In this document: in pieces, positions 1 through 64,000 of the stretch
How the letters are laid out: each line of letters opens with the position of its first letter
How positions within the stretch are numbered: the first letter of the stretch is position 1
DNA from: Vulcanimicrobiota bacterium
GTDB taxonomy: Bacteria; Vulcanimicrobiota; Xenobia; Xenobiales; JADMJV01
Direction: 5' to 3'
Assembly: GCA_050250895.1 (NCBI GenBank)
Contig: JBFWNU010000001.1
Coordinates: 2,150,210-2,214,209 of the forward strand
Length of the DNA stretch: 64,000 nucleotides
The notes under the pieces: model-generated
What the model saw: the letters and a program-made list of their open reading frames with translations, nothing else
What the model was told of the DNA's origin: nothing
The model's database searches: none
Made by a program: the position numbers and the translations under genes

Positions 1-12
1 TCAGGAGGACTT

Positions 13-918
13 ATGCTTGCTGTCGCGCCTACCAGCCTGCGAGCAACCAGCCCACGCTCACTAACCTATTCTGCGCCGCCCCAGGCCGAATCGGCCCCGG
101 CTCGCGCCGATCAGGTCGAGTTGTCGGTTCCCTCCGACCAGGCCGCCCCGCCCCGGAGCAACTCGCTCCACTGGCTGGCCGCCAGCGCCGGGGCCCTGGC
201 CCTGCTGGGGGCAGCCGCGCCCATGGCCGCCCAGGCCGCTCCCGCTCTGGTGATCGAACAGCCGGTTCGTCTGGACCTTTCCCACGCGCTGGCCCCGGGC
301 CAGGTCAAGGCGATGCGCCAGGCCGCTCAGCCCGGACTCTACGAGAACGCCCGCGCCGAGCGTATCCGCGCGGATTACGGCCAACTGGTCGAGACGGTCG
401 CCCGCGAAGCGGCCCGCTTCGACTATCAGGTCGAAGAGCTGCGCTCGCTCGGATCCAAAGCCGGCGACTCGTCCATGGGTGCTTTCCTGGGAGGCTCCTA
501 CGTTCAGGTCCGCCACTACGGCGACGAGACGGTCATTACCGAGAGCGCCGGCGGGTTCACGCGTAGCCTGGCCGAGTCGCCCACCCAGCGCACCATCCGC
601 GGCGGAGGCCAGAGCGCCACGCTCTATTTGCAGGACGGGCTCTTTCACAAAGCCGGCGACTTCGTCATCAACCTCGAAGATCAGACCCTGTCGGTCAACC
701 AGCAGAACCCCACCCGCATCCAGCGCATCGCCTGGAACGACAACAACTTGCTCGAGACCTACGAAAGCCCCGAAATCGTGGCCACCATCTATCCGGCTAC
801 GGTCTTCCAGTATCGGGCCCAGGGCGAGAACAGCGACCTGCAGGTCACCATTCGCCAGGACGGCAGCAACCAGGTCAAGGAAAACGGCCAGGTCTATCAC
901 GAGCCGGGACTGGAATAG
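13..918 (+). CDS. hypothetical secreted/exported protein (Ala/Pro-rich N-terminus with hydrophobic signal-like stretch)
   Basis: 301-aa ORF in the track. N-terminal region contains a hydrophobic stretch (LHWLAASAGALALLGAAAPMAAQA) resembling a signal peptide. No recognisable catalytic motif. Confidence 0.4.
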   Translation: MLAVAPTSLRATSPRSLTYSAPPQAESAPARADQVELSVPSDQAAPPRSNSLHWLAASAGALALLGAAAPMAAQAAPALVIEQPVRLDLSHALAPGQVKAMRQAAQPGLYENARAERIRADYGQLVETVAREAARFDYQVEELRSLGSKAGDSSMGAFLGGSYVQVRHYGDETVITESAGGFTRSLAESPTQRTIRGGGQSATLYLQDGLFHKAGDFVINLEDQTLSVNQQNPTRIQRIAWNDNNLLETYESPEIVATIYPATVFQYRAQGENSDLQVTIRQDGSNQVKENGQVYHEPGLE

Positions 919-984
919 TCGGTAGGCGGTAGACGGTAGGGGAGCGGGCTTCGCTCCTTTTCCCGCTGGCGAAGCCAGCGCTTC

Positions 985-2079
985 TTATGCCCCGGGCGAA
1001 GCCACCGGGCTCCTTTTCCCCTCGGCGAAGCCGGCGCTCTCGGGTAGGACCTGGCGCAGGACTCTTAGCCAGTTGCCGCCGAGCACTTTGGCGATGTCTT
1101 CTTCGCTCCAGCCGGCGTCGAGCATGCGTTGCACGATGTTGACGGTCTCGAGCGGCGAGCGCAGGTCGGTGGGAAGGAAGCGAACGCCGTCAAAATCGCT
1201 GCCCAGGGCCACATGATCGATGCCGATCAGGTTGGCAGCGTGCTCGAGGTGGCGAAAAACGTCGTGGCTGGTGACTTTGGAGTGGTGTTCGTGCGAGAGA
1301 AAGTCGGGCACGTAGGTGATGGCCGCCACCCCTCCCGATTTGGCCAACAACTTGAGCTGGTCGTCGCTCATGTTGCGCTCGGTGTCGACCAGGGCCCGGC
1401 AGCAGCAGTGGGTGTTGACAAACGGCTTGGTGACGACGTCCATCAGGTCGTAAAAGGCCTGGTGCGACAGGTGGGCCATGTCGAGCATGATGCCGAGTTC
1501 TTCCATCCGTTGCACCAGCGTTCGACCGAAATCGGTCAGGCCGTAACGCTTGCCGTCGGGGGGCTTGCACCCCCCGGCCGCCCCGTTGTTGTGATTGTGG
1601 GTGAGGCCGATGGAGCGGATACCGAACCGAAAGAAAATCTCGAGGACATCGAGGTCATCGAGCAAGGGCGAAACCCCTTCGAGGGTCATCAGAAAGTGCG
1701 GTTTGCCGTCGTCCACGCAAGCCTCCAGCACTTGCCGGTCGGTGACCAGGGCCATCTCGCCGGCCAACTCATCGACCACCCGGTGGCCAACCTGGGTGAT
1801 CCAAAGAGCCGTGACCGTGCCTTGATGACGCGGAATCTCGGGGGGGATGTAGACGGCCATCAACTGCAGGTTGACCCCACCCTGCTGCAAGGCCTCGAGG
1901 TTGATGTTGAAATAGTCGGTGCCCCGCCCCCCGACAAAGTCGGCTCCGGCGAAGGCTACTCGCGCCAGGGTGTCGGCGTGGCCGTCGCAGAAAAAGTGTT
2001 TGTGGATCAAGTCCTGGGCGTCCATTGAATATTCTTCAATGGTGGAGCGGTCGGCTCCTCTTCGGATAGGCTCAGCCAC
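985..2079 (-). CDS. membrane dipeptidase (peptidase family M19, renal dipeptidase-like)
   Basis: Motifs HKHFFCDGHADTL, IGIDHVALGSDFDG and HxD/His-rich metal-binding pattern are typical of M19 dipeptidases. The true start may be the internal Met at ~2025 (MDAQDLIHKHFF...). Confidence 0.8.
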   Translation of the reverse strand: MAEPIRRGADRSTIEEYSMDAQDLIHKHFFCDGHADTLARVAFAGADFVGGRGTDYFNINLEALQQGGVNLQLMAVYIPPEIPRHQGTVTALWITQVGHRVVDELAGEMALVTDRQVLEACVDDGKPHFLMTLEGVSPLLDDLDVLEIFFRFGIRSIGLTHNHNNGAAGGCKPPDGKRYGLTDFGRTLVQRMEELGIMLDMAHLSHQAFYDLMDVVTKPFVNTHCCCRALVDTERNMSDDQLKLLAKSGGVAAITYVPDFLSHEHHSKVTSHDVFRHLEHAANLIGIDHVALGSDFDGVRFLPTDLRSPLETVNIVQRMLDAGWSEEDIAKVLGGNWLRVLRQVLPESAGFAEGKRSPVASPGA

Positions 2080-2084
2080 GAGGA

Positions 2085-3164
2085 GTGCACGTCGAGCCGA
2101 GCGAACTTTCCCAGGTGGCTTTTCAAGTGAGGAGTTTAGGGGGGTTGGTCGGGCAATCCCTAGTCTCCCGTGAGCCCATAGCCGGTGCGGCGGGGGCCAC
2201 GCAGCCCGAAGCGACGCCGCCGGGCGACGAAGTCAACCTCAGCCAGACCACGCCTTCTCGCCGTTCTCTCTTCGGTCCCGGTCTGGCTTTGTGCGCCGTG
2301 GCCGCCTTGTCGGGCTGCGCCAGCTTGAGCGGACCCAGCCAGGTGGCCGCGCTGGCAGCCTACAACGGTCAGACCCCGATAACCCAGATCGACAACGCCA
2401 CCGAGAGTTTCATGCTCAGCCAGGGCGACGAGTGCGGGCGCATCGTCTCGCTCGGCGAGGGTCAGCCGGGTCGGGGCGCGCATCTGTCGATCCACGGCCT
2501 GGGCACCGGCCCCAGCGCCATGCAGCCCCTCATCGACAAAGCGGCGGCCGAGGGTCAGGCGACCAGCACCTTTATCTATGACGACATGCATTGCAACCAG
2601 GCGCGGGTGGGTTCAGACCTGGCCCGCTATCTACGCGGCTGGATGAGCCAGCATCACGGTCAACCCATGACCATCGAGACCCACAGCCTGGGCGGCCGGA
2701 TGGCCCTGACCGCGCTGGGTCAGATGGCCCGCGAGGGCACCTTGCCCAGTGACGTGGTCACCCTCAACATGATCTCGCCTCCGTTGGGCGGCTTTGGGTT
2801 CGCCAACATCTGCCTGACCATGCCTGGGCCGCTGGCCCGTCTCATTCCCGGGGCCACCCCCACCCGCGACATGGCGACCTGGTCATCGGGTCAGAAATTG
2901 CTCGAAGAAGTGGCCCTGCCCGCCAGCGTTCACACTTCGATCTTCTATGGCACCAACGACAACCTGATCGACTACACCAAGCCGGCCCACGCCACCATCG
3001 AGAACAACCTGCACGCCACCGTCTACTATCTGGCCGGGGGCGAGCACACCACCACCGTACCCACCGTGGCCACCACCCCGCGCCAGCACTTTTCTCGTCA
3101 GGCGCTGCCCTATGAGCCCCACCAGAGGGCTCCCCAAACCGACCTCTACCAGGGCGGCCAATGA
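2085..3164 (+). CDS. lipoprotein alpha/beta-hydrolase (lipase/esterase-like, GHSLGG nucleophile elbow)
   Basis: Lipobox LSGCAS after a hydrophobic stretch. HG oxyanion motif (SIHGLGTGP). Nucleophile elbow ETHSLGG. The start is probably downstream of the annotated ORF start, since no Met precedes the signal peptide (possible GTG/TTG). Confidence 0.6.
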   Translation: MHVEPSELSQVAFQVRSLGGLVGQSLVSREPIAGAAGATQPEATPPGDEVNLSQTTPSRRSLFGPGLALCAVAALSGCASLSGPSQVAALAAYNGQTPITQIDNATESFMLSQGDECGRIVSLGEGQPGRGAHLSIHGLGTGPSAMQPLIDKAAAEGQATSTFIYDDMHCNQARVGSDLARYLRGWMSQHHGQPMTIETHSLGGRMALTALGQMAREGTLPSDVVTLNMISPPLGGFGFANICLTMPGPLARLIPGATPTRDMATWSSGQKLLEEVALPASVHTSIFYGTNDNLIDYTKPAHATIENNLHATVYYLAGGEHTTTVPTVATTPRQHFSRQALPYEPHQRAPQTDLYQGGQ

Positions 3165-4147
3165 GGATACCCGATCGTCTCGGCCCCATCCTCGGGGTAA
3201 GCCGCCGGGCAGTCGCTTCCCCCGCGGGTAGTCAAGAGGCCGTTCCTGCCTCGAACGGCGACGAGGTGCGGCTTAGTGCCACCCGCCCTCGAGCCGCTCT
3301 CAAGGCCTGCGCCGCTGTGTGTCTGGTCACTGCCCTCTCGGGCTGTGCGTCGGTTGGCGGCTTCGTGGCCGGCCCCGTCCACCGCGCTGCGGCCGCGCTG
3401 GCCCCGGCCGGCACCTGCGCCCCCAGCGAACCGGGTCAGCGAGTCGACGACAAGGTCGAAGACGCTATCCTTAAGCAATCGAATCAACCGGCCTGTCTGC
3501 TCGACCTGCACGCCGGCAACCCCGGGCGTAGCACGGTGGTGACGATTCACGGCATTCACGGCTCGCCGGTCAGCCTGGAAGAGGTGGCTCAGACCGCCGC
3601 TGACCGGGGGCATTCGGTCAAGACCTTGCTCTATGATGATCAGCACAGTCGCCTCACCAAAGTGAGCCGGGATCTGGCCGAGTCGATCGCCGCCTGGCGC
3701 CGCGACCATCCCGGCGACAAGCTCACCCTGGTGGCTCACAGCATGGGGGCTCGCATCGCGGTGGGAGCCCTGCATGAGCTGGCCCGCACCCATCGCCTAT
3801 CTCAGGGCGAGTACCAGCTTTACCTGGTCTGTCCCACCCTAGACGGCTATCCGTCGGCCAACATGGCCGAGATGGCCTTCGATTGGATGGAGCGCTTTCC
3901 CGACATCGCCCCCAGCCGCGATATGGGGGACCGCAGCGCCTTTCAGCGTCTGCTCGAGTCGACCCACCCGCCGGCTAACGTCAAGACCACCATCCTGCTT
4001 GGAGCCCACGACGACGTGGTCGACGCGCGCGCCTCGGGCTTTCAAACCATCGCCACCAATCTGCGGGCCGAGGTGGCCACCTTCGATGGCGGCCACTCCA
4101 ATATCGGCCTGCCCGTCTCGCGCATTCTCGACTTCGACCCGCGGTGA
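3161..4147 (+). CDS. lipoprotein alpha/beta-hydrolase, paralogue of the preceding gene
   Basis: Same architecture as the upstream gene: lipobox LSGCAS, VTIHGIHGSP, nucleophile elbow VAHSMGA. Overlaps the upstream stop by 4 nt, indicating a tandem duplicate in an operon. Confidence 0.6.
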   Translation: MRIPDRLGPILGVSRRAVASPAGSQEAVPASNGDEVRLSATRPRAALKACAAVCLVTALSGCASVGGFVAGPVHRAAAALAPAGTCAPSEPGQRVDDKVEDAILKQSNQPACLLDLHAGNPGRSTVVTIHGIHGSPVSLEEVAQTAADRGHSVKTLLYDDQHSRLTKVSRDLAESIAAWRRDHPGDKLTLVAHSMGARIAVGALHELARTHRLSQGEYQLYLVCPTLDGYPSANMAEMAFDWMERFPDIAPSRDMGDRSAFQRLLESTHPPANVKTTILLGAHDDVVDARASGFQTIATNLRAEVATFDGGHSNIGLPVSRILDFDPR

Positions 4148-5982
4148 GCCTCAGCCGGCTCAACCAGCTCAACCGCGAGATCGGCCAGGCGCGCCGCTTG
4201 CGCGCAGCCCTGCTGGCCGCCCTGGAAGGCCTCGAGGCCTTGCTCGAATGCCGGGCGCGGGTGGTGACCGAGGACTTTGACTTCGGCTGTGCCGTCGATG
4301 GAGCTGCCCTGCCCGGGCGCTACCGGTTGGCCTACGAGCTACACCCTCTCTTTCGCGAGGCGCGCCGTCTTACTCTCCTGGCGGCCGCCGAGGGGCTGGA
4401 TGGCAAGCCCTGCCTGTTGGTGTGCCTGCGAGGAGGGTTCATCTATCTCGACCGGGATCGTGAGTTCACCACCGAGGAGTTGGCCATGGCCGGTCTGGTC
4501 GGGCAGCAGCTCTCGTCCGTGGCGGAGAAGTTTCAGGGCACCCCCCGAGTCGGAGATGCCATCACCGGGCTGCCCGATCGACTCTGGTTCGCCAACCAGC
4601 TCCACTCGGTCTCGGCCTCTCACTTTGCCATCCTGGCCGTCGAGATCGATGGTTTCGGCGAGTTCAATCGCAGCCACGGGGCCGCCCGCGGCGACCAGCT
4701 TTTGCGCGACGTGGTGGCCTTTCTGTCGGACCGCATAAAGGCCAACGATCTGCTGGCCCGCTCGCAGTGCGACGAGTTCCTCGTTCTCGTTCACCGGGCC
4801 GACAAAGAGAGCCTGGCCAGCGAATGGCGCGAGCATCTGGCCGCCTTTGAAGAACTCGGCTACCAGGTGACCCTGTCGCTGGGTCTGGCCTGCTACCCGG
4901 AGGATGGCGACAAGCCGCGTCAGTTGCTGGAACTGGCCGAACGCGCCTGCCTGCGGGCCACCGGCCTTTCGGACCGCCTGGTCCTGATCTCGAGCCAGCC
5001 CCAGCTCAAACTCACCGACGGAGAGGGTTTCGAGGATCCGACCGCCCAGTTCGACATGCGAGCCCGCGCCGCCGTGGGTTCGGCCGTGGCCGAGTGTCAG
5101 ACGAGCCGGCGCCACGTCGACGGAGTGGCTCTGCTTTGGGGCATTCACGAGCAGGTCCGGGCCTTGTCCAAGCTATTGGCCCAGGCCAATCTGACCGCCG
5201 GTCGGGTGAGGGCGATGCTGGTCCAGGCCGGCTATCCCACCGTCGAGTTCACGGCCGGCTGTCTGGCCATCTTCGCCGAGGCTCAGCGGTTGGCCCAACT
5301 GGCCGGCCGTCAGACCATCGGGGCCGATGAGCTGCTGCTGGCCAGTCTGGCCGATGCGACCACGGAAGAGGCCCTGCGTTCGGAGGGCATCAGCTACGGC
5401 AAGTTGCTCAGGCTGCTCTATCAAAGCGGGCTGTTGGCCTCCGGGGCGACCCTGATCATCGAGCGCTATCCGGTGGTGCGCTATGTCGAGGAGCAGACCC
5501 AGAAGCGCTCGCAGCCGCCCGTGATCGAGCGCAAGCAGTCTGACAAGCCATGGAGCGACTTTCTTGACGCCGAGGTGTGGCAGGCCCTGGCCGTGGCTCG
5601 CGACGAGGCCCAGCGCATGCGGGCCGATGTCTGCCTCGAGCACCTCTATCTCGGGCTGGTGAGCGTGCAAGGCCTGGCCACCGAGGCGGTACGAGCGGCG
5701 GTGGGCCGCCTCGAGGTGGCCTGGATTCAACCCCAGCGCTCGGGGCTAAACCGGGAGGTGGTGGCCCTCTTCAACGAGATGGGCGAGATCTTTGGCGGGG
5801 TCGACCTGCCTCGCCTCGAGCGCATCCTTCTGCAGCGGCCCGAGATCCTGCGTCTGCTCGAGTCCCTCGAGGGTCCAGCGGCGCGCCAGCCAGAGCGGGG
5901 GGAAGGCGAGCATGCCGAAGCAGCAGTCGATGAGTCGCCAGAACCAGGGGATGCCGCGCAGGGGCCCGCAGACGAGAGCTAG
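4144..5982 (+). CDS. degenerate GGDEF-domain protein with C-terminal Clp_N-like repeat pairs
   Basis: Central block GLPDRLWF...RSHGAARGDQLLRDV...RSQCDEFLVLV matches GGDEF-domain topology, but the signature is QCDEF rather than GG(D/E)EF. The C-terminal half has two Clp N-terminal-type repeat pairs (e.g. ADELLLASLAD..., WQALAVARDEAQRMRADVCLEHLYLGLVS...). Overlaps the upstream stop by 4 nt. Confidence 0.6.
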   Translation: MSLSRLNQLNREIGQARRLRAALLAALEGLEALLECRARVVTEDFDFGCAVDGAALPGRYRLAYELHPLFREARRLTLLAAAEGLDGKPCLLVCLRGGFIYLDRDREFTTEELAMAGLVGQQLSSVAEKFQGTPRVGDAITGLPDRLWFANQLHSVSASHFAILAVEIDGFGEFNRSHGAARGDQLLRDVVAFLSDRIKANDLLARSQCDEFLVLVHRADKESLASEWREHLAAFEELGYQVTLSLGLACYPEDGDKPRQLLELAERACLRATGLSDRLVLISSQPQLKLTDGEGFEDPTAQFDMRARAAVGSAVAECQTSRRHVDGVALLWGIHEQVRALSKLLAQANLTAGRVRAMLVQAGYPTVEFTAGCLAIFAEAQRLAQLAGRQTIGADELLLASLADATTEEALRSEGISYGKLLRLLYQSGLLASGATLIIERYPVVRYVEEQTQKRSQPPVIERKQSDKPWSDFLDAEVWQALAVARDEAQRMRADVCLEHLYLGLVSVQGLATEAVRAAVGRLEVAWIQPQRSGLNREVVALFNEMGEIFGGVDLPRLERILLQRPEILRLLESLEGPAARQPERGEGEHAEAAVDESPEPGDAAQGPADES

Positions 5983-6327
5983 CGGCAGCACCAGCACGCA
6001 GGCGAGTAGGCCGAACTCGATGACCCACAGGTTGCGGGCCGGGTCGCGCCAGGGTCCCACGAACAAGATGGCCAGCAGCAGGTGGGCGAAGGCCAGCCAG
6101 TCGGTGCCGTAGGCCAGCCAGGGCGAGTGGGAATAGGCCGTGGCCAGACCCTGACGCACGGTAACCAGCCAGTTGACGAGGGGGCCGTGCTCCTGGCCCG
6201 GGGCAAGACCGCCGAGCAACAGGTCCAGTTCCCACAGAATCGGGAAGGCGGTCAGGCCCGAGAGCACCAGCCCGGCCATCACGACGATCAAGGCCAGGCG
6301 GATTTTGCGAAGGCGTGAACTTTGCAC
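5746..6327 (-). CDS. hypothetical integral membrane protein (about 4 TM helices)
   Basis: Four hydrophobic Trp/Phe-containing segments typical of real TM helices. Its 3' end overlaps the 3' end of the convergent gene 4144..5982 by ~237 nt, so one of the two ends is uncertain. Confidence 0.4.
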   Translation of the reverse strand: MQSSRLRKIRLALIVVMAGLVLSGLTAFPILWELDLLLGGLAPGQEHGPLVNWLVTVRQGLATAYSHSPWLAYGTDWLAFAHLLLAILFVGPWRDPARNLWVIEFGLLACVLVLPLALVCGPLRGIPWFWRLIDCCFGMLAFPPLWLARRWTLEGLEQTQDLGPLQKDALEARQVDPAKDLAHLVEEGHHLPV

Positions 6328-6453
6328 GACAAAGTTTTCTCGGTGGTCGGGGTGAGGTCCTCTGTGGCCGGACTTACGCGCAGAAGAGGCCGGAAGCCGG
6401 GCCCTGGCTAGCGGGTCCAGTTTCGACCGGCACTATCCGGGGCACACTAGGCC

Positions 6454-7236
6454 ATGCGCCGTGTGCATCTGTTCGAGATCGAGGATCAGACCTGGTGCCC
6501 GAGTTGGCTGAGGGACCATATGACCGATTTTCTCAGCTGGTTCTTCATCACGTTCAAGGTCTATAATCCGGTGGCACCGCTGTTGCAGCGGCTGTTGAAG
6601 CTCGGTAAGACCAATCGCATTCTGGACCTGTGCTCCGGGGGATGCGGACCGTGGCCCGAGTTGATGGCGGCCCTGGGCGGGCTGGACACCCACCCGGTGA
6701 TCACTCTGAGCGACTTGTATCCCAACGTTCCCGCCTTTCGAGCCACTGCGGAGCGGTCGCCGGGCCGGGTCGAGTACGTGCGCGAGCCTCTCGACGCGAC
6801 CAATGTTCCCGAGACCTACGAAGGCCTGCGCACTCTCTTCACCTCGTTCCACCACTTCCCGCCAGAAATGGCTCGCCGGGTGCTGGCCTCGGCGGCGCAA
6901 GCGAGGCGACCGATCGCCGTGGTGGAATGTGTCGAACGCCAGTGGTATAACCTGCTGCTGGTGCCGCTGGGGGCGGTGTTGCTGTCGCTGGTGTCGGTGT
7001 TATTCATTCGACCCTTCAGCCCGTCACGATGCTGGTGGACTTACGCTGTTCCGCTGGTTCCGCTGACGGTGGCCTGGGACGGGATCGCCTCGATTTTGAG
7101 GGCTTACCGCCCTCACGAGCTCTTAGAGTTGGCCCCGCCTACAGCCGGCTATCGTTGGGAGGCGGGAATGCTGCCGGCGCGCTTGCCGGTGCGGATTACC
7201 TATTTGATCGGATGGCCAGAAGCTGAAGGAGCTTAG
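6454..7236 (+). CDS. class I SAM-dependent methyltransferase with C-terminal membrane segments
   Basis: Motif I ILDLCSGGCGPW (GxGxG-type SAM-binding loop). Hydrophobic helices in the C-terminal third. Confidence 0.6.
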   Translation: MRRVHLFEIEDQTWCPSWLRDHMTDFLSWFFITFKVYNPVAPLLQRLLKLGKTNRILDLCSGGCGPWPELMAALGGLDTHPVITLSDLYPNVPAFRATAERSPGRVEYVREPLDATNVPETYEGLRTLFTSFHHFPPEMARRVLASAAQARRPIAVVECVERQWYNLLLVPLGAVLLSLVSVLFIRPFSPSRCWWTYAVPLVPLTVAWDGIASILRAYRPHELLELAPPTAGYRWEAGMLPARLPVRITYLIGWPEAEGA

Positions 7237-7291
7237 CCTCCGCCCTGGAACCCTGGCAGATCACTCGCCAAGTGGGGAGCTAGTCGAAGTT

Positions 7292-9022
7292 ATGAACCTG
7301 ATGAAAGATAGAACCTGGGACCACCGCTGGGGCTTTCGCGATACCGAGTTTCGCATCCAGGGCCAGCATGTCACGATGACCGGCGACCGCTACCCCCTCT
7401 CTGGGACGGTGATGCCCGAGTTTCTTCCCTTCGCCGAAGAGATGCTGGGGGTCAAGTTTCCCCTTGGGGAACCGCGCCCCGAGCGCGCTACCAAACCCGT
7501 TCCGGCGCCGCGCAACAACTCCGCCTTTCTGAAAGAACTCGAGGCGACGTTTGATAGTTCGCTGTTCACCCAGGAGCCCGGGGTGCGCTTGCGCCATTCT
7601 CACGGCCAGACGACGGCCGACGAGCTTTACGTGGTGCTTTATCGCGAGATCGAGCGGGTCGCCGATCTGGTTTTTTACTGCGAGACCCACGACCAGGCGC
7701 TCAAGCTGGTCGAGTTGGCTGCTCGGTACGATGTCTGTCTGGTTCCCTTTGGGGGCGGCACCAGCGTTAGCTGCGCCCTCAAGCTACCGGCCGATGAAGA
7801 GCGGATGATCGTCTCGGTGGACACCACCCGCATGAACCAGGTGGAGTGGATCGACCGGGTCAACCTGCGAGCCTCGGTGCAGGCCGGCATCACCGGCCGC
7901 GAGCTCGAGGCTCTACTGGCCTGCGAAGGTTTCACCTGCGGGCACGAGCCTGACAGCATCGAGTTCTCGACCCTGGGCGGCTGGATCGCCACCAACGCCA
8001 GCGGGATGAAGAAAAACCGCTACGGCAACATCGAAGACATCGTCGAGAACGTCACCGTGGTGACCCCCCGGGGCGTGGTGACCCACACCCAGGACCAGCC
8101 GCGGGTGAGCATGGGCATCCAGCCCAAGCAGTTCTTCTTCGGCAGCGAGGGCAATCTGGGCCTGATCACCAGCGCCGTCATTCGCATCCATCCCAAGCCT
8201 GAAGTGACGCGCTATGCCTCCCTGGTGTTCCCCACCTTCAAGGCCGGCACCGACTTTCTCTTCGCGCTCTCGCGCAGCGGCGTCTTGCCGGCCAGCATTC
8301 GCCTGCTCGACAATATCCAGTTCCGCTTTGGCGGAGCGCTCAAGCCCAAGGCCAGCCCTTCGAAGTGGTTCAAGCGGAAACTCGAGAAGCTCTTCCTCAC
8401 CAAGGTGATGAAGTTTCATCCTCACGAACTGGCCGCCGCCACCGTGGTCATGGAAGGCAGCAAGGCCGAAGTCGGCCAGCAACAGAAGATCCTCTACAAG
8501 CTTGCCTGGGAACATGGCGGCTTCCCCGGCGGCGAAGCCAATGGCAAGCGCGGCTATATGCTGACCTACGCCATCGCCTACATTCGCGACTTTTTGGCCC
8601 AGTATCACATTCTGGGCGAGACCTACGAGACGACCGTGCCCTGGACCCATATCCACCAGGTGATCGAGGCCGTGAAAACTACCGCCGAAAAGGCCCATCG
8701 CGAGAACAACCTGCCCGGACGCCCCTACGTCTCGCCCCGCATCACCCAGATCTATCACACCGGTGTCTGCATCTACTTCACCCACGGGTTCTCCCACCAC
8801 GGAGTAGACAATCCCGAAGAAGTCTTCAGCAAGATCGAGCACCAGCTGCGCGAGACGATCATGGATGCCGGCGGCTCGATCTCGCATCACCATGGCGTGG
8901 GCAAGCTGCGGAGCGACTTCATGCAGCGAGCGGCCACCCCAACCGCCATCGAGCTGCTCAAAGAGATCAAGACCGTTCACGATCCCAAAAACGTGTTCGG
9001 CGTTCGCAACAACGTGCTCTAA
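7292..9022 (+). CDS. FAD-linked oxidase, alkyldihydroxyacetonephosphate synthase (AGPS)-like
   Basis: FAD-binding PCMH-type segment (LVPFGGGTSVSCAL). C-terminal HHGVGKLRSDFM motif. Overall length (576 aa) and layout match alkyl-DHAP synthase family members of ether-lipid pathways. Confidence 0.75.
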   Translation: MNLMKDRTWDHRWGFRDTEFRIQGQHVTMTGDRYPLSGTVMPEFLPFAEEMLGVKFPLGEPRPERATKPVPAPRNNSAFLKELEATFDSSLFTQEPGVRLRHSHGQTTADELYVVLYREIERVADLVFYCETHDQALKLVELAARYDVCLVPFGGGTSVSCALKLPADEERMIVSVDTTRMNQVEWIDRVNLRASVQAGITGRELEALLACEGFTCGHEPDSIEFSTLGGWIATNASGMKKNRYGNIEDIVENVTVVTPRGVVTHTQDQPRVSMGIQPKQFFFGSEGNLGLITSAVIRIHPKPEVTRYASLVFPTFKAGTDFLFALSRSGVLPASIRLLDNIQFRFGGALKPKASPSKWFKRKLEKLFLTKVMKFHPHELAAATVVMEGSKAEVGQQQKILYKLAWEHGGFPGGEANGKRGYMLTYAIAYIRDFLAQYHILGETYETTVPWTHIHQVIEAVKTTAEKAHRENNLPGRPYVSPRITQIYHTGVCIYFTHGFSHHGVDNPEEVFSKIEHQLRETIMDAGGSISHHHGVGKLRSDFMQRAATPTAIELLKEIKTVHDPKNVFGVRNNVL

Positions 9023-9504
9023 CAGACCTGGCCCGGCCATTCGGCAACACCCACTGCCGAATCGGAGTAGGCTCTCTAGCGATTTTTATGGTTGAGGCCG
9101 GTGCGGCTGGAAGGTCGTTCCCCCGTCGTTCAAGACGCCGCCGGCCGCCGGCCAGGTGGTGCCGGATTCTGCACGTGGTGCTGCCGTACTCGGGCGAGTT
9201 TGCTCTTCCGTGCTTCCGTGCTTGAGAGTCGTCTCCATATTGATCGGGCCGCCACCGAGCCAGCGCCGTTTTGAATACCCCGTTCGATGTCAAAACCCTA
9301 ATCCATAAATTCGCCAGGACGCTCACCCCACGGCCCCCACAACCCTCTCCGTGCCCTCCTGATCTCCGCGGTTTATTTCTCACGCGCGCCACTGGCGAGC
9401 CACACCGACCTGTGCTTCGACCACGCGCCGCGCCGCCACGACAGACGCGCTGAAGGCGACGCCTACTCCGAATCGCGCCAACCCGCCAAAAGCCAGGCCA
9501 AAAC

Positions 9505-10410
9505 TTGCCTTGGTCGGGCCGGCGGGCCGGCGGGCCCAACCGGGGTTCACCCCGTGATTTCACGGTGTGGACAAGCTTTCAGCGTCGATTCAGGGCCGCC
9601 TGGCAAGCTGGGGGCATGATTGGTTCCGTGTCCGCATTTCGCCCCGGGCTGCCGGCCCGCACCGCCAGCAAGGCTACGGATGAACTCGAGCAGCGCATCG
9701 AGATGCTCGAGACCCTGTCTCGTTCTCGTGGGGGCAGCGAGTTGCAGGAGAAGATCAAGCAGACTCGGGCTTTACTCGCCGAGGCTCGCAAGCCCGACCT
9801 GACCTTCAGCGACCAGACGAAGACCGAGGTCCGCGACTATCTCAAGGGCAGTCAGGTACTACCCCAGGCTTTCGACACCCACCAGAACGAGCAACTCGAG
9901 GTTTTCGGCAAGCTCGTCCAACGCGGGATGCACTTCCGCCGTTCCGGTCAGGAATTGCCCCCCGATCAGGCATTTCTCGGGCTCATCGCCAAGCCTTATC
10001 ACGCCCTGGACGAGCAGATCTGTTTCCAGTGCCACCTTCCCCAGGGCATTCGTGCGGTTACCCTCAGGCCCCAATATCTGCCGGCCGTCAACTTCTTTTT
10101 GGAGCGCACCCTCGAGGGCGAGGTCTTCTATCGCAAGCCCGATGCCAAGTCGTCGATGTTCGACCCCCAGCCCAATCGCGACGGCTATGTCGAGATCAAG
10201 ACCGTAGATGATTTCGTCAGCCATTATCACGACCATCCCGAGCAAGCCGTGGTTCGCTTTGGGGGAGTTTACACCACTCGAGAGCAGATCCAGAGCGACC
10301 GCGACTACATCGCGGCGCTGGCCGCCAATCACGACAGCAATCTGATCGATGACCTGGGCGACCACCTGATGGTGGGTGGGGTCATGCTCGACAAGAACCC
10401 CGACTGGTAG
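9505..10410 (+). CDS. hypothetical protein (function unknown; convergent with the SagB gene)
   Basis: 301-aa ORF; the likely true start is the internal Met (MIGSVSAF...) at ~9616. No recognisable catalytic motif; contains CFQCH. Confidence 0.4.
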   Translation: MPWSGRRAGGPNRGSPRDFTVWTSFQRRFRAAWQAGGMIGSVSAFRPGLPARTASKATDELEQRIEMLETLSRSRGGSELQEKIKQTRALLAEARKPDLTFSDQTKTEVRDYLKGSQVLPQAFDTHQNEQLEVFGKLVQRGMHFRRSGQELPPDQAFLGLIAKPYHALDEQICFQCHLPQGIRAVTLRPQYLPAVNFFLERTLEGEVFYRKPDAKSSMFDPQPNRDGYVEIKTVDDFVSHYHDHPEQAVVRFGGVYTTREQIQSDRDYIAALAANHDSNLIDDLGDHLMVGGVMLDKNPDW

Positions 10411-10435
10411 TCGCGGCCGCGCCAGCGGCCATTTG

Positions 10436-11638
10436 CTACATCAAGGCGAACTCGGCCACCGAGCTTTCTTCTTCATAGACTGTCCCGGCCAGGCGGCAGA
10501 ACAGGTCAGAGTCGCCGTAGCCGAGGGCGCAGACCGAGAGGCCCAGGGCGGTGGCCACCAGATACATCGTTTGGAGGATGGCTCCGGCGTTCTTGAGGGC
10601 CAGCGAGTAGGCGATGGCGCTGTATTTCCAGGCCAGCGCGGGAAAGCGGGCCGCCATCGTGACCACCACCGCGGGCGGACGCTCGATACCCAGGGCCCAG
10701 GCGGCGTTGAACAGCATATCGAGGCGAGCCTGGGGGGCCGAGGAGAAGAGTTCCAGAGTGTGGTCCAGGGGATCGTAGCGGTAAAAGCCCGGCTCGAGCC
10801 CGACGCAGGCTCCCACCGTCAGATAGAGTTCTTGCTCGAAGATGGCTCCGGCGCTGGCGAAGGGGCGCAGCTTGAGGCCCGGCTCCTGGGCCCGGGCGCA
10901 GTAGTGCAGAAAGTCTCCCAGGCGTCCAAGGTCCAGGGGGGGTTGGCCGGGTTGGCGGCGGCTGCGGCGGTTGGCCAGCACCTCGTCGAGAGCTTGAGCG
11001 AGACGACCGTTGGGAGGGCCCAGAGCCAGGCGACCCTGGGGCTGGCGAGGCCGGCGCTGGGGGGGGTCGAGTCGGCCCGCAAAACGGCGGGTCGCTCCCA
11101 TGGGGTGGCGATGGCGGCCCCGTCGGGAGCGGGCGTGGAAGAACAGGTCGTGGAATTCCCAGACGGCCAGGTGAGGCGCTTCATCTTCGTCCGGCCCGGT
11201 GACGTGGAGGCCGCACTCGGCCAGCAGCTGGCAACCCCAATCCGGGACCAGCAGGGCGGGCAAAGCGCACGGGTCGAGGACCACAATCCTGGCCAGGGCC
11301 CGGGGTGACTCGATCAGCAGCAGGCGACCCTCGCGCCGGCAACAGGCAAAGCGCGACAACCGATAGGTTGCCTCGGGTTGGTAGGCCAGGGCTTGATAGT
11401 AGGGCGAGAGCAGTTGGCGGGCCAATCTTGGACCCTCGGCGGTGACCAGCACTTCTTCCAGGCAACCGTTGCGCAGCAACAGTTCGGCCCGGGTCAACAG
11501 TTCCACGGCCTGGTGGGGGGCAAGGGCGGTCAGCTGTTGACGGGTCAGGCCCTGCTCGAGGTCGGGGCTCAGTTCTGTCCATTGCCGAGGATCAGCTCCG
11601 GCAATCGCCCGCAGACGCACTTCAGACGTTGAGGTCAA
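10436..11638 (-). CDS. SagB-type FMN-dependent dehydrogenase (nitroreductase fold; TOMM azoline oxidase) with ~190-aa N-terminal extension
   Basis: C-terminal half has the nitroreductase/SagB pattern (PSAGAIFEQELYLTV...AWKYSAIAYSLALKNAGAILQTMYLVATALGLSVCALGYGDSDLF). The 5' end overlaps the upstream YcaO gene by 17 nt, indicating translational coupling. Confidence 0.8.
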   Translation of the reverse strand: MTSTSEVRLRAIAGADPRQWTELSPDLEQGLTRQQLTALAPHQAVELLTRAELLLRNGCLEEVLVTAEGPRLARQLLSPYYQALAYQPEATYRLSRFACCRREGRLLLIESPRALARIVVLDPCALPALLVPDWGCQLLAECGLHVTGPDEDEAPHLAVWEFHDLFFHARSRRGRHRHPMGATRRFAGRLDPPQRRPRQPQGRLALGPPNGRLAQALDEVLANRRSRRQPGQPPLDLGRLGDFLHYCARAQEPGLKLRPFASAGAIFEQELYLTVGACVGLEPGFYRYDPLDHTLELFSSAPQARLDMLFNAAWALGIERPPAVVVTMAARFPALAWKYSAIAYSLALKNAGAILQTMYLVATALGLSVCALGYGDSDLFCRLAGTVYEEESSVAEFALM

Positions 11639-13712
11639 CAGGGTTCACCTCGGCTTCGGGAGTGGAGGCGGTGAGCCAACCCATGGCCACCGGGATGTCG
11701 TAGAGGCGCCCCGGAGCCAGGCGACGCCAGTGGTGGCGCATGCCGGGCACCACCACTCGGGCCACGGGCAGGCCGACATCCGAGCGAGTCAGGTCGACCA
11801 CCAGCATCTCGAGCCCGCGGGCGGCTACCAGTTCGTTGATGGTGGCCAGCGGATCGGGCCAATCCGGCAGCCGCAGGTCTTGCCAGGGCCGTCGCTCGGC
11901 ACCGGGGCGAAGATAGGCCCAATCGTCTACGCACAGGTTATAAGAGCTGAGTTCGTCGCGCTCGGGCAGGCCGCGGCCGGGGCGCTGGGCCTGGGAAAGG
12001 GGTTGGGGCAGGAACTGGTTCATCTCGGTGAGGGCGCGCATGATGGCCTGGCGAGGGTCGTGGTGAGCTCCGAAAGCCAGCGTGAGCTGGTCGGGCTCGG
12101 GTGCGCGGCGGCGGCTGACGGCCACGCAGGCTGGGATGGCGAAGTCGGCGGTCACATCCAGCACCCAGAAATCGCGGTCCATCTGGTCATAGGCCCGACG
12201 CAGGCGCCCGAGATAGTCGTCATCCAGGCCGGTCAGGTCAATCTCGGGGCGGGTCAGCCGGTGATACCACCACATGGCCACGCTGTCTCGCTCGACCAGT
12301 TCGAAAAAACCCTGGACCACGGCGTCCTCGAAGCTCGCCCCGGCGGCGCAGCCGTTGGATTCACCCACTGTGTAGAGGTGGTCGGCTTCGGTGTAGCCAT
12401 AGTGGACAAAGCCCGCGGCCAGATAGCGCCAGCCTTGGTGGGTCAGCGACCAGGCCTTTACCCAACGGATTGGCTGGTTCTCGTCGAGGGGGCGGGGCAC
12501 TCGGAGCTTGGGCGAAGAAACGCGGCCGCCCCCCTGCTCGAACTGGCGCTGGCTAAAGAGCATACAATGGTTGGGATGGATGGCCCGCTCGCCCAGTTCG
12601 AGACAGCTGGCCACGCGGTGAGGCTCTTCGCCGCGCCACAGCGAGCTGTGGCGCTCGAGGGCTTCGGCCAGCGCACTGACCCGGGCCTGGGCCGCGGTGG
12701 GTCCCTTCCCCCCCGCGAAGCTCTCGCGTCGGGTCTTCCACTGCTCAAGACTTTTGGCCAGCTGAGGGCGCTGGTAGGTCGAGCGAAAGACGTGCAAATT
12801 GTGGCTCAGTAAGGGCTCGAGGCGGCTGACCAAACCGGTCAGCGGGCTGACGTGGTGGCTATAGGTTTGGTAGAAGGCCTCAGCATCGAGCTGGCGGGAT
12901 AGGTTGGCCGTGCCGAGCCGCGGCGGCCCCGGCTGGCCAGGCGCTTGTCCGCAACGGTGGCATTGCGGACGTCTTATCACGGTGTGCTCGTGACTCTGGC
13001 CGGTAGCGGTGGCGAAGGTCATCAGCTTCTCGAGTCCCGCTCCGGTGGCAGCCCGGATCAGCAACTTGTTGACCACCAGATTGTAGACCAGGGCCAGCGA
13101 GGTGGGCAGGGTTGGGGCGGGGGTCGGCCGAGAAACCACCAGGCAGCGCGGCTCGCGGTTGCGTTCGAGGCGGTGGGCCAGGCAGTGCCAGCAGGCTCCG
13201 GGCTCGCCCAGCACCGGACCCAGCCAGGCCTCGACTCCGCCGGGCTTGACCAAGAAGAAGGGGCCTTGCAATTCGCCCAGCTCTGGTTGGAGATAGTCGT
13301 CCACCAACACCACCAGGAGGCCTCCGTCGACCCCGACACTGGCTGACTTGAAGGCCTCCAGCAGTGGCTCGTCGGGTTGGCTCGAGAGATTCACCACGTT
13401 CACCGACAGGGGTGGGGGGGCGAGGTCCTGGGCCTGCCAGTACGGGTGCGTGTCGTGGTTGACCAGCAGGCTGTCGACCTTGAGTTGGACCACCGCCTCC
13501 AGCAATTGGTGCGAGGGATACTGGCTGGCGAGCGCTCGCACCAATCCGGTGAAATCGAGGCCGCCGTCGAGTAATGGCAGCAGGTCGTTGTAGACTTTAC
13601 CCTCGAGCAGACGATCGCCGCCATCGGTCAACAGTAGAACACCGGCCTGGTCTGGTAGGGGGGCCGCCGTCAGGTGAGCTTTTAGCCGCAGGGGGTGGGC
13701 TAGAAAGTCCAC
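11622..13712 (-). CDS. fused TOMM cyclodehydratase: E1/ThiF-like docking (C) domain + YcaO (D) domain
   Basis: 696 aa. The C-terminal half carries the YcaO ATP-binding signature (ESNGCAAGASFEDAVVQGFFELVERDSVAMWWYHR) and a proline-rich C-terminus typical of azoline-forming YcaOs. The N-terminal half is Rossmann-like E1-type without an obvious glycine loop, as in SagC/PatD N-domains. Begins 3 nt after the precursor ORF stop. Confidence 0.85.
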   Translation of the reverse strand: MDFLAHPLRLKAHLTAAPLPDQAGVLLLTDGGDRLLEGKVYNDLLPLLDGGLDFTGLVRALASQYPSHQLLEAVVQLKVDSLLVNHDTHPYWQAQDLAPPPLSVNVVNLSSQPDEPLLEAFKSASVGVDGGLLVVLVDDYLQPELGELQGPFFLVKPGGVEAWLGPVLGEPGACWHCLAHRLERNREPRCLVVSRPTPAPTLPTSLALVYNLVVNKLLIRAATGAGLEKLMTFATATGQSHEHTVIRRPQCHRCGQAPGQPGPPRLGTANLSRQLDAEAFYQTYSHHVSPLTGLVSRLEPLLSHNLHVFRSTYQRPQLAKSLEQWKTRRESFAGGKGPTAAQARVSALAEALERHSSLWRGEEPHRVASCLELGERAIHPNHCMLFSQRQFEQGGGRVSSPKLRVPRPLDENQPIRWVKAWSLTHQGWRYLAAGFVHYGYTEADHLYTVGESNGCAAGASFEDAVVQGFFELVERDSVAMWWYHRLTRPEIDLTGLDDDYLGRLRRAYDQMDRDFWVLDVTADFAIPACVAVSRRRAPEPDQLTLAFGAHHDPRQAIMRALTEMNQFLPQPLSQAQRPGRGLPERDELSSYNLCVDDWAYLRPGAERRPWQDLRLPDWPDPLATINELVAARGLEMLVVDLTRSDVGLPVARVVVPGMRHHWRRLAPGRLYDIPVAMGWLTASTPEAEVNPVDLNV

Positions 13713-13715
13713 CTC

Positions 13716-13943
13716 TTACGAGGCGGAATAGGTGCAGCCGCAGCTGTCGCAGCCGCCATCACAGCCGTCGGTGCCCGGACCAGCGTTGACCGCCAGGGTT
13801 TGGCGGATATCCAGTTCTCGCATGGCGGGGGTGATCCAGGGCTTTTTGCTATCGGCTGCGTCCATCTTCGCAAGTTCTTCGAAGGTGCTTAGCCTCCTTC
13901 TGGGGTTGACCGCTTGGATTGGCAAAGATACCATGCCGTCCAT
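13716..13943 (-). CDS. RiPP precursor peptide (leader + Cys/Ser/Thr/Asp-rich C-terminal core ...GTDGCDGGCDSCGCTYSAS)
   Basis: Small ORF immediately 5' of, and co-oriented with, the YcaO-SagB operon. C-terminal 19 residues contain 4 Cys, 4 Ser/Thr and 3 Asp in Gly-rich spacing, then stop. An alternative in-frame start at 13865 (MDAADSKKPWITPAMRELDIRQTLAVNAGPG...) gives a 49-aa peptide and avoids overlap with the divergent kinase gene. Confidence 0.6.
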   Translation of the reverse strand: MDGMVSLPIQAVNPRRRLSTFEELAKMDAADSKKPWITPAMRELDIRQTLAVNAGPGTDGCDGGCDSCGCTYSAS

Positions 13944-14796
13944 GGCCAGTCGCTACCGCGCCTTCGAACTCGAAATCACCTCTGAATTCCCCCTTCCAGC
14001 CGCGCCCGGCAGTGGCGACCTCGAGGCGGACGTAACCATCGTGGCGGGCCGGGTGCCCGGGAGTCTGAGGTTTCCGTCGGACACTGGTTTGTTATTTCAG
14101 GCGGCTCCCGATGAATTCTTGCTGTCGGTCGCGGGCATTGCCCGTTACTATGTCGAGGCGGGTCATCAGATCACCGTCGAGCCGGCCGCGGGCGCCAAAG
14201 CCGACGCGGTCGAGGTTTTTCTCTCGGGCTCCGCCATGGGGGCCCTATTGCATCAGCGCGGCCTGCTGGCCTTGCATGCCTCGGCGGTCGCCCTGAGAGA
14301 TATGGCCGTCGTGTTCGCTGGACCCTCGGGGGCCGGCAAATCGACCCTGGTGAGCACCCTGATAGGGCGTGGCTACGAGATCCTTTGTGACGATATCTGT
14401 GTCCTTCGCCAGGACCTGGTGTTGCCGGGTTATACCCGCCTGAGGCTCTGGAAAGATAGCCTGGAGGGATTGGGCCTCCAACCCGGGCGACGGATCCGCG
14501 AGGGTATCGAGAAGTTCGAGTTCGACCACTCGGGTCGCGCCGGCTCGCTGCCCTGTCGGCAACTGTTTTTGCTTGGCTCAGGAGAAGCCGTCATCGAGCC
14601 GGGCAGCCGTCTCCAGCATCTTATTCGCAACACCTATCGGCGCCGCTATTTGCGGGGTCTGGGCCGGCAGGAGCAACACTTTCAGGCCTGCGCCCGGCTG
14701 GCCGGTCGGCTGCCCATGGCCTGGCTCGAGCGCGGCCGCGTGTTCGGACAGCTGCCCGGGCTGCTGGAGGAATGGACGGGTGCGGCCAGGGGATGA
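13933..14796 (+). CDS. HprK C-terminal-domain-like P-loop serine kinase (RiPP-associated HPr kinase homologue)
   Basis: Walker A GPSGAGKST embedded in AVALRDMAVVFAGPSGAGKSTLVSTLIGRGYEILCDD, as in the HPr kinase/phosphorylase C-domain. The annotated ORF starts at 13732; the start is chosen at the internal Met 13933, divergent from the precursor. Confidence 0.6.
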   Translation: MPSMASRYRAFELEITSEFPLPAAPGSGDLEADVTIVAGRVPGSLRFPSDTGLLFQAAPDEFLLSVAGIARYYVEAGHQITVEPAAGAKADAVEVFLSGSAMGALLHQRGLLALHASAVALRDMAVVFAGPSGAGKSTLVSTLIGRGYEILCDDICVLRQDLVLPGYTRLRLWKDSLEGLGLQPGRRIREGIEKFEFDHSGRAGSLPCRQLFLLGSGEAVIEPGSRLQHLIRNTYRRRYLRGLGRQEQHFQACARLAGRLPMAWLERGRVFGQLPGLLEEWTGAARG

Positions 14797-15632
14797 GGCG
14801 GCTGGTCTGGCTGGCGTCTTACCCGAAGTCGGGAAACACCTGGTTTCGAGCCTTCCTGCGGGCCCTGTTCAGCGGCTCGGTCACTCTTAACGCGCTGGGC
14901 TTCGAGCACTCGGGACGGCGTCGCGACTATGACGAGCTACTGGGCATCGAGACGGCTTATCTTCACGATCATGAACTCGAGCTGCTGCGGCCGGAGGTCT
15001 ACCGGGCCAAAGCGCGCGAGTGCCCGCACCCGGCCCTGGTGGTCAAGACCCACGAGGGCTACCGCAAGCTCGGCGACGGCGGTTGCTTGTTTCCTCCCGA
15101 GTGTACTCGGGGAGTGGTCTATCTGGCCCGCAATCCTCTGGACGTGGCGGTGTCTTACGCCTTTCATCTGGAAGAGGGCGACTTCGATCAGGCTATCGCC
15201 AAGATGGGCAGCCAGCAGTCCTGGGGTATGGCTCGCGACCGCTACAGCCATCAGACCAGCCAGTTGCTGCCGGACTGGAGCACCCACGTCTCGGGCTGGC
15301 TCGACAATCACGAATTGCCGGTGCATCTGGTTCGGTATGAAGCACTGCTCGCGCAACCCGAGGCGACCTTCGCCGAGGCCCTGGCCTTTCTCGGGCTGGA
15401 GTACTCGCCGGAGCAGGTATCCCAGGCCGTCGAGTTGAGCAGCTTCGAGCGCTTGCGTGAGCAGGAGCAGCGACAGGGCTTCTGGGAGAAAATGCGAGTC
15501 GGGGTCGAGTTCTTTCGGCGCGGCCAGGCGGGCCAATGGCGTCAACACTTGAGTCCTGAGCAGAGGGACAGGGTGTTGTCCCAGCACCACAACGTGATGG
15601 CCAGACTGGGCTATCTTCCGGAGGGTGACTAG
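14772..15632 (+). CDS. PAPS-dependent sulfotransferase family protein
   Basis: 5'-phosphosulfate binding loop YPKSGNTW, followed by the RNPLDVAVSY 3'-phosphate-binding region. The alternative start at ~14793 forms an ATGA overlap with the kinase stop. Confidence 0.75.
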   Translation: MDGCGQGMRRLVWLASYPKSGNTWFRAFLRALFSGSVTLNALGFEHSGRRRDYDELLGIETAYLHDHELELLRPEVYRAKARECPHPALVVKTHEGYRKLGDGGCLFPPECTRGVVYLARNPLDVAVSYAFHLEEGDFDQAIAKMGSQQSWGMARDRYSHQTSQLLPDWSTHVSGWLDNHELPVHLVRYEALLAQPEATFAEALAFLGLEYSPEQVSQAVELSSFERLREQEQRQGFWEKMRVGVEFFRRGQAGQWRQHLSPEQRDRVLSQHHNVMARLGYLPEGD

Positions 15633-15939
15633 CCAAAGAATCGAATCACTCCCCATGGGTTTGGGTAGGGACGCCATTTTGGTGCGACATCGTCACGTGG
15701 TCTCGACCGAGCTACCGGATGGAGAGGCGGCTCTGATGGACATGCAGAGCGGGACCTACTTTCATCTCAACAGTGTGGCTAGCAGGCTGTGGCAGCTGAT
15801 CGCCGAGCCGATCTCACTGGCTCAGGTTTTGACCGCTCTCGAGGATGAGTTCGAAGTCGAAGCGGACCGCTGCCACGACGAGGTGGTCAGCCTGGTGACG
15901 CAGTGGCTCGAGCGTGGCTTGAGCCAGGTCGTCGCGTGA
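15625..15939 (+). CDS. PqqD-family protein (stand-alone RiPP recognition element, lasso-peptide B1-like)
   Basis: ~100 aa. Pattern LMDMQSGTYFHLNSVASRLWQLI...VLTALEDEFEV...VVSLVTQWLERGL typical of PqqD/RRE proteins. Overlaps neighbours on both sides (operon). Confidence 0.75.
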   Translation: MTSQRIESLPMGLGRDAILVRHRHVVSTELPDGEAALMDMQSGTYFHLNSVASRLWQLIAEPISLAQVLTALEDEFEVEADRCHDEVVSLVTQWLERGLSQVVA

Positions 15940-17687
15940 CCCTGGCTGGCTCTTCGGGTAGCCACGGAGTCTATCAGCTGGAATGGCCCGTCACCCCGTG
16001 GTGCCGGGACCGGGTCAGTTTGGTGGAGGGGCTCGAAAGCCGGGGGCTTGCGGTGGGGGGTCACGTGCGTCTGGACTATGGCAAAGAGCTGCAGGCTCGA
16101 CTGGGGCTGGCCGAGGGGACGTCGGCGGCCGAACTGGTGCTGGCCGCCTGGCGAACGCGGGGGCCCGATTGCCTGACGATGCTCTTTGGAGAATTCGCCT
16201 TTGCCGTCTATGACGGCGAGGCCCTCTGGCTGGTTCAATCCCCGTTCGTGCGCTGGCCAATCTACTACACCGAGACTGCCGAGGGCCTGGCCTTTCATTC
16301 CAGCGCCCGCGCCCTGCACCGCCTGCTGGACCGAGCACCTCGACTGCACGAGCGAGCCCTGGCCGCCTGGGCAATTCGGCAGCGTCTGGTGGAACCCAGC
16401 GATACCTTTTTCGAAGGGGTTTCGCGGGTCGAGCCGGCTGGATTGGTGAAGGTGGTCGAGGGGCGGGTGGTGAGCCGCCATTGCTGGTGGAAGCCAGTCT
16501 GGAGTCCGGCCCCGGCCGGTCGCGACCTGGCCGAGCTGGCTGCCCACCTCACCGATCAGGCCGTTCGCTCGCGGTTGGGCAGTCGACCGGTCGGGTGCTA
16601 TCTGAGCGGAGGCCTGGACTCGAGCACTCTGACGGCCCTGGCCTGCCGGGCGCTAGGGCAGCAGGGGCGCCGCCTGATAGCCTTCTCTTCGGTCTTGCCG
16701 CCCGGATACGCCGGCCCGGAGCGCGACGAGCGAGAGCCGATCGGCGTGATGGCTCGGCATTTCGAACTGGAGGTAGTCGAAGTGGTGCCCACTCGGGGTC
16801 CGACCTGCGACCTGCCGGGCCACACCGAGCTGGCCGAATCCCCCTACCTATTCCCCAAGCAATATGTCTTCGCGGCGATGCTCGAAGCGGCCCGCCGACG
16901 CGGCCTGGCCACCATTCTCGATGGCGGCTTCGGAGAGTTGACCCTCAGCCACGATGCGCCGACGGCCTTTGCTTATCTGGCTCGTCGGGGTCGCTGGCGC
17001 GAGCTGGCCGGATTGGTCCAGGCCTGGGCGCCGCGGGCCGGGCTGCCCTGGTGGAGAGTATGGTTCGCGACGGTGCTCAGGCCGCTTCTTCCAACGCGCC
17101 GAGTTCCGGCGCCCTGGCTGCCTCTGCAGGCCGACTTTGTGGCCCGCCAGGGTCTTCGCCCTCGGTTTGAAAGGCCCCGCGCCCAGGGGTGGTTGCCACC
17201 GATGGAAGGGCTGACATCGGTCCTGACCGCGGTAGGAAGCAGCGCCCTGCCGTTCTATGACCGCCATTTCGGGGTCGAGGTGCACAAGCCGTTTCTCGAC
17301 CGTCGCCTGATCGAGTTCTGCCTGACGCTCGACCCGGCCGACTTCTGGCTCGACGGCTGGCGGCGGGGGCTGGTGCGCCAAGCCATGCGCGACATCCTGC
17401 CGCGGGCCATCGTCGAGCGGACCGATCGGGGCGCTTTCGCGCCCGACTTCTTTGCGCGCTTTCGCCAGGGAGCTCCGGCCTTGCGAGCCGAGTTTGGGTC
17501 TCAGGGGCCCACCGATCTGGCCGCCCACTACTTCGACCTGGAAAGCCTGAGAAAGCTGCTTGACCAGCTCACCAGCCGTCCCGCCAGCGAGAAGTCACCC
17601 CAGGGAGCCCAGGCCAAGCAGGTTCTGCTGCGCAGCCTGGGGGGCGTCCGCTTTCTACGAAGTCTTCACTCCCAACCCGTCCAGTGA
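15903..17687 (+). CDS. asparagine synthetase (AsnB)-like PP-loop ATP-pyrophosphatase (lasso-cyclase / amidotransferase-like)
   Basis: PP-loop VGCYLSGGLDSST. N-terminal Ntn-glutaminase-like fold (GEFAFAVYDGEALWL) lacks the catalytic N-terminal Cys, as in lasso-peptide lactam synthetases. 594 aa. Confidence 0.8.
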   Translation: MARAWLEPGRRVTLAGSSGSHGVYQLEWPVTPWCRDRVSLVEGLESRGLAVGGHVRLDYGKELQARLGLAEGTSAAELVLAAWRTRGPDCLTMLFGEFAFAVYDGEALWLVQSPFVRWPIYYTETAEGLAFHSSARALHRLLDRAPRLHERALAAWAIRQRLVEPSDTFFEGVSRVEPAGLVKVVEGRVVSRHCWWKPVWSPAPAGRDLAELAAHLTDQAVRSRLGSRPVGCYLSGGLDSSTLTALACRALGQQGRRLIAFSSVLPPGYAGPERDEREPIGVMARHFELEVVEVVPTRGPTCDLPGHTELAESPYLFPKQYVFAAMLEAARRRGLATILDGGFGELTLSHDAPTAFAYLARRGRWRELAGLVQAWAPRAGLPWWRVWFATVLRPLLPTRRVPAPWLPLQADFVARQGLRPRFERPRAQGWLPPMEGLTSVLTAVGSSALPFYDRHFGVEVHKPFLDRRLIEFCLTLDPADFWLDGWRRGLVRQAMRDILPRAIVERTDRGAFAPDFFARFRQGAPALRAEFGSQGPTDLAAHYFDLESLRKLLDQLTSRPASEKSPQGAQAKQVLLRSLGGVRFLRSLHSQPVQ

Positions 17688-18040
17688 GCTTCCCAGCTGC
17701 CATCATCGCGCCGAAAGACGACCCAGCTTCTGACCCGATACATTTGCCCTTCCTCGATCCAGGTGACGGGGTGCGAACTGACGTAGCGCTGGACCTGTTC
17801 GTCGGTGAACGTGCGCACGGTCACCTTCGGGGGTGGTCGGTGGGCCGGGGCAGGCGCTGACTGGACCGGCGCCTCGGCCACCTGCGTGGCTACCGGTTGC
17901 TGGGGTTGGTGCGGGGCCGAGCCGGGAGCCAGGGCCAGCGAGAGTAAGCACATCAAGACGACAAAGGCGAGAACGTAGCGCACTGGCTTAGATTCTGTGC
18001 CCACTTCAAGCGGTCCTCGTTGGAGGTCCTGGGCGCCCAT
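17666..18040 (-). CDS. hypothetical small exported/membrane-anchored protein
   Basis: Hydrophobic N-terminal segment ([19 protein letters not shown]) followed by a Pro/Ala/Gln-rich linker. Overlaps the ends of both neighbours; the real start is probably internal. Confidence 0.3.
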
Positions 18041-20296
18041 CCACGGAAGGAACCGGCGGGGTCATCAGAGATGCGACAAGAGGTCAATTTGACCGGCGAG
18101 GGTTTTCAGCTCGAAATAGAGCGGGGCCGATTTGAATGGCCCGGCGACGGGTCATTGCGCTTCTATGGGATTCCTGGGGCGTATCTTTGGCTTGACCCTT
18201 CCATGAAGATGATGCTACTGCCCTTCGTGCAAGAGGTCGGTAGAGATCTATTCACTCTGTTGGTGGCCCGGTCATCGAGTCACGGTACCCGCGAAGACTA
18301 CGAACAGATGGTCAACGAGCTGGCCCCCACCTTCGACCAGGGCTTTTTGGCCTGGGGTGAGGCCGTTTCGACCGCTGGCTGGGGACGCTTTGAGCTGTGC
18401 GAGTGCCAGCCCGAGCGGTGCCACGCGGTGGTAATCATCCGCAACGCCTGGGAGCGCATTATGCAAGCCGGCCTGGCCGCCGACGAACGCTGGGGATGCC
18501 CTTTCCTGCAAGGCAAGATCATCGGCATCTTTTCCCATGCTTTCGGCCGCAACTGTTGGGCCGACGAGACCCGGCGCGACGACCTGGGCGAGCACGATGT
18601 GGCCTTCACGGTGGCCCCCTCGACCAAGACCATCGAAACCGAAATCGAGTTGCTCCGCCAGGCCAGTATGCAAGAGCGCGAGCGGGCCCTGGCCGCCGAG
18701 GTGCGCAAGAAGACCGACGAGTTGCAAGAGGCCCGGGCCGCCCTGGAAGAGTATTCTCGCCAACTCGAGACCAAGGTGGCCGCGCGCACCCGCGAGCTCG
18801 AGCGAAGCAACCTGCAATTGCGCGAGGCCAAAGCCAAGGCCGAAGAGGTCAACGAACTCAAGTCGATGTTCCTGGCCAGCATGAGCCATGAGATCCGCAC
18901 CCCCATGAACGGCGTGATCGGCATGACCAGCCTGCTCGAACGCACCGAACTCGATAGCGACCAGCGCGAATTCGTCGAGATTATTCGCAAGAGTGGCGAC
19001 TCGTTACTCAATATCATCAATGACATCCTCGATTTCACCAAGATCGAGGCTGGCCGGATCGACCTCGAGTCTCTGCCTTTCCAGCCCGAGGATGTGCTCG
19101 AAGAGGCCCTGGACCTGGTAGCCGCCCCGGCCACCGCCAAAGGTCTCGAGTTGGTCTCGCTGGTTTGTGACCAGTTGCCTCGACGGGTCGAAGGCGACCC
19201 TAGCCGGCTGCGCCAGGTGATGGTAAATCTGCTGGCCAACGCCGTCAAGTTCACCCGTCAGGGCGAAGCCCGGATCGAACTCTCGGCCCAATCAGAAGGG
19301 GATTTCTGGCGACTGGTCGGCAAGGTCAGCGACACCGGGCCCGGCATACCTCAGGCTCCTCGTCGCGATCTTTTCGAGCCCTTCGCGGGAGCCGTGATCT
19401 CCCGCGGCAAGGGCACCGGGCTGGGCCTGCCCATCAGCCGCCGTCTCTGTCGCTTGATGGGCGGCGACATCGGCTTCGAGACCGAGGTCGGGCGGGGGTC
19501 GACCTTCACTTTTTCGGCCCTCGTCCGAGCCCTTCCCAGCCAGGAGTACGAGCCTGAATTGACCGGTGCCGACATTCTGGTGATCGAGCCTGACCAGGGC
19601 CTTGGGGCCAGCCTGGTGGGGATGGTAGAGCGCCTGGGGGGCAAGGCTCGCCGATTGGCGGCCCCACCTCAGAGTTGGGGTCAAGAAGACGCGGTGTTGG
19701 TCAATTGGGCCGTTGGCAGCCAGCTCAAAGACTGCCCTCTACCAGTCGTGTTACTGGCTCCGCTCGGTTGTTCCAAGCGACCCGAACACGCCCTGACCCT
19801 GGTCCACAAGCCGGTCAAACGCTCCACGCTGGTGCGAGCGCTCAGGCCTCTCATCAAGCCGGGCGTAACTCGCCAGTCGCTGGACGACGGCGCCCAGAAT
19901 GGCGAGTTCTCTGGCCTCCGGGTTCTGTTGGTCGAGGACAATCTGGTCAACCAGAAGGTGGCCAGAATGATGCTGGCCCGACTGGGCATTCGAGCCGATC
20001 TGGCCAGCAACGGTCTGGAAGCGATCGAGGCGGTGGGGCGGCAACCTTACGATCTCATCCTCATGGATATTCAGATGCCTGAACTCGACGGCATCGGGGC
20101 CACCCACCGCATTCGCGACTGGGAAGAGCGAGAATCCCACCCGCGCCAGCGGATCGTGGCCGTCACCGCCGGGGCCATGGAGTCAGACCGCCAGCGCTGT
20201 CACCGAGCCGGGGTCGACGCCTTTTTGTCCAAGCCGTTCAAGTTACCCGAACTGGAACGGGCTATCCGAGCAGTTTTGCGGGAACCGCGAGGCTAG
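18020..20296 (+). CDS. hybrid sensor histidine kinase / response regulator with N-terminal uncharacterised sensory domain
   Basis: HisKA H-box [18 protein letters not shown]. HATPase_c (N, G1, G2 boxes: [15 protein letters not shown]). C-terminal receiver domain ([10 protein letters not shown]...[14 protein letters not shown]...K). Coiled coil before HisKA. Probable start at the internal Met (~18071). Confidence 0.85.
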
Positions 20297-20303
20297 TTCC
20301 TCG

Positions 20304-22400
20304 ATGGAGAGCCCCTTTCAGGGCAAGGTGATTCGTTTCTTCAAGGAGCGGCTGGCCGCCACCGATGGCTATGAGCATCGCACTGCCCAGCTGGAAATGA
20401 CGGCGGCCGTGGCCTGGGCCATCGAGAATGAAGAGCTGCTGGTGGTCGAAGCCGGCACCGGCACCGGGAAGTCGCTGGCCTACCTCGTTCCCGCTCTGCT
20501 GTGGGGGGCCACCAGTCACAAGCCGGTCATCGTCTCGACCCGCACGCTCAACTTGCAGCAGCAGATTGTCGAACACGACCTGCCGCGGTTGGCCGGGTTG
20601 CTCAGTTTCGTTCCCGAGGTGGTCCAGGCTCGGGGGTGGTCCAACTACGTCTGTCTTCGGCGCTTGTATGGCTTGCCCGGTTCGGGGGCCCCGGCCGAGC
20701 TCGAAACCGAGGCGCAGGCTCTCACCGAGCAGCTCTCCAGGGGAGCGTCGGGCATTCGCCAGGAGCTCGAGGTGGATCCGGCGTTGTGGAATCGCATCCA
20801 CTGCGACTCGAGCGCATGTGGACGCCAGAGCTGTCCCTATTATGAAGACTGTTACTTCTTTCAAGAGCGGCGCAAGTTGGAGCGGGCCGACCTGGTGGTG
20901 ACCAATCACTCGCTGGTGATGTCCGATCTGGCTTTGCGCCAGGCCGGGGCCCCGGGCGTCTTGCCCGATCGTAGTTGCCTGGTGCTTGACGAAGGCCATC
21001 ATCTCGAAGAGGTGGCCACCCAGCATCTGGGTCGGTCGTTCGGCAAATACCAGTTTGCTCAATTGATGACCAATCTCTACGATGCCTCGACCGTACTCGA
21101 CAAGTCGGGCTATCTGCCCGGTTTGCGCGAACGGCTGGCCAAGGCCCCCTTAGAGGCCCAGGATAAGCAGAAGGTATTGGCCATCGTCGACCACCAGATG
21201 CTGGCCGCCATTCCTCCTCTCGAGCGGACCGCCGACGAGTTCTTCGAGACGGTGGCCCTGCTCTTGGCCGAAAGCGACGGCAAGCGCCAGTTGCTCAGCC
21301 AGGACTTCGAGCATGAAGTGGGCCAACAGCTGCGTCTGCTGGGGGCCGAGCTGGCCGGCCAGCTGGCCGCCCTGGGACGAGCGTGTGGTGAGGTTTGCGA
21401 ATGTCTGACCGAGGTCGAGATGGTGGGGGCCTCTGAGGTGACCGTCGAGCTGGGCGGTTATGTCTCGCGGCTCAAGGGAATGGCCTCGGACCTCGAGTTC
21501 TGTCTGTTTCCCGAGTCGGAAGACTGGGTCTATTGGGCCCAGGATAGTGCTCGCGACACGGCCCTGGCGGCCACCCCCCTCGAGATCGGGGAGCTGCTTC
21601 GTCAGCATCTGTTCGAAGAGGCCCGCAGCCTGGTGATCACGTCGGCCACCCTGGCCGTCAACCAGAGTCTCAGGTTTTTCGAGGAGCGGGTGGGACTGAG
21701 CGGTTCTTCGCGTCTCAACAGCCTGTGCCTGGAGAGCCCGTTCGATTTTGCCAACCAGGTCTATCTGGGAGTGGCCACCGGTCTGGGCGACCCCGGCTCG
21801 GGAGATTTTCTGCGCCAGGCGATTCCGGCCGTGGTCGATGTGGTCACGGCTTTGCGCGGCAAGAGCTTTTTACTGGTGACCTCGTGGCGCTTGCTCAAGC
21901 AGCTGGAAGGAGAGCTCAGGCCTTTACTAGAGACCGAGGGGATCGGCTTGCTGGTGCAGGGGCAGGCCTCGGGAGGGGCTCTGCTGGAGGCTTTTCGGGG
22001 CGGAGGAGACTATCTGCTGATCGGGACCGACTCGTTTTGGGAAGGGGTCGACGTGCCGGGCGAGGCCCTCAGCTGCGTCATCCTCGGACGCCTGCCTTTT
22101 CGCGTGCCCACCGATCCGGTCGTGGCGGCCCACTCGCGGCGCCTCGAGCGCCAGGGCCAGGATCCGTTTCGCCATTACCAGCTGCCGCTGGCGATTCTCA
22201 AGTTTCGCCAGGGCTTTGGACGTTTGATCCGAACCTCGAAGGACCGGGGAATCGTGCTGATTCTCGACCATCGGGCCCGCACTCGCGGTTACGGGCGGGA
22301 TTTTCTGGCCAGCCTGCCACCTTGCCGGCGGCGGGCCGGCCCGCTCCAGGGTCTGGTGAGAGAGTCGCTCGAGTGGCTGACCGCCGAGCCCGTCTGGTAG
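20304..22400 (+). CDS. dinG: ATP-dependent DNA helicase, DinG/Rad3-like (DEAD_2 family)
   Basis: Walker A VVEAGTGTGKSLAYLVPA. DEGH box (LVLDEGHHL). Conserved Cys residues for the FeS domain (CLRR..C..C..YYEDC). C-terminal helicase motifs (LVTSW.., GTDSFWEGVD). Confidence 0.8.
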   Translation: MESPFQGKVIRFFKERLAATDGYEHRTAQLEMTAAVAWAIENEELLVVEAGTGTGKSLAYLVPALLWGATSHKPVIVSTRTLNLQQQIVEHDLPRLAGLLSFVPEVVQARGWSNYVCLRRLYGLPGSGAPAELETEAQALTEQLSRGASGIRQELEVDPALWNRIHCDSSACGRQSCPYYEDCYFFQERRKLERADLVVTNHSLVMSDLALRQAGAPGVLPDRSCLVLDEGHHLEEVATQHLGRSFGKYQFAQLMTNLYDASTVLDKSGYLPGLRERLAKAPLEAQDKQKVLAIVDHQMLAAIPPLERTADEFFETVALLLAESDGKRQLLSQDFEHEVGQQLRLLGAELAGQLAALGRACGEVCECLTEVEMVGASEVTVELGGYVSRLKGMASDLEFCLFPESEDWVYWAQDSARDTALAATPLEIGELLRQHLFEEARSLVITSATLAVNQSLRFFEERVGLSGSSRLNSLCLESPFDFANQVYLGVATGLGDPGSGDFLRQAIPAVVDVVTALRGKSFLLVTSWRLLKQLEGELRPLLETEGIGLLVQGQASGGALLEAFRGGGDYLLIGTDSFWEGVDVPGEALSCVILGRLPFRVPTDPVVAAHSRRLERQGQDPFRHYQLPLAILKFRQGFGRLIRTSKDRGIVLILDHRARTRGYGRDFLASLPPCRRRAGPLQGLVRESLEWLTAEPVW

Positions 22401-22456
22401 AATAGGCGGCGAAACTCGGGCTTTGCGTTCGGGTTGGACCAGAGTGGAGGTCGATC

Positions 22457-23092
22457 ATGCGGCTGAAATTACTACTGTTTCTTTGCCTGGCCTGGTGTTG
22501 TCCGGCCGTAGCCGATTCACGCGTCGAAGCCATCTTCGAGAAGGTCAAAAACGTCAACCCCAAACTGGTCGACTATGCGGCCGATATCGACATCGATCTG
22601 GTGGTGCGGGTCGGCTTTATCCCTTACCGCCCCGAGGCTAACGGTAAGTATTACTATAAAAAGCCTGATCACCATAAACTCGAACTGCAGAAGGCCCCCG
22701 GTTATCTCAAGGATTATCCCAACATCTTTGGCTGGTCCCTGCCTTCACTCGAGAAGTACAACTCGGTGGTGCAACAAGAGACGGAGTGGCGGGGTCAACC
22801 CGTCTATTACGTCGTGCTTTTGCCTAAAGGCACCCAGGGCGATATCCAGCGCATCGAAATGTGGATCCATCGCAAAGACCATACCGTTCCTCGCCAGATC
22901 ACCTACTACTCTGGCAATGGCAAGCTCGAGGTCCAGGGCACTTACGCGCGCCACGACGGCTATCTGGTCTTTGACAAGATGCAGGCCAGTTTTGACTTTC
23001 CCAAAGCCTCGGTCCAGGCCCAGGCGGTGGCCGACTACACCAATTATCGCTTCAATCTGGGCCTCAGCGACGAGTTCTTCAACACGCCCTGA
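22457..23092 (+). CDS. secreted LolA-like/outer-membrane lipoprotein-sorting fold protein
   Basis: Clear signal peptide MRLKLLLFLCLAWCCPAVA. Size and beta-rich composition resemble LolA-like periplasmic proteins. Good SD (GGAGG) 7 nt upstream. Visibly AT-richer than the flanking genes. Confidence 0.5.
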   Translation: MRLKLLLFLCLAWCCPAVADSRVEAIFEKVKNVNPKLVDYAADIDIDLVVRVGFIPYRPEANGKYYYKKPDHHKLELQKAPGYLKDYPNIFGWSLPSLEKYNSVVQQETEWRGQPVYYVVLLPKGTQGDIQRIEMWIHRKDHTVPRQITYYSGNGKLEVQGTYARHDGYLVFDKMQASFDFPKASVQAQAVADYTNYRFNLGLSDEFFNTP

Positions 23093-24218
23093 ACCCAGCC
23101 TGGCTTTCGAGCCAGTCCATCATACTGACGGCCCCCGGCTCCTGAGCGCAGTGGTGCTGCAGATCGCGGTGGAAGGTCTTGAGCATTTGGCTCAACTGGT
23201 CCTTCAAGAGGACTCGCCTGGCCTGACGGGCCTCGTCTTCGAGCAGTTGATGGCGGGCTGAGTCATAGTTCAGGCTGCTCGTCCCCGACGCCATCGACGA
23301 TCCCGGCAATCCCAGGTCGAGCCGTTCCTGGTCGATGACGACCCCTTCACGAACCCAATGGATGGTGGTTTCGGGCCGGGTCCGCTGGCTGGGGGGCGAC
23401 AGCCAGAAATAGGCGCCGCAGGCGTAGGTGGTGGGCCCTATCGTGGCTGGGCCGGGGTCGGCCAGGGGGCCGACCAGTTGCGTGGTGGAATAGAAACGCT
23501 CACCCGAGCCGTGGCTGGCGGTCCGCACCGTACACTCTCCGTGACAGTGGCGTAGCAGCGCGTCGCCGGACACTTCGGCCCAAAGGTCGGGCTGATACTC
23601 GAGATAGACGCGCTCAGCCTGGGGCAGGCCCCGCGGAGGTCGCACCCGAGCGCTGTCGAGGAAGGTCTGGCAGGGGGCAAAGCCACAGCAACCCGCCACC
23701 GCCAGGTGCTGGTTGCTGTTGCGCCAGATGGTCTCACGCAATTGCTGCCAGAAGCTGCCGGTATCGGGGCGAACCAGGCTGATGCCGGCCTCGGGCTCGG
23801 CCGTCAGGGCTCCCAGTTCGCGGGTGAGTTCAACCTGGTCCTGGCCGGTCATGATGCCCACCTCGCCGGTCTTGACATCCCAGACTCGGGCGGTCGACCC
23901 CTCGCAGGTCGTGATCCGGAGGGCACAAGCCAGCAGATGTTCGGGGTCGCTGCCTGGATGGGGGTCCTCGAGAGCGGCCAGCACTTTGGGGACCGACAGA
24001 CTCGCACCCAAAAAGCGCAGCCGGACCTCGCGTCGCCCCACTTTGACGTCGATGCTGTGGGCTCCGGCGGCCACCCCGGCTCGAAAAGCGGTCAGCACGC
24101 CGAAGGCCGGCTGGTGGCTGGTGTCGGGAACACCCTGACGGGAAGATCCCCCCGAACTACCTGGGCCCCCACCCGGCTCTACCACCAGAAAATCGTCCAA
24201 AGACCGAAAAGGCTTCAC
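23079..24218 (-). CDS. hypothetical protein
   Basis: 379-aa ORF with no recognisable motifs. Gly/Pro/Ser-rich N-terminus. Confidence 0.35.
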   Translation of the reverse strand: MKPFRSLDDFLVVEPGGGPGSSGGSSRQGVPDTSHQPAFGVLTAFRAGVAAGAHSIDVKVGRREVRLRFLGASLSVPKVLAALEDPHPGSDPEHLLACALRITTCEGSTARVWDVKTGEVGIMTGQDQVELTRELGALTAEPEAGISLVRPDTGSFWQQLRETIWRNSNQHLAVAGCCGFAPCQTFLDSARVRPPRGLPQAERVYLEYQPDLWAEVSGDALLRHCHGECTVRTASHGSGERFYSTTQLVGPLADPGPATIGPTTYACGAYFWLSPPSQRTRPETTIHWVREGVVIDQERLDLGLPGSSMASGTSSLNYDSARHQLLEDEARQARRVLLKDQLSQMLKTFHRDLQHHCAQEPGAVSMMDWLESQAGFRAC

Positions 24219-24262
24219 TTACCTCTAAGTTCGGGGGCCGCGCAAGGGCCCCTTCCCCGGGG

Positions 24263-24808
24263 CTAGGAGCGCGGGGCTGCCTGCATCAACCAGTCTTCAT
24301 AGTCGATGATGCCCAGATAGTGGCTGCCCTCGGGGCTCGGTTCGAAGACCATCGCGTCACCTTCGTCGATATCGCTGAACTTTTCGGTGACGTGGCCGTG
24401 GGCCACCAGCACGGTGTTGGTGCCGGGTTCAGGCTGATGGTTCAGGCGCCTCTCGATACGTTCGCCCAGGTCGCCGTCATAGACTAGAGGAGTCAGATCG
24501 CTGATGGCTTCGGGTTCCCTCAGGTCCATTCCCAGGGCGGTGTCTTCGGCACGCCGGAACTCGCTACACAGCACGTGGTCGATCTTGAGATCCATGTCTC
24601 GAATGGCCTGGCCCAGGTGATAGGCCTGATCCCAGCCGTGATCGTCGAGTTGACGGGTCAGGTTGGGGTCGGTAGTGCGCCACCAATCGGGAAAGTCCGA
24701 GGTCTTCTCGTCGTGCCCGAGTTCGGCCGAGCCGTGGCGAAAATAGAGGACGTAGCCCCCGTTTCGCAGCCGGTTGGGGTCGAACTTCGGCTGTGCTGCT
24801 GAAATCAT
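24263..24808 (-). CDS. histidine phosphatase family protein (phosphoglycerate-mutase-like)
   Basis: RHG catalytic motif (LYFRHGSAE) near the N-terminus and a second His (VLVAHGH) toward the C-terminus. Confidence 0.7.
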   Translation of the reverse strand: MISAAQPKFDPNRLRNGGYVLYFRHGSAELGHDEKTSDFPDWWRTTDPNLTRQLDDHGWDQAYHLGQAIRDMDLKIDHVLCSEFRRAEDTALGMDLREPEAISDLTPLVYDGDLGERIERRLNHQPEPGTNTVLVAHGHVTEKFSDIDEGDAMVFEPSPEGSHYLGIIDYEDWLMQAAPRS

Positions 24809-24894
24809 GACAGCCTCAACCTAACCGACCGGGGCCAACCCGGTGCGAGACGTCTTGTTAACTTTTTTTCAGTCGGACCTGCTAGTCTGACGGA

Positions 24895-25815
24895 GTGACT
24901 ACCATCGGCAATCGCTATCCGCCCGGCTCCTACAAGCAGCAGCAAGATTTCTACGATGTCAAGCCCGAAGAGGACCGCCTCTGTGGCGTGGTCTTCCAGC
25001 AGGATGCCAGCGGGCAGATGAGGCCCCTGAAGTGGTCCGGTGAAACCAGCCATGAGACGGGGCCAGGCGGGCCCGACATCGGTCCCGAGGCCGTGGCCCG
25101 AGACACGGTCCTGATCACGGTGGACGGCATACATCAGAGCTTCGAAGAGCACCAGCGACAGATTCACGAACTCTTGCATGAGGGGTCCGACCTCGGGGTC
25201 GCCTGGCCGGCCGATGTGATCGGTATTCACGAAGGCAGTGGGACCACCATCCTTCACGATAGCGCTCGCCAGGCCGGCAACCTGCTCGCTCTCAAGAGCG
25301 CCGAAGCCGGCCTGATGCCTCCGGCCTGGGCCGAGAGCAAGATTTTTGCCAATGACCCGGCCGTCAAGGCCGTCCGCGATCAGGTGCAACAGTGCCTGGA
25401 CAACGGTCGCAAAGTGATTCTGATGACCCACAGCGGGGGCGGGATCGAGTCGGCTCTGGCTCTGGCGCTACTGGCCGGCCAGGGCAATGGGGCCTATAAG
25501 GAGGCCATCGGCTCCAGGGTGCGAGTGCTTTCTCTAGCTTCGGGCGTGGCCCGCGAAGACTTCGAAGCCGCCGGGGTCAAGCGCGACAATATCTACTACA
25601 CCGGCAGTCGCACCGATCTGGCCTGGCAACTGGCCAAACAGTTCCTGCCCGATGGTCTGGGAGCGGCGCTGAAAGGCATCTATTACTGGGCCGACGGGGC
25701 CCCCTCCGAAGAGATCCTGGCCCACTCGCCAGACTATCTCTTTGCTGCCAATGGCACAGAGTCGATCAAGGCTTTCCTCGACGGCGGTCCCGGCGGCTAT
25801 TTCGAAGTTCCGTGA
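24895..25815 (+). CDS. hypothetical protein, possible alpha/beta-hydrolase-like (MTHSGGG elbow)
   Basis: 306 aa. ILMTHSGGGIES resembles a nucleophile elbow. No other firm motifs. Confidence 0.4.
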   Translation: MTTIGNRYPPGSYKQQQDFYDVKPEEDRLCGVVFQQDASGQMRPLKWSGETSHETGPGGPDIGPEAVARDTVLITVDGIHQSFEEHQRQIHELLHEGSDLGVAWPADVIGIHEGSGTTILHDSARQAGNLLALKSAEAGLMPPAWAESKIFANDPAVKAVRDQVQQCLDNGRKVILMTHSGGGIESALALALLAGQGNGAYKEAIGSRVRVLSLASGVAREDFEAAGVKRDNIYYTGSRTDLAWQLAKQFLPDGLGAALKGIYYWADGAPSEEILAHSPDYLFAANGTESIKAFLDGGPGGYFEVP

Positions 25816-26518
25816 AATAGCAACAATATCTGCTGGCTTCGGCAACAATCTGTTAACAAGTCTTGATCTTTTTGCCTCTTTACTCGGGTAGGGTCGCGCG
25901 GTAGATCCATCTCAGGAGGAGTGCGGCTTGAGGTCGGTTAGTTCACGCGGCACGGATTGCCATTTTCGCGATCCGTTCAAGCAGGACAAAGGCTCGGACA
26001 ACAAACAGGGTTCGAGCCTTGGTGCCAAGGAAGTCAAGGCGCCCAAACCGATCCCCCTCCCCGAGAACCCTCACGACGACCATGCCGACACCGGTCCCAA
26101 CGCTCTAGCCACGCCCACCGACCATGTGGTGCTCTCGGCCGAGGCCAAGAAGGTGGCCCGGGTCCAATCCCGACCCAGTTCCCACCAATTGCGCCGTTCC
26201 GGTCGCAAGAGCCTCACCCCCGGCCTGAATCGTCTCGCCCAGAAGGCTTATCACGAGCCGAAGCCCCCCCAAGAAAGCGGCCACAACATTCTCCTGGCCG
26301 GTCTCTACGAAAACTGGGCTTAGGGCTTGTCAGGAAACAACTCGTGCATTCGGGGCGCCGGTCCTGGGCAAACAGGTTTTTGGGAGGACATCCCATCCCG
26401 ATGCCGATTTAGCCCATGCGCGGGTTGGACTGCGCCTGGAGTTGGAAATGGGATTTATCATCGGGTTTGTGCTGTTTTTGATCGCCCTCGAATGGCTTTG
26501 GCGCGAGAGCGTGCGGGG

Positions 26519-28153
26519 CTAAGCCCCGGCCGGCAGCAGAAACGAAAAAGTCGAGCCTTTGCCAAGTTCGCTGGTGACCCAGATGCGCCCCCCGTGGGCC
26601 TGGACCAGCGCCGAGGCCAACCATAGGCCGAGCCCGGTCCCGGGCACGAGCGAATGGTCTCCCACGCGCTGGAATTTCTGGAAGAGCTTCTGCTGGTCCT
26701 CGGGCGAGATGCCGACGCCCTCGTCCTTGACGGAGACGGCCACACCTCGGTCGTCTTGACGGCAGGAGATCTCCACCCGTCCCCGACCCATCGAGTATTT
26801 GATTGCATTAGAGATCAGATTGCAGAGGATCTGGCGGAGCTTCTGGGGGTCGGCGTGGGCGGTGGTGGTGGGCGGGATGCGATTCACCAGAGAGGGACCC
26901 TGCTCGTGATCGAAGACCGCCCGCTGAACGAATTCGAACTCTTCCTCCACCAGTCGGTGCAAGTCCACCTGTCGGCGGTCAAGCCGCAACTCCTGGCCAC
27001 CGGTAATGCCGGCCACTTCGAGATAGGCCTCGATCAAGTTTTCGGCGCGGCTGCCTGCGTCCAGAATCTTGGCCGTAAGATTGCGAATCTGACCGAGATC
27101 GTCCACCATCTCGATCAGCTTGGCACAACCTCGCACCACCGTCAGGGGGTTCTTCAGGTCGTGGCTGGCAATGTTGAGAAAGTTGGCCAGGGCTTCGCGG
27201 CGGGCCTCGAGTTGGCGAGCTTCTAGCTCGCGCTCGTGAGCCTCGCGCCGCAGCTTCTCCGAGGATAGGGCCGTGGCCAACAGCCCGCCCACCGCGCGGA
27301 TGAAGTGGAACTCGCTGTTTTCGAGAGGCACCGACGGGGTGGGACTATCCACGCACAGCACTCCCAGGGGAACACTCGCGGAAGACATCAAAGGCACGTA
27401 CACGGCGCTTCGAATGCCGTGCATTTTGGCGCTCTCGCGGGCCTTGGGGCTCTCTTGGAAGCTCTCCGAGAAAAGCAGTGCCTCGCCCTGCTCGACCGCG
27501 TAGGCGGCCAGGCTGCGACTGACCGGTCCGCTGCTGACGCCGGCCTTTTCGAGTTGCTGAGGGGCTACCAGAAAGCGAAAGGAGCCGTCCTCTTCCGGCG
27601 GCCACGCAATCAACGAGATGCGCTGGGCCGTCGGGATGACTTCGTTGAGCCGGCGCAGGGTCCGGTCCAGAGGAATCTCCTGGCTCGAGCCCAGCAGCAG
27701 ATGGATCAGCTCGGCCAGGGCGGTGACGTAGAGGGCCTCGCGCTGGGTGGCGGCCAACGCCTCCTCGAAACTGGAGCGGTCGGCCTTGCCTCGCATTCGC
27801 AAGCGCATGCCGTCGCCAAACTCGAAGGCCAGTCGAGTGGTTTCGTCGTCGTCGAGCAGGCGTAGCCGGGTCTGGCCGAGCAAGATCTGGCGACCAGGCT
27901 CGAGACAGATGCGCTCGGCCAGACGCCGCCCATCGTGCCAGCTGCCATTGGAGCTGCCAATGTCTTCATACCAGACCTGTTGATCTTCAAGCCACAGGCG
28001 ACCGTGGCGCCGCGAGAGCATGTCATCGCCGGCCAGTTCGAGATCGGCCTTGCCGCCGGGGCGGCCAACGAAGATCTCTTCCGCGCCGACTTGCGCCTGG
28101 ACGACCTGTCCGTCGGGGCGAGTGAATTCAACCTTCACGCGATTGCTTTCAAC
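26519..28153 (-). CDS. FHA-GAF sensor histidine kinase
   Basis: FHA-like segment (VGRPGGKADLELAGDDMLSRRHGRLW...GSSNGSW). GAF-like middle region. HisKA (IASHDLKNPLTVV) and HATPase_c (DEGVGISPED, GTGLGL). The ORF in the track extends to 28366 but overlaps the upstream gene; the start is probably a GTG near 28150. Confidence 0.75.
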   Translation of the reverse strand, partial: VESNRVKVEFTRPDGQVVQAQVGAEEIFVGRPGGKADLELAGDDMLSRRHGRLWLEDQQVWYEDIGSSNGSWHDGRRLAERICLEPGRQILLGQTRLRLLDDDETTRLAFEFGDGMRLRMRGKADRSSFEEALAATQREALYVTALAELIHLLLGSSQEIPLDRTLRRLNEVIPTAQRISLIAWPPEEDGSFRFLVAPQQLEKAGVSSGPVSRSLAAYAVEQGEALLFSESFQESPKARESAKMHGIRSAVYVPLMSSASVPLGVLCVDSPTPSVPLENSEFHFIRAVGGLLATALSSEKLRREAHERELEARQLEARREALANFLNIASHDLKNPLTVVRGCAKLIEMVDDLGQIRNLTAKILDAGSRAENLIEAYLEVAGITGGQELRLDRRQVDLHRLVEEEFEFVQRAVFDHEQGPSLVNRIPPTTTAHADPQKLRQILCNLISNAIKYSMGRGRVEISCRQDDRGVAVSVKDEGVGISPEDQQKLFQKFQRVGDHSLVPGTGLGLWLASALVQAHGGRIWVTSELGKGSTFSFLLPAGA

Positions 28154-29186
28154 CTGGACCCGTTGGCGACCTTCGCCGCTGACGAAGACCCACCATGTAG
28201 GGCGAGTCGAGGTAGCGCGCAGCCTTCTTGCGCATCCCCAACAGCATCCCTCTCGAGTGGTATTCAAGCTCGAGCAGCAGCTGCTCGAGACTGGCCTCGA
28301 GCATGGCGGTGATAGCCTCGAAGTGGGCATCCTGCAGAATGCCCGCCTCGGACAGGTCCCGGGCAAAGTCTGGACTGGCCATCACGGCCTGCACACCGTC
28401 GAGGGCATCCAGGCGCAGAGTGCTCTCATAGCTTACCCCGTGAAGGACCAGAGTCAGTCGCGTGGGGCGCTCGAGCCACAGCTTGCCCGAGGCTAGCTGG
28501 TTGTCCTGTTGCAGGCTCACCCAGGCACCGGTGGGGCGATTGGGTGAGTTCACGCCGGCCCGACAGAACCTGATCTCGGCCGGTGCCGGGTCATAGTCGT
28601 AGGAGCGGATGATTCTCTGACCGTCGATGCCCAGCTGAGGGCAGTAGCGGCAGTATTTCAGCAGCATCTCCCTCAGCTCGGTCCCAAGTTGGGCTGGAAA
28701 TGGCTTGCGGCCTTGATGCAGCTCGAACCGATTGGGCTGGCGCCCCCGCCAGGTGGGCGGATGTTGGCTCAACCCGGGACCGTCGGCAGTCACCTCCATC
28801 ACGGTCAACCGGGATGTCTCTTGAGAACAAAACACCAGGCGTCCCGGCGCGAGCATCTCGCTCCCCGATACCGCCAGGCCCAGTTCCTGAAAGCGGGCTG
28901 GGCGAGAAGGCAGCCAAAGGCTGGCCAGCTCTTCGGGGGTGAAGGGCGGGCCGTCGAACTCGATAGCCAGGCAGCGCCTTTCGCGGCGGAAATCGACCAC
29001 TGAAGCGCCCCCGGCCACGGCGGCCGAGACGACATGCAGCACGCATCGGTAGGGAGCCGCCAATCCGAAGCGGCGAATCTTCATGCCGGCCTTGAGGGCG
29101 TCCAGGGTGAAGTGGCCTTCTGACTCGTGCCTTCCGGTCTGGCGCAGCCCGTCGAGATACGCGCCGAGATCGCTGCTCGACTCCAT
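28149..29186 (-). CDS. hypothetical protein (co-operonic with FHA-GAF kinase)
   Basis: 345-aa ORF. Overlaps the kinase start by a few nt and abuts the upstream gene end (29187). No recognisable motif. Confidence 0.4.
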   Translation of the reverse strand: MESSSDLGAYLDGLRQTGRHESEGHFTLDALKAGMKIRRFGLAAPYRCVLHVVSAAVAGGASVVDFRRERRCLAIEFDGPPFTPEELASLWLPSRPARFQELGLAVSGSEMLAPGRLVFCSQETSRLTVMEVTADGPGLSQHPPTWRGRQPNRFELHQGRKPFPAQLGTELREMLLKYCRYCPQLGIDGQRIIRSYDYDPAPAEIRFCRAGVNSPNRPTGAWVSLQQDNQLASGKLWLERPTRLTLVLHGVSYESTLRLDALDGVQAVMASPDFARDLSEAGILQDAHFEAITAMLEASLEQLLLELEYHSRGMLLGMRKKAARYLDSPYMVGLRQRRRSPTGPG

Positions 29187-30914
29187 CTAGCGCAGCTTCT
29201 GCCATCCGATCACGTTAAAGTCGCCGGCTCCGTTGACCATCTTAAGATACTTGGGATTGTGATTTACCTCGACCGAACGCAAGGTGATGCCCCCGGCCCC
29301 GCCCGCCATGAGACCCCCCTCGATGATCAGGCGGTCGCCCTCGCCGGGCACGATGCTGATGGTGTTCTCGGCTACGATCAGGCCGCGGTAGGTCCCGCCC
29401 GCCTTCATCATGATGTCGTGGGCGTAGAGCACGAAGCCCTGGTCGCCGGCATCGATGGTGCCGTTGGCCAGAGTCAGCCGGCCGTTGACGATCAAAGTGG
29501 CGTTGTTGCCGTAGATCTCGACGGGATTGCTGGAGGCGCCCAGATCGAGATCACCCTCGATATACAGCACGCAGTCCTGCAACCTCAGGCCGGCCGCCAT
29601 CTCCTGGATCATCAGGGTCCCGCTATAGAGATTCTGGGACGGAATATCGGTCTGTAACTCAAAGGCCTGGCGATTGCGCAAGTTGCCCACATAGCGATAG
29701 TGGGGGGTGGCGGCTCCTGAGGCGTTGAGGGCCAGGGTTTCGGCCAGCAGCTCGGGCGGGTCCCCGGGATCAAGCGGAGAGTTGGAACGAAAATCGTCGA
29801 CCAACTCCGTAGGGGGAATCCCCAGCGCGGTGTCGATATCGAGGTCGACCAGGTGGGGCGAGACGAGGGTGAAGCCGGAGGGATCGGGAGCACTCAGGTC
29901 GGCCAACGGATTGACGGCCATGTCTCGCTCTCGGATGGCGTTGCCCGAAACCTGGTTGGGCGTGAACCCCGGCATGGATGCACCTAGCCACGGGTTAAAA
30001 CTCAGCCCGAGGGAATGGTGATAGTGGATGTCGCCCTCGAGCAGATTGCTCTGGTCGATGACGTCGACCGAGCCGAACACGGCCGTTCCCCCCGTTCCAC
30101 TGAAGGTCAGGTATTTGGCTCCGGCCGTGCCACCCCCCACGGTCAACTCGGCCGGCGGGGTGATGGGCTGGGTGACCACTCGGGGACCGACGATGACCGG
30201 AGAGACCGAAGTTCCCTGAGGAACCCCGGCGGCAGCCACCTCGGACTCGATGAGTTTGTCGAGCGCGGTGGTGGGCGAACTCGGGCCGCCGCCTCCCGAG
30301 CCACCCGCGTTCCAGTTGGTGTAGACGGCGCCTTTGACATGGCTTGGGTTGGGGAACGCCAGCGGCGAATCCTGGGGGATGCCCATCAAGACGATGGGGC
30401 CAGCGGCCGAATACACCGCATAGGGCCAGACCCGACGCAGCAAGGCTCGGTAGTAGTGGGTGGTGTTGCGGTAGCGGGCCCGCAAAATAAGTTCGAGAGT
30501 ATACGGGGGAACCGAACGGTCGGAACTGCCCCGATCGAGCCACCCCGCCCGCGGCAGGTCGCTGCTGGTGTTGTCGGTGGAAAAGCCATCGGCACTGGCG
30601 ACGAAGGTGATGTCACAGAACTCGTCAGGTCTCTCGATGAGAGGGTGGCCTTCAAACTGGGTAGCCAGCAAGCTGGCCTGAGGATCGAGCAGATTGAAGG
30701 TCCGGCTTTCGTCGAACTCGCGAACCTGACCGATGAATTCGGCCAGGGCGCTCCGGGCCAGCAGGTTGGTTCGGGTCTCGACCTGTTCCCCTTTGGAGAG
30801 GTTCAAAGACAGTGTCGATAAGGTTCCCAGCGCCAAGCCCACGACGAAAAGGACGGCAACCAGACCGAGTACCGTGGGCAGGGCTAAACCTTTGGCACGG
30901 AGGGCCGAGAACAT
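29187..30914 (-). CDS. membrane-anchored secreted protein with PilX-like N-terminal segment
   Basis: N-terminus RAKGLALPTVLGLVAVLFVVGLALGTLSTLSLNLSKG resembles pseudopilin/PilX N-domains. The remainder is Gly/Thr/Asn-rich (beta-solenoid-like). Confidence 0.4.
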   Translation of the reverse strand: MFSALRAKGLALPTVLGLVAVLFVVGLALGTLSTLSLNLSKGEQVETRTNLLARSALAEFIGQVREFDESRTFNLLDPQASLLATQFEGHPLIERPDEFCDITFVASADGFSTDNTSSDLPRAGWLDRGSSDRSVPPYTLELILRARYRNTTHYYRALLRRVWPYAVYSAAGPIVLMGIPQDSPLAFPNPSHVKGAVYTNWNAGGSGGGGPSSPTTALDKLIESEVAAAGVPQGTSVSPVIVGPRVVTQPITPPAELTVGGGTAGAKYLTFSGTGGTAVFGSVDVIDQSNLLEGDIHYHHSLGLSFNPWLGASMPGFTPNQVSGNAIRERDMAVNPLADLSAPDPSGFTLVSPHLVDLDIDTALGIPPTELVDDFRSNSPLDPGDPPELLAETLALNASGAATPHYRYVGNLRNRQAFELQTDIPSQNLYSGTLMIQEMAAGLRLQDCVLYIEGDLDLGASSNPVEIYGNNATLIVNGRLTLANGTIDAGDQGFVLYAHDIMMKAGGTYRGLIVAENTISIVPGEGDRLIIEGGLMAGGAGGITLRSVEVNHNPKYLKMVNGAGDFNVIGWQKLR

Positions 30915-30986
30915 GTTCAGAGTATAACATGTTTATAGGGATCGATGCCGGGGTAAACCCGCTAGAAGGAATTTCACGTCCTCGAT

Positions 30987-32393
30987 ATGAGTGGTTCAGT
31001 AGATAAACAGTGGACATTCGTGCGGGATTGGGTGCGACCGAATCAGGTTCGCCTCAATGCCGATCCGCGATTTGCCGGGCGTGGGGTCACGGTCGCATTC
31101 GTGGATGCAGGCTTCCATCCTCACGCCGACTTGTTGCTGCCCACCAATCGCATCAAAGCCTACTACGACGCCACTACCGAGCAAGAGCCGCTGGGCGAGC
31201 GCAAGCCCGAATGTTGGAACTGGCATGGGACCATGACCAGCGTCATCGCCTGCGGCAGCGGTCATCTGTCGGGAGGCATCTACAGCGGCCTGGCACGGCA
31301 ATCCGAGGTGGTGTTGGTCAAGGTGGCCAAGAACGGCTCGATTCGCCGCCGCAACGTGGCTCTCGGCATGAAATGGCTGCTCGAGAACCGCGAGCGCCTC
31401 GACCTGCGCGTGATCAATATCTCACTGGGCCTGGGCCAGCACGACCGCGAGTCCTCGCGCACGCTGGTCGACTACTGGGTGAAGAAGGCGGTGGACGCTG
31501 GCGTGGTGGTGGTGGTGGCGGCCGGTAATGATGGCGGTCCGGTCGAATCCCCCGCCAAAGCGGCCGAAGCCCTGACTGTGGGTGGCATCTTCGACCATGT
31601 CAACCAGCTCTATCACTTCAATCACGGCACCACTCCAGATGGTGTCCACAAGCCCGACATCCTGGCCCCGGCGGTGTTGGTGGCCTCGCCCATCCTATGG
31701 GGAACGCCCCAGCAGAAGCGGGCCGAGGCCCTGGTTCGCTTGCTCAATGACCCGAGCCTGATCAAGGAACTGTGGCGCGACGCTCAGCTTCCTCTGGTTT
31801 CGCTGAACTACAATCAAGAAGAGCTGATCTCGGAACTCCAGGGACAGATCGCCGGCCAAAAGGTGGTCTCTCCCTACTACGAGCACGCCGATGGAACTTC
31901 GGTGGCCGCTCCGCTGGTAACCTCGGTGGTGGCCCAGATGCTCGAGGCCGACCCCGGTCTGACGCCCGCTCAGGTGCGGGCCATTCTGGTCAGCACGGCT
32001 TCTCGGTTGGATCGCGTGTCGCATTATCGCCAGGGTCACGGCGTGATGCGCGCCCGTCGAGCCCTGGAAGTGGCTCTCGACCCCGAGCATCCGGTCCGGC
32101 AGGTTTCGAGTTTTGGCCCTCGCCAGGAGAACGGCAAGCTGCATTTTCTCTTTCATCACACCCAGGCTCAGGGGGTTTCCCTGGCCGGCGATTTCAACAA
32201 CTGGGATCCAAAACGGCACTCGCTAGAGAAGTCCTCGGGCGGCGTGTGGCAGACCGAGTTGGCCAGCCCTCCACCGGGGCGGTATCGCTATAAGTTTCTG
32301 GTCGACGGCCAGCGCTGGTGTGATGACCCCTGGAACGCTCACAAAGAGCCCGACGCCTGGGGCGGTCTCAATTCTATAGTACTCGTCAGCTAG
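30987..32393 (+). CDS. subtilisin-like serine protease (S8) with C-terminal CBM48/E-set (AMPK-beta glycogen-binding-like) domain
   Basis: Asp (VAFVDAGF), His (WHGTMTSV) and Ser (ADGTSVAAP) triad motifs in S8 order. C-terminal block GVSLAGDFNNWDP...YRYKFLVDGQRW typical of CBM48/E-set. Confidence 0.8.
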   Translation: MSGSVDKQWTFVRDWVRPNQVRLNADPRFAGRGVTVAFVDAGFHPHADLLLPTNRIKAYYDATTEQEPLGERKPECWNWHGTMTSVIACGSGHLSGGIYSGLARQSEVVLVKVAKNGSIRRRNVALGMKWLLENRERLDLRVINISLGLGQHDRESSRTLVDYWVKKAVDAGVVVVVAAGNDGGPVESPAKAAEALTVGGIFDHVNQLYHFNHGTTPDGVHKPDILAPAVLVASPILWGTPQQKRAEALVRLLNDPSLIKELWRDAQLPLVSLNYNQEELISELQGQIAGQKVVSPYYEHADGTSVAAPLVTSVVAQMLEADPGLTPAQVRAILVSTASRLDRVSHYRQGHGVMRARRALEVALDPEHPVRQVSSFGPRQENGKLHFLFHHTQAQGVSLAGDFNNWDPKRHSLEKSSGGVWQTELASPPPGRYRYKFLVDGQRWCDDPWNAHKEPDAWGGLNSIVLVS

Positions 32394-32402
32394 GAGGCTA
32401 TT

Positions 32403-32987
32403 TTGCTGCGAAGAATCTGCCTTGGTATGATCATGCTGGCCGCCCTCGTGAGCGGTTGCAACCAGCCCACTCCCACTCCGACACCGTCGGCCACTTCGAC
32501 CGCCGCGGCCACTCCCGAGGCCACCCCCGAGGCCACACCAGGCGAGTTGGACACCTCGAGTTGGATCGAGTTCGAGGCCCCTGACCAGAGTTTTACCGTC
32601 AAGCTGCCCAGCCAGCCCGAGTTCGACCAGAGCGAACGCGAAGAGAACGGCCAGAAGATTACTTTCTCGAGTGTCGTGACCAAAGTCGGGGGCGTGACCT
32701 ATCAGGTCAACTACACCGATTTTGCCGACGCCGAAGCTGCGCAGGCGCACTACGAGGAGCTGGTGGCCGGGCTACGCGAGACGGCCAGCAACGAAGAACA
32801 CGTGCAGTTGGACGGTCGCGACGGCATTCGCTTCGAACTCAAGAAGTCTGACGACGATGTCTTCTACGACGCGCTCTTCCCGGTAGAAACGCGGGTCTAC
32901 GACATCTTGATCGTGCACGGAGATGACCCTGATGCCGACAGTCGGGCCGCTGACGCGATGGTTCGGTCGGTCAAATTCAAGTCTTGA
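32403..32987 (+). CDS. hypothetical lipoprotein
   Basis: Signal + lipobox (MIMLAALVSGCNQ) followed by a Pro/Thr-rich linker. Confidence 0.5.
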   Translation: MLRRICLGMIMLAALVSGCNQPTPTPTPSATSTAAATPEATPEATPGELDTSSWIEFEAPDQSFTVKLPSQPEFDQSEREENGQKITFSSVVTKVGGVTYQVNYTDFADAEAAQAHYEELVAGLRETASNEEHVQLDGRDGIRFELKKSDDDVFYDALFPVETRVYDILIVHGDDPDADSRAADAMVRSVKFKS

Positions 32988-33613
32988 GTCGAGGGGTCTT
33001 TCTCGATTGGGACGGTGTCCTGGTCGACTCGCTCGCGATCTATTTTCAACTGTACCAGGACCTTTGCCGCGACTATCGCAAGCTCTTGCCGGTATCCGAT
33101 CTGGTGGGTTTTCGGGGCTGGTACGAGCCTCGTTGGGAACTTAATTTCGAGGCCATGGGCTTTAGCCCGGTCCAGTTCGCCGAAGTGCTGGCGGGCTATG
33201 AGGCCCGCTTGGACTACAACCAGTGCTTGCTGTTTGAAGGGGCCGCGGCCATGGTGAAGAGCCTGGCTGCCGATTGTCCGCTGGCCATCGTCTCGACCGC
33301 ACCCTCGCGAGCGATTCGGGCTCGGCTGGCTCGCGAAGGGTTGGCCGATTGCGTGGGGCTGGTGGTCGGCGGTGACGACGGCACCAGCGACAAGGTCGAG
33401 CGCCTGGCTCAGGCGATGGCCAGCCTGAAGGTGGGCGGCGGAGTCATGGTTGGGGACACCCAGGTGGATATCGAGGCCGGCAAAGCCCACGGACTAGCCA
33501 CCATCGGCGTCAGTTACGGCTGGTTTACCCCCGAAAGGATCCGAGCCACCGAGCCCCACGAAGTCGTCGACGAGCCTGGCCTGCTCGAAGCCAGCATCCG
33601 CCGTCGTCTATAG
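32984..33613 (+). CDS. HAD-superfamily hydrolase (subfamily IA, phosphatase-like)
   Basis: Motif I FLDWDGVLVDS, motif III K and motif IV MVGDTQVDIEAG. Overlaps the upstream stop by 4 nt. Confidence 0.75.
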   Translation: MSRGVFLDWDGVLVDSLAIYFQLYQDLCRDYRKLLPVSDLVGFRGWYEPRWELNFEAMGFSPVQFAEVLAGYEARLDYNQCLLFEGAAAMVKSLAADCPLAIVSTAPSRAIRARLAREGLADCVGLVVGGDDGTSDKVERLAQAMASLKVGGGVMVGDTQVDIEAGKAHGLATIGVSYGWFTPERIRATEPHEVVDEPGLLEASIRRRL

Positions 33614-34387
33614 TCGCATGCCACCGATGGTGTCTTCGTTGCCCTCGCGCAGCAAACGCATCTCGTCGATGATGCGATCCTCGGTGGTGGACTTTTGCGT
33701 GCCCAACCGAGAAATCGTGTTCACATGGCTGTGGACCAGAAAACCGTCGCGATAGGCGAACAGCAGCGTGCCCTCGATGAGATACTGGTGAATGGTGGTT
33801 TCGTTCACGTAAGACTGGTGCTTGGCCACGACTTTGACCTCGGCGCACTGATAGTTGTCGACCTTTTGCTGCCCAACCAGGGTGTAGAGATAGGGCAGGT
33901 CGACCTTCTCCTGGCCATCGGGGCGACCAGACGCATTGAACTTGGGGATGATCACCTCTTCGTTGACATCCCAGGTCTCGCCAGGGCGAAGGCTACGGTC
34001 GGGAAAAACACCCGTCAGAAAACGAGGGGCAGTGCCCGAGACCTCGAGCACATTGCCAAAACGGTCCACTCGCTCGTTGAGATAGGTGTGGCAGGGATCG
34101 TCGTCGCGACCGAAGGGGGCGGGTTCGCCACCCACCGTGCGGGCAGCCGACTCGATGGTGGATTTGACCGAAGCCACCCAGTCGGGCGACACGTCAGCCG
34201 TCCGCTGGACCATCATCATCTCGACGCGGGCATTGCCGACGACTTTTGACGACTGCTTCTTGCCCACGAGGCGCATCAGCGGGTTGCCACTTTTGACGAT
34301 CTCGCGCTCGGTCGAGCGAACCACCTGATATTCGAGTTGGAAGCCACGACGGCGTCGATATTCGATGAAAATTGGCCGGGCTTGCAC
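33608..34387 (-). CDS. hypothetical protein
   Basis: 259-aa ORF with no recognisable motif. Confidence 0.35.
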   Translation of the reverse strand: MQARPIFIEYRRRRGFQLEYQVVRSTEREIVKSGNPLMRLVGKKQSSKVVGNARVEMMMVQRTADVSPDWVASVKSTIESAARTVGGEPAPFGRDDDPCHTYLNERVDRFGNVLEVSGTAPRFLTGVFPDRSLRPGETWDVNEEVIIPKFNASGRPDGQEKVDLPYLYTLVGQQKVDNYQCAEVKVVAKHQSYVNETTIHQYLIEGTLLFAYRDGFLVHSHVNTISRLGTQKSTTEDRIIDEMRLLREGNEDTIGGMRL

Positions 34388-34505
34388 GGTTCCTCCTTGC
34401 CGAGGCGATTGTTGCAGAGCCCTTCCTCGCCCAAGCCAAGATCCCTCTGAGAGGGCGGTAGGCTAGGAGCCTACCGCCCCGTCAGCTCCGGGTGGAGCCG
34501 GCTCG

Positions 34506-34907
34506 TCAAGGGTTGGGACTCAACAGCAGTTCGGCTTCAGGACAGTACTTCGTGAGCATGTCACCGGGCAGCCGATGGAGAACCCCTAGATGGAGCGAAA
34601 GCCTTCGCTCGAGTTGCCGTATCCTTTCGTAGGCGGGCACGCGGCCGTGCAAAGGACCGTCGTGCTCGATCAGTCGTCTGGCCCCTTTTTGGGTTAGCCG
34701 GATACTGCGCGGTTTTTTGGCTTCTCGCTCGATATAGCCAGCGAGCTCCAGGTTGCGCAGGTGGGTATGCACCGTCGAACTGGAAATCAGGCCGAAATGC
34801 TCGGCGATCTCGCGGATTGCGGGGGGATAGCCTTTGCGGGCGCGGTAGTCGAACAGAAAGCGGAGCACCTGTTCACGCCGAAAAGTGAGGTTTTTTCTAG
34901 TCATCAT
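34506..34907 (-). CDS. LexA-N-terminal-like winged-helix DNA-binding protein (no S24 peptidase domain)
   Basis: REQVLRFLFDYRARKGYPPAIREIAEHFGLISSSTVHTHLRNLELAGYIERE matches the LexA DNA-binding domain pattern. Only 133 aa, so the autoproteolytic domain is absent. Confidence 0.55.
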   Translation of the reverse strand: MMTRKNLTFRREQVLRFLFDYRARKGYPPAIREIAEHFGLISSSTVHTHLRNLELAGYIEREAKKPRSIRLTQKGARRLIEHDGPLHGRVPAYERIRQLERRLSLHLGVLHRLPGDMLTKYCPEAELLLSPNP

Positions 34908-35037
34908 CTTCTCCTTCTGGTTTGGCCAGGGGCGCCTCTGGTCGTATATCTAGCCTAAGGGACCCAGGTGAAGACGAGCTTGCCAGACTGTTTCCAGGCT
35001 GTTGCGTCAATGTTTCAATAGTACTAACAGGGCCAGG

Positions 35038-36264
35038 TCAGAGTTGCTCGATGCGGTCCCAGACCCGCGCCGCCAGCAGGGTCTTGCTGGCCTGGCCCAG
35101 CGACTCGGCCTGGCCCTGCGGGGGAACGGCCCAGAGCAAATTTTCCTCGCTCTCGAAGCCGACTCCCGGAAGGCCTACGGGATTGGCCAGCACCAGGTCG
35201 GCCCGGCAGCGGGCGGCCGTGGCTCGGGCGGCCTGCCATAGCTCTTCAGGCTCTTGGGTGGGCAGGGCTTTGAAGGCCACCAATCGGATGTCGGGAGCCA
35301 GCTGGCGCACCCGGTCGATGACCTTGGGAGTCGGCTGGAGGGTAAGCTTGGTAGGACCGGCCGCGGTGGGCAGTTTGGTCGCAGAGACCTCGAGGGGCGC
35401 GAAGTCGGCCACCGCCGCTACGCCTAGAAAATAGTGGTATGGCTCGGTCAGGGCTCGTTCCACGGCTTGCAACATCTGGGCGGTCCGCTCGACCCGCTCC
35501 ACCCTGACCCCGGGCGGCGGGTCGGTTGGGCCCGGTCCGTAAATGAGGTGAACCTCGGCCCCGCGGCGATAGGCCTCGGCTGCCAGGCTGCAAGCCATTC
35601 GTCCACTGGAGGGATTGGTGAGGTAGCGAGCCGGGTCCAGGGGTTCGCGGGTCGGCCCCCCCGTCATCAACACTCGCTTTCCGCTGAGGCTGCCCGGACC
35701 CAAGAGCCTGGCCACTTCGGCCAGAATCACTTCGGGAGTGGCCATCTTGGCTTTGGCCTCGAGCCGTTCGGGGGCGATCACGCGCACGCCCATCTCGGTA
35801 AGCCGGCCCAGGTTGGCGCCGACCGCGGGATGATCGAACATGCACGCGTGCATCCCCGGAGCTACCAGCGACGGCAGCCTTCTGCCCAGGGCCGTCACGG
35901 CCACCGTGGTCAAGGGCGTATCGTCGATGCCCAGGGCCATCTTACCGATGGTGTTGGCGGTGGCCGGAGCCACCAGGAAGGCATGGCACAAGCCGTGTTC
36001 ACCGACCAGTTTCAGATGTTCGCAGGCTCCGGACAGACTGGTTACTACCGGGTTGCCGGTGGCCCAGTGCAAGGCCTTGGAGCTAACCAGTTCTGAGGCT
36101 GAAGGGCTCAGGACCACATGCACCTGAGCGCCGTGTCGCATCAGCAAACGGGCCACCCGATGGGTTTCCAGGGCCGCCACGCTTCCACTTACCCCGAGGG
36201 CGATGTGGCGTCCGCCAAGAGCGTCACCGTGACTGCCGAGAATGTCCTGTAAGTGCTCTTCCAT
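35038..36264 (-). CDS. coaBC: bifunctional phosphopantothenoylcysteine decarboxylase / phosphopantothenate-cysteine ligase
   Basis: N-terminal flavoprotein motifs (IALGVSGSVAA, PATANTIGKMALGIDD). C-terminal CoaB domain. 408 aa, typical Dfp length. Confidence 0.9.
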   Translation of the reverse strand: MEEHLQDILGSHGDALGGRHIALGVSGSVAALETHRVARLLMRHGAQVHVVLSPSASELVSSKALHWATGNPVVTSLSGACEHLKLVGEHGLCHAFLVAPATANTIGKMALGIDDTPLTTVAVTALGRRLPSLVAPGMHACMFDHPAVGANLGRLTEMGVRVIAPERLEAKAKMATPEVILAEVARLLGPGSLSGKRVLMTGGPTREPLDPARYLTNPSSGRMACSLAAEAYRRGAEVHLIYGPGPTDPPPGVRVERVERTAQMLQAVERALTEPYHYFLGVAAVADFAPLEVSATKLPTAAGPTKLTLQPTPKVIDRVRQLAPDIRLVAFKALPTQEPEELWQAARATAARCRADLVLANPVGLPGVGFESEENLLWAVPPQGQAESLGQASKTLLAARVWDRIEQL

Positions 36265-36540
36265 GCTCGCCCTTTCGTTCAGGGGGACAGTTTCCCTATA
36301 GGCAAGGTCGAAGGGGCTTGCCCGGCTTATTTTTTGTCAGGGAGGGTTTTTTTGCGGTTACAGTGAAGCTGTAATAGTGGCCGGGTGTCGTCGTGTCGAG
36401 GCAAATTTCGAGCGCCCCAGCTTGTCTCTGGCCCTTTTTGCGTCGCCTGCCAGCGGGGATTTTCCATTTGCGTCACAAAGGATAAACGTATGCGGACGCG
36501 AAGCACGAGGTTCGTCCGCAACTGTAGGAGGATCTAGTCT

Positions 36541-37230
36541 ATGTCTTTCTTCGGCCTTTTCGGGAGCAAAAAGCCAACCTTAAAACTCATCCCGAAAACG
36601 ATGGTCGAGCTCGAGTTCGAGAACTCCGAGAGCGAGTATGAGAACTACTTTATCGAGGTGGTTAACGTCGCCAAGAAAAAGGTCACTCTCAACGCTCCCG
36701 GGACCGATATGCGACCGATTCGGCTGGTGCCGGGCCAACCGGTGACAGTGTCGACCTTCGACGAGGATAAGAATACCTTCTTTAGCTATTCGGCCTCGGT
36801 TCTCGACAGTCGCGAGCGCGAGTTCGACGTGAACCCTCCCAAAGACGTAGATTCTGAAGAGATCCCCCCGCGGGACGAGAATTTTCGCGTCGAGGTGCCG
36901 ATCCAGGTAGAGTTCCGGGCCATGAGCACGGTCCACTCTCAGGTGGCCACCACTCACGCCATTACCACCAACGGGCTGTTCTTGCTGACCAACCTGCCCA
37001 TCCCGCCGGGAACGCCCCTGACTCTCGAACTCGAGATTCCCAACGCTCCCGACATCAAAGCCAACGGTCACGCCGTGAATAGCGAGCGCGATGGGGGCGG
37101 TCGTAAGCACATCACCGAGGTGGAGTACGACGATATTCCCGAAGACGACAAACGCTCGATTCTGCGCTACGCCATCTACTACGAGCAGCGCCAAAAGCGC
37201 AAGCAGAAGCGCGAATCCGAGGGGCTCTGA
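36541..37230 (+). CDS. PilZ-domain-like protein (possible c-di-GMP receptor)
   Basis: RDENFR (RxxxR) followed by an AITTNGLF segment resembling the D/NxSxxG PilZ motif. Strong SD (TAGGAGGA) 8 nt upstream. AT-richer than the flanks. Confidence 0.45.
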   Translation: MSFFGLFGSKKPTLKLIPKTMVELEFENSESEYENYFIEVVNVAKKKVTLNAPGTDMRPIRLVPGQPVTVSTFDEDKNTFFSYSASVLDSREREFDVNPPKDVDSEEIPPRDENFRVEVPIQVEFRAMSTVHSQVATTHAITTNGLFLLTNLPIPPGTPLTLELEIPNAPDIKANGHAVNSERDGGGRKHITEVEYDDIPEDDKRSILRYAIYYEQRQKRKQKRESEGL

Positions 37231-37239
37231 CCGACCACG

Positions 37240-37267
37240 AAAAAACCGCCAACTGGCGGTTTTTTAT
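37240..37267. terminator. bidirectional rho-independent terminator (A-run, GC hairpin CCGCC-AACT-GGCGG, T-run)
   Basis: aaaaaaCCGCCaactGGCGGtttttt lies between convergent genes ending at 37230 (+) and 37264 (-). Confidence 0.75.
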
Positions 37268-37764
37268 CGTCTGCGCCGGAACATCTTGTTGAGGAGCTTG
37301 AGGAATTGGCCTGGGACGTTGTGCCAGGCCGGATTCTCTTCGGTGAGGACCCGGTAGTTGCCGGCCTCTCTCACCCGCTCGATCTCGGCTCGCTTCTCTG
37401 CTCCGGCGTCGTCCCATTCTCCGAGGAACTCGAGCATCTTGGTGAGTTCGCCGTCATCTAGCCAGATACCGTGGTCAGGGCACTCGTCGAGGTAAATGTC
37501 ACTGGTGATCAGATATTGATAGCGGACCATAGGCTCGCCGCAGCGGGGGCAATCGAGGTTCTTTTCGGTGTCGACTTTGTCGAGTTTGTCCGCTACCAGG
37601 ACGGGCGCCAGGTCCGAGCCCTCGAGCTCGGCCAGGGGGGTCTCGAGGATGGCCGCCAGTTCATCGGCGTCATACCACGACCCCTCGCAGTTGGGACAGA
37701 GGTCGACGGGAATATTGCGAAGCATAACCTGCTTCATCTCGGTATCGCAGCGTGGACAGATCAT
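37264..37764 (-). CDS. zinc-ribbon protein (two CxxC...CxxC clusters)
   Basis: CPRC..(18)..CPNC and CPRC..(20)..CPDH arrangement. Small acidic protein. Confidence 0.5.
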   Translation of the reverse strand: MICPRCDTEMKQVMLRNIPVDLCPNCEGSWYDADELAAILETPLAELEGSDLAPVLVADKLDKVDTEKNLDCPRCGEPMVRYQYLITSDIYLDECPDHGIWLDDGELTKMLEFLGEWDDAGAEKRAEIERVREAGNYRVLTEENPAWHNVPGQFLKLLNKMFRRRR

Positions 37765-37772
37765 GGTCCCCC

Positions 37773-38387
37773 CTAGTGAATGTACTTCAACAGCACGATG
37801 CCGCCGATGAGAAGGACGGTGAACGCCACCGTCAAGATGTCGAAATACTTGTCGATGAAGTCCCTGGCTTTCTCGCCAAAGAAGTAGACCGTCGAGGCCA
37901 CTATCATGAAGCGGGCCGTGCGTGACAGCGCCGAAGCGGCTATCAGGGTGTAGAGCGGAACTCCAGCGAACCCGGCCGTGATGGTGAAAGCTTTGTAGGG
38001 AATGGGCGTAAAGCCCGCGACCGCGATCCAGAAGAAAGCGTTTTCGCGGTAGTAGCCCTCGACGCGCGCCACGGTCTCACCGAGGTGGTAGAAGTCGATG
38101 ATGCCCTGGGCCAGCGTCTCTCGGAACAAAGCGCCGATATAGAAGCCTAAAACCCCTCCACAGATCGATCCCACTGCACACACCAGCGCGAAATAGTAAG
38201 AACGCTTCGGCGCTCCCAGGCAGAGGGCCAGCAGCAGGACGTCGGGCGGAATGGGAAAGACCGACGACTCGATCAAAGCGATCAGGAACAGGGCTAGCAC
38301 GCCGTAGGGGCTATCTGCCCACTGCAGCACCCAGTTGTAGAGGCGCTTGATCATGCCGACTTTCGGCTCTTCGATGGGTTGGCTCAT
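37773..38387 (-). CDS. DedA/YqaA-family membrane protein
   Basis: VLALFLIALIESSVFPIPPDVLLLAL motif characteristic of the DedA/SNARE-associated family; multiple TM helices. Confidence 0.75.
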   Translation of the reverse strand: MSQPIEEPKVGMIKRLYNWVLQWADSPYGVLALFLIALIESSVFPIPPDVLLLALCLGAPKRSYYFALVCAVGSICGGVLGFYIGALFRETLAQGIIDFYHLGETVARVEGYYRENAFFWIAVAGFTPIPYKAFTITAGFAGVPLYTLIAASALSRTARFMIVASTVYFFGEKARDFIDKYFDILTVAFTVLLIGGIVLLKYIH

Positions 38388-39244
38388 GGGGTTGGCTGTG
38401 CCTCCACCGTCCCGTCGGGAACTCTCCAGATCTGGACCGACTGACCCTCGACCCAGCGATACTCGGGGCTGTCCGGCAGGTTGACCTTGACCACGGTCTC
38501 GACCCGATAGTCGGCCCCCACACCGTGCCCCGTTTCGGGGTCAATCAAACAGACGGCTTTAATCTTGCCGTCGGCCTCGGCCACCTCGGAACGATGGCGG
38601 ATAGTGCCGACGCACTGGGTGGCGGCAACCGACCGCCCGCCCATCGGAGTGAACTTCTCGATATTGTAAGAGAGGTTCTCCTCGAGGGTGATTTTCTGCC
38701 CCAACAACTCGATGTTGACGGGATATTGGCCGTTCCACTGGCGGCCGCCGGCCTTGACCAGGCCGTCGGGCAGACGAGGCCAGAGCATCGCAAACAGGGG
38801 CACCAACACCGTGTCGGAAGTCAGCGCCGATTCGGAGGGGACCGACTTGTCGAGACCCGCCGGCAATCCGTTGGGAAACAGTCGCAAGTCAAAGCGCGAA
38901 CCGCCAACCTGGCCCCGACTCCATTCCCACTGCTCTGACTGAAGCTCGGTGACCCGATAAGAGAAAGTCGGCTCGCCCTCGGTCTGCTTGACCGTCTCTT
39001 CAAGAATGAAGCCGGCTTGATGGTCTTCCTGGAATGGAGTCGGTTCTTCTGGACTGTCTTTGCCGCGAATTTCCTGGCCGGTCTCGAGCGAGAGTTTGAC
39101 CCCCACCCGGTGCACCGAGCCGGGGGCAAGGCGCATCGACATGCTAGTCCCCAGCACTTCCAGGCGTAATTCGGGAATGCTGACGACGGCCAGGGCCAGC
39201 ACCGTCAGAACAACGGCTATCGCTATCGGTATGGTTCGTTTCAC
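38384..39244 (-). CDS. hypothetical exported protein
   Basis: N-terminal signal/TM (IPIAIAVVLTVLALAVV). Overlaps the downstream gene by 4 nt. Confidence 0.45.
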   Translation of the reverse strand: MKRTIPIAIAVVLTVLALAVVSIPELRLEVLGTSMSMRLAPGSVHRVGVKLSLETGQEIRGKDSPEEPTPFQEDHQAGFILEETVKQTEGEPTFSYRVTELQSEQWEWSRGQVGGSRFDLRLFPNGLPAGLDKSVPSESALTSDTVLVPLFAMLWPRLPDGLVKAGGRQWNGQYPVNIELLGQKITLEENLSYNIEKFTPMGGRSVAATQCVGTIRHRSEVAEADGKIKAVCLIDPETGHGVGADYRVETVVKVNLPDSPEYRWVEGQSVQIWRVPDGTVEAQPTP

Positions 39245-39323
39245 GGCGCAGTTGGCTTCAACACGGCCTTCCTGCCTCCTGCACGAGGAGGAGCAGCGGG
39301 CCCGCGGAAGGAACGGCCGCAGG

Positions 39324-40253
39324 ATGCAATCTGGTTACAGCGACCTACCGGTTCTGGTCACCGGGGCAGGCGGCTTCGTCGGGTCCCATCTCTATCGCCG
39401 GCTGCTAGAGGAGCAGGCCAGGGTTTCCGTCATTTTGCGGCCCGACCGCGACTATACTCGCATCGGTCTCGACGGCGCCGAAGTCTTTCGGGCCGACATT
39501 GCTGACCATGACGCAGTCATGAAGGCTTTTCGCGCCAGTCGCCCGCGGGTGGTCTTTCATCTGGCCGCCAACCTCGACCGGCATCGCGGCTTGAAAGGCC
39601 TCGACCAGTTGATTCAGTGCAACGTCATGGGCACCCTCAACGTGCTCAGGGCCGCCGCTTCGGTGGGCTCTGAGGCGGTCGTCTACACCGGGGCCTCCGA
39701 GGAGTATGGTCGCAATCCCGCTCCCTTCGCCGAGACTCAAGAGCCGGACCCGCTTACTCCCTATGCCGCCTCCAAAGCCACCGCTACCATGTGGTGCCGA
39801 ACACTACACCGCAGTCTGGGCCTGAACTGTATGGCAGCTCGTCTTTTCATGATTTACGGCCCGGGCCAGCCGGACGACATTCTTATCGCTCAACTGCTTC
39901 GCGCCGTCAACGAGGACACTCCTCTCCGAATGACCGCTGGCGAGCAGACCCGCGACTTCACCTGGGTTGGCGACGCCGTCGAGGCCCTGATGCGGCTCGG
40001 CCGACAGCGCCGGCTCGGGGGGCAGGTCTTCAATGTGTGCACCGGGCACGAGACCCAGGTTCGCCAGGTCGTCGCCGCTTTCGAAGAGGTCCTCGGTCGG
40101 AAATTGCCGGTCGAGTTCGGAGCCGTCAATTATCGCGAAAGCGAACTCTTCCGTGTTTGGGGCAGCCCATATTCCCTCCACGGAGCTATCGGTTACCGCC
40201 CTCGGACCACGCTCAAAGAAGGCATCGAGCAGCTTTTGGCGGGCGCCGGCTAG
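39324..40253 (+). CDS. NAD-dependent epimerase/dehydratase (extended SDR)
   Basis: VLVTGAGGFVGSHL glycine-rich NAD-binding loop and YAASK catalytic YxxxK. Start chosen at the internal Met 39324 (GGAAGGAA upstream), because the longer ORF (39060) overlaps the convergent upstream gene. Confidence 0.8.
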   Translation: MQSGYSDLPVLVTGAGGFVGSHLYRRLLEEQARVSVILRPDRDYTRIGLDGAEVFRADIADHDAVMKAFRASRPRVVFHLAANLDRHRGLKGLDQLIQCNVMGTLNVLRAAASVGSEAVVYTGASEEYGRNPAPFAETQEPDPLTPYAASKATATMWCRTLHRSLGLNCMAARLFMIYGPGQPDDILIAQLLRAVNEDTPLRMTAGEQTRDFTWVGDAVEALMRLGRQRRLGGQVFNVCTGHETQVRQVVAAFEEVLGRKLPVEFGAVNYRESELFRVWGSPYSLHGAIGYRPRTTLKEGIEQLLAGAG

Positions 40254-41044
40254 ATCCAGGGGAAGAACCACTTGCCGTCGTTGGCGCGAAACATCTGGCG
40301 CACGTCGAGGACGGCTTCCAGGTTGAACCAACCATGGACATGCGACGAGAGTGTCGTTCGACCCTTGGCTTTTACCGCCTCGGGCTGAAACCGTGCCAGG
40401 TCGATGACCAGCACCACTAGCCCGCCGTCGTAGGCGCCGTAGAGGCGGTTAGCCATGTAAACGGCGGCGGATGGCTCGAGCGCGCACTGAATGTATTCTT
40501 GCGAGCCCTCGAGTTCTTTCCAGTGGTCGGGGTTGGCGATGTCGGGCAGGCCGTCCATCTTCATCACGTAATACACCAGGCCCTCGCGCGGGCATTTGTC
40601 CTGGCGATAAGCGCGAATCCTGTTGCCGTGGTGGTCGTAATGTTTCCAGGTGATTTCGTGGGCCAACGACACCATGTCGGGCTCTTCGAGCACCGCCGGA
40701 GTGCTGATGGCTCGGGCCAGCAGGCGGTGGGTGGCGCCCAGGTTGCGCCAGGTCTCGCGCAGGCTCAGTTCTGCTCGCTCGGCCACCAGTTCCGCGTTGA
40801 TGGCGTCGCCCTCTTGGTCCCAGTCGATGGCGAAGACCTGAGGCACCTCTCCGCCCAGCAGTTGACCGGCCGCCTCGATGTAGATCTCTTCCCACGAGGT
40901 GATGTGTCCCATCACATCCTTGATGGACCAAAGCCCGATCGTCTTCTCGCGCAGCATGAACTCGTCTCGCATGCCTGAGAGCGCGAGCAAAAAGTTGTGC
41001 CAAGACTTGTGGACGTTCTGGTGAAGTGTGTCGACATCACTCAC
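40250..41044 (-). CDS. DinB/YfiT-like (DinB_2) domain protein with uncharacterised C-terminal domain
   Basis: WSIKDVMGHITSWEE pattern of the DinB_2 helical bundle. C-terminal half of unknown function. Confidence 0.45.
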   Translation of the reverse strand: MSDVDTLHQNVHKSWHNFLLALSGMRDEFMLREKTIGLWSIKDVMGHITSWEEIYIEAAGQLLGGEVPQVFAIDWDQEGDAINAELVAERAELSLRETWRNLGATHRLLARAISTPAVLEEPDMVSLAHEITWKHYDHHGNRIRAYRQDKCPREGLVYYVMKMDGLPDIANPDHWKELEGSQEYIQCALEPSAAVYMANRLYGAYDGGLVVLVIDLARFQPEAVKAKGRTTLSSHVHGWFNLEAVLDVRQMFRANDGKWFFPWI

Positions 41045-41154
41045 GGGCCCGCGATTCGTCAGGGGATTCTGGTGGTCCTGGAAGGAGTCTTCGCTTGTCT
41101 CTAGAACAGGCTGGATTCGACCGGGGTTGCGAGCCCGGTGATTAGGAGACGATC

Positions 41155-41358
41155 GTGCAGTATAAAGAAGCCTACCTGGAAAAGTATTTCGACAACTTCG
41201 AGTTCTTCGACCCTGAATGCCGCGACAAGCGCGTGCGCGAGGTCTGGTTGCGGACCAAGCGTTGCCTCGAGGACCCCGGCTTTGAGGACTTCGCGATGTA
41301 TCCCAACAATTGGATGACCGGCGCCGAGAAGCGGCGTGAAGCGAATCGCAAGCTGTAG
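41155..41358 (+). CDS. small hypothetical protein (67 aa)
   Basis: Compact ORF followed immediately by an intrinsic terminator; basic C-terminus. Confidence 0.35.
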   Translation: MQYKEAYLEKYFDNFEFFDPECRDKRVREVWLRTKRCLEDPGFEDFAMYPNNWMTGAEKRREANRKL

Positions 41359-41378
41359 TCTCTAGCCGTCTGGTAGGA

Positions 41379-41410
41379 AATCCCCGCCCTCGAGCGGGGA
41401 TTTTTGTTTC
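41379..41410 (+). terminator. rho-independent terminator (TCCCCGC-cctcga-GCGGGGA + TTTTTGTTT)
   Basis: GC-rich 7-bp stem followed directly by a T-run, 21 nt after the stop of 41155..41358. Confidence 0.7.
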
Positions 41411-41418
41411 CCCAGCGA

Positions 41419-41452
41419 GAGAAAAGAAAAAGGGCGCCGAAGCGCCCTTTCG
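41419..41452 (-). terminator. rho-independent terminator for the pilN-pilO operon (GGGCGC-ttcg-GCGCCC + T-rich tail on minus strand)
   Basis: Reverse complement reads GGGCGCttcgGCGCCCtttttcttttctct, located just 3' of the pilO stop (41470). Confidence 0.65.
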
Positions 41453-41469
41453 TTGGATATCTGCGAGGG

Positions 41470-42135
41470 TTAGCCGCCCTGGCGCAGATAAGCGGTGATC
41501 GGAATGGTTACCGACAGCACCGGGCTTTCGCCTGGGTCGCCCGACGAGGGCGACAGGCTGATCTTGTTGATGGTGACCAGACGGTCGAGTTCGAGCGCAC
41601 CCAGCTGGTAGAGGAAGTCTACCAGGGTTGAATAGCGACCCTTCATCTGCATCTGGAAGACACGAGTCGGGAAACCTTGCAGAGCCTCGGGACCCTGGCT
41701 TGCCGTCTCGATATCGGCCTTGGTGCCTTCCTTCTCTTCCTCGCCTCCGGCTACAGCAGTTGCCTGCATCGCTCCCGGAGTGATCGAGGTGATCGAGAAG
41801 TCGTAGTCACCAGTGGCTTCTTGCTGGCCAACGACCATGCGCTCGATTTCGGCGATGTAGTTGGCTACGAACAGTTCTGGCTCTTCCTGGGTGAACTTGG
41901 AAGCGACCAGAGCCTGCAGCTGCTTTTCAAGCTCGTCGACCTTGGCGGTCAGGATCGGCAGCTGTTTGATCTCTTCCTCGGTCTTCGCCAATTTGTCTTT
42001 CTTGGCGTTGAGGTCGGCCGTCAGCTGGTCGATCTGTTGCTGTTTCTTCTGCCAGTCGAGGACGTAGAAGCCTACGCCGATTAGCAGGATGATGACTAGA
42101 GCCAGAATCAGCTTCATCGGTGTTGTGAGTGACAT
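41470..42135 (-). CDS. pilO: type IV pilus assembly protein PilO
   Basis: Single N-terminal TM (LILALVIILLIGVGFYVL), coiled coil, then C-terminal PilO-type domain. Follows pilN with a 4-nt gap. Start chosen at the internal Met (MSLTTPMKL). Confidence 0.7.
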   Translation of the reverse strand: MSLTTPMKLILALVIILLIGVGFYVLDWQKKQQQIDQLTADLNAKKDKLAKTEEEIKQLPILTAKVDELEKQLQALVASKFTQEEPELFVANYIAEIERMVVGQQEATGDYDFSITSITPGAMQATAVAGGEEEKEGTKADIETASQGPEALQGFPTRVFQMQMKGRYSTLVDFLYQLGALELDRLVTINKISLSPSSGDPGESPVLSVTIPITAYLRQGG

Positions 42136-42139
42136 TGGC

Positions 42140-42799
42140 TTACTCTTCCCCTTCCTTCTTGTCGGCGGGTGCCTCGGCGCCACTGCTGGCGTCAGGACCA
42201 CCCGTGCCCAGGCCGGTCGGCGGCAGAGTGGCCGCAGCTTCAGCGTCGTAACGCACCGTCAGAGCGAAGCTGAATCCACGCACGTCGTCGGTCATCTTTT
42301 CGCTGGTCGACGACAACGACGCATCTCTGAAGTAACGCGATTCGTTCAAATTCTTCATCAGCTGAGCAACGGTTGCCAGGGGCAGTCGGCCTTCGACTTC
42401 CGCCGCTGTTCCGTTGAATGTCACCGACTGGTTACCCGGTTCGATAGACAGGTTTTCGAGCCAGACGTTAGGCGGCAGCAGCACGGCAACCTCTTGCAGC
42501 AGGTTGGCATAACGCAGAGGGTCGTGGACCAGGCTCTGGATCATGCGGATCTGCTCTTCGAGTTTGCGAATGCGGGCGCGCCGTTCTTGCAGCACAGGCA
42601 ACTGAGCCTCATACTGCTTGATCTGTTTCTCGACGTCGGCGATTTCTTGGTTCTTTTTGTCGATGTCTCCCTGCAGCTTTTGGCTGTAGAACATCATACA
42701 AACGGTTGCACCGATGATGACGATCAAGAGCACGATCATCATCGGGTCAATTCCAAATCCCTTCCTCTCAGTTGGGAGAAGGTCAACCTTAATTGTCAT
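42140..42799 (-). CDS. pilN: type IV pilus assembly protein PilN
   Basis: N-terminal KVDLLP...TM helix (MMIVLLIVIIGATVCMMFY) and coiled coil typical of PilN; Ala/Gly-rich acidic C-terminal tail. Confidence 0.7.
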   Translation of the reverse strand: MTIKVDLLPTERKGFGIDPMMIVLLIVIIGATVCMMFYSQKLQGDIDKKNQEIADVEKQIKQYEAQLPVLQERRARIRKLEEQIRMIQSLVHDPLRYANLLQEVAVLLPPNVWLENLSIEPGNQSVTFNGTAAEVEGRLPLATVAQLMKNLNESRYFRDASLSSTSEKMTDDVRGFSFALTVRYDAEAAATLPPTGLGTGGPDASSGAEAPADKKEGEE

Positions 42800-42895
42800 G
42801 GATACCTCCCGGTATTGCGCTTGCTTGGATAAGACACCCTGTAAGCTCGATTTTGTTCCCGAGCTAGAAAAAAAATCCTGTGCCTAGAGATTTTT

Positions 42896-43720
42896 TCAGC
42901 CTGCGGGGGTCGGGGCCGGGCCGGCCAGGGCGGCAAAGAGGCGTACCAGCGTCTCTTTGCAGATCTCTTCGATCTCATCACAGCGCTCGTCGCTGATATC
43001 GTAGCCGGCGCCCCGAATGCACAGCCCCTTCTGATCGCCACTCAAAGGGAACGATTTGAACTCGAGGTAGCCGTTGACCTCGTGCCAACTGACCAGGATC
43101 TCGTGATGGGTGATGACCAGCACCTCGCCCGACATCTTCTGGCCGCCCACCATTTCGAGTTCGAACTTCTCTCCTACCTGATTGGGAAAATGACCGTTGA
43201 CGGCCAGCCATTCGCGCTGGCCTTCGGGGGTCAAAGTGAAAGCTCGCAGATGGTCGTAGGTGAATTGCGCGGGCAACATGGCCAGAAAAGACTTGCGCTT
43301 CTCGGTGTAGTGCTGCTCTAGATACAGCTTGAGTACTCCCAGAGCCATGGCCCAGCCTGAGTCGACCCCGCTTTCGAGGGGGTCCGACTTGTGATTCTCG
43401 GGGCCCGACTCGCTTAACGAGAGGATGGTCTCGGGAGCGCGCCGGCCCAGTTCCACCGTGAGCACCTGGGTGCCGACTCCCGAGAGCCGGGTTTTGAGCA
43501 CCACCTTCTTGCGGGGGACCATTTCGGCGATCTTGTAGTCGACCGTGAAGCCGAACTTCTCCCAGGTGAGACTGAGGGTGCTGCCCACTCCTGGCCAGCC
43601 GCGAACCTTATCGGTGAACCACTGGCACAACCGGTCGGGATCGGTCCAGGCATCCCAGACCCGGTCGATCGGGACGGTGGTGCGCATCTCTTTACGAACG
43701 ACATTGACGTCGTGAAACAT
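42896..43720 (-). CDS. tandem SRPBCC (AHSA1/Bet v1-like) domain protein
   Basis: TVPIDRVWDAWTDPDRLCQWF resembles the AHSA1/SRPBCC N-terminal strand-helix; repeated in the second half. Start set at the internal Met 43720. Confidence 0.55.
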   Translation of the reverse strand: MFHDVNVVRKEMRTTVPIDRVWDAWTDPDRLCQWFTDKVRGWPGVGSTLSLTWEKFGFTVDYKIAEMVPRKKVVLKTRLSGVGTQVLTVELGRRAPETILSLSESGPENHKSDPLESGVDSGWAMALGVLKLYLEQHYTEKRKSFLAMLPAQFTYDHLRAFTLTPEGQREWLAVNGHFPNQVGEKFELEMVGGQKMSGEVLVITHHEILVSWHEVNGYLEFKSFPLSGDQKGLCIRGAGYDISDERCDEIEEICKETLVRLFAALAGPAPTPAG

Positions 43721-43727
43721 ACCCCGC

Positions 43728-44420
43728 TCAATTCCCAGGCCCGTCGGCCGGTTCCTCTTTGAGAGCCTCAAGGGTGGCCGGCGCCCGGGGGTCGTTCGAG
43801 CTTTCGAGGTCGGCCCTGGCCCGCTCGAGATCACCGTCGCGAGCATAGGCCTGGCCCCGCCACCAGAGCACCTCGTCGCGGTCGGCTCCCGCCTCGATGG
43901 CGTTGGTGAAGTCGACCACCGCCTCGCCATTGAGGCCCAGTTCATAAAAGCTGCGGCCGCGTCGAAAGTAGACCTGAGGCTGGCGTGCCTGTTGACTCAG
44001 CGAGACGGTGTAAGCGGCGATAGCCGCTCGGTAATCGCCGCTCTCGAAGCGAGCGTCGGCTCGGTGGAGATAGATTGTGGCCACCCCGCGAGTGGTGAGA
44101 AAATAAGCCAGCAACAGGGCTGGTAGGGCCAGCCAGGCGAGGCCGATGGGGCGTCGCCTTGGGGCCGCCGGTGCAGGCCCGGCCAGGACCGGGGCGGCGG
44201 GGGCGGGGGCCTGTGCGGTCGAGCGCCCTTGATCGTAAGCTTCTCGGCGGGCCGGATCGCGTAGCACCTCATAGGCCTCGTTGATGAGGGCCATCTTTTC
44301 CTGGCCATCAGGGCCCCTGTGATCGGGATGGTATTTCTTGGCCAGGGCCTTATAGGCAAACGAGATCACTTCAGGTTCAGCGTCGGGCGCAACCTGCAGG
44401 ATCTCGTAGTAGTCCGGCAC
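43728..44420 (-). CDS. DnaJ (J-domain) protein with C-terminal TPR repeats and one TM segment
   Basis: J-domain with HPD (DYYEILQV...KKYHPDHRGPD...INEAYEVL). Hydrophobic segment LAWLALPALLLAYFL. Two TPR-like repeats. Start probably a GTG around 44420; the longer ORF is unlikely. Confidence 0.55.
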   Translation of the reverse strand: MPDYYEILQVAPDAEPEVISFAYKALAKKYHPDHRGPDGQEKMALINEAYEVLRDPARREAYDQGRSTAQAPAPAAPVLAGPAPAAPRRRPIGLAWLALPALLLAYFLTTRGVATIYLHRADARFESGDYRAAIAAYTVSLSQQARQPQVYFRRGRSFYELGLNGEAVVDFTNAIEAGADRDEVLWWRGQAYARDGDLERARADLESSNDPRAPATLEALKEEPADGPGN

Positions 44421-44421
44421 T

Positions 44422-45918
44422 TTAACCCAGATGAATCCAGGTCGTCTTGAGTTCGGTGTATTTGTCCATGGCGTGCAGCGATTTGTCGCGGCCGAAGCCT
44501 GACTGCTTATAGCCGCCAAAGGGCACGGCCAGCGAGCCGTGGTCGAAGCAGTTGACCCAGACCGTGCCGGCACGCAGGCTGCGGGCGGCTTTATGGGCTT
44601 TGGTGATGTCGCGGGTCCAGACGGCAGCGGCCAGGCCATACATGGTGTCGTTGCCGATTCGCAGGGCTTCGTCGAGGTCTTTGAAGGTAATGGTCGACAG
44701 GACGGGACCAAAAATCTCTTCCTGGGCGATGGTCATCTTGTTGTCGACGCCGTCAAAGACCGTGGGCTCGACATAGAAGCCTCCGCTTTCGGTCATGACC
44801 CGAGAGCCGCCCATGACCAGCTTGGCCCCTTCGTTCTGGCCTTTTTCGATGTAGCCCAACACGCGTTGCATCTGCTCGGAGGAGACCATGGCGCCCATCT
44901 TGGTCCGAGGGTCGAGAGGGTCGCCGGGCATCAGCTTTTTGCCCCAGGCCATCACCTTCTCGAGCACTTCGTCTTTGACTGACTCTTCGACCAGCAGGCG
45001 CGAGCCGGCGTTGCAGACCTCGCCCTGGTTGAAGAAGATGCCGAAAGCGGCCGAGCGGGCGGCGGCGTCGAGATCGTGGCAGTCGGCCAGGATGATATGG
45101 GGTGATTTGCCCCCGCACTCGAGCGAGACGCGCTTCATGTTGGATTGACCCGAGTATTGCATGAAGAGCTTGCCGATCTCGGCCGAGCCGGTGAAGGCCA
45201 CCCCGTCGATGTCGGGGTGCAGGCCGATGGCTTTGCCGGCGGTCTCGCCAAAACCGGGCACGATATTGAGCACCCCGTCGGGTAGCCCGGCCTCGGCCGC
45301 CAGTTGCCCCAGGCGCAGGGCCGTCAACGGCGACTGTTCGGCCGGTTTGAGCACCACACAGTTGCCGGTGGCCAGGGCGGGACCGAGCTTCCAGGCGGCC
45401 ATCAGCAGCGGAAAATTCCAGGGGATGACGGCCCCGATCACGCCCATCGGCTCGCGGGTAATGGTAGCGAAGGCCGAGTGGCCGGTAGGGGCCACCTCGT
45501 CGTAGATTTTGTCGATAGCCTCGGCGTACCAGGCGATGCAGTTGGCCGACAGGGGGATGTCGATGCTGACGCTATCTTTGATGGGCTTACCCATGTCGAT
45601 AGTCTCGAGCAGGGCCAGTTCTTCGGCGCAGGCCATCATGTTGCGAGCGAAGCTGAGCAGCACGTTTTTGCGCCCTTCGGGGGACATCCCGCTCCAGACC
45701 CCGCTGTCGAAGGCGGCGCGGGCTGCCTTGACGGCCCGGTCGACGTCTTCGGCTCCACAGGAGGCGACGCTGGTGAGAACGCGCCCGTCTACCGGGCTGA
45801 CACAGTCGAAAGTGGCCCCGTCGGCAGCCGGCACGTGCTTGCCGTTGATGAAGGCCTGGGTGGGGAGTTGCAATTCGGCGACTTTGGACTTCCAGTCCGG
45901 TTTGGTGGCGATACTCAT
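44422..45918 (-). CDS. NAD(P)+-dependent aldehyde dehydrogenase
   Basis: Catalytic Cys region (FFNQGEVCNAGSRL), Glu motif (LECGGKSP), NAD-binding GxxxxG (FTGSAEIGK). 498 aa. Confidence 0.9.
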   Translation of the reverse strand: MSIATKPDWKSKVAELQLPTQAFINGKHVPAADGATFDCVSPVDGRVLTSVASCGAEDVDRAVKAARAAFDSGVWSGMSPEGRKNVLLSFARNMMACAEELALLETIDMGKPIKDSVSIDIPLSANCIAWYAEAIDKIYDEVAPTGHSAFATITREPMGVIGAVIPWNFPLLMAAWKLGPALATGNCVVLKPAEQSPLTALRLGQLAAEAGLPDGVLNIVPGFGETAGKAIGLHPDIDGVAFTGSAEIGKLFMQYSGQSNMKRVSLECGGKSPHIILADCHDLDAAARSAAFGIFFNQGEVCNAGSRLLVEESVKDEVLEKVMAWGKKLMPGDPLDPRTKMGAMVSSEQMQRVLGYIEKGQNEGAKLVMGGSRVMTESGGFYVEPTVFDGVDNKMTIAQEEIFGPVLSTITFKDLDEALRIGNDTMYGLAAAVWTRDITKAHKAARSLRAGTVWVNCFDHGSLAVPFGGYKQSGFGRDKSLHAMDKYTELKTTWIHLG

Positions 45919-45996
45919 GGCGGGGGCTTATCCACGCCGAGGCCAGTTCCTCTCGTCTGGCAGGTCTAGCGGCTTGATTTCGGCAAAAGTAGGGTT

Positions 45997-46692
45997 ATGA
46001 ATGCTTCTGGTCGGTGGTTTTGTGTGTTGTTGGTGGTGGTCGCTTGCTTTGGCGCCTGTAGTGCGCCGGCCGGCGACCCGGTCGAGACTTCGACCGCCCC
46101 GGCTCTGGCCGTGGCCACCCCGGCCCCGACCGAACCCGAGAAAGTGTTGCCCGAACTTAGTCCCGAAGAGGCGCGAAAGGCAATCGACACCGGCATCAAG
46201 TTGTTTCATCAGGGAGCCACCAAGACGGCCCTGCGCAATCTCGAGGAAGGCTTGCACAATTTGCCCGATGATCCCCAGGGGCTGGCCTATCAGGCGCGGG
46301 CCCTCGACAAGCTGGGACGCTCTGACGAGGCCAGCGCCGTCTATGAGAAGATTCTGGCTAAGGACGCCAAGAATGCCGAGATCCATTGGCGCTACGGCAA
46401 CACTTTGCTGGTGGCCGGTCGCGACCAACCGGCCGAGCAGCACTTCACGACGGCTATCGAACTGGGCTATGGCGCCACGGCCCTGCTTTCGCGCAGCGCC
46501 GTCTCCATGAAGCGCAAGGAGTATGAAAAGGCGATCAAAGACCTCGATGCCGCTATCGCGGCCGAGCCAGAGCTGGCCCAGGCCTACATTCTGCGCGCTC
46601 AGGCCTATCAGAAGTTAGGCAAGAAAGACAAGGCCACCCAGGACTTCTTCAAAGCCCGCAAGCTCAACGGTCGACGTAGCCCGATGCGTTAG
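45997..46692 (+). CDS. TPR-repeat lipoprotein
   Basis: Signal + lipobox (VVVACFGACSAP). Several 34-aa TPR-like repeats (e.g. AYQARALDKLGRSDEASAVYEKIL). Confidence 0.6.
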   Translation: MNASGRWFCVLLVVVACFGACSAPAGDPVETSTAPALAVATPAPTEPEKVLPELSPEEARKAIDTGIKLFHQGATKTALRNLEEGLHNLPDDPQGLAYQARALDKLGRSDEASAVYEKILAKDAKNAEIHWRYGNTLLVAGRDQPAEQHFTTAIELGYGATALLSRSAVSMKRKEYEKAIKDLDAAIAAEPELAQAYILRAQAYQKLGKKDKATQDFFKARKLNGRRSPMR

Positions 46693-46715
46693 AGGTGGGT
46701 CGGGCTTTCGCGCCG

Positions 46716-47048
46716 GCGGGTTAGTCCTGCGGCGAGTACGGCACCAGGTGGCGCCGAATTCGGCACGTGGTGGCGCCGTACTCTGGCCAGGCTGCACTTC
46801 CGCGGGGAAGTTGGCTCGCCGCGGGCTGTGGTCGCCGGCGAGTTAGTTCTGCGGCGAGTACGGCACCAGGTGGCGCCGAATTCGGCACGTGGTGGCGCCG
46901 TACTCTGGAGCAGGCTGCACTTCCGCGGGGAAGTTGGCTCGCCGCGGGCTGTGGTCGCCGGCGGGTTAGTCCTGCGGCGAGTACGGCACCAGGTGGCGCC
47001 GAATTCGGCACGTGGTGGCGCCGTACTCTGGAGCAGGCTGCACTTCCA
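46716..47048. repeat. intergenic tandem direct repeat, ~122-123 bp unit, about 2.7 copies, each with internal palindrome GCCGAATTCGGC
   Basis: Unit boundaries (TTAGTCCTGCGGCGAGTACGGCACCAGGTGGCGCCGAATTCGGCACGTGGTGGCGCC...) recur at 46721, 46843 and 46966 with a few substitutions. The third copy is truncated near 47048. Confidence 0.85.
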
Positions 47049-47171
47049 CCGGGCGTCGGCCCGGCCGCGGCTGACGGGAGCAACGAGAACGTATGGTCAG
47101 GGGGTTAAACTCGAACGGGGGCGGCGTTCTCGTCGCTCCCTACGGCGCTTCGCGCCGCGCCGCTGGGCCGA

Positions 47172-48344
47172 CTAGAGATGGGTGGCGACGACGCTGCCGC
47201 CGACGAAGGTGCCGATGGTGCCCAGCAAGTTGGTCAGCACGATGACCATTAGAATGCGGGCTACCCGATTGGTCCACAGGCCTTTGAGGCTCACCAGATC
47301 GTCGCCGATCGATTCAAAGTCGGCCACCCGGGGCTTGCGGATCGAGGCCTCGACCAAACCGGCCACCCAGCCGCCGGCGATGGTGGGGTTGAGACTGGTG
47401 AAAGGAGAGGCCACGAAAGCCGCCAGGATCGTCAGGGGGTGGGCTCCGGCCAGGGCCGAACCGGCCGCCCCAAAGCCGGCATTGATGAGAAACCAGGCCT
47501 TGAACATCTCCCAGCTGGTTTCGGCTCCGCCGTGCACAAAACCGTAGACGATCATCGCCAGTACGATGATAGGGATGAGCCAGGCCAGGGCGCGACTGGT
47601 CTTGCTGGGGGCCGGCAACTCGTCGAGGGGGTCGGTGTCGATGGTCTCGCCCAGCCACTTCTTGATGCCCGGAACGTGACCGGCGCCCACGATGGCAACC
47701 ACTCGTTGGCCGGGCGATGCTTGGATGCGAGCGGCCAGGTATTGATCCCGCTCGTCAATGAGGGCCTCGCGGACTTCGGGCAGCTTTTCGGAGAACTCGC
47801 GCATGGTCTCTTCGAGCACGTCCGAGGTCTTGAGGCGCTCGATCTCTTCGGCGTCGAGCTCTTCGTCACCGAAGAGGCTGCCGATGAGGGTGGCCATCAC
47901 CTTGATCATCGAGAAGAAGCGCAGCTTCGCCCAGGTTCGCCGCAGGGTGATGCGGACTTCGCGGTCGGCCATCACGATAGGCACGCCCAGCTCTTCGGCC
48001 ACCGAAACGGCCCGCATCATCTCTTCCCCCGGTTTGACCCCCAGCTGGTCGCCGATTCGGCGCTGAAAGCCCGAGAGCATCAGCTGGGCCAGCAGCAGGT
48101 GGGCCTTGCCCTGGCGGATGACCTCGACCAGGTCGGTGTTCTTCCAGCGGTCCGGGTCGCGCAGCGACTGAAGGCGCGGCTCGCACAGCTCGACGGCTAC
48201 GGCGTCGGGGGTGACCTCGCGGATGACCTCTTCGGCCAGCTCCGCACTGGCCAGGCTGACATGGGCGGTGCCGACGAGGTAGATCTCGCGTCCGTCGAGC
48301 TTGATCAGGTCGACGTTGTCCTTGTGCTGGATGACTTCTTTCAC
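47172..48344 (-). CDS. TraB/GumN-family protein with C-terminal TM helices
   Basis: IYLVGTAHVS motif and overall TraB-family layout. Hydrophobic C-terminal third. Confidence 0.7.
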   Translation of the reverse strand: MKEVIQHKDNVDLIKLDGREIYLVGTAHVSLASAELAEEVIREVTPDAVAVELCEPRLQSLRDPDRWKNTDLVEVIRQGKAHLLLAQLMLSGFQRRIGDQLGVKPGEEMMRAVSVAEELGVPIVMADREVRITLRRTWAKLRFFSMIKVMATLIGSLFGDEELDAEEIERLKTSDVLEETMREFSEKLPEVREALIDERDQYLAARIQASPGQRVVAIVGAGHVPGIKKWLGETIDTDPLDELPAPSKTSRALAWLIPIIVLAMIVYGFVHGGAETSWEMFKAWFLINAGFGAAGSALAGAHPLTILAAFVASPFTSLNPTIAGGWVAGLVEASIRKPRVADFESIGDDLVSLKGLWTNRVARILMVIVLTNLLGTIGTFVGGSVVATHL

Positions 48345-48478
48345 CTGGGGTTAAACCTCGAGAGCTAGGCTTAGGTCGCGGCGTTGCTCTAACCTACTCG
48401 ATCGCGGGCACGATGTAAAGCGAACAGCACGGCCTGAAGGCTAGAAGGTTGGCTGGCTGGGTGGACGAATTGGCATCG

Positions 48479-48919
48479 ATGTTTTCTCGAATCTTGTGTC
48501 CCATCGACGGCTCCGAGGCATCCCTGGCGGCCGTGCGGCTGGCCAGCGACCTGGCCAAAGCTCACCAGGGCGAATTGACCCTGCTGCATGTAATTCCCAC
48601 GCCGGTGATGGAGTTGCTTCGTTACCGCTCCACCATGCTCGACTCGGACACGGTCTCGGACGGGGTGCGCGATCGGCTTACCGAACAGGCCGACCAGGCT
48701 TTGGCCGAAGCTTCACGGGTTTGCGGCCGAGAGTGTCAACTGGAACATCGCTGGGGCCATCCGTCCGAGACGATCTGTGAAGTGGCCGGCAATGGCTATG
48801 ATGTGGTGGTGGTCGGTTGCCGCGGCCGGACCGGCCTGGCCCGCCTGGCCCTGGGCAGCGTCAGCCACTATGTGGTGAGCCACAGCCCTGTCCCTGTTCT
48901 GGTCGCTCGTCACGACTAG
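48479..48919 (+). CDS. universal stress protein (UspA family)
   Basis: ILCPIDGSEAS N-terminus and C-terminal ATP-binding G-rich motif VVVVGCRGRTGLARLALGSVS. Start at the internal Met 48479. Confidence 0.75.
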   Translation: MFSRILCPIDGSEASLAAVRLASDLAKAHQGELTLLHVIPTPVMELLRYRSTMLDSDTVSDGVRDRLTEQADQALAEASRVCGRECQLEHRWGHPSETICEVAGNGYDVVVVGCRGRTGLARLALGSVSHYVVSHSPVPVLVARHD

Positions 48920-48936
48920 GCTGACGCCGTCAGGGG

Positions 48937-50046
48937 CTAATAGAATGTGAAGCCCTTGGCCTTGTGCTGGTCCTGGCGGACGTACCATTCTTCTTTGGCC
49001 CGCTCGTACTGAGTGCGCTTTTGCCACAGTTCGCTCTCGATGTTGTTGAGTTCGCTATCGATGCACGACACGCGGCTCTGGATTTCGCCCTGGCGGCGTT
49101 CGATGCCGACCCGTTTGGCTTCGAGTTCGGCGATCTCTCGGGCCAACCGGCCGCGCTCCTGGGGGCTGCTGGGATCGGTCGCGTAGCGTTCGACCATGCG
49201 CAGGTCGATGTAGGCGTTGTCGAGTTCTTCCTTCTTGTTGTAGATGACGCTGCTCATGTCCCAGTTGGTGTCGCGAATGCCGTAGATGGACTGTTGGGTC
49301 GAGGAACGATACGCCTCGGGTTCGTTGTTCATCCGCTGCTCGAGTTCGCTCAGGCGCCGCTCGTTGAGGGTCATTTCGCGTTCGAGGGCGATCAGTTCGC
49401 GCTTGAGCATCTCGATGCGTTGCTTGGCCGCCTGAACCTCGGGGCTGCCCCAGCGACCGTAGTTCTGACTTTCGAGGCTCGAGATCTGATTCTGGCGGGC
49501 CCGCAAGTCGGCAGCCAGCGCGTTGAGCGTGCCCAGGTTATTTTGATACTCGGACTGCAGCTGAAAGCGTTCGTTGCCCAGTGTCTGCTTGCTGGTCTCG
49601 AGCCCGGAGATGATGCCAGGCAAGGTGTCGATGGAGTCATCGATGGTGTGGATTCGGCCGTTGAGCCAGGCTTCTTGATCTTGCCGGTAGTAGGGCTCGG
49701 TCCGCTCGAGAAAGCGCTCTTGATAGCCTTCGTAAGCGAAATTGCCGGGGGTGCCGTCGTAGATGAAATAGCCCCGAGAGGCGCTCATCGAAGGTGTTGT
49801 CGCCTGGGACAACAGGTTGGACATCGGAGTCGGGGCCGGGGTGGCTGGCGTGGCGGGCTCGGGGCGAGCGCGGTACAGTTCGTGCACGGCCGGATTGTCG
49901 GCTACTGACGGATGGTCGTGACGGGTAAAGGCCACTTCGTCGTGCGGCTCATGCACTCTAGCCGCCTGGGTCTGCTTTTGGCGGCCCTGGAAGAAGCGAC
50001 GGTAGACGTCGTTGACTCCTGCGCTATGGGTGGTCGGTGTCTTCAT
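48937..50046 (-). CDS. hypothetical coiled-coil protein
   Basis: Long heptad-like segments rich in E/R/Q/L (LESQNYGRW...IEMLKRELIALEREMTLNERRLSELEQR). Confidence 0.4.
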   Translation of the reverse strand: MKTPTTHSAGVNDVYRRFFQGRQKQTQAARVHEPHDEVAFTRHDHPSVADNPAVHELYRARPEPATPATPAPTPMSNLLSQATTPSMSASRGYFIYDGTPGNFAYEGYQERFLERTEPYYRQDQEAWLNGRIHTIDDSIDTLPGIISGLETSKQTLGNERFQLQSEYQNNLGTLNALAADLRARQNQISSLESQNYGRWGSPEVQAAKQRIEMLKRELIALEREMTLNERRLSELEQRMNNEPEAYRSSTQQSIYGIRDTNWDMSSVIYNKKEELDNAYIDLRMVERYATDPSSPQERGRLAREIAELEAKRVGIERRQGEIQSRVSCIDSELNNIESELWQKRTQYERAKEEWYVRQDQHKAKGFTFY

Positions 50047-50249
50047 TCTTGACTAATGGTTAAATGGGCGTGGTTACCCACACCACCACCAGTATACCGG
50101 CACGCCGGCTCCGAGTGAAGGCATGCTTGCATAAGTTAACATGATTGGAACCATTCCAGGCAACCGCCCATGCTAGGCCAGGCCTCGCCTGACCAGGCTT
50201 TCGGAACGTTAACCTGGTTGGAACAAATTCGCCCACGTCAGGATGCATC

Positions 50250-50900
50250 ATGCTTACGATGCAAATCGGACCGGCTATAGGACAGGTAGAATTCATCCCA
50301 CGTGAGGTGGGACGAGTGGAGTTGGTGGAGGCCGGTCCCAGCGCCGAGTTCGGGGTGCACCTGGGCGACGGCGTTTTTTGCGATCTCAACGGCAATGTGG
50401 CCCTGGTGCCCGGCCGTTCTCAGGGCTCGCTGTCCCCTTCGCCCAGCTACGAGGTGCTCGACGGCGACAAGCTGACCAGCGTGCGTCAGAGCGACGACCA
50501 GACTTCGGTCGAATCGAGCGGCGCCTCGGCTCTAGTGGTCACTCGCCCCGGTGTCGCCGTGGTCCACGGAGAGTTCGGCCGCCAGGCCACCACCATCGCC
50601 CAGAACGGCAACGGCGTGGTGGTCTCCTCGGGCGACTCTCAGGTCTTGATTCAGTGGTCGGCCCAGGCCATCGAGATCGAGGCTCGCGGCAACAAGACCT
50701 TGCTGGTTCCCTGTGAGGGGGGCTTCATGGTGGATGCGCCGGGAACCGAGCGCGACGTGCGGGTCGAACAAAAGACCGACGGAGTCAGTCTGACCGACAG
50801 CCGTGGCACCGAGACTCGCTTCGCCGCCAACGTCTTCAAAGGCGAGCATGGGGTGTTGCTCGAGACCCCCAATCGCCAGGTCTTCATCTCGCCGCGCTAA
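50250..50900 (+). CDS. hypothetical protein
   Basis: 216-aa ORF, Gly/Val/Ser-rich with no motifs. Confidence 0.35.
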   Translation: MLTMQIGPAIGQVEFIPREVGRVELVEAGPSAEFGVHLGDGVFCDLNGNVALVPGRSQGSLSPSPSYEVLDGDKLTSVRQSDDQTSVESSGASALVVTRPGVAVVHGEFGRQATTIAQNGNGVVVSSGDSQVLIQWSAQAIEIEARGNKTLLVPCEGGFMVDAPGTERDVRVEQKTDGVSLTDSRGTETRFAANVFKGEHGVLLETPNRQVFISPR

Positions 50901-50933
50901 AGGAAAGCCGCCCTGCCCTTAGAATCGGGGCGC

Positions 50934-51665
50934 GTGCCAACGCGCAAGCTCGGTCCCTTCAGTCACACCCTCAAGGCGGTGATGCCCATGGCCATTTATG
51001 GCCACGGCGGCGTGCCGCTGCTGGTCTTTCCCACCGCCACCTCCGATTTCGAAGAGTTCGAGCGGATGGGGATGGTCGAGGCTCTGGCGGCCCCCCTCGA
51101 GCAAGGGCTGGTGCGGCTCTATTGTATCGACAGCATCAACGGCCAGAGCTGGTCCCATCCCGACCTGCCCCTCGACGAGAAGGCGCGGCGACAGACCCTC
51201 TACGATGCTTACGTCACGCGCGAAGTGGTGCCCCTCATCTGGCACGACAATCGAGCTCGGGTGCCCATCGCTACCACCGGAGCGAGTTTCGGAGCCTATC
51301 ACGCGGCCAACACCCTGCTCAAGCACCCCGAGTATTTTCGCTGGTGCATCTGCATGAGCGGTGTCTACGACATGCGTCCCGAGCACGGCGAAGAGCCCCG
51401 CGAGGCGGCCTATCGCGACCACAATCCCGGCTCCTATCTGCCCCGGCTAAGTCATGGCCGACGAACCCGCTTGCGGAGTTGCTCGATCGAACTCATTTGC
51501 GGGCGGGGGGCCTGGGAACGAGTCCACTGGTCCCGCGATTTTTCGCGGCTGTTGTGGACCTGCGGCATTCCCCATCACTTCGACCTGTGGGGGCGCGACA
51601 GCGCCCACGATTGGCCGTGGTGGCATCAGCAGCTGGCGGGAGCCGTGCAGAGGCTCTTCGGATGA
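50934..51665 (+). CDS. putative esterase (esterase D / enterochelin-esterase-like fold)
   Basis: GxSxG nucleophile (TGASFGAYHAANT) and overall 'putative esterase' family arrangement. Confidence 0.6.
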   Translation: MPTRKLGPFSHTLKAVMPMAIYGHGGVPLLVFPTATSDFEEFERMGMVEALAAPLEQGLVRLYCIDSINGQSWSHPDLPLDEKARRQTLYDAYVTREVVPLIWHDNRARVPIATTGASFGAYHAANTLLKHPEYFRWCICMSGVYDMRPEHGEEPREAAYRDHNPGSYLPRLSHGRRTRLRSCSIELICGRGAWERVHWSRDFSRLLWTCGIPHHFDLWGRDSAHDWPWWHQQLAGAVQRLFG

Positions 51666-52240
51666 CCGAGAAAGAACTCAAATTCATCGTGCCTGATGAG
51701 CCCGCCTATCAACGGCTGCTGGCTTTGCTCGGAGAACCCCAGGCCAGGATGCAGCAAGTAAACCGTTACTTCGATACTCCCGATGGGCGTGTGACCGCGG
51801 GTTTTGCGGCTTTGCGAGAGCGAACCGAGTCAGGTCGGCGGGTATTGACCTTCAAAGCCGGCAAACGCCAGCAGGACGGCTACTTCGAGGCCCTCGAGTT
51901 CGAGTGCGAACTCGACGACCAGCTCTTTCCCGACCAGTGTTGGGGGCTGGCCCCGATGGTCGAATTCACCAGCCGGTTCGGCGAGGGGCCGCTGGTCGAG
52001 CAGGGAGCCACCGAGAACCTGCGATTGTGTTTCAGGCTCTCGGGGGGCTGGCTGCTCGAGCTTGACCGCACCGTTTTTCCTGGAGGTAGGGTCGAGTTCG
52101 AGGCCGAGGTCGAGACCGAGGATCCCGAGGCGACTCGGGCGGAACTGGCTACCCTGTTTGCTCAGGCGCAAGTGGCTCTGACGCCTCAGACGAAGACGAA
52201 ATATGCTCGTTTTCTCGAGGCGGTCCAAAGGCGTCCTTGA
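51662..52240 (+). CDS. CYTH-domain protein (triphosphate tunnel metalloenzyme)
   Basis: N-terminal EKELKFIV (ExExK) signature. ATGA overlap with the esterase stop. The ORF in the track begins further upstream (51122) in the same frame but overlaps the esterase. Confidence 0.6.
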   Translation: MTEKELKFIVPDEPAYQRLLALLGEPQARMQQVNRYFDTPDGRVTAGFAALRERTESGRRVLTFKAGKRQQDGYFEALEFECELDDQLFPDQCWGLAPMVEFTSRFGEGPLVEQGATENLRLCFRLSGGWLLELDRTVFPGGRVEFEAEVETEDPEATRAELATLFAQAQVALTPQTKTKYARFLEAVQRRP

Positions 52241-53396
52241 AATAGTCGGGCAGCTCGAAAGCGTTCTCGAGCACCCGGGGCGTGGTTCGGGTTCCCAGCG
52301 GCCGCGGCGGCGGGCCCTGCAACGGTTGAGTGAGTGGGCCCTCGTCAAAGACAGGAATCTCTTCCTGTTCGGGAGCTTTGGCCAGTTCCCAATCCACTTC
52401 GACCAGCGACTCTTCGGGCTCTGGGGGATTCACCTGCTCGGCTTGCGGCCCGGTCATCGGCTCGGCCGCCGGCGCTGTCAGCTCCACCCCCTGGTGGCGG
52501 GCCACCGCATCCACCACGGCGGCGGCTACGCCCAGGGCCAGACCTGTCTTCTGCTGGCAAAGTTTGACGGCGTGCAGACGGTCGCCCTGGTCCAAAAATT
52601 CTTCGATCTCGGACTTGACCTTGTCCTCGAGATGGCCAAGCTTGGCTTCGGCCGCCTTTTCGAGGTCGTCGATTCCCTCTTCGGACTTGAGCTTTTCGAG
52701 CAACTGATGCGAGCAGGGCAGGTCCAGGCCAGAAGCGTCTCGCAGCTTGTGCAGAGCCTGGACGGATTGGCCGTTTTCCAGTAGCGAGACGACATCAGCT
52801 CGGACCGCGTCTTTGAGTTGCTCGAGCTTTTGCTCGAGCAGAGTCTGGCGAGCGTCGGGAACATCCTGCTGGCGCAGCCGTTGGAGGACCGCGCTGGCTA
52901 CGGCCAGTCCCAGACCTTTCTCCTGGCGCAGTTTGCGCAGGGCGTCCATGGTCTTGCCTTCGATCAGCAACTGGTCGACATCCGAGCGCAGCTGCTGGCC
53001 CAGTTCGTCCACCGTCTTGACGGTCTTGTCGCGCACACTGGCGGGAGACTCGTCTTTGAGGTGTTCGATGACCAGAGCGGCCTGCTTGGGGTCAAGGCCG
53101 GTCTCGTGGCAACACCAGTCTACGGCTTCGCGGGTCTCGCCCTCAGCCAGCAGCGACTTGAGGTCTTCTTTGAGCAACCCCACCGCGCCCGCGGCCACCT
53201 GGTCCCGGCCCATCTCGGACTGCAGGGACATCACGAACTCCGCGGCCGAAGCCGGATCGAGCAGGGCTTCGCGGCCGGCCTTCTTGACCGCCTCGGCCAT
53301 CTTGCCCTCGGCCACCAATCGCTCGAGGTCATCTCGCAGACTGTCTTGCAGGCGGCTCATCTTCCGCTTGAGCAGATTCTTCATGCGCAAGGCCAT
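52149..53396 (-). CDS. hypothetical protein with ~5 internal ~45-aa helical repeats
   Basis: Recurrent pattern L..L...G....A......GL....A..V..L (e.g. VDQLLIEGKTMDALRKLRQEKGLGLAVASAVLQRL / VVSLLENGQSVQALHKLRDASGLDL). The 3' end overlaps the convergent CYTH gene by ~90 nt. Confidence 0.4.
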   Translation of the reverse strand: MALRMKNLLKRKMSRLQDSLRDDLERLVAEGKMAEAVKKAGREALLDPASAAEFVMSLQSEMGRDQVAAGAVGLLKEDLKSLLAEGETREAVDWCCHETGLDPKQAALVIEHLKDESPASVRDKTVKTVDELGQQLRSDVDQLLIEGKTMDALRKLRQEKGLGLAVASAVLQRLRQQDVPDARQTLLEQKLEQLKDAVRADVVSLLENGQSVQALHKLRDASGLDLPCSHQLLEKLKSEEGIDDLEKAAEAKLGHLEDKVKSEIEEFLDQGDRLHAVKLCQQKTGLALGVAAAVVDAVARHQGVELTAPAAEPMTGPQAEQVNPPEPEESLVEVDWELAKAPEQEEIPVFDEGPLTQPLQGPPPRPLGTRTTPRVLENAFELPDYFKDAFGPPRENEHISSSSEASEPLAPEQTG

Positions 53397-53490
53397 GGCT
53401 TGTTCTACCCAAACGTCCTGGTGTTCATACTTTGTTAAGCGACTGGGGCTCGTGGTGGGGGATGGTAGTTATGGAGAGAGACAGACAACC

Positions 53491-53754
53491 ATGCTTGTGA
53501 TCAGAAATAGCCAGCAACTTGCCGCCGCCGAGCCGGCCGTCGAACACGATCGGATGCTCGTGACCAGCGCGGCCGTTCCCTCGCAGAGCGAGCATCGCCA
53601 TCGCCACCAGGAAGAGCGCCGCTCAGGCCGGTGGGAATGCGACGAAGAAGGCTATGACGAAGTGATTTTCAGCGAAGCCATCGAGGAAGAGCCCTATTCG
53701 GACTATGACGTCCAGGGGATCATCGGCAACCTGACTCAGGCCCTCAAGCTCTGA
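53491..53754 (+). CDS. possible small acidic protein (87 aa)
   Basis: In-frame Met with GGAGAGAGA upstream. Locally AT-richer codons, His/Glu-rich. It is the only part of the long ORF 52747..53754 not antisense to another gene. Confidence 0.3.
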   Translation: MLVIRNSQQLAAAEPAVEHDRMLVTSAAVPSQSEHRHRHQEERRSGRWECDEEGYDEVIFSEAIEEEPYSDYDVQGIIGNLTQALKL

Positions 53755-54596
53755 AAGAAGCCCTCGCCGGCCAGCTTGATTTTCTCTAGCTTGTTGAGAC
53801 TGGCCCGTTCTTTAAGCACCCGCGGACCCATCTGGGCAATGCGCTCGAGCAGGCCGCGATAGATTCGGGTCATGGCCACCAGTGAGGGGCGGCTGACCGA
53901 GTCGACCCTTTCCACCAGCGGCTCGGACTTTTCGTAGTAACCTCGCGCCCTCTCGACTTCGAAAGCGAGCAGCCGGGCGAAGCCCGGGCCGGGGTTGCCG
54001 GCCAACAGGTCGGCAGGCTTGACTTCGAAGCGTTCCAGATCTTCCAGAGGCAGATAGATGCGCCCCCGCTCGGCGTCCTCGCTGATGTCGCGCAGGATGT
54101 TGGTCATCTGAAAGGCGATGCCACGGGCTTCGGCCTCGGCAAAAGCCTCATCCGAACCATCGAAACCGAAGATGTGGATGCAGACCAGCCCGACGGTCGA
54201 GGCTACCTGATAGCAGTAGCGATAGAGTTCCTCGAAGGTTTGATAGCGTGAGACCGACAGGTCCGCCTCGGCCCCGTCAATGAGCTCGCGAAAATAGCGG
54301 GTGGGGATCGCGTAGCGCTGTACCGTTTCGTGAAAGGCCGGCAGGATGGGGCTCGAGTCCGCTTGTTGGCCCGGCTCGACCGAGGCCCGCCAGCGCGTAA
54401 GCAGCTCGTCGCGGTCGCCCACGATCTCGTCGTCGGACACATCGTCGCAGTAACGAAAGAAGGCATAGACGGCGCAAAGCGCGTCCTGGCGCTGGCTGGG
54501 TAGCAGGCGGATGCCGTAGTAGAAGTTTTTGGCTCGCTCTTTGGTGACTTGGCGACAGTGCCGATACGAGTCGGCCAGGCTAATCATGGCGGGCAA
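53736..54596 (-). CDS. squalene/phytoene synthase family protein (HpnC/HpnD-type)
   Basis: Asp-rich motifs (YCDDVSDD...; NILRDISEDAERGRIYLP) and YCYQVASTVG region characteristic of the trans-isoprenyl diphosphate head-to-head synthases. Confidence 0.8.
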   Translation of the reverse strand: MPAMISLADSYRHCRQVTKERAKNFYYGIRLLPSQRQDALCAVYAFFRYCDDVSDDEIVGDRDELLTRWRASVEPGQQADSSPILPAFHETVQRYAIPTRYFRELIDGAEADLSVSRYQTFEELYRYCYQVASTVGLVCIHIFGFDGSDEAFAEAEARGIAFQMTNILRDISEDAERGRIYLPLEDLERFEVKPADLLAGNPGPGFARLLAFEVERARGYYEKSEPLVERVDSVSRPSLVAMTRIYRGLLERIAQMGPRVLKERASLNKLEKIKLAGEGFFQSLRA

Positions 54597-54679
54597 AGCT
54601 TCTCGTTTGGGCTCTCAACTCCTGTGAAAGCCAAAAGGGCCACCCGTTTGGGTGGCCCGGCAAACCAGATAGTTCGAAA

Positions 54680-55057
54680 TCAAGCGCCGATGCGGTTTTC
54701 CATGACCTGCATGGATTCCATGTTGACGCGAATCTCTTGAGTCTGTTCTTGTGCGTAGGTGAAGAGCGTGGCTACGCGGCGGTTGCGGTCGATGACCAAA
54801 CGCTGGCCGATAGACGTATTGCGCTCTTCGCCCGGCTGGTTGCCGAGCACGTAAGCGCGCAGGTCGGCCTGGTCGAGTTCGAGATCGGGGGCCAGGAGCC
54901 AACCGTTGCGAAGAATATGTTTGGGCTGCATGACGTATTTCATGAAGCGGGGTGAGGTAACCTCGGTGAGGGCGCCGAAGAGGCGGGCTTCCCGCAAGCG
55001 GGTTGCCAATCGGGGGTGGACTTGGCCGGACGGCGCCTCGTGCATGACTGTATTCAT
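54680..55057 (-). CDS. hypothetical protein
   Basis: 125-aa ORF between the synthase gene and hpnA; no motifs. Confidence 0.3.
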   Translation of the reverse strand: MNTVMHEAPSGQVHPRLATRLREARLFGALTEVTSPRFMKYVMQPKHILRNGWLLAPDLELDQADLRAYVLGNQPGEERNTSIGQRLVIDRNRRVATLFTYAQEQTQEIRVNMESMQVMENRIGA

Positions 55058-55158
55058 TGTATTTGTGTAACCTTTCTAGCCGTCTCCGACTGAGGTTCGT
55101 TCTCCAGTTGTTGAGATTATTAAATATTCAGCTGAAAAAAGGCTGAAAGCCTGGGTAT

Positions 55159-56235
55159 GTGCGTTCCTCTCGGCCATTCCTGGTTGCGAGAGGAACTAGC
55201 CCACTCGGGCGGAAACGGTTTGCCTGTTTTAGGGAGTTCCTTTTGTCAGGCACTGTTCTCGTAACCGGTGGGGCCGGGTTCGTAGGTCACCATCTTGTTA
55301 ACAAACTACTAAACCGGGGCGATAGGGTTCGGGTTATGGTGCGAGCCAGCACGGATACCCGGCTGTTGGACGGACTCGAGGTCGAACTCTGCCACGGAGA
55401 TCTCACCGACCACGAATCGCTTCGTCAGGCCGTGCGCGGCTGTAGGCGCGTCTTTCATTGTGCCGCCGACTATCGTCTCTGGACCCGCGACCCCAGCCAG
55501 CTCTACGTCGCCAACGTGCAGGGCACCCATCAGCTTTTCGAAGCTTGCCTGGCCCAGGGGGTCGAGAAGGTGGTCTACACTTCGTCGGTGGCCACCATCG
55601 GCATTCCGGCCGACGGCACTCCGGGCGACGAAGAGACCAGGGTCGGCCGCCAACACATGATCGGCCACTACAAACGTTCGAAGTATGACGCCGAGCAGGT
55701 CGCCTTTCACTTTGCCCGGCGGGGGCTGCCCATCGTGATCGTCAACCCCTCGACGCCGGTGGGGCCCGGCGATGCCAAGCCCACTGCCACCGGGCGCATC
55801 ATTACCGACTTTCTGACCGGCCGTATGCCGGCCTACGTGGATACCGGGCTCAACCTGGTGGCGGTCGAGGATGTGGCCGAAGGTCACCTGCTGGCCGAGC
55901 AGCGCGGAGTGAACGGCCGCCATTACATCCTGGGCAACCAGAACCTGAGCCTGCGCCAGATTCTCGAGTTGCTGGGTGAGCTGACCGGCCGGGCCGCGCC
56001 CCGGGTCCGCATTCCTCAGCTGGTGGCCGAGCTGATCGGACACCTCGACACCTTTGTGCGGGGTAAGCTCTTTGGGGTCGAGCCCCGGGTGCCGATCGAG
56101 GGGGTCAAGATGGCCCGCAAGAAGATGTACTTCGATTCGGCCAGAGCCGCCACCGAACTGGGTTTCGAGCCCACTCCGGTGCGGGAGGCGCTGGCCAGGG
56201 CGGTGGACTGGTTCGGGAGTCAGGGCTATGTCTAG
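55159..56235 (+). CDS. hpnA: hopanoid-associated NAD-dependent sugar epimerase/dehydratase (HpnA-like)
   Basis: VLVTGGAGFVGHHL NAD loop and YKRSK catalytic motif. Sits immediately upstream of hpnG/hpnI homologues. The true start is probably nearer 55240. Confidence 0.7.
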   Translation: MRSSRPFLVARGTSPLGRKRFACFREFLLSGTVLVTGGAGFVGHHLVNKLLNRGDRVRVMVRASTDTRLLDGLEVELCHGDLTDHESLRQAVRGCRRVFHCAADYRLWTRDPSQLYVANVQGTHQLFEACLAQGVEKVVYTSSVATIGIPADGTPGDEETRVGRQHMIGHYKRSKYDAEQVAFHFARRGLPIVIVNPSTPVGPGDAKPTATGRIITDFLTGRMPAYVDTGLNLVAVEDVAEGHLLAEQRGVNGRHYILGNQNLSLRQILELLGELTGRAAPRVRIPQLVAELIGHLDTFVRGKLFGVEPRVPIEGVKMARKKMYFDSARAATELGFEPTPVREALARAVDWFGSQGYV

Positions 56236-56911
56236 CCCTCGGGTCGGGATCTTGGCCCCGATGCCGGAAGAGGCCGCGGGTCTGGTGCGCGTGCTGCGCT
56301 TGCGGCCCGAAGGCAGCCACCACGGCGTGCCCTTCTATCGCAGCCAGACGGTCAGTCTGGTCTGCTCGGGTCTGGGTCAAGAGCGGGCCCAGCACGCCAT
56401 GCACTGGCTGCAGAAGGTGGACCGTCCCCGCAGCATCCTGATTGCCGGGGTGGCCGGCGGCCTTGATCCCGAACTGGTGACGGGCGACCTGTTGTTGGCC
56501 GAGGGCGGCGAGCCCGCCTGGCTGGCGGCAGTGGCCGGCCGTCTGCCCCGGGCGCGGGTGGGCAAGCTGCTGACCTCGGGGCGGGTCATCGTCAAAGCGC
56601 GCAACAAGGCAGCCGTCTTCGCCGATACGGGAGCCCTGGCGGTGGACATGGAGACGTGGGCCGCGGCCGGCGTGGCCAGGGTTCCCTGGTTGGGGCTGCG
56701 GGCCATCAGCGATACCGCCGGCCAGGACCTGCCACTCGATTTCAACGACTATTTCGATGACAAGGGCCACTCGCGCTATGCCGCCGTGGCTCTCGAGGTG
56801 GCACGCCGCCCGGCCTTGCTGCCCGGGCTGTTGCGCCTGGCCGGCAACTCGGTCAAGGCCGTCAAGAGGCTGGGTGAGGCGGTTCGGGTGGCTCTCGAAG
56901 AGGCTCCGTGA
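56228..56911 (+). CDS. hpnG: hopanoid-associated phosphorylase (HpnG-like; PNP/MTA-nucleosidase fold)
   Basis: PNP_UDP_1-type pattern (VGILAPMPEE..., IAGVAGGLD, LAVDMETWAAA). ATG overlaps the hpnA stop (ATGTCTAG). Confidence 0.7.
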   Translation: MSSPRVGILAPMPEEAAGLVRVLRLRPEGSHHGVPFYRSQTVSLVCSGLGQERAQHAMHWLQKVDRPRSILIAGVAGGLDPELVTGDLLLAEGGEPAWLAAVAGRLPRARVGKLLTSGRVIVKARNKAAVFADTGALAVDMETWAAAGVARVPWLGLRAISDTAGQDLPLDFNDYFDDKGHSRYAAVALEVARRPALLPGLLRLAGNSVKAVKRLGEAVRVALEEAP

Positions 56912-57990
56912 GCACCCTCTGGTTGATTTTATTGCTGGTGGCGGCTGGCTACCAGCTGGCCTGTGCCTGGCTGAGCCTTGGTTTTCGAGGCGAGCTGCGC
57001 CGATTTGCCGACAAAGGCTTTCGCCCCGGGGTTTCGCTGCTCAAGCCGGTGCGAGGCTGGAGCGAGCGGACTGCTCGCAATCTGGCCACTTTCGAGGAGC
57101 TGACCTATGAGGGGCCGGTGGAGACCGTGTTCACGGCCGCCCGGCGGGGCGATCCGGCCGTGGCCGCCCTGGGCAGCCGGGTGGTCGACGGCACGCCTTC
57201 GCCTGGGCACAACCGCAAGGTCGCCGGTTTGGTGGCCGGGCTCGAGCGCACTCGTCACGATTTGCTGGTCGTCTCGGATGCTGATATCCGCGTGCCTCCG
57301 GATTATCTCGAACGCGTCTGTGCCGCTTTCGAGGACGACCGGGTGGGACTGGTGACCAGCCTCTATCGTGCTGGTCCGGGGCAGAGCCTGGGGACGGCCC
57401 TGGAGGCTCTCTGCATCGCCGATTTCTCGGCCTCGGTGCTGGTGGCCCGCCGCACCGAAGGCCTGGCCTTCGCGCTGGGGGCCACCATGGCCGTGCGGCG
57501 CCAGGCCCTCGAGCAGATTGGGGGCTTTGCCGCCCTGGAGGACTTTCTGGCCGACGACTTTCAGTTGGGCCACCAGGTGGCCCGGGCCGGCTGGCAGGTG
57601 CGCCTGGCTCCCACCGTGGTCGAGACCGACCTTGGCGAGGTCGACCTCCAGGGGGCCCTGTCTCACCAGTTGCGCTGGATGGTGACCTCGAGGGTGTCGC
57701 GCCCCGGGGGGCACGCCGCCTTCATCGTCACCCAGGGCCTGCTGTGGGCCCTGTTGTTGGTGGCCTCCACGGGTGCCTGGTGGACCCTGGCCGCCTGGTG
57801 GGGTTGGCGGTGGCTGACCACGGCGGTGGTCTGGCAGGTGCTGGGGGCTCGTTGCCGCTGGTGGCTATTGCCAGTCAAGGAACTGGCCTATCTGTGCCTG
57901 TGGGCGGCCTCGCTGGCAACTGATACCGTCCGCTGGGGTGAAGACCGCTTTCGCATCGACCGTCAGGGGAAGATGACTCCTGTATGCTAG
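56908..57990 (+). CDS. hpnI: glycosyltransferase family 2 (ceramide-glucosyltransferase-like; HpnI-like)
   Basis: N-terminal TM, DxD-type region (LLVVSDADIRV), QxxRW-like motif (HQLRWMVTSR), C-terminal TM helices. Overlaps the hpnG stop by 4 nt. Confidence 0.7.
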   Translation: MSTLWLILLLVAAGYQLACAWLSLGFRGELRRFADKGFRPGVSLLKPVRGWSERTARNLATFEELTYEGPVETVFTAARRGDPAVAALGSRVVDGTPSPGHNRKVAGLVAGLERTRHDLLVVSDADIRVPPDYLERVCAAFEDDRVGLVTSLYRAGPGQSLGTALEALCIADFSASVLVARRTEGLAFALGATMAVRRQALEQIGGFAALEDFLADDFQLGHQVARAGWQVRLAPTVVETDLGEVDLQGALSHQLRWMVTSRVSRPGGHAAFIVTQGLLWALLLVASTGAWWTLAAWWGWRWLTTAVVWQVLGARCRWWLLPVKELAYLCLWAASLATDTVRWGEDRFRIDRQGKMTPVC

Positions 57991-60089
57991 CCTTGCTGAT
58001 GCTACTTTGCGCCATGCCACTCGAGCCGACGGCCCTGGACGCCCTGGTCGAACAAGCCATCCAGCAGGGTCAGACGGCCGGGGCTGTCTTGCTGGTCGGC
58101 CGGGGCCGCGAGGTTCTCTACCATAAGGCTTATGGCTTTCGCCAGCTTGCCCCCGAGCGCTTGCCCATGACCACCGACACCCTCTTCGATGTGGCCTCTT
58201 TGACCAAACCAATGGCCACCGGGCTGGCCGTGAACTGGCTGTTCGAAAAGGGCAAACTCTCGCCCCAGGACCGGGTGGCCGACTATCTGCCCCAGGTCGA
58301 CCCGCGGCTAACGGTAGAGCAGCTTCTGATCCATCGCGCTGGCTTTGCCCCCGATCCCCCACTCGAGGCTGGCTGGGACGAGATCCTCGCGAGCCAACCT
58401 ATCCATCCACCGGGCCAGGAGTTTCTCTACAGCGACATCGGCTATCTCATCCTGGGCAAACTGGTCGAGAAGGTCGACGGGCGACCGCTGGACCGCCTTT
58501 GTGCCGAGGAGTTCTACACTCCCCTCGAGATGGTCGACACCGGTTTCAATCCGGCCCCGCGCCCGCGGGTAGCGGCCAACGAGGGGCCCCTCAGCGGTCG
58601 GGTGCACGACCCTCGGGCCGCCCGGCTGGGCGGAGTCGCGGGCCATGCGGGGCTGTTTTCGACCACCAGGGACACCTCTCGCCTGGCGGTGATGCTGCTC
58701 GAGGGTGGAGCCGGCCTGCTAGCACCCGAGACGGTCCAGGCCATGACGGCCAATCACCAGGGGCGCAGCTACGGGTTCGATGTCGACACCAGTTTCTCGA
58801 CTGCCCGTGGCGATCGCTTTGCGGCCGGATCCTCCTACGGGCACACCGGCTTCACCGGCACCAGCCTGTGGATCGACCCGGCTAGCGGCATCTATGTCAT
58901 CCTCTTCACCAACCGGCTCCATCCCGACGGGAAAGGCTCGGTGGTCGAGTTGCGCCGCCAGGTGGCCACGGCTGTGGCCGACCAGTTGCTGGGGCCGCCG
59001 GTAAAGTTGGGGGTCGATCGCCTGGTCGAGCAAGACTTCGCCCCCCTGCGCGGTCATCGGGTGGGCCTGGTGACCAATCACACCGGCCGCGACAGTCGAG
59101 GCCGACGAACGGTCGATCTATTGGCCCAGGCCGAAGGGGTCGAACTGGTCTGTCTGTTTAGCCCCGAACACGGCCTGCAGGGCAATCGGGACGAAAAGAT
59201 CGGCCATTCGGTCGATCAGACCACCGGTTTGCCGATCTACAGCCTCTACGGGGAAGACCGCCGCCCTCGGCCCGAGTGGCTGGCTCAAGTCGACACCGTG
59301 GTTTTCGACATCCAGGATGCGGGCTGCCGGTTCTATACCTACATCTCGACCATGAAAGCGGTGCTCGAGACCGCCCCCCGGGTGGTCGTGCTAGATCGTC
59401 CCAATCCGCTCGGGGGTCAGCTGGTCGACGGCTGGTTGGCCGAAGAATTCGACTTCATCGCTTGCGCCCCCATCCCCCTGGTCCACGGCATGACGGTGGG
59501 GGAGTTGGCTCGGCTCTTCAACCAGTCGGCCGGCACTCAGCTCGAGGTGGTCGCCATGCAGGGCTGGCGCCGCTCGATGAGCTTCGACCAGACCGGAGTG
59601 ACCTGGATCGACCCGTCTCCCAACTTGCGAAGCACCACCGCCTGTTATCTCTATCCGATGGTCGGGTTGCTAGAATGGGCCCATCTGTCGGTGGGCCGAG
59701 GGACCGACTCTCCTTTCCAGCGCTTTGGGGCCCCATGGATCACCGACCAGCGCCAGCTGGCCTGGCGCCTCAATCAGCTGGGCTTGCCTGGACTACGGTT
59801 CGTCCCCATCCGGTTTACGCCCCAGGCATCGGTCTTCGCCGGCCAGGAGTGCGGCGGAGTCGAGGTCGTGCTCTGCGACCGCCAGGTCTTGCGACCGGCC
59901 CTGGCCGGCCTCCAGGTGGCCCGACTCTTGGCCGAACTCTATCCCGACCACTTCCAACCAGAGAAGTTGAGCCGGCACATCGCCAACCCGGCCGTGCTGG
60001 CTTCTATCCAGGCTAGCCCCGACCCGGCCCTGTGGCAGCCGAGCCTGGAAGAGTTTTGCCGACGCCGCCAGCAAGTCTTGTTGTACTAG
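57984..60089 (+). CDS. fusion protein: class-C-type serine beta-lactamase/transpeptidase fold + DUF1343 (NamZ-like exo-muramidase) domain
   Basis: N-terminal SxxK (FDVASLTKPMA), YSD (FLYSDIGY) and HTG (YGHTGFTGTS) motifs. The C-terminal half (VGLVTNHTGRD...VVFDIQDAGCRFYTYISTM...) matches the DUF1343 pattern. 701 aa. Overlaps the hpnI stop. Confidence 0.75.
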   Translation: MLALLMLLCAMPLEPTALDALVEQAIQQGQTAGAVLLVGRGREVLYHKAYGFRQLAPERLPMTTDTLFDVASLTKPMATGLAVNWLFEKGKLSPQDRVADYLPQVDPRLTVEQLLIHRAGFAPDPPLEAGWDEILASQPIHPPGQEFLYSDIGYLILGKLVEKVDGRPLDRLCAEEFYTPLEMVDTGFNPAPRPRVAANEGPLSGRVHDPRAARLGGVAGHAGLFSTTRDTSRLAVMLLEGGAGLLAPETVQAMTANHQGRSYGFDVDTSFSTARGDRFAAGSSYGHTGFTGTSLWIDPASGIYVILFTNRLHPDGKGSVVELRRQVATAVADQLLGPPVKLGVDRLVEQDFAPLRGHRVGLVTNHTGRDSRGRRTVDLLAQAEGVELVCLFSPEHGLQGNRDEKIGHSVDQTTGLPIYSLYGEDRRPRPEWLAQVDTVVFDIQDAGCRFYTYISTMKAVLETAPRVVVLDRPNPLGGQLVDGWLAEEFDFIACAPIPLVHGMTVGELARLFNQSAGTQLEVVAMQGWRRSMSFDQTGVTWIDPSPNLRSTTACYLYPMVGLLEWAHLSVGRGTDSPFQRFGAPWITDQRQLAWRLNQLGLPGLRFVPIRFTPQASVFAGQECGGVEVVLCDRQVLRPALAGLQVARLLAELYPDHFQPEKLSRHIANPAVLASIQASPDPALWQPSLEEFCRRRQQVLLY

Positions 60090-60153
60090 AAGGATGGGGG
60101 GCGTGGATACCCCGTGGTAGTCCTTTCCTCGGATGCCTTCTCTATGCTCAAGA

Positions 60154-60973
60154 CATGAGATACTGCGCGTTATTGGTAGCCGTGTTGCTGTTGGTCGGCT
60201 GTGGTCCCGACAAAGAACCAGAACAGGCCAGGGTCAGTCCGACTGCCCGTCCGGTGGTGCAGGTGACGGCCACTCCCAGCCCCCAGCCGGCCTCTGAGCC
60301 AGGACCGAGCTTTCGCGTCAGAACGATTTTTCCCGGGGCCAGCAACGTGACCTTCGATGTGACCATCAACGGCCGTCCGGCGGGCTCGTTCAACACCTCG
60401 GCCCAAAACGATATCACCCCGCTGGTGAGCGCTGGTGACAACTCGTTGGAGATCCGCTGGAAAGCCGACCCCGAGATGATGAGTGGGCGCAGTGTAGAGT
60501 TCTATTTCGAGCAACGGCCGTCGCCTGATGATGATTGGAACACTCTGGTCTCGCGCCAGGTGAACAAAGACACCGAAGCAGGCTCGCTGACCACTAGCTT
60601 TGTCTCGGGCGAAGTCGGGCTGACCCAGCCGGCCGTGGAGGTGGATCAGCCCCCGGCTGAACTGGCTGACCGCTTCACCGTCAAGGTCGAGCAGAGCAAG
60701 CTGTTGCCGGCCGACTTTACTCTGACCCTCAACGGTCAGCCGGTGGGGTCGTTCGCGGCTAACTCGGATCAAGACGTGACCCGCTTTATCCGACCGGGCG
60801 AGAATCGAGGGCGTTTGGTCTATGAGGCCAAAGGCCACATCCTGCCGAAAGGGGCCCAGACCAGGTTCGTGCTCGGCGTAGAGCGCGACGGCAAATGGTC
60901 CACCGTGGTGGCCCAGACCGTCGGCCAAGCGGACCCGGAAGGGCTCAAGGAGTTCGCCTTCCAGGCCGAATAG
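60154..60973 (+). CDS. hypothetical lipoprotein
   Basis: MRYCALLVAVLLLVGCGPD signal + lipobox. Start coordinate is approximate (±1-2 nt) because the upstream ORF extension is in frame. Confidence 0.5.
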
Positions 60974-61017
60974 GAAAAGCCCCGCTGGTGTCGGGGCTTC
61001 GTCTTTGGCTCGCTGCG

Positions 61018-61374
61018 CTACTTGATGCGGGCTGTGTGGTCTTCTTCGAGAATGACCTGGCTCGCTTCCAGCAGGTTGATCTCTTCGAACTCGAGGGCGT
61101 TGCCTTCGGAGTCTTCCACCCGGATGTCCCACAGTTCCGCCTCGCTGGCGCCGTCAAATTGGATGTTGACGGTGGCCCCGTTCTGGATCACCTTGCCCCC
61201 CAGCAGGTCCTCTTCCCAGTTATCGGTGCCGGAAGGGCTGACGTAGAGGGCGTAGATGTCGACGCCCGTGCGATTGAAGAGTTCGAAGTCTTGCTCGCCG
61301 GCGCGGGCCGTCTGGTGGAGCGAGCCGAGCAGGAGCGCGGTGAGTGCAATAATCCCTAGAACTGACTTTCTCAT
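61018..61374 (-). CDS. small secreted protein (118 aa)
   Basis: Signal peptide MRKSVLGIIALTALLLGSLHQTARA. Acidic mature part. AT-richer codon usage. Confidence 0.45.
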   Translation of the reverse strand: MRKSVLGIIALTALLLGSLHQTARAGEQDFELFNRTGVDIYALYVSPSGTDNWEEDLLGGKVIQNGATVNIQFDGASEAELWDIRVEDSEGNALEFEEINLLEASQVILEEDHTARIK

Positions 61375-61482
61375 CGTGAGTATTCCTCCCCATTTTATTG
61401 CCCGGAGAAAGTTCAGCCGGAAACGAGCACCATCCTCTCGGCCTTGTCGGGTTCGCCTGCTCGAGGAACGGGGGCCGGCGGC

Positions 61483-62130
61483 CTAGTCGCCCTGGCGCCG
61501 GACCCGGTGGAAATAGACCGTTTCACGACCCCAACTGAAGAGATACTCCTGCTGGCGCCATAGCTCGAGGTCGGGATGGAGGGTCTGCCAGCCGACGCTG
61601 ATCCAGCGCGTTCCTTCGGCCAGATCGTCCACGCAAGCGGCCAGATCCAGGCGGGTGTCCTCTTCAAAGACAGTCCCGGCCACATAGACACAGGTGACCT
61701 CCTCGAGCGGGGTGTCGGCGAAGTCCTGATGCCGAAAGCTCACCCCGTCCAGGCCCAGCCAGGCTACAATGCGGCGGGCCACCACCAGATAGCTGGCCAG
61801 CAGGTCGACTCCGATAGCCTGCGCGCCCGTGAGCAGATGGGCCATGAAGACCATCTTGCCGCGACCGCAGCCCAGATCGATAAAGACATCGTCTGGTCCC
61901 AGTTCGGCCTCCCGCAGGATCTCTTCGGCGGTGAACCAGGGAGTCTCGCCGTAGCGAAAGTCGCCAAAAGGGCGTTTGAGGGCCCGGGCTTGCAGATAAA
62001 TGTCGAGAGGCGCGAACCGGACCAGATAGTGGGTCCAGAACAGCGCCTCTACTTTCCAGAGTCGGGGGACTCGAAAGAGTGCTTTCCACTCGCGGGGCCC
62101 TAAAAACAGGACCTCGAGAGATTCCTTCAC
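61483..62130 (-). CDS. class I SAM-dependent methyltransferase
   Basis: Motif I VFIDLGCGRGKM and an acidic residue after beta-2 (GVDL). Confidence 0.6.
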   Translation of the reverse strand: MKESLEVLFLGPREWKALFRVPRLWKVEALFWTHYLVRFAPLDIYLQARALKRPFGDFRYGETPWFTAEEILREAELGPDDVFIDLGCGRGKMVFMAHLLTGAQAIGVDLLASYLVVARRIVAWLGLDGVSFRHQDFADTPLEEVTCVYVAGTVFEEDTRLDLAACVDDLAEGTRWISVGWQTLHPDLELWRQQEYLFSWGRETVYFHRVRRQGD

Positions 62131-62131
62131 T

Positions 62132-63133
62132 CTAGGCGGTCAGGTGCCAGGTGGCCAGCTGGGCCATACCCTTGAGGCTGCGCGAGGCCGCTTGCACGGC
62201 GCTATGCTCGAAGCCCGAGTGCATCTTGCAGTTGGCGCAACGACGGTCCTGGCGGGTTTCCCAATAATCCCAGTCCACCGAGTTCCAGAAGGTGTCGAAA
62301 TCGTCGTAGTATTTGTCGCCAATCAGATAGCAGGGTCCCTTCCATCCGTTGGGCGTGTAGTTGACCGTCGACCAGGGCGAGCACTTGAGTTCGATCAATC
62401 CGGCCGCGAAGTCGAGGAAAGCGGGCGTGGCCGTCAGTTTGTATTTGCTCGAGAGTTCGCGGATGCGCTTGAACTTCTCGTGAATCTGCTCCTGGGTCAG
62501 GAAGACGTCGGCTTTGACGCTCTCGTAGCTGTAGCCGGGCGAGATCAGGATGCCGTCGACATTGAAGCCGGTCAGGAAGTCGCAAAGTTCCTCCACCTCT
62601 TCGATGTCGGTCTCTTTGAAAACGGTGGTGTTGGTCAAGGTCAGATAGCCGCGCTCTTTGCATTCTTTAATCATGGCCACGGCCTTGTCGAAGACGCCGT
62701 CGCGAGCGCACACATAGTCGTGGGTCTTCTTCATTCCATCAAGGTGGACATTGACGAATAACTGCTTGTGCGGCTTGATGTTGGGAAAGAACTTCTTGTC
62801 GAGCATCAGGGCGTTGGTACACAGGATGATGTGCTTGCCCTGCTCGATCAGGCCTTCGATCAATTCTGGCAGTTCGGGGTAGATGGTCGGCTCGCCGCCG
62901 CAGACGGCCACGGTGGGCACTTCGGTGATGCGGGCGGCCTCGAGGCATTTCTCGACCGGGAGGCGATCCTTGAGCTTGCCGGTGTGGCGCTCGACCGCGC
63001 AACCGATACAGGCCAGGTTGCAGGTATAGAGCGGCTCCAACATTAGCACGGTGGGGTAGCGCTTGCGCCCTTTACGGCGCTGCTGCACCATGTGCTTAGC
63101 GTTGGACATTACAAAGTCGATGGGGAATCGCAT
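62132..63133 (-). CDS. hpnH: radical SAM adenosyl-hopene transferase (HpnH-like)
   Basis: CxxxCxxC radical-SAM cluster motif (YTCNLACIGCA) near the N-terminus and a Cys-rich C-terminal domain (CANCKMHSGFE) as in HpnH. Start set at the internal Met 63133. Confidence 0.75.
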   Translation of the reverse strand: MRFPIDFVMSNAKHMVQQRRKGRKRYPTVLMLEPLYTCNLACIGCAVERHTGKLKDRLPVEKCLEAARITEVPTVAVCGGEPTIYPELPELIEGLIEQGKHIILCTNALMLDKKFFPNIKPHKQLFVNVHLDGMKKTHDYVCARDGVFDKAVAMIKECKERGYLTLTNTTVFKETDIEEVEELCDFLTGFNVDGILISPGYSYESVKADVFLTQEQIHEKFKRIRELSSKYKLTATPAFLDFAAGLIELKCSPWSTVNYTPNGWKGPCYLIGDKYYDDFDTFWNSVDWDYWETRQDRRCANCKMHSGFEHSAVQAASRSLKGMAQLATWHLTA

Positions 63134-63243
63134 GGTTACACCTCTAGGATCGGTTTCGGAGCCCCGGGTTCTAGTCGCCTGCCGAGATTCCTTTCTATCA
63201 GGCGAAATGGCCGCGCGCCCTGAGCCGCGAAAGAAGCCCTTGC

Positions 63244-64000
63244 GATGGAGCAAGCCGAGCAACTGCAACGATTGGTGGACCGCGGCGCCTTAGACGAGGC
63301 GGTCCGTCTGGCCAAATCCCATCCCGACCTGGCCTTCGCTCTGCCGCGGCTTCACCTGCTTCGGCGTGACCGGGCGGCCGTGCTCGCGATCATTCGCCGG
63401 CTCCTTCCCATGGCCGGCACCGATTCGGCCTATCGACTGCTGGGCGAGTTGGCCGGACAGGTGGGGGCCAGCGGCCTGCGCCGGCACATCGCCAGTCTCT
63501 GGGGCGAGCCGGAGTTTCTTTACGAGACTTATCTGGCCACCGGCTGCCCGGAGGCCGCCCGCAAGGTTCTGCACGCTCAGTTCCAGCAGGCCAGGATACC
63601 CACCTGGGCGCTTTCGCGACGGGCCCTCGAAGAACTCGAAGAGCGCCGCCTGGAATCGGCCGGACGCTTCTTCGAACTGGCAGGGGATGCTTTTAGTCTG
63701 CACCAGCAAGCCGAGGTCGCCCGCCGCCTGGGCGATGCCGCCCAGGCCGACCGGCTCGAGCGCAAAGCCATGCGCGCGCAGCCAGATTATCTGTGGACCC
63801 ACTGGCGCCAGGCCATGACCCATCGCCAGCCGGCTCGTCTCGAGCTTTGCGCTCCCGAATCCCAGGGCTTGCTCAAAGATCTCAGAGTGGCCTGGGGTCT
63901 GGCCCAATCCGGCTATCGAGGTGGGGAGGCCGAATGGCACCACTACAGCGGATGGCAGTCGTTGGACCGGTTGGCTCTGACGGTGGTCGCCGAACCCGGG
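63244..64000 (+). CDS. hypothetical protein, 3'-truncated by window end
   Basis: Manual translation from ATG 63244 gives an uninterrupted frame to the window edge (MEQAEQLQRLVDRGALDEAVRLAKSHPDLAF..., TPR-like helical content). Not in the ORF track because it has no stop within the window. Confidence 0.4.

Follow-up and report, generated by a model that had tools for sequence, protein, structure and literature searches.

A seven-gene cluster in an uncultured Eremiobacterota genome, best read as combining paeninodin-type lasso-peptide machinery with cyanobactin-type thiazole-forming enzymes

Results

Gene content and organization

Within the window, by which we mean the whole 64-kb stretch of DNA analysed here from an uncultured Eremiobacterota (Vulcanimicrobiota) genome, positions 10436..17687 hold a precursor gene together with genes for a TruD/LynD-like YcaO, a ThcOx-like oxidase, an HprK-like kinase, a sulfotransferase, a lasso-B1-type PqqD and an AsnB homologue of the lasso-cyclase clade (Table 1). 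Our best reading is that these seven genes make up one biosynthetic gene cluster for a hybrid ribosomal peptide, in which paeninodin-type lasso-peptide machinery and cyanobactin-type thiazole-forming enzymes converge on one small precursor. The YcaO gene starts 3 nt past the stop codon of the precursor gene, and its end is overlapped by the oxidase gene. The kinase gene and the precursor gene are divergent, with a spacer of 67 bp; the kinase start was set by homology to the L002 locus, and the start of the sulfotransferase gene, which overlaps the kinase stop by 4 nt, was adopted from orthologues. An earlier note on this DNA had paired the AsnB-like gene with a separate PqqD, and this pairing holds, as the PqqD gene and the start of the AsnB-like gene overlap by 4 nt. 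A Pfam search of the GC3-supported genes found no ABC exporter in the 64-kb window.

Table 1. Features of the cluster, with positions in the window and the matches behind each assignment.
Feature	Position	Strand	Evidence
Precursor peptide, 49 aa	13716..13865	-	sequence, sub-threshold NF033524, orthologues
Fused E1-like/YcaO cyclodehydratase, TruD/LynD type, 696 aa	11622..13712	-	PF02624, TIGR03604, TIGR03882
SagB/ThcOx-type FMN azoline dehydrogenase, about 400 aa	10436..11638	-	PF22767, PF00881, TIGR03605
HprK-like (ScmC-family) P-loop kinase, 287 aa	13933..14796	+	sub-threshold Hpr_kinase_C, HprK_rel_A/B
Sulfotransferase, 279 aa	14793..15632	+	PF00685 8.1e-29
Stand-alone PqqD-type RiPP recognition element, lasso B1 type, 94 aa	15655..15939	+	PF05402
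AsnB-like ATP-dependent macrolactam synthetase homologue (lasso C), 583 aa	15936..17687	+	PF00733 2.9e-34

Azole-forming enzymes, recognition protein and kinase

The YcaO enzyme matches PF02624 (1.2e-85), TIGR03604 (237.8 bits, cutoff 219.25) and TIGR03882 (79.3 bits, cutoff 36.9), and among solved structures it comes closest to TruD, LynD and MusD (about 1e-107). The N-terminal winged-helix domain PF21084, which is recorded on most close homologues, gave no match in this enzyme even at E<=1. The oxidase matches PF22767 and PF00881 as well as TIGR03605 (132.9 bits, cutoff 78.4), with CyaGox as its best solved relative (4e-43).

The assignment of the PqqD protein as a putative lasso B1-type recognition protein is supported at the sequence level. 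It matches PF05402 at 2e-16 (60.5 bits, cutoff 23.4), and its best NCBIfam model is lasso_PqqD_Bac, at 55 bits and under the cutoff of 80. PbaB1 is its best solved relative (9x90_B, E 4.7e-10), followed by TbiB1 and TfuB1, and most residues of the PbaB1 pocket, as listed in PMC13381572, are identical or conservatively replaced. Matches of the kinase to Hpr_kinase_C and HprK_rel_A/B are all sub-threshold (Pfam, NCBIfam); PF27840 (ScmC) is recorded on its orthologues, and the HPr(Ser) kinase 3tqf is a solved relative (E 1.4e-4). In PMC8498205, HprK homologues are described as acting on the linear precursor, where they phosphorylate its C-terminal Ser.

Precursor, leader register and predicted ring

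The minus-strand ORF 13716..13943 terminates in ...AVNAGPGTDGCDGGCDSCGCTYSAS, and orthologue comparison identifies the 49-aa version as the conserved precursor gene, whose product NCBI annotates as a hypothetical protein. It consists of MDAADSKKPWITPAMRELDIRQTL, the predicted leader of 24 aa, followed by AVNAGPGTD and GCDGGCDSCGCTYSAS, which form the predicted core of 25 aa. In this core, a ring from Ala1 to Asp9 would precede a 16-residue, Cys-rich tail that ends in Ser; its four Cys (C11, C15, C18 and C20) stand in three Gly-Cys contexts and one Ser-Cys context. The tail, G34-S49, is identical across four orthologues, and the C-terminal Ser is present in all five precursors. The paeninodin-family lasso peptide model NF033524 covers residues 7-33 of the precursor (19.8 bits, cutoff 27, E 4.6e-4); its scores of 19.8 and 17.9 bits both lie under the cutoff, and the peptide of L003, a distant homologous cluster, gives no match.

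The earlier note's view of the precursor as lasso-type is supported, and the leader motif lies in the register of PbaA. With a junction at RQTL/A (the slash marks the cut), the window peptide places K at -18, W at -15, P at -12, a hydrophobic residue (M) at -10, L at -7 and T at -2; with a junction at LTR/F, the L003 peptide likewise has K-18, W-15, P-12, Y-10, L-7 and T-2. The same leader positions are given for PbaA, a crystallised paeninodin-like leader, bound to PbaB1 (PMC13381572). The note had instead placed the junction at GTD/G, with a leader ending in GPGTD, a core of G1-C-D-G-G-C-D7-SCGCTYSAS and a ring from Gly1 to Asp7. The residues T-D-G-C-D-G-G-C-D are indeed present in the ORF, and Gly1 with a 7-residue ring is the commonest lasso arrangement, yet the register itself is unsupported and already contradicted by orthologues. 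Its Thr at -2 is Met in L001 (GPGMDG), which is the loss of conservation that the note itself had named as telling against this register. Moreover, the leader motif would fall at W-24/P-21 instead of the W-15/P-12 of PMC13381572, nine residues out of register; the L003 core would become GGCGCAGC...SSGS, with no Asp or Glu available for a ring; and C2 and C6, both within the predicted Gly-Cys heterocyclisation set, would lie inside the ring. We therefore consider a Gly1-Asp7 ring barely credible.

The junction RQTL/A fits better than GTD/G because it sets the leader motif in the PbaA register and because T-2, Ala1 and Asp9 are conserved, and the ring is most likely formed between Ala1 and Asp9, judging from the precursor sequences. 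In support of this, all five known precursors share just one acidic core residue, the Asp of GPG(T/M)DG, which takes position 9 in the lineage of the window and position 8 in L003. At the sequence level, Ala1 and Asp9 are kept in four orthologues, with Phe1 and Asp8 as their counterparts in L003. T-2 and an acid at 8-9 recur in the precursors that accompany the nearest cyclase relatives (D8 in each of two from L004, D9 in L025). The pattern of Thr at -2, a small residue at +1 and an acid at 7-9, taken by itself, is no more than chance in this Gly/Asp-rich peptide; it is found at two of the three Thr that leave room for a core. In L003, the ring would begin with Phe, and ring size would be 8 in one lineage and 9 in the other, which counts against the product structure proposed below. 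The predicted monoisotopic neutral mass is 2266.787 for the linear core and 2168.672 for the core with one lactam and four thiazoles, each phosphate or sulfate adding about 79.96; the Gly1-Asp7 register with lactam and four thiazoles predicts 1386.32.

Search for a leader protease

The earlier note had seen no B2 leader protease near the cluster, and this is borne out over the full 64-kb window, a B2-free span of -16/+46 kb around the cluster. A Pfam search of every GC3-supported gene in the window found no PF13471 (lasso B2). A custom HMM of 28 B2 proteins taken from related loci, run with --max on the six-frame ORFs of at least 40 aa of the window, gave a best match of E=24, compared with E<1e-4 for true B2. 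The lack of both B2 and an ABC exporter in 64 kb counts against the product structure that we favour. B2 is also missing within 10 kb in about half of 38 related loci that combine the cyclase homologue, HprK and PqqD. In vivo, pseudomycoidin forms even in the absence of B1/B2, and Zyubko et al. 2019 noted a cyanobacterial cluster, in Stanieria cyanosphaera PCC 7437, that has cyclase, precursor and kinase genes but no B gene (PMC6993621).

Neither of the proteases that the note had put forward, a hypothetical protein at 9505..10410 and an S8 protease at 30987, gained support as the leader protease. In the hypothetical protein (9616..10410), not one Cys, Ser, His or Asp is conserved over 15 aligned homologues. 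The S8 protease, the only one in the window, is a generic subtilase with a CBM48 that lies 13 kb off with unrelated genes between, and PatA/PatG are absent from its best 60 solved relatives. S26-type peptidases were also absent from the genes of the window by Pfam.

The AsnB-like cyclase homologue

The AsnB-like protein is identical to NCBI MGE0489561.1. It starts VTLAGSSG and has its first Cys only at about residue 23, confirming that it lacks the N-terminal catalytic Cys1 nucleophile. Its best NCBIfam model is the lasso cyclase NF033535 (188 bits, cutoff 525); like the other lasso NCBIfam scores of the cluster, this score lies well under the cutoff, an observation that also weighs against our main reading. 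In a neighbour-joining tree, its clade is nested among lasso cyclases associated with PqqD, HprK and B2, away from context-free asparagine synthetases (AsnB homologues), which is the placement that the earlier note expected of a lasso cyclase. Motif analysis shows an intact PP-loop (SGGLDS) and most near-invariant cyclase positions kept. The otherwise universal Asp of GGD, found also in true asparagine synthetase-like proteins, is replaced, with GGE in the window, L001, L002, L003 and L004 and GGN in L025, and the Asp of the N-domain 'ARD' motif is lost in the four hybrids. Because of these two changes, altered cyclase chemistry is possible.

Such changes could mean, as the earlier note had also allowed, that the enzyme is not a lasso cyclase and activates a carboxylate with ATP in some other way, for example by amidation of Asp or of the C-terminus, or by forming a lactone or thiolactone with the side chain of Ser, Thr or Cys. 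The resulting polythiazole peptide would then be linear or carry some other cross-link. The clade-specific exchange of the GGD Asp for Glu or Asn, an N-domain Asp that the hybrids have lost and the lack of B2 in the window all favour this possibility, as does a score far under the lasso-cyclase cutoff, with the next models, macrolactam cyclase (126 bits) and asn_synth_AEB (125 bits), of similar strength. We nevertheless regard it as unlikely, though deserving of consideration. The enzyme nests within lasso cyclases that have B2 among their neighbours, the leader is of lasso type in exact register, with one conserved Asp at ring position 8-9, and L004 and L025 show the same T-2/D8-9 pattern despite lacking YcaO. 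Furthermore, without Cys1 the enzyme would have no glutamine-derived ammonia, and since the cores contain no Lys, the N-terminus is the only amine.

Co-inheritance and selection

L003 encodes the same seven functions in another order, with a cyclase-ThcOx operon and an HprK-PqqD-YcaO-precursor operon; in the latter, translational coupling links the YcaO gene to that of the stand-alone PqqD. The gene set is co-inherited there at 32-44% identity, and the window and L003 proteins are mutual closest relatives (YcaO 40%, ThcOx 44%, PqqD 32%, cyclase homologue 36%), while the nearest other YcaO relatives have no adjoining cyclase or PqqD gene. The divergent transcription of the two halves might suggest a chance back-to-back arrangement of two unrelated clusters, a kinase-sulfotransferase-PqqD-AsnB operon that uses an unlinked precursor and a thiazole peptide operon of precursor, YcaO and oxidase. 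That is very improbable, given that all parts co-diverge and that the sole precursor of the cluster bears a lasso-type leader and a C-terminal Ser as well as a Cys-rich tail. Because the halves are interleaved in the L003 operons and their components are mutual closest relatives, we read the lasso-type and azole halves as one unit, not two.

The cluster is under purifying selection. Over the seven genes, dN/dS is 0.08-0.28 in three genomes (dS 0.2-1.0), with 0.10 for the precursor and 0.20 for the AsnB-like gene. Decay would explain why 64 kb hold no B2, ABC transporter or other cluster-linked peptidase; on this view the cluster is a remnant, its B2 and exporter gone, from which mature product has ceased to be formed. 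However, seven intact genes under such selection, a B2-less set also kept in the distant L003 and an invariant Cys-rich tail make this improbable.

Discussion

In this study, we describe a cluster whose product is, in our estimate and by a modest balance of probability, a C-terminally phosphorylated macrolactam, lasso or branched-cyclic, with a polythiazole tail, its leader protease being encoded outside the window. From homology and the register of the motif, the PqqD/B1 protein would bind the paeninodin-type leader through K-18, W-15, P-12, M-10, L-7 and T-2. On the leader-bearing linear peptide, the enzyme families predict that YcaO and the ThcOx-like oxidase turn C11, C15, C18 and C20 into thiazoles. 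By the precedent of paeninodin and pseudomycoidin, the HprK-like kinase would phosphorylate Ser25 at the C-terminus, and the sulfotransferase may add a further modification. A protease encoded outside the 64-kb window, either an unlinked B2 or, with pseudomycoidin as an experimental precedent, a housekeeping protease, would then cut after Leu-1. The AsnB-like enzyme would adenylate the side chain of Asp9 and join it to the amine of Ala1 to give a 9-residue macrolactam, leaving a 16-residue polythiazole, phosphorylated tail, either free (branched-cyclic) or threaded through the ring to form a lasso. Because the tail has few bulky residues, Tyr22 being the only one, it is uncertain whether a threaded fold would be stable.

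More tentatively, these clusters could represent a natural RiPP family with a lasso-type or branched-cyclic Ala1-Asp9 head and a polythiazole, phosphorylated and possibly sulfated tail, made by a cyclase clade that carries Glu or Asn for the GGD Asp and dispenses with B2. If so, one B1-type PqqD would serve the kinase, the cyclase and a cyanobactin-type heterocyclase that apparently lacks its own recognition domain, and the plug would be a rigid azole tail with a C-terminal charge, not bulky side chains. B-less paeninodin-like clusters and the B-independent synthesis of pseudomycoidin are already published; the literature searched yielded no hybrid of azole and lasso type.

Several known systems share parts of this cluster. 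Microcin B17-type linear azole peptides have a Gly-Cys-rich core with YcaO and an FMN dehydrogenase, and the leader of microcin B17 is removed by the housekeeping protease TldD/E, encoded outside its cluster. Microcin B17 is not known to involve a PqqD/B1, a kinase or an AsnB-like enzyme, and its cyclodehydratase is the three-protein complex McbBCD, whereas the cyclodehydratase here is fused and TruD-like. As in cyanobactin systems (TruD/LynD/MusD with ThcOx/CyaGox), a fused E1-like/YcaO enzyme is accompanied by an FMN oxidase, and Cys stand beside small residues. In contrast to cyanobactins, we found no PatA/PatG subtilisin proteases or macrocyclase in the cluster and no cyanobactin recognition sequences, and PF21084 was undetected.

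In linear polyphosphorylated peptides (LPP), an RRE and an HprK kinase act on a [Y/W]xxP leader, and the leader peptidase is not B2; a SipW-like signal peptidase and YxxP leaders mark their clusters, which lack a cyclase (PMC13381572). Our cluster similarly joins an RRE and an HprK-type kinase with a [Y/W]xxP-leader precursor, and differs in its WxxP leader, the presence of a cyclase homologue and the lack of an S26-type peptidase in the window. The B-less cluster of Stanieria, as described, and the B1/B2-independent synthesis of pseudomycoidin likewise make do without a dedicated leader protease alongside the precursor, the macrolactam synthetase and a PsmK-type kinase, leader removal being presumed to fall to a cellular protease (PMC6993621). 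Compared with the Stanieria cluster as described, ours retains a B1-type PqqD and has azole-forming enzymes in addition.

With the paeninodin/pseudomycoidin-type (HprK-associated) clusters of Bacillota and Proteobacteria, our cluster shares the leader, with its WxxPx-hydrophobic motif and Thr at -2 in the PbaA register, the AGPGT ring motif, the C-terminal Ser, an HprK-like kinase, an AsnB-like cyclase homologue without Cys1, a discrete B1 RRE closest to PbaB1 and a sulfotransferase gene, which is found in some of those clusters. Unlike them, it lacks B2, a nucleotidyltransferase and an ABC exporter, its cyclase homologue carries Glu for the universal GGD Asp, its host belongs to the phylum Eremiobacterota, and it adds a YcaO cyclodehydratase, an azoline oxidase and a Cys-rich tail.

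Results

The cluster forms two divergent, closely packed operons according to GC3 phase analysis and an ORF listing (see table). Families were assigned from Pfam, NCBIfam and comparison with solved structures, in which the YcaO protein matched TruD/LynD/MusD at about 1e-107, the oxidase CyaGox at 4e-43 and the kinase HPr kinase at 1.4e-4. On the source contig, which carries MGE0489561-566 (locus tags around AB7S38_10165), NCBI labels the cluster genes 'asparagine synthetase B', 'PqqD family protein', 'TOMM precursor leader peptide-binding protein' and 'hypothetical protein'. Promoter and terminator counts in a scan of 9000..18500 were at shuffle level. A strong Shine-Dalgarno-like element, GAAGGAGG, occupies 13892-13899 on the minus strand, 27-34 nt ahead of the conserved ATG of the precursor (13865); this distance is too far for normal ribosome-binding-site spacing. 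An in-frame 26-codon extension of the precursor (MDGMVSLPI…) is open in the window and in the orthologous locus L001, and absent in a second orthologous locus, L002.

Features of the biosynthetic cluster and of the hopanoid-type gene set
Feature	Coordinates	Strand	Remark
Precursor	13865..13716	minus	from ORF listing
Fused E1-like/YcaO cyclodehydratase	13712..11622	minus	starts 3 nt past the precursor stop codon
ThcOx/SagB-type oxidase	11638..10436	minus	overlaps the YcaO gene
HprK-like kinase	13933..14796	plus	overlaps/abuts next gene
Sulfotransferase	14793..15632	plus	overlaps/abuts next gene
PqqD protein, separate gene	15655..15939	plus	overlaps/abuts next gene
AsnB-like protein	15936..17687	plus	last of the plus-strand operon
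Squalene/phytoene synthase	53736..54596		hopanoid-type set
NAD-dependent epimerase	55159..56235		hopanoid-type set
PNP_UDP phosphorylase	56054..56911		hopanoid-type set
Family-21 glycosyltransferase	56908..57990		hopanoid-type set
Fused beta-lactamase/NamZ protein	57984..60089		among hopanoid-type genes
Radical SAM protein with DUF3463	62132..63268		hopanoid-type set

A distant homologous cluster, L003, has the same seven functions in a rearranged order: the AsnB-like gene followed by ThcOx in one unit, a sulfotransferase with an HprK-like gene on the other strand in a second, and an HprK-like gene, PqqD, YcaO and the precursor in a third. Its proteins are only 32-44% identical to those of the window (ThcOx 44%, AsnB-like 36%, PqqD 32%). 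The two YcaO proteins share 451 bits at 40% identity, against 447 bits for P0126, the top match among more than 500 other homologues. No PqqD, HprK or AsnB-like neighbour was found beside the nearest other YcaO relatives, and P0126 and P0127, the closest non-orthologous YcaO proteins, were rejected as kin clusters given their unrelated contexts (a stand-alone gene and a LanM-like hybrid). The functions shared with L003, the mutual closeness of the parts and the unlike neighbourhoods of other YcaO genes therefore show that the seven-gene set has been inherited together. Across three orthologous loci, purifying selection acts on each of the seven genes (dN/dS 0.08-0.28).

We place the leader/core junction at RQTL↓A, with an Ala1-Asp9 ring, where the earlier note had read GTD↓G and a Gly1-Asp7 ring. 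The string behind that reading, GPG-T-D↓G-C-D-G-G-C-D, is present in the window precursor (MDAADSKKPWITPAMRELDIRQTLAVNAGPGTDGCDGGCDSCGCTYSAS); the lasso 'hallmark' pattern that it displays is weak evidence, because two of the three Thr residues with room for a core satisfy it. The Thr at -2 of that register is not kept, being Met in L001 (GPGMDG), whereas L002 and the orthologous precursor P0121 read QTAAVN(S/A)GPGTDG here, and the same register applied to the L003 precursor (…KRSWKAPSYERLPINLTRFTAGPGTDGGCGCAGCACTGTPTSCACACACMSSGS) leaves a core without any acidic residue. The lasso-type machinery and the missing B2 of that note stand, but its ring assignment was wrong.

Our choice of register draws on three orthologous sequences and one distant homologue. 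The junctions QTL↓A in the window and LTR↓F in L003 both give K-18, W-15, P-12, a hydrophobic residue at -10, L-7 and T-2, exactly the positions described for PbaA from the crystal structure of its leader bound to PbaB1 (PMC13381572). The NCBIfam model for paeninodin-family precursors covers residues 7-33 of the window peptide, with 19.8 bits (E 4.6e-4) against a cutoff of 27. The paeninodin core, AGPGTSTPDAFQPDPDEDVHYDS, starts AGPGT and closes at Asp9. In all five peptides the sole conserved acidic core residue is the Asp of GPG(T/M)DG, which takes ring position 9 in the lineage of the window and position 8 in L003. Precursors of the two nearest cyclase relatives, at the YcaO-less loci L004 (…PRTR↓QQSNHGID and …RYTR↓HGATLGAD) and L025 (…QDTA↓TNQNIVIHD), likewise have T-2 and an Asp at 8 or 9. 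The predicted linear core in the window is AVNAGPGTDGCDGGCDSCGCTYSAS, with a computed monoisotopic neutral mass of 2266.787, and the tail G34-S49 is invariant among orthologous precursors. Loss of 18.011 through the lactam and of 20.026 per thiazole would bring the core with four thiazoles to 2168.672, a phosphate would add 79.966 and a sulfate 79.957, and the Gly1-Asp7 register would predict 1386.316. At the first core position, L004 (10210-10626, minus) and L025 (about 9450-9706) are predicted to have Gln, His and Thr, and L003 Phe; these are unusual for lasso peptides, and a different P1' preference of the leader peptidase might lie behind them.

The AsnB-like protein lacks the N-terminal Cys, as had been noted. 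Its top NCBIfam model is 'lasso peptide isopeptide bond-forming cyclase' (188 bits, E 2.9e-55, below the cutoff of 525), with asn_synth_AEB behind at 125 bits. Scanning genomes with the cyclase gave 70 related loci, each labelled by its neighbour genes. In a neighbour-joining tree of 74 homologues, the window, L001, L002 and L003 group together, L004 and L025 branch next, and this whole group is nested in a large clade neighboured by PqqD, HprK-like kinases and often B2, well apart from homologues without such neighbours. This tree therefore did not give the clustering with asparagine synthetase-like proteins that would have spoken against the proposed affinity to lasso cyclases.

The protein keeps the PP-loop SGGLDS and most of the residues on which 85% or more of B2-associated cyclases agree. 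In the GGD motif (window 16929-16943, LDGGFGELT region) the Asp, which probably corresponds to a Mg-binding Asp of AsnB and to an essential Asp of McjC, is replaced by Glu in the window (Glu334 of the 583-aa protein), L001, L002, L003 and L004 and by Asn in L025 and L020; it is invariant in the other 67 homologues, context-free AsnB-like proteins included. In the four YcaO-linked cyclases (window, L001, L002, L003), Ser replaces the Asp of the N-domain 'ARD' motif. These altered residues form a clade signature of the B2-less branch. Mainly because of the GGD replacement, we retain the alternative that the AsnB-like enzyme carries out a different chemistry alongside our reading of it as a lasso-type cyclase.

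The three top solved relatives of the PqqD protein are lasso B1 proteins, the first being PbaB1 of a paeninodin-like pathway (4.7e-10). When the leader-contacting residues of PbaB1 (listed in PMC13381572) were mapped onto it through an HMMER alignment, Y38, L41, L65, E70, V71 and L92 were identical, Y39F, I44V, I48L, D68E and Y69F conservative, and N40H, E75R, Q79E, F83L and L87W changed. The N-terminal winged-helix domain PF21084 (WHD_DUF4423_like), recorded on most of the closest 750-aa YcaO homologues, gave no match at E<=1 in the YcaO proteins of the window (11622-13712) or L003 (6467-8707), and the window protein is about 50 residues shorter within its N-terminal third. The L003 genes for PqqD and YcaO are translationally coupled. 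The missing domain and this coupling weakly suggest that the heterocyclase also relies on the stand-alone PqqD.

That no B2 lies near the cluster was borne out across the window. Pfam found no PF13471 protein, S26 peptidase or ABC exporter among the GC3-supported genes of the whole window, and a custom HMM built from 28 B2 proteins of related loci, run unfiltered on all six-frame window ORFs, gave a best match of E=24, versus E<1e-4 for true B2 proteins. Around the AsnB-like gene, B2 is therefore absent over 16 kb on the upstream side and 46 kb on the downstream side. Neither protease suggested in its place found support. The hypothetical protein at 9616..10410 (plus strand, 264 aa) shows no conserved Cys, Ser, His, Asp or Glu in alignment and is absent from L003, so we reject this role for it; the S8 protease at 30987 is a generic subtilase with a CBM48 domain, separated from the cluster by unrelated genes, and nothing supports it as a PatA-like protease. 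The hypothetical protein has no Pfam, NCBIfam or PDB match and belongs to a very rare family (17 homologues among 1.84 billion representatives). It is conserved beside the cluster in L001 and L002; its near-invariant residues are only Leu, Phe, Gly, Pro, Ala, Arg and Lys, and a C-terminal (I/V)GG(V/I) is conserved.

Only about half of the 38 loci with a cyclase, HprK and PqqD have B2 within 10 kb. Near-identical gammaproteobacterial loci differ in this respect (L013 and L016 with B2, L008 and L014 without), and B2-less loci encode clear WxxP...T-x precursors ending in Ser. No member of the window subclade (L025, L004, L003, L001, L002) has B2, though in L003 (Logan SRR32001354) the contig ends just 151 nt upstream of the AsnB-like gene. 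All-against-all clustering of neighbours revealed no alternative peptidase common to the B2-less relatives; the recurrent neighbours were only ABC transporters, Asp/Asn beta-hydroxylase-like proteins, extra sulfotransferase-like proteins and nucleotidyltransferases. The gammaproteobacterial loci (L008, L009, L013, L014, L016, L019, L021, L023, L044), several from sponge-associated MAGs, each carry 3-6 precursor genes, with a PPPPP stretch upstream of the WxxP leader and a C-terminal Ser, and also two HprK-like kinases, a sulfotransferase and an Asp/Asn beta-hydroxylase-like gene; in several of their peptides the first acid after the T-x junction is at 9-11, not 7-9.

Elsewhere in the window, a hopanoid-type gene set spans 53736-63268. 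Two large adjacent genes at 28149-30914 (minus; 345 and 575 aa) have a good GC3 signal and zero Pfam matches, and a sensor histidine kinase at 26519-28366 (minus) has the unusual domain order FHA-GAF-HisKA-HATPase. Tandem paralogous lipoprotein-like alpha/beta hydrolases (359 and 328 aa) at 2085-4147 (plus) are preceded by an M19 membrane dipeptidase (985..2079, minus).

Discussion

By homology, the B1-type RRE would recognise the leader, and the YcaO protein and oxidase belong to thiazole-making families. Members of the kinase family phosphorylate linear precursors on the C-terminal Ser (PMC8498205). We infer that heterocyclisation and phosphorylation would take place while the leader is attached, followed by leader removal, presumably by an enzyme encoded outside the window, and then by formation of the Ala1-Asp9 macrolactam. 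Tyr is unlikely to be a general target of the sulfotransferase, since the L003 core has none. Zyubko et al. suggested that bulky C-terminal modifications can lock the thread (PMC6993621); by analogy, a rigid polythiazole tail and a phosphate could do so here.

The absence of B2 is real, yet it is not new in kind, given published precedents. The paeninodin-like lasso peptide pseudomycoidin forms in vivo in the absence of B1 and B2, its junction being cut by cellular proteases, and the same authors drew attention to a cyanobacterial cluster that has a cyclase, a precursor and a kinase yet lacks B genes (PMC6993621). In the LPP family, the same RRE and kinase module can function with a quite different leader peptidase (PMC13381572). 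The present cluster adds a well-conserved case to a little-studied B2-less branch of lasso-like pathways, which genome-mining tools that require B2 overlook.

The precursor family is rare, and the sample is small. Apart from the window MAG, profile and pattern searches found it in two or three related Eremiobacterota contigs and in L003 alone, and the profile search for further precursors added just the L003 peptide and P0121, which lies on a short, orthologous contig in ENA. A metagenome scan with the cyclase alignment gave 115 pattern matches, none confirmed, and one with the YcaO alignment gave 11 loci, none neighbouring PqqD, HprK, B2 or AsnB-like genes. Weak cyclase-HMM matches beside YcaO genes in four loci (L079-L081, L086) were in fact GMP synthases. 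We know of no cultured producers of such compounds in Eremiobacterota.

Lasso and azole peptides are among the most exploited RiPP scaffolds. If our reading is true, this is a native system in which a single short leader, together with a single small RRE, directs a kinase, a heterocyclase and a macrolactam synthetase, and combinatorial engineering of RiPPs would have a design rule ready to use. Full-text searches of the literature turned up engineered hybrids and reviews and no natural lasso/azole cluster, which does not prove that none exists. We regard the cluster as a hybrid between known kinds; lasso/azole hybrids so far, as far as the account of Burkhart et al. 2017 in PMC8498205 goes, have been obtained by engineering chimeric leaders.

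Follow-up and report, generated by a model that had tools for sequence, protein, structure and literature searches.

Lasso peptides and azole-containing peptides are two major classes of RiPPs, prized as antibiotic and drug scaffolds. A natural combination of the two was not found in the literature we searched, and a 2026 review of interlocked peptides contains neither YcaO nor thiazoles. Here we analyse a 64-kb stretch of Vulcanimicrobiota (Eremiobacterota) DNA, referred to in its whole length as the window, in which both chemistries appear to be encoded side by side.

The closest described systems are the paeninodin-type lasso clusters (those of PadeK, of the polyphosphorylating kinases ThcoK and SyanK, and of pseudomycoidin), which like the window encode an HprK-like kinase, a discrete PqqD protein and an Asn-synthase-type cyclase. 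Paeninodin-type kinases phosphorylate the C-terminal Ser on the linear precursor and not on the threaded peptide (PMC8498205), and PbaB1, a recognition protein of the paeninodin-like type, binds the leader Trp at -15 (PMC13381572). Sulfotransferase genes in lasso clusters have already been noted (PMC4289311, PMC8498205). The sulfotransferase that accompanies the lasso kinase has been on record since 2014 and its substrate was never assigned; no sulfated lasso peptide is reported in the literature searched. A further paeninodin relative, the system for linear polyphosphorylated peptides (LPP; Popov et al. 2026, PMC13381572), shares an HprK-like kinase, a PqqD-type protein and a short precursor with the window. 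However, LPP has a YxxP leader, signal-peptidase-like cleavage, phosphorylation at Ser3 and no cyclase, whereas the window has a WxxP leader and a cyclase, and no SpI-type peptidase was seen there.

Two other groups of systems are relevant. TOMM systems (microcin B17, cyanobactin heterocyclases) share with the window a fused leader-binding/YcaO protein, a SagB/ThcOx dehydrogenase and a Gly/Cys-rich core; unlike in these systems, the window precursor combines such a core with a lasso-type leader and residues for ring closure. The glycopeptide sulfotransferases Teg12, Teg14 and StaL are, like the window enzyme, PAPS-dependent enzymes of a peptide natural-product pathway, and the loop WIASYPKxGNTW is common to both. 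However, their identity to the window enzyme is low, with local matches only at E ~1e-12, and they use phenolic acceptors, whereas half of the precursors in the window enzyme's family lack Tyr. Moreover, none of Teg12, Teg14, StaL, SslST, RaxST and MbnS is coupled to a kinase, in contrast to the sulfotransferase of the window.

Results and Discussion

Kinase and sulfotransferase at the window locus

The kinase and the sulfotransferase of the window (Table 1) probably form a translationally coupled pair that tailors the peptide of a paeninodin-like lasso pathway, which in this Vulcanimicrobiota (Eremiobacterota) lineage is joined to YcaO and SagB. In a widespread family of lasso-peptide genes these two enzymes are the standard pair for tailoring, and their joining to thiazole-forming enzymes is unique to this locus; YcaO and SagB together with a four-Cys core were found only in the window and two related contigs.

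Table 1. Positions of the putative cluster genes and of selected sites in the window.
Feature	Position	Strand	Details
SagB/ThcOx-type FMN azoline dehydrogenase	10436..11638	-	400 aa; TIGR03605 132.9 bits (cut-off 78.4)
Fused leader-binding (E1-like) and YcaO cyclodehydratase	11622..13712	-	696 aa; PF02624 288 bits
Precursor	13716..13865	-	49 aa: MDAADSKKPWITPAMRELDIRQTL / AVNAGPGTDGCDGGCDSCGCTYSAS
Leader	13794-13865	-	
Predicted core	13719-13793	-	25 aa
Tyr22	13728-13730	-	
C-terminal Ser25	13719-13721	-	
Precursor stop	13716-13718	-	...CGCTYSAS-stop
HprK-like P-loop Ser kinase	13933..14796	+	287 aa; ScmC/PF27840 type
His115	14275-14277	+	
Walker A	14320-14346	+	
Asp153-Asp154	14389-14394	+	
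PAPS-dependent sulfotransferase (PF00685)	14793..15632	+	279 aa; 4-nt overlap with kinase stop
5'-phosphosulfate loop PKSGNTW	from 14823	+	
Catalytic His87	15051-15053	+	
PqqD-family RiPP recognition element (lasso B1 type)	15655..15939	+	94 aa from ATG
Asn-synthase-like macrolactam (lasso) cyclase	15903..17687	+	Pfam Asn_synthase (PF00733) 119.7 bits

The first-pass annotation had described a lasso-associated HprK-like kinase and an intact sulfotransferase with a YPKSGNTW PAPS loop, and both descriptions hold. In an alignment of 28 homologues the kinase Walker A motif GPSGAGKST (residues 130-138), His115 and Asp153-Asp154 are invariant, and these residues match the MHG...GDSGVGKS...ADD core of HprK/P structures (profile against PDB, 1jb1, E 5e-9). 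The protein itself scores 24.9 bits against PF07475 (gathering score 33.3) and 38.7 against TIGR04352 (cut-off 200); a precomputed table assigns both PF07475 and PF27840 to the identical protein P0121, and the gene tables of the two orthologous contigs, L001 and L086, place the kinase orthologues under PF27840. As in the context of PadeK, the kinase is encoded with a recognition protein and a cyclase and adjoins a precursor ending in Ser, from which it is separated by 67 bp on the opposite strand.

The sulfotransferase matches Pfam Sulfotransfer_1 (PF00685) at 101 bits (E 8e-29, cut-off 22) and contains the PKxGxTW loop, the catalytic His, the 3'-phosphate motif RxPxDxxxS and the C-terminal RxGxxGxW that mark this family. 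Among 29 homologues the YPKSGNTW loop (K12), Lys85-x-His87, Arg113-x-Pro115...Ser121 and Arg242/Trp249 are invariant, so that alignment reveals no loss of PAPS-binding or catalytic residues here, nor of Walker A residues in the kinase. On these alignments and scores, the matches of both proteins are real and strong homology, and not motifs arising by chance. The open reading frame extends in full from 14772 to 15632, and translation most likely begins at the ATG at 14793 (MRRLVW...), because the NCBI call for an identical protein agrees and because this start gives the 4-nt overlap (ATGA) with the kinase stop. The nearest solved structures are those of Teg14, Teg12 and StaL, and alcohol and hydroxysteroid sulfotransferases are also among the solved relatives.

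Pairing across related loci

We compared the window with the best 80 of 281 kinase loci in our genome collection, which contain 90 kinases and 52 non-redundant precursors. In this set a sulfotransferase gene lies directly downstream of 56 of the 90 kinases, with a further 6 not judgeable. The 4-nt overlap of the window recurs in 35 of 57 pairs elsewhere, and in 50 of the 57 the two genes are no more than 15 nt apart. The usual company of the pair in these best 80 loci is a PqqD recognition protein, an Asn-synthase-type cyclase and short precursors. In all 6 contexts sampled in reverse, from the side of the sulfotransferase, a kinase, PqqD and Asn synthase were present. The pair is thus a common and already noted lasso-cluster accessory that is not special to the window locus. 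What the present data add is the tight translational coupling to the kinase across many phyla.

The first-pass annotation had proposed that the kinase phosphorylates a C-terminal Ser and that orthologous cores should keep both this Ser and a Tyr. The first part is supported, since 48 of the 52 non-redundant precursors that adjoin kinases in the best 80 of 281 loci end in Ser, compared with 9.9% of all small ORFs; this family-wide ending supports phosphorylation of the C-terminal Ser, as far as sequence can indicate it. The 4 of 52 that do not end in Ser count against our preferred explanation. Tyr lacks such backing in the wider family: it is present in only 23 of 45 sulfotransferase-linked cores of the same set.

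Relative to the two orthologous contigs, the seven cluster genes show dN/dS values of 0.08-0.28, with dS up to ~1.0. Values for the kinase and the sulfotransferase are 0.16-0.19, pointing to purifying selection.

Candidate sulfate acceptors

A Tyr acceptor would fit the enzyme class. In such a scheme the sulfotransferase would O-sulfate Tyr22 and the kinase would phosphorylate Ser25, giving a phospho-, sulfo- and thiazole-bearing peptide. The enzyme belongs to PF00685, its closest solved relatives sulfate phenolic hydroxyls of peptide antibiotics, and the characterised RiPP sulfotransferases RaxST and SslST target Tyr (PMC11143521). Moreover, Tyr22 is strictly kept in four orthologous precursors despite a synonymous codon change. 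However, this conservation is not specific to Tyr22, as the entire tail is invariant: it is identical in the orthologues from L001, L086 and P0258, and DGCDGGCDSCGCTYSAS shows 0 nonsynonymous against ~7 synonymous differences. Across the best 80 of 281 loci, Tyr is missing from 22 of the 45 sulfotransferase-linked cores and is no commoner in these than in unlinked ones (4 of 7 with Tyr; Fisher p = 1.0), so the idea of a Tyr enrichment in linked cores was rejected. An aromatic residue near the C-terminus occurs in 29 of the 52 precursors of this set, with or without a sulfotransferase, and Tyr22 may equally serve as a bulky plug that locks the lasso tail. By this comparison of cores Tyr is not the conserved acceptor of the family. 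It is a possible acceptor in the window peptide, and the full scheme with sulfated Tyr22 and phosphorylated Ser25 seems to us rather unlikely.

Since the C-terminal Ser is the sole conserved hydroxyl and coupling to the kinase is near-constant, the family-wide acceptor most likely lies at the (phospho)serine terminus or directly beside it, or is a variable Ser or Thr. At the terminus, the sulfotransferase could act on the kinase product, either forming a phosphosulfate by sulfation of phospho-Ser25 at its phosphate or capping a polyphosphate chain. In favour of this are the conservation of the terminal hydroxyl and the translational coupling of the two genes in most of the best 80 of 281 loci, with linkage seen from both sides. 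Against this, many loci of the set hold both a sulfotransferase and a PF14907 nucleotidyltransferase, which would be in competition for one phosphate. Moreover, we know of no PF00685 enzyme that uses a phosphate oxygen as acceptor, a peptide phosphosulfate anhydride would be labile, and the step is one that we purely infer. A second enzyme does elaborate the C-terminal Ser phosphate in pseudomycoidin, where a nucleotidyltransferase glycosylates the phosphoserine (PMC8498205). Overall, we regard sulfation of the kinase product as unlikely.

The acceptor could also be a non-terminal Ser or Thr hydroxyl (e.g. Thr8, Ser17, Thr21 or Ser23) at a site that varies among family members. No sulfotransferase-linked core in the best 80 of 281 loci is without a further Ser or Thr (median 5 per core), Thr O-sulfation is known from methanobactins (PMC11143521), and the alcohol and hydroxysteroid enzymes among the solved relatives would be in keeping with such an acceptor. 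However, aligned cores of this set show no conserved Ser or Thr position save the C-terminus, and Thr8 of the window core is replaced by Met in the L086 orthologue. We hold a varying Ser/Thr site to be rather unlikely, to about the degree that sulfation of Tyr22 is. Inspection by eye of linked and unlinked precursors from the best 80 of 281 loci found no motif at the penultimate residue. The exclusion of Tyr as a general acceptor leaves a narrower set of experiments.

Predicted ring formation and thiazoles, and missing components

The precursor is probably the 49-aa form (MDAADSKK...) and not the listed 75-aa ORF; the longer form was rejected on the ground that the L001 orthologue has the 49-aa form only. 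Used as a query, the precursor found a single peptide, 90% identical. It resembles the paeninodin-type precursors in its WxxP at -15 (here WITP), Thr at -2, Ala start, Asp9 and Ser end. The paeninodin core starts AGPGTSTPD, near the AGPGTD of the window core. The 52 precursors from the best 80 of 281 loci have WxxP in common; 41 of them carry Thr at W+13, and 41 have Asp or Glu at core position 7-9 (28% by chance). Ala1 and Asp9 are kept among the orthologous precursors.

The PqqD gene could be read from a GTG at 15625 as its longest ORF, and the orthologues are called as 94 aa. For the cyclase a GTG at 15936 is the likely start; the protein would then have 583 aa, as called in the L086 orthologue, and its gene would overlap the PqqD stop by 4 nt. 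By Pfam the two are a B1-type recognition protein (PqqD, PF05402, 60.5 bits) and an Asn-synthase-type cyclase, as in lasso clusters. The NCBIfam lasso-specific scores of PqqD (lasso_PqqD_Bac, 55 bits, cut-off 80), the cyclase (NF033535, 188 bits, cut-off 525) and the precursor (paeninodin-family model NF033524, E 1.2e-3, 18.5 bits, cut-off 27) are all below cut-off, which sets the window apart from the paeninodin-type clusters and counts against our preferred explanation.

On the azole side, the YcaO fusion passes TIGR03604 (237.8 bits, cut-off 219.25) and TIGR03882 (79.3 bits, cut-off 36.9), and the SagB protein also matches PF22767 and PF00881. The locus thus has a SagD-type YcaO, a leader-binding domain, a SagB dehydrogenase and a core with four Cys (C11, C15, C18, C20) in G-C or S-C contexts, which makes the thiazoles of the first-pass annotation plausible. 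A metagenome scan with the YcaO protein for more hybrids recovered just relatives of 31-38% identity, the nearest other YcaO proteins found, all in contexts without lasso genes.

Further differences from the paeninodin-type clusters, beside YcaO, SagB and the four-Cys core, lie in what was not recovered. Every window ORF of 25 aa or more was scanned with family HMMs, among them a B2 model made from 62 family B2 proteins and verified as PF13471. The B2 leader peptidase was not found in the 64-kb window (best E 0.14) or in either orthologous contig, of which L086 reaches past the cyclase, and the family-type nucleotidyltransferase and ABC exporter were likewise not found in these three. B2 is present in 61 of the best 80 of 281 related loci. 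Therefore, lasso formation needs a peptidase from elsewhere, or may not occur. The first-pass annotation did not mention this lack of B2, which makes the route of maturation uncertain.

If no lasso were made, the product would be a linear or otherwise processed azole peptide, or the locus a silent remnant, with little or no role for the kinase and sulfotransferase. Such an outcome would account for the joint absence of B2, nucleotidyltransferase and exporter, and cyclase-free linear polyphosphorylated peptides with an HprK-like kinase and a PqqD-type protein do exist (PMC13381572). However, every gene is intact and shows purifying selection over three genomes, the cyclase gene is kept and translationally coupled to PqqD, and the predicted ring-forming Ala1 and Asp9 are conserved. 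Moreover, cassettes that lack B2 appear repeatedly in unrelated lineages (L005, L027, L075, L092), each with 7-10 kb of flanking sequence, suggesting that the peptidase can be provided in trans. We thus consider the absence of a lasso quite improbable.

In the preferred lasso pathway, PqqD would bind the 24-aa leader, as probably would the leader-binding domain of the YcaO fusion. The kinase would phosphorylate the C-terminal Ser, as the family-wide terminal Ser and the published paeninodin-type kinases suggest, and up to four Cys may be converted to thiazoles by YcaO and SagB. Cleavage after Thr-Leu by a peptidase encoded outside the window would free the core, and the cyclase would link the side chain of Asp9 to the amine of Ala1. 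The sulfotransferase would transfer sulfate from PAPS to an acceptor that is not assignable from sequence. Such a pathway is predicted to yield an unusual hybrid peptide. In its most complete form, a natural lasso with thiazoles in the threaded tail, a phosphate and a sulfate at the C-terminal Ser (combined in a phosphosulfate, or attached separately as O-phosphate and O-sulfate) and no dedicated B2, it is a speculative proposal that we think unlikely to hold in every part. If true, a sulfated thiazole lasso made without B2 would be the first hybrid of lasso and azole as well as the first lasso peptide to carry sulfate. With its seven genes, the locus is a compact test system, from an uncultured phylum, for sulfation chemistry, the compatibility of azoles with threading, and B2-independent leader removal.

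Lastly, a conserved neighbouring gene at 9616-10410 (264 aa) was considered as the missing peptidase or a further cluster member and was rejected, as no evidence supported it. The protein has no Pfam match and 17 representatives among 1.84 billion proteins, and a homologue of 43% identity adjoins an esterase and a PemK toxin.

Organisation of the cluster

The first-pass annotation had reported an HprK-like kinase and a PAPS sulfotransferase adjacent to a precursor ending ...TYSAS. As all three genes are present, this observation was correct, whilst the interpretation attached to it is partly supported. The kinase/sulfotransferase pair is ordinary for the lasso family; what sets the locus apart is the azole-forming enzymes combined with it and the missing B2 leader peptidase (PF13471).

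Features of the window and of related genome loci (L numbers)
Feature	Sequence	Position	Strand	Length	Remarks
Neighbour of SagB	window	9616-10410	+	264 aa	
Leader-binding/YcaO fusion	window	11622-13712	-	696 aa	C-terminus at 11622-11660
Precursor ORF	window	13716-13865	-	49 aa	67 bp from kinase start, opposite strand
Core	window	13719-13793	-	25 aa	Ala1 to Ser25
Leader	window	13794-13865	-	24 aa	
Precursor extension (mechanical ORF)	window	13866-13943	-		75 aa in all
HprK-like kinase	window	13933-14796	+	287 aa	HPr kinase models, weak but specific
PAPS sulfotransferase	window	start 14793 (ATG, most likely)	+	279 aa	PF00685, 101 bits
Region after cyclase	window	17666-20296			
Precursor not ending in Ser	L082	9405-9829			
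Precursor not ending in Ser	L094	6751-6915			
Precursor not ending in Ser	L006	1124-1345			
Precursor not ending in Ser	L060	9590-9778			
Elaborate cassette	L092	6764-16855			Solimonas sp. K1W22B-7, CP031704
Inserted ORFs	L027	12088-14549			

The kinase matches PF07475 (E 1.6e-5) and TIGR04352 (E 5.9e-10), and its catalytic motifs are kept: His115, the Walker A sequence G130-x-S-G-x-G-K-S-T138 and Asp153-Asp154 are all invariant when aligned with 27 homologues. Moreover, the alignment profile matches solved HprK/P structures over the MHG...GDSGVGKS...ADD core (1jb1, E 5e-9). The sulfotransferase start overlaps the kinase stop (ATGA) and yields the protein annotated for an identical NCBI entry from a Vulcanimicrobiota MAG. 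The PAPS 5'-phosphosulfate loop (S9, P11, K12, S13, G14, N15, T16, W17), described earlier as intact, is indeed so, being invariant in 29 homologues, as are K85 and H87, the 3'-phosphate motif (R113, P115, V118, S121), R242 and W249. Among solved structures, the glycopeptide-antibiotic sulfotransferases Teg14, Teg12 and StaL come closest, ahead of animal cytosolic sulfotransferases.

Downstream of the sulfotransferase lie a recognition protein of the PqqD family and an asparagine-synthase-like protein; of the NCBIfam models, the latter best matches that for the lasso isopeptide cyclase. On the minus strand, the precursor is followed by a fused leader-binding/YcaO cyclodehydratase and a SagB/ThcOx dehydrogenase, both exceeding the curated cut-offs for thiazole/oxazole-modified peptides (TOMMs). 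The YcaO C-terminus reads ...EAEVNPVDLNV, without PxPxP; many azoline-forming YcaOs end in this Pro-rich motif.

Two further contigs, L001 (a Candidatus Eremiobacteraeota MAG) and L086 (a sequencing-run assembly), carry all seven genes in this arrangement, with protein identities to the window of 73-90%. All cluster genes are under purifying selection (dN/dS 0.08-0.28, dS up to about 1.0). Variation among the three precursors is confined to the leader and core positions 4 and 8, and across their aligned genes all differences in the 17-codon tail DGCDGGCDSCGCTYSAS, about seven, are synonymous; a fourth variant, P0258, has an identical tail.

A widespread lasso-type module

The kinase alignment was scanned against one genome per species, giving 281 relatives, and the best 80 loci were annotated with phmmer and family HMMs. 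These came from Desulfobacterota, Chloroflexota, Acidobacteriota, Bacteroidota, Cyanobacteria, Entotheonella and others. Within these best 80 of 281 loci the sulfotransferase lies directly downstream of 56/90 kinase genes, with 6 others too near a contig end for a call; 35/57 pairs overlap by 4 nt and 50/57 lie within 15 nt. PqqD and the asparagine-synthase-like cyclase are typical companions, and a PF13471 transglutaminase-like B2 directly follows the sulfotransferase in 61/80 loci. A PF14907 nucleotidyltransferase occurs in 25 of the 80, an ABC exporter in 34 and an ATP-grasp protein in 14. Sampling from the sulfotransferase side recovered kinase, PqqD and cyclase in 6/6 contexts inspected. 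Taken together, this linkage and these companions mark the pair as a standard module in a lasso-type family that is widespread. That lasso clusters can contain HPr-kinase and sulfotransferase genes is already on record, the sulfotransferase without an assigned role (PMC4289311; PMC8498205).

Two relatives are more elaborate. L092 carries kinase, PqqD, sulfotransferase, a precursor ending ...MEGTMYGPS and cyclase, plus two more Sulfotransfer_3 genes, two Asp/Arg hydroxylases, a second kinase and an acetyltransferase; B2 is absent. At L027, two ORFs sit between PqqD and precursor, within a kinase and sulfotransferase lasso cassette: one of 619 aa is radical-SAM-like, and the other, of 199 aa, is a second sulfotransferase-like ORF.

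Precursors and the putative phosphorylation site

Small ORFs adjoining the cassettes share a WxxP leader. The non-redundant set, freed of two clear false positives, comprised 52 family precursors, with Thr at W+13 in 41/52, a spacing that places Trp at -15. A crystal structure shows that PbaB1, a paeninodin-like recognition protein, binds Trp at this position (PMC13381572). With W+15 taken as core position 1, most cores begin with Gly, Ser, Ala or Thr, and 41/52 have Asp/Glu at position 7-9 (28% expected from composition); these are hallmarks of lasso precursors.

A C-terminal Ser is found in 48/52 precursors, and in an unbiased regex test 48/82 matching small ORFs end in Ser, compared with 9.9% of all small ORFs. 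Paeninodin-type kinases phosphorylate the linear precursor at its C-terminal Ser and are largely indifferent to the remaining sequence (PMC8498205). Given this target and the family counts, Ser25 is a well-supported putative phosphorylation site, and this part of the earlier reading holds. Tails at L082, L094, L006 and L060, loci with both kinase and sulfotransferase, end otherwise (...SSLG, ...APPG, ...SATK, ...GYVI, ...AGRC) and may either break the rule or reflect wrongly called ORF ends.

The window precursor, MDAADSKKPWITPAMRELDIRQTLAVNAGPGTDGCDGGCDSCGCTYSAS, matches the paeninodin-family precursor model weakly (E 1.2e-3). It has a lasso-type leader and ring residues, and its four Cys stand in Gly-Cys or Ser-Cys contexts. 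A mechanical ORF call lengthens it, with an in-frame AGGAGG 27 nt ahead of the 49-aa start. This extension is present in L086 and missing from L001, and is therefore probably untranslated; in both the window and L001 the divergent genes are separated by only 67 bp. An Ala1-Asp9 ring is possible in two cleavage registers, after QTL (Thr at -2; AVNAGPGTD) or after QTLAVN (AGPGTDGCD). The paeninodin core begins AGPGT, as does the second; the W-15/Thr-2 rule favours the first. The single leader faces two leader-binding modules, the discrete PqqD and a TIGR03882 domain fused to YcaO.

The sulfate acceptor

The single Tyr had been proposed as sulfate acceptor, with Ser/Thr as the alternative. Tyr occurs in 23/45 sulfotransferase-linked cores and in 4/7 from cassettes without one (Fisher p = 1.0), so that about half of the presumed substrates contain none and the proposal gains no comparative backing. 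The expectation that orthologous cores would keep both residues held for the C-terminal Ser across most of the family and for Tyr only among close orthologues, where Tyr22, which may still be the acceptor in this particular peptide, is invariant, as are all surrounding residues. An aromatic residue in the last five positions (29/52 cores) is common with and without the sulfotransferase and would fit, in our view, a steric plug of the threaded tail. A variable internal Ser or Thr could also accept the sulfate, but no such position is conserved across family cores. The sole conserved hydroxyl belongs to the C-terminal Ser, which is also what the kinase targets, and this would suit sulfation of, or at, the phosphoserine terminus. 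As translational coupling between kinase and sulfotransferase is near-obligate, we hold phosphoserine terminus, internal Ser/Thr and Tyr where present to be roughly equally likely.

Azole-forming enzymes and the missing B2

Among the loci examined, only the window, L001 and L086 combine a lasso cassette with YcaO and SagB. The closest other metagenomic YcaO proteins recovered share 31-38% identity and have no lasso genes nearby, and the precursor family forms a single cluster in a 5.8-billion-protein collection. No lasso peptide with thiazoles or an associated YcaO turned up in the literature searched; a mid-2026 review of interlocked peptides covers many lasso modifications, neither YcaO nor thiazoles among them.

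B2, PF14907 nucleotidyltransferase and a family-type (ABC) exporter are absent from the entire 64-kb window and from L086, which reaches beyond the cyclase. Since B2 is a defining lasso component, we describe the system as lasso-like in working rather than as a canonical member. Cassettes elsewhere also lack B2 (L005, L027, L068, L070, L075, L083, L092), and because those of other lineages include some with long flanks (L005, L027, L075, L092), the peptidase may be supplied in trans. Phage-tail-collar (PF07484) neighbours are common to L005, L027 and L092, and DUF6916 occurs at L005 and L092.

Kinase, sulfotransferase, recognition protein, cyclase, cyclodehydratase and dehydrogenase are all intact by sequence. 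From family knowledge, the recognition protein would bind WITP, the kinase would phosphorylate Ser25 of the linear precursor, and YcaO with SagB would make up to four thiazoles; a peptidase would cut the leader after Thr-Leu, the cyclase would join Ala1 to Asp9, and the sulfotransferase would add sulfate from PAPS. The locus offers a good experimental handle on the lasso sulfotransferase, long without an assigned role.

Flanking genes

The flanks are housekeeping in character (dipeptidase, GGDEF protein, FAD oxidase, hybrid histidine kinase, helicase). The 264-aa protein adjoining SagB in all three hybrid contigs was examined as the missing leader peptidase and found no support. A set of 1.84 billion proteins holds just 17 representatives of it, and its confident AF2 model (pLDDT 85) has no recognisable PDB fold match. 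Since a 43% homologue is found in an unrelated setting, the protein is probably no more than a syntenic neighbour. After the cyclase come a 124-aa membrane-anchored ORF (minus strand), syntenic in L086, and a hybrid histidine kinase/response regulator.

Follow-up and report, generated by a model that had tools for sequence, protein, structure and literature searches.

RESULTS

The convergent spacer and its tandem array

The repeat described here lies between two convergent genes of the window, by which we mean the whole stretch of 64,000 nucleotides that was analysed. Pfam assigns the flanking genes as a TPR-repeat protein on the + strand and a TraB/PrgY/GumN family protein on the − strand, in agreement with the placement given in an earlier note on this DNA. 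Because the TPR and TraB genes converge, the 479-nt spacer is downstream of both. Sister proteins carry the label Candidatus Eremiobacteraeota. The features of the locus, together with a related sequence elsewhere in the window, are as follows.

45997–46692, + strand: TPR-repeat protein (NCBI: MAG tetratricopeptide repeat protein [Vulcanimicrobiota bacterium]; Pfam)
46701–47070, unstranded: whole tandem array (TRF, self-BLAST, MAFFT of three units)
46711–47047, unstranded: high-identity core of the array, 2.7 × 123 nt, 97% (TRF)
46701–46711 and 47048–47070, unstranded: weakly similar array edges (self-BLAST)
46712–46833, unstranded: unit 1, 122 nt, with a 1-nt deletion past the palindrome
46834–46956, unstranded: unit 2, 123 nt, set apart from units 1 and 3 by a pair of SNPs that lie upstream of the palindrome (MAFFT)
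46957–47047, unstranded: unit 3, cut off after ~91 nt (…GCTGCACTTCC)
46734–46783, unstranded: 50-nt imperfect palindrome, copy 1, GAGTACGGCACCAGGTGGCGCCGAATTCGGCACGTGGTGGCGCCGTACTC (repeat finding, folding)
46856–46905, unstranded: 50-nt palindrome, copy 2 (folding)
46979–47028, unstranded: 50-nt palindrome, copy 3 (repeat finding)
46796–46811, and again 46919–46934, unstranded: small second hairpin, ACTTCC-GCGG-GGAAGT (sequence, folds)
47048–47171, unstranded: non-repeated part of the spacer, common to sister lineages L017 and L016 (repeat finding, folds)
47172–48344, − strand: TraB/PrgY/GumN family protein (Pfam)
9152–9210, + strand: decayed partial paralogue (a 'singlet' relic) of unit positions 33–92 (BLAST, nhmmer, fold)

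The array is the strongest tandem repeat by far in the 64-kb window. TRF places it at 46711–47047 with a period of 123 nt, 2.7 copies, 97% matches and a score of 646, compared with 96 for the runner-up, and weaker similarity detected by self-BLAST widens it to 46701–47070. The intervals from copy to copy are 122 and then 123 nt; the first is shorter because unit 1 has a 1-nt indel (CTGG-CCAGG, where the full form is CTGGAGCAGG). Thus the repeat and its ~2.7 near-identical copies are as the earlier note described them, but the period of 122 bp given there holds for the first interval only. Beyond the end of unit 3 the spacer is common to sister lineage L017.

At the heart of each unit is an identical 50-nt imperfect palindrome, GAGTACGGCACCAGGTGGCGCCGAATTCGGCACGTGGTGGCGCCGTACTC, centred on GCCGAATTCGGC. 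The latter has exactly three matches in the window, at 46753, 46875 and 46998, all of them inside the array. The perfect 12-bp palindrome previously remarked upon in each unit is thus present, yet it is the centre of a larger one. The arms of the 50-nt palindrome begin GAGTAC and are 76% complementary, and the palindrome can be extended to ~70 nt via CCTGC…GCAGG. A pattern built on the 31-nt core has three matches, against 0.00 expected in shuffled sequence. The direct sub-repeat noted before is also real, though of a different length: it is an 18-nt element, CGGCACnnGGTGGCGCCG, that occurs twice per unit, 22 nt apart, and each copy is partly self-complementary. The six copies in the array are found at spacings of 22 and ~101 nt. 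GGTGGCGCC has six matches in the array, again with 22-nt spacing within each unit, and one elsewhere in the window, at 40730. Each unit contains seven palindromic hexamers (GCCGGC, GGCGCC twice, GAATTC, CACGTG and CCGCGG twice), where the mean for the window is 2.3; this places it in the top 1% of windows.

The remainder of the spacer also contains inverted repeats. Within 47048–47171 an outer inverted repeat (47055–69 and 47158–72) encloses a 16-bp stem with a 33-nt loop (47076–47140), and there is a further small hairpin, CGGCGC-GAA-GCGCCG. A second small tandem hairpin repeat was found by TRF at another convergent junction, 952–1039, so that amplifications at junctions recur in this genome.

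Folding of the palindrome

The palindromes are predicted to form very stable hairpins. As RNA, the 50-nt core folds on the − strand with a free energy of −34.5 kcal/mol (z −7.0), forming 13 bp, a 4×4 internal loop, 6 bp and an AAUU loop. On the + strand the corresponding value is −29.5 kcal/mol (z −4.7); the strands differ because two positions that can pair as G·U on the − strand are A·C on the + strand. The extended hairpin of ~70 nt, folded as the 76-nt stretch 46843–46918, gives −41.9 kcal/mol on the − strand (z −6.2) and −39.5 kcal/mol on the + strand. Folded as DNA the hairpin has z ≈ −3.7 on both strands. Taking longer stretches as RNA, the z-score is −5.7 for a single unit, with a well-defined centroid, and −9.9 for the whole spacer.

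Within the unit, significant structure is confined to the palindrome. No other part of it folds significantly, and this applies also to the small ACTTCC-GCGG-GGAAGT hairpin (which is missing from the cut-off unit 3); the folds between palindromes have z-scores of −0.7 and −1.6. The strong secondary structure anticipated from the sequence is thus borne out for the hairpin of 50–70 nt, with z-scores between −4.7 and −7.0, but does not extend to the rest of the unit.

Coding potential and other functional signals

Four of the six frames are open over the repeat, whose period of 123 nt corresponds to 41 codons. These frames do not have the composition of genes. Over the array GC2 is 0.61–0.75 and GC3 0.61–0.72, whereas real genes in this region have GC2 ≈ 0.4–0.5 and GC3 ≈ 0.75–0.85, and the four translations have no homologue among 5.8 billion proteins. 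On these two grounds we reject a protein-coding repeat, and concur with the earlier view that the ORFs over the repeat are artefacts. Extension of the TPR protein by stop-codon read-through was likewise rejected. The frame past the TAG is open for 161 codons across the array, but its composition is non-coding, and an open frame of this length is expected by chance given a GC content of ~71% and a repeated unit. Nor is the spacer recognizable as what is left of the genes that relatives L011 and L010 have at their junctions, as tblastx gave just short, insignificant matches.

No known RNA was detected. Searching the whole window with Rfam 15 gave no family at gathering score, and within 46500–47300 the only matches were plant miRNA models with E = 1.8 and 4.6, far below gathering score. 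Scanning 46000–48000 revealed neither a sigma-70-like promoter nor a terminator-like site, and on neither strand is the hairpin followed by a T-run. Other parts of the window do have canonical terminators, those at 54658–54637 and 41451–41428 being examples, and the lack of a U-tract in the array units thus indicates that these are not classical intrinsic terminators.

Several other known kinds of element were considered and rejected. The stretches between the palindromes are identical repeats and not unique spacers, and so the array is not a CRISPR. The RNA repeats of type III toxin–antitoxin systems (ToxI) are tandem repeats of ~34–48 nt that lie upstream of the toxin gene and are co-oriented with it; here the unit is 123 nt, the array is 3′ of the neighbouring gene on both strands and no co-oriented gene follows. 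An origin or terminus feature is excluded by a GC skew that is uniformly positive, with no switch. By eye, a σ54 promoter is discounted since GGCACG is present but the GG–GC spacing is N9 not N10, the CACGTG core is the only match to parS, and there are no RYYYAAC/GTTRRRY core sites as would be required of an integron attC.

A second locus

How widely is the hairpin distributed? A partial copy is present at 9152–9210, 37 kb from the array, in the same orientation and 130 nt downstream of a gene encoding an FAD-oxidase. It is 83% identical to the unit over 59 nt, rising to 87.5% over the core 40 nt, and the match is significant by both BLAST (E = 6e-6) and nhmmer (E = 1.2e-7). Among the 30 intergenic regions of the window, no other pair has any sequence in common. 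The relic is without the left arm of the palindrome, both GGCGCC sites and the GAATTC are mutated, and it has no significant fold (z ≈ 0). By sequence similarity, then, the hairpin belongs to a family with at least two intergenic loci.

No further copy was found in ~13 kb more of the same genome (L012 and L013), making a total of two loci in ~77 kb. The unit does not occur only at the TPR–TraB spacer, a possibility that had been raised before, although it is only the relic that distinguishes the two cases, and a high-copy family is not demonstrated in these ~77 kb. Scans with the exact pattern GGNGCCGNATTCNGCACGTGGTG gave two matches in reference genomes, three in JGI metagenomes and none in viral contigs. 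All were of 23–26 nt and are attributable to chance; the pattern is too strict for diverged copies, and the source species evidently lies outside those sets. The whole spacer had no match to plasmids or phages on using blastn in distant mode, and no transposase domain, whether Y1_Tnp/RAYT or other, was found in the ~60 ORFs of the window.

Reliability of the assembled repeat

Repeats of this kind are vulnerable to being mis-expanded or mis-collapsed by an assembler, and short-read assemblies do indeed fail to cross the array. In the runs SRR27751815 and SRR27751816 the Logan unitigs match the window at 100% identity and end at 46740, which is 29 nt inside the array; a break is expected there, where a graph with k = 31 enters a repeat. 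Approaching from the other side, four short-read contigs coming from TraB, one from the same organism and three from sister strains, end at most ~35 nt from the TraB stop (offsets +23, +35, −36 and +7). Against an artefact, the units differ from each other by two SNPs and a 1-nt indel and the flanks are unique, the unitigs of both runs enter the array at full identity, and the flanking proteins are present, as MGE0491887.1/MGE0491888.1 and MGE4201019.1/MGE4201020.1, in two NCBI assemblies, in one of them on a contig of 3.95 Mb. An assembly error is extremely unlikely on this evidence. As far as checked, the repeat is genuine and not an artefact of this assembly, with the number of 2.7 units being that assembled.

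Comparison with relatives

The junction differs markedly between related genomes. In L010 (GCA_964423525.1; TraB 74% identical) the gene order is kept, and TraB and TPR abut or overlap with no spacer; in L011 (70%) there are three unrelated genes at the junction. The contig of L017 (ENA k141_66802), whose TPR gene is 83% identical in amino acids and ~85% in nucleotides, continues for 88 nt beyond the TPR stop, and the end of this contig is 84% identical to window positions 47042–47102. On scanning over all possible deletions in the window, L017 aligns end-to-end only when ~316 nt are removed (46721–47036, with boundaries of ±15 nt); the score is then +182, compared with −122 for the undeleted sequence. 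In L016, which has the same TPR protein as L017, the end of the TPR gene meets the TraB-proximal half of the spacer after just 16 nt. We rejected L016 as an inversion of the L017 spacer, given that it joins the TPR end directly to the TraB-proximal half. The spacer lengths thus form a series of 0 (L010), at least 53 (L016), at least 88 (L017) and 479 nt (the window). Judged from these alignments, the array is lineage-specific, confined to the lineage of the window.

The 316 nt correspond closely to 2 × 123 + 70, where ~70 nt is the length of the extended hairpin. The simplest history would then be that one hairpin was gained and that the hairpin, together with ~53 nt of spacer, was afterwards duplicated twice in tandem. 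The fit is imperfect for a recent and simple duplication of hairpin plus flank, as the segment between hairpins and the flanks seen today are just ~57–83% similar. The observed difference could also stem from loss in the sister lineage, as the outgroup (L010) has no spacer that would polarise the change; we infer arrival by insertion in preference to this.

DISCUSSION

The array in the TPR–TraB spacer is probably a lineage-specific non-coding minisatellite, in which a hairpin element resembling a REP or REPIN has been amplified. Of the three natures suggested for the repeat in the earlier note, the REP-like element provides the best fit: a hairpin-forming palindrome in a convergent 3′ spacer that has been amplified, has a decayed second copy and is absent in the sister lineage.

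The resemblance to REPINs is a detailed one. REPINs are REP doublets that form hairpins, as described by Bertels and Rainey, and are known from Pseudomonas fluorescens SBW25 and E. coli (PMC3116915, PMC3337134). They occur in ordered clusters of tandem hairpin plus flanks, and singlets are more decayed than doublets (PMC3116915). REPs lie mostly downstream of genes, between unidirectional and convergent ORFs (Di Nocera et al., PMC3733652). In the present array an extragenic, imperfect and nested palindrome folds into a long hairpin of 50–70 nt; in REPIN clusters and BIMEs such palindromes measure ~50–90 nt, and the larger hairpin made by two REPs is ~50–130 nt. Near-identical hairpins with their flanks are arranged in an ordered tandem of 2.7 × 123 nt at 97%. 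The relic at 9152–9210, with one arm and 83% identity, has the character of a more diverged half-element or singlet. The position is once again downstream, between convergent ORFs, and the presence of the array varies between close relatives.

There are also differences. REP and REPIN families usually have tens to hundreds of copies, and the default of RAREFAN for high copy number is a 21-mer seed with >55 occurrences; here two loci were found in the ~77 kb covered of a 3.95-Mb genome. Most REPs have been sorted into superfamilies tagged GTAG or CGTC, the tag being an unpaired tetranucleotide next to one of the palindrome's ends (PMC3733652). GTAG, CTAC, CGTC and GACG are all missing from the units, and the only CGTC (47054) is in the native flank. 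The two 18-nt half-sites within the palindrome are direct and not strictly inverted, and are themselves partly palindromic. A cognate single-copy RAYT gene (a Y1 transposase), which REPs usually flank, was not found among the ~60 ORFs of the window, which represents some 2% of the genome. We found no descriptions of REPINs in the literature for the host phylum Vulcanimicrobiota/Eremiobacterota. By analogy, the array most likely looks and works like a REP/REPIN cluster, and we do not claim proven membership of the REPINs. It is most likely a new sequence family of palindromic intergenic repeat, ordinary in kind, in an under-studied phylum.

Other bacterial repeats share some of these properties. 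The MIRU VNTR loci of Mycobacterium tuberculosis are intergenic direct tandem repeats of ~40–120 nt, present at several loci in a high-GC genome. They have no long palindrome, and lie within operons in fixed orientation with small overlapping ORFs. Like these, the array consists of intergenic direct tandem repeats in a high-GC genome, with a copy number that would be expected to vary between strains; in contrast to them it is built on a palindrome, is placed where two genes converge with their 3′ ends and shows no sign of coding. ERIC (or IRU) elements are dispersed single copies of ~125 nt in transcribed intergenic regions, with one long palindrome across the whole unit. The array is similar in unit size, in an intergenic location that is probably transcribed and in its strong potential to form hairpins, but its units are arranged head-to-tail and only 50–70 of their 123 nt are palindromic. 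General context for imperfect-palindrome, MITE-like repeats of the ERIC/IRU type is provided in PMC3184786.

Could the repeat be a purely local product, having no function? A hairpin might have arisen in an unstable convergent spacer and been amplified by slippage without ever being mobile, with 9152–9210 as a by-product, for example a gene-conversion patch or a segmental copy made long ago. The spacer is hypervariable among the relatives, from 0 to 479 nt, and is bounded by direct and inverted repeats; another junction has its own minisatellite at 952–1039; and only two loci occur in ~77 kb, with no REP tag in the units and no transposase in the window. We nevertheless regard a wholly local origin as unlikely. 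The relic is a significant match in an unrelated intergenic region, in the same orientation, and a dispersed element explains this more easily. Moreover, what the window has in excess of L017 amounts to two units plus about the length of the extended hairpin. A bolder variant of the REPIN-like reading would be that there is a hitherto undescribed, untagged, REPIN-like mobile population in Vulcanimicrobiota/Eremiobacterota served by an unrecognised transposase, or that in this lineage the array has been co-opted by the TPR and TraB genes as both a bidirectional insulator and an mRNA stabiliser; we consider this quite improbable.

The two remaining natures proposed for the repeat received no positive support. 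In the first of these the palindrome, or the six 18-nt sub-repeats, would act at the level of DNA by recruiting a nucleoid-associated protein, a partition or replication protein or a regulator. The regular layout lends itself to such an idea, with a perfect 12-bp palindrome at the centre, sub-repeats separated by 22 bp (two helical turns, as in iterons) and an unusual density of palindromic hexamers. The palindrome is also 100% conserved in the three units, all the differences lying outside it, but with three variant positions the probability that all should do so by chance is P ≈ 0.2 and the statistic is a weak one. The array sits between 3′ ends and not in a promoter region, with no gene for a DNA-binding regulator adjacent. 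The sister lineage does not have it, and in the relic the palindromic hexamers GGCGCC and GAATTC are no longer intact. The absence of a GC-skew switch speaks against an ori or ter feature, and there is no similarity to plasmids or phages. A protein-binding array is thus very unlikely. As for tandem sRNA genes, or a single structured non-coding RNA with one or more promoters to itself, the main attraction is very strong folding, better than that of shuffled sequences, particularly on the − strand, where two G·U pairs replace the A·C mismatches of the + strand. Yet outside the palindrome the unit has no significant structure, and two of the three units have a SNP that disrupts the predicted closing stem. 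With no sigma-70-like promoter, no U-tract terminator, no Rfam family and no conservation of the array in the sister lineage, we find an sRNA highly unlikely.

We return to the amplified REP/REPIN-like hairpin, for which a plausible sequence of events can be outlined. An element of ~70 nt with a core of 50 nt would have inserted in the convergent TPR–TraB spacer. A segment of 123 nt, comprising the hairpin and ~53 nt of adjoining spacer, may then have been duplicated head-to-tail twice, by slipped-strand events or unequal recombination, and these two duplications would give the 2.7 near-identical units. The hairpin could thus be, or have been, a low-copy mobile or copy-prone element.

What might the array do? 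No promoter-like site is evident and both flanking genes lack a canonical terminator, for which reason the array would be expected to be transcribed only as the 3′ tail of read-through from TPR or TraB. The cues to strand conflict: the G·U pairs favour the − strand, which is the TraB sense, while the + orientation downstream of + genes at both loci favours the + strand. In such transcripts the most plausible role of the three stem-loops would be that of barriers, blocking 3′→5′ exonucleases, damping read-through and limiting the collision of convergent transcription. The model for this is the REP325 type of regulator in E. coli, also a cluster of several REP hairpins in a 3′UTR; its function was shown by experiment, whereas a function here is suggested by position and folding alone. 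According to a 2026 preprint, the E. coli cluster both terminates transcription in part, in a Rho-dependent manner, and stabilises the upstream mRNA, and convergent genes with REPs between them tend to be more highly expressed, both members of the pair alike (bioRxiv 10.64898/2026.03.23.713779). In the TPR–TraB spacer any such barrier effect would probably be incidental rather than selected.

The importance of the array is modest. It accounts for the break of every short-read assembly of this lineage at this point, and it carries a warning for annotation, in that ORFs of 113–120 aa called over the array are spurious. The locus also provides a natural series in the growth of a convergent-gene spacer, from 0 to 479 nt, by gain of a hairpin and tandem amplification. 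If the hairpin should prove to be a multi-copy family, it would offer a VNTR-like marker for strain typing, and would extend elements of the REP/REPIN type to a barely cultured phylum.

The spacer beyond the array and its changes in length

The part of the TPR–TraB spacer lying outside the array (47048–47171) is a nested hairpin in its own right. Its elements, and its counterparts in the two sister-lineage contigs that cover the end of the TPR gene (L016 and L017), are as follows.

47055–69 / 47158–72, outer arms of the nested hairpin
47076–47140, inner stem of 16 bp with a loop of 33 nt
L017 1843–1930, sister counterpart of 47048–47171
L016 1935–1987, sister counterpart of 47048–47171

In both sister contigs the motif CGCT(G/T)CGCGCCG(G/C)GCCGCTGGG(G)CCGAC directly follows the TPR stop; in the window it is placed directly before the TraB stop. 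The length of the spacer varies between strains, being 0, at least 53, at least 88 and 479 nt. The copies of the motif are direct repeats, and as such they could mediate these changes in length.

Beyond its TAG stop the TPR reading frame remains open for 161 codons across the entire array (46693–47175, + strand), ending at the TraB stop region. A coding extension of the TPR gene was considered and rejected, the composition of this frame not being that of coding sequence. Given a GC content of ~71% and a repeated unit, the chance expectation of such a frame is not small, and we judge it to be coincidental.

Other features of the window

Short-read (Logan) contigs of the same organism stop also at 9093, about 60 nt ahead of the relic copy of the 123-nt hairpin unit, and at 45013, within an aldehyde dehydrogenase gene. 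No repeat was found that accounts for either end, which may be due to variation between strains or to a dropout in coverage. The 482-nt intergenic gap containing the relic (9023–9504) adjoins a RiPP-type gene cluster (10436–17687), in which YcaO and a dehydrogenase occur with lasso-peptide-type genes.

10436–11638, ThcOx/nitroreductase-like dehydrogenase
11622–13712, YcaO
14772–15632, sulfotransferase
15625–15939, PqqD, lasso-peptide-type
15903–17687, Asn-synthase-like cyclase, lasso-peptide-type

A hopanoid-type biosynthesis cluster extends over 53736–63268 and L012, an additional sequence from the same genome. It comprises squalene/phytoene synthase, NAD-dependent epimerase, PNP_UDP_1, a family-21 glycosyltransferase, a radical-SAM DUF3463 protein and a methyltransferase, with synteny kept in the more distant relatives L010 and L011.

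Directly downstream of a gene with a LexA DNA-binding domain (34506–34907, − strand) there is a strong hairpin of 18 bp at 34447–34485, with arms 89% complementary and a loop of 3 nt. It is probably the terminator of that gene, and its sequence has no relation to that of the 123-nt unit.

A second tandem hairpin repeat

Another convergent junction in the window carries a tandem hairpin repeat, at 916–1039.

13–918, +, gene converging from the other side
985–2025, −, peptidase M19, converging on the repeat

The repeat begins with 3.6 copies of the 7-nt TAGGCGG, followed by a terminator-like GGAGCG-ggctt-CGCTCC-TTTT, and ends with 3.2 copies of a 27-nt unit made up of the hairpin GCTGGC-GAA-GCCAGC and a T-rich tract. 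It overlaps the final ~18 codons of the peptidase M19 ORF. The presence of this second repeat suggests that, in this genome, 3′ hairpins have been amplified more than once where genes converge.
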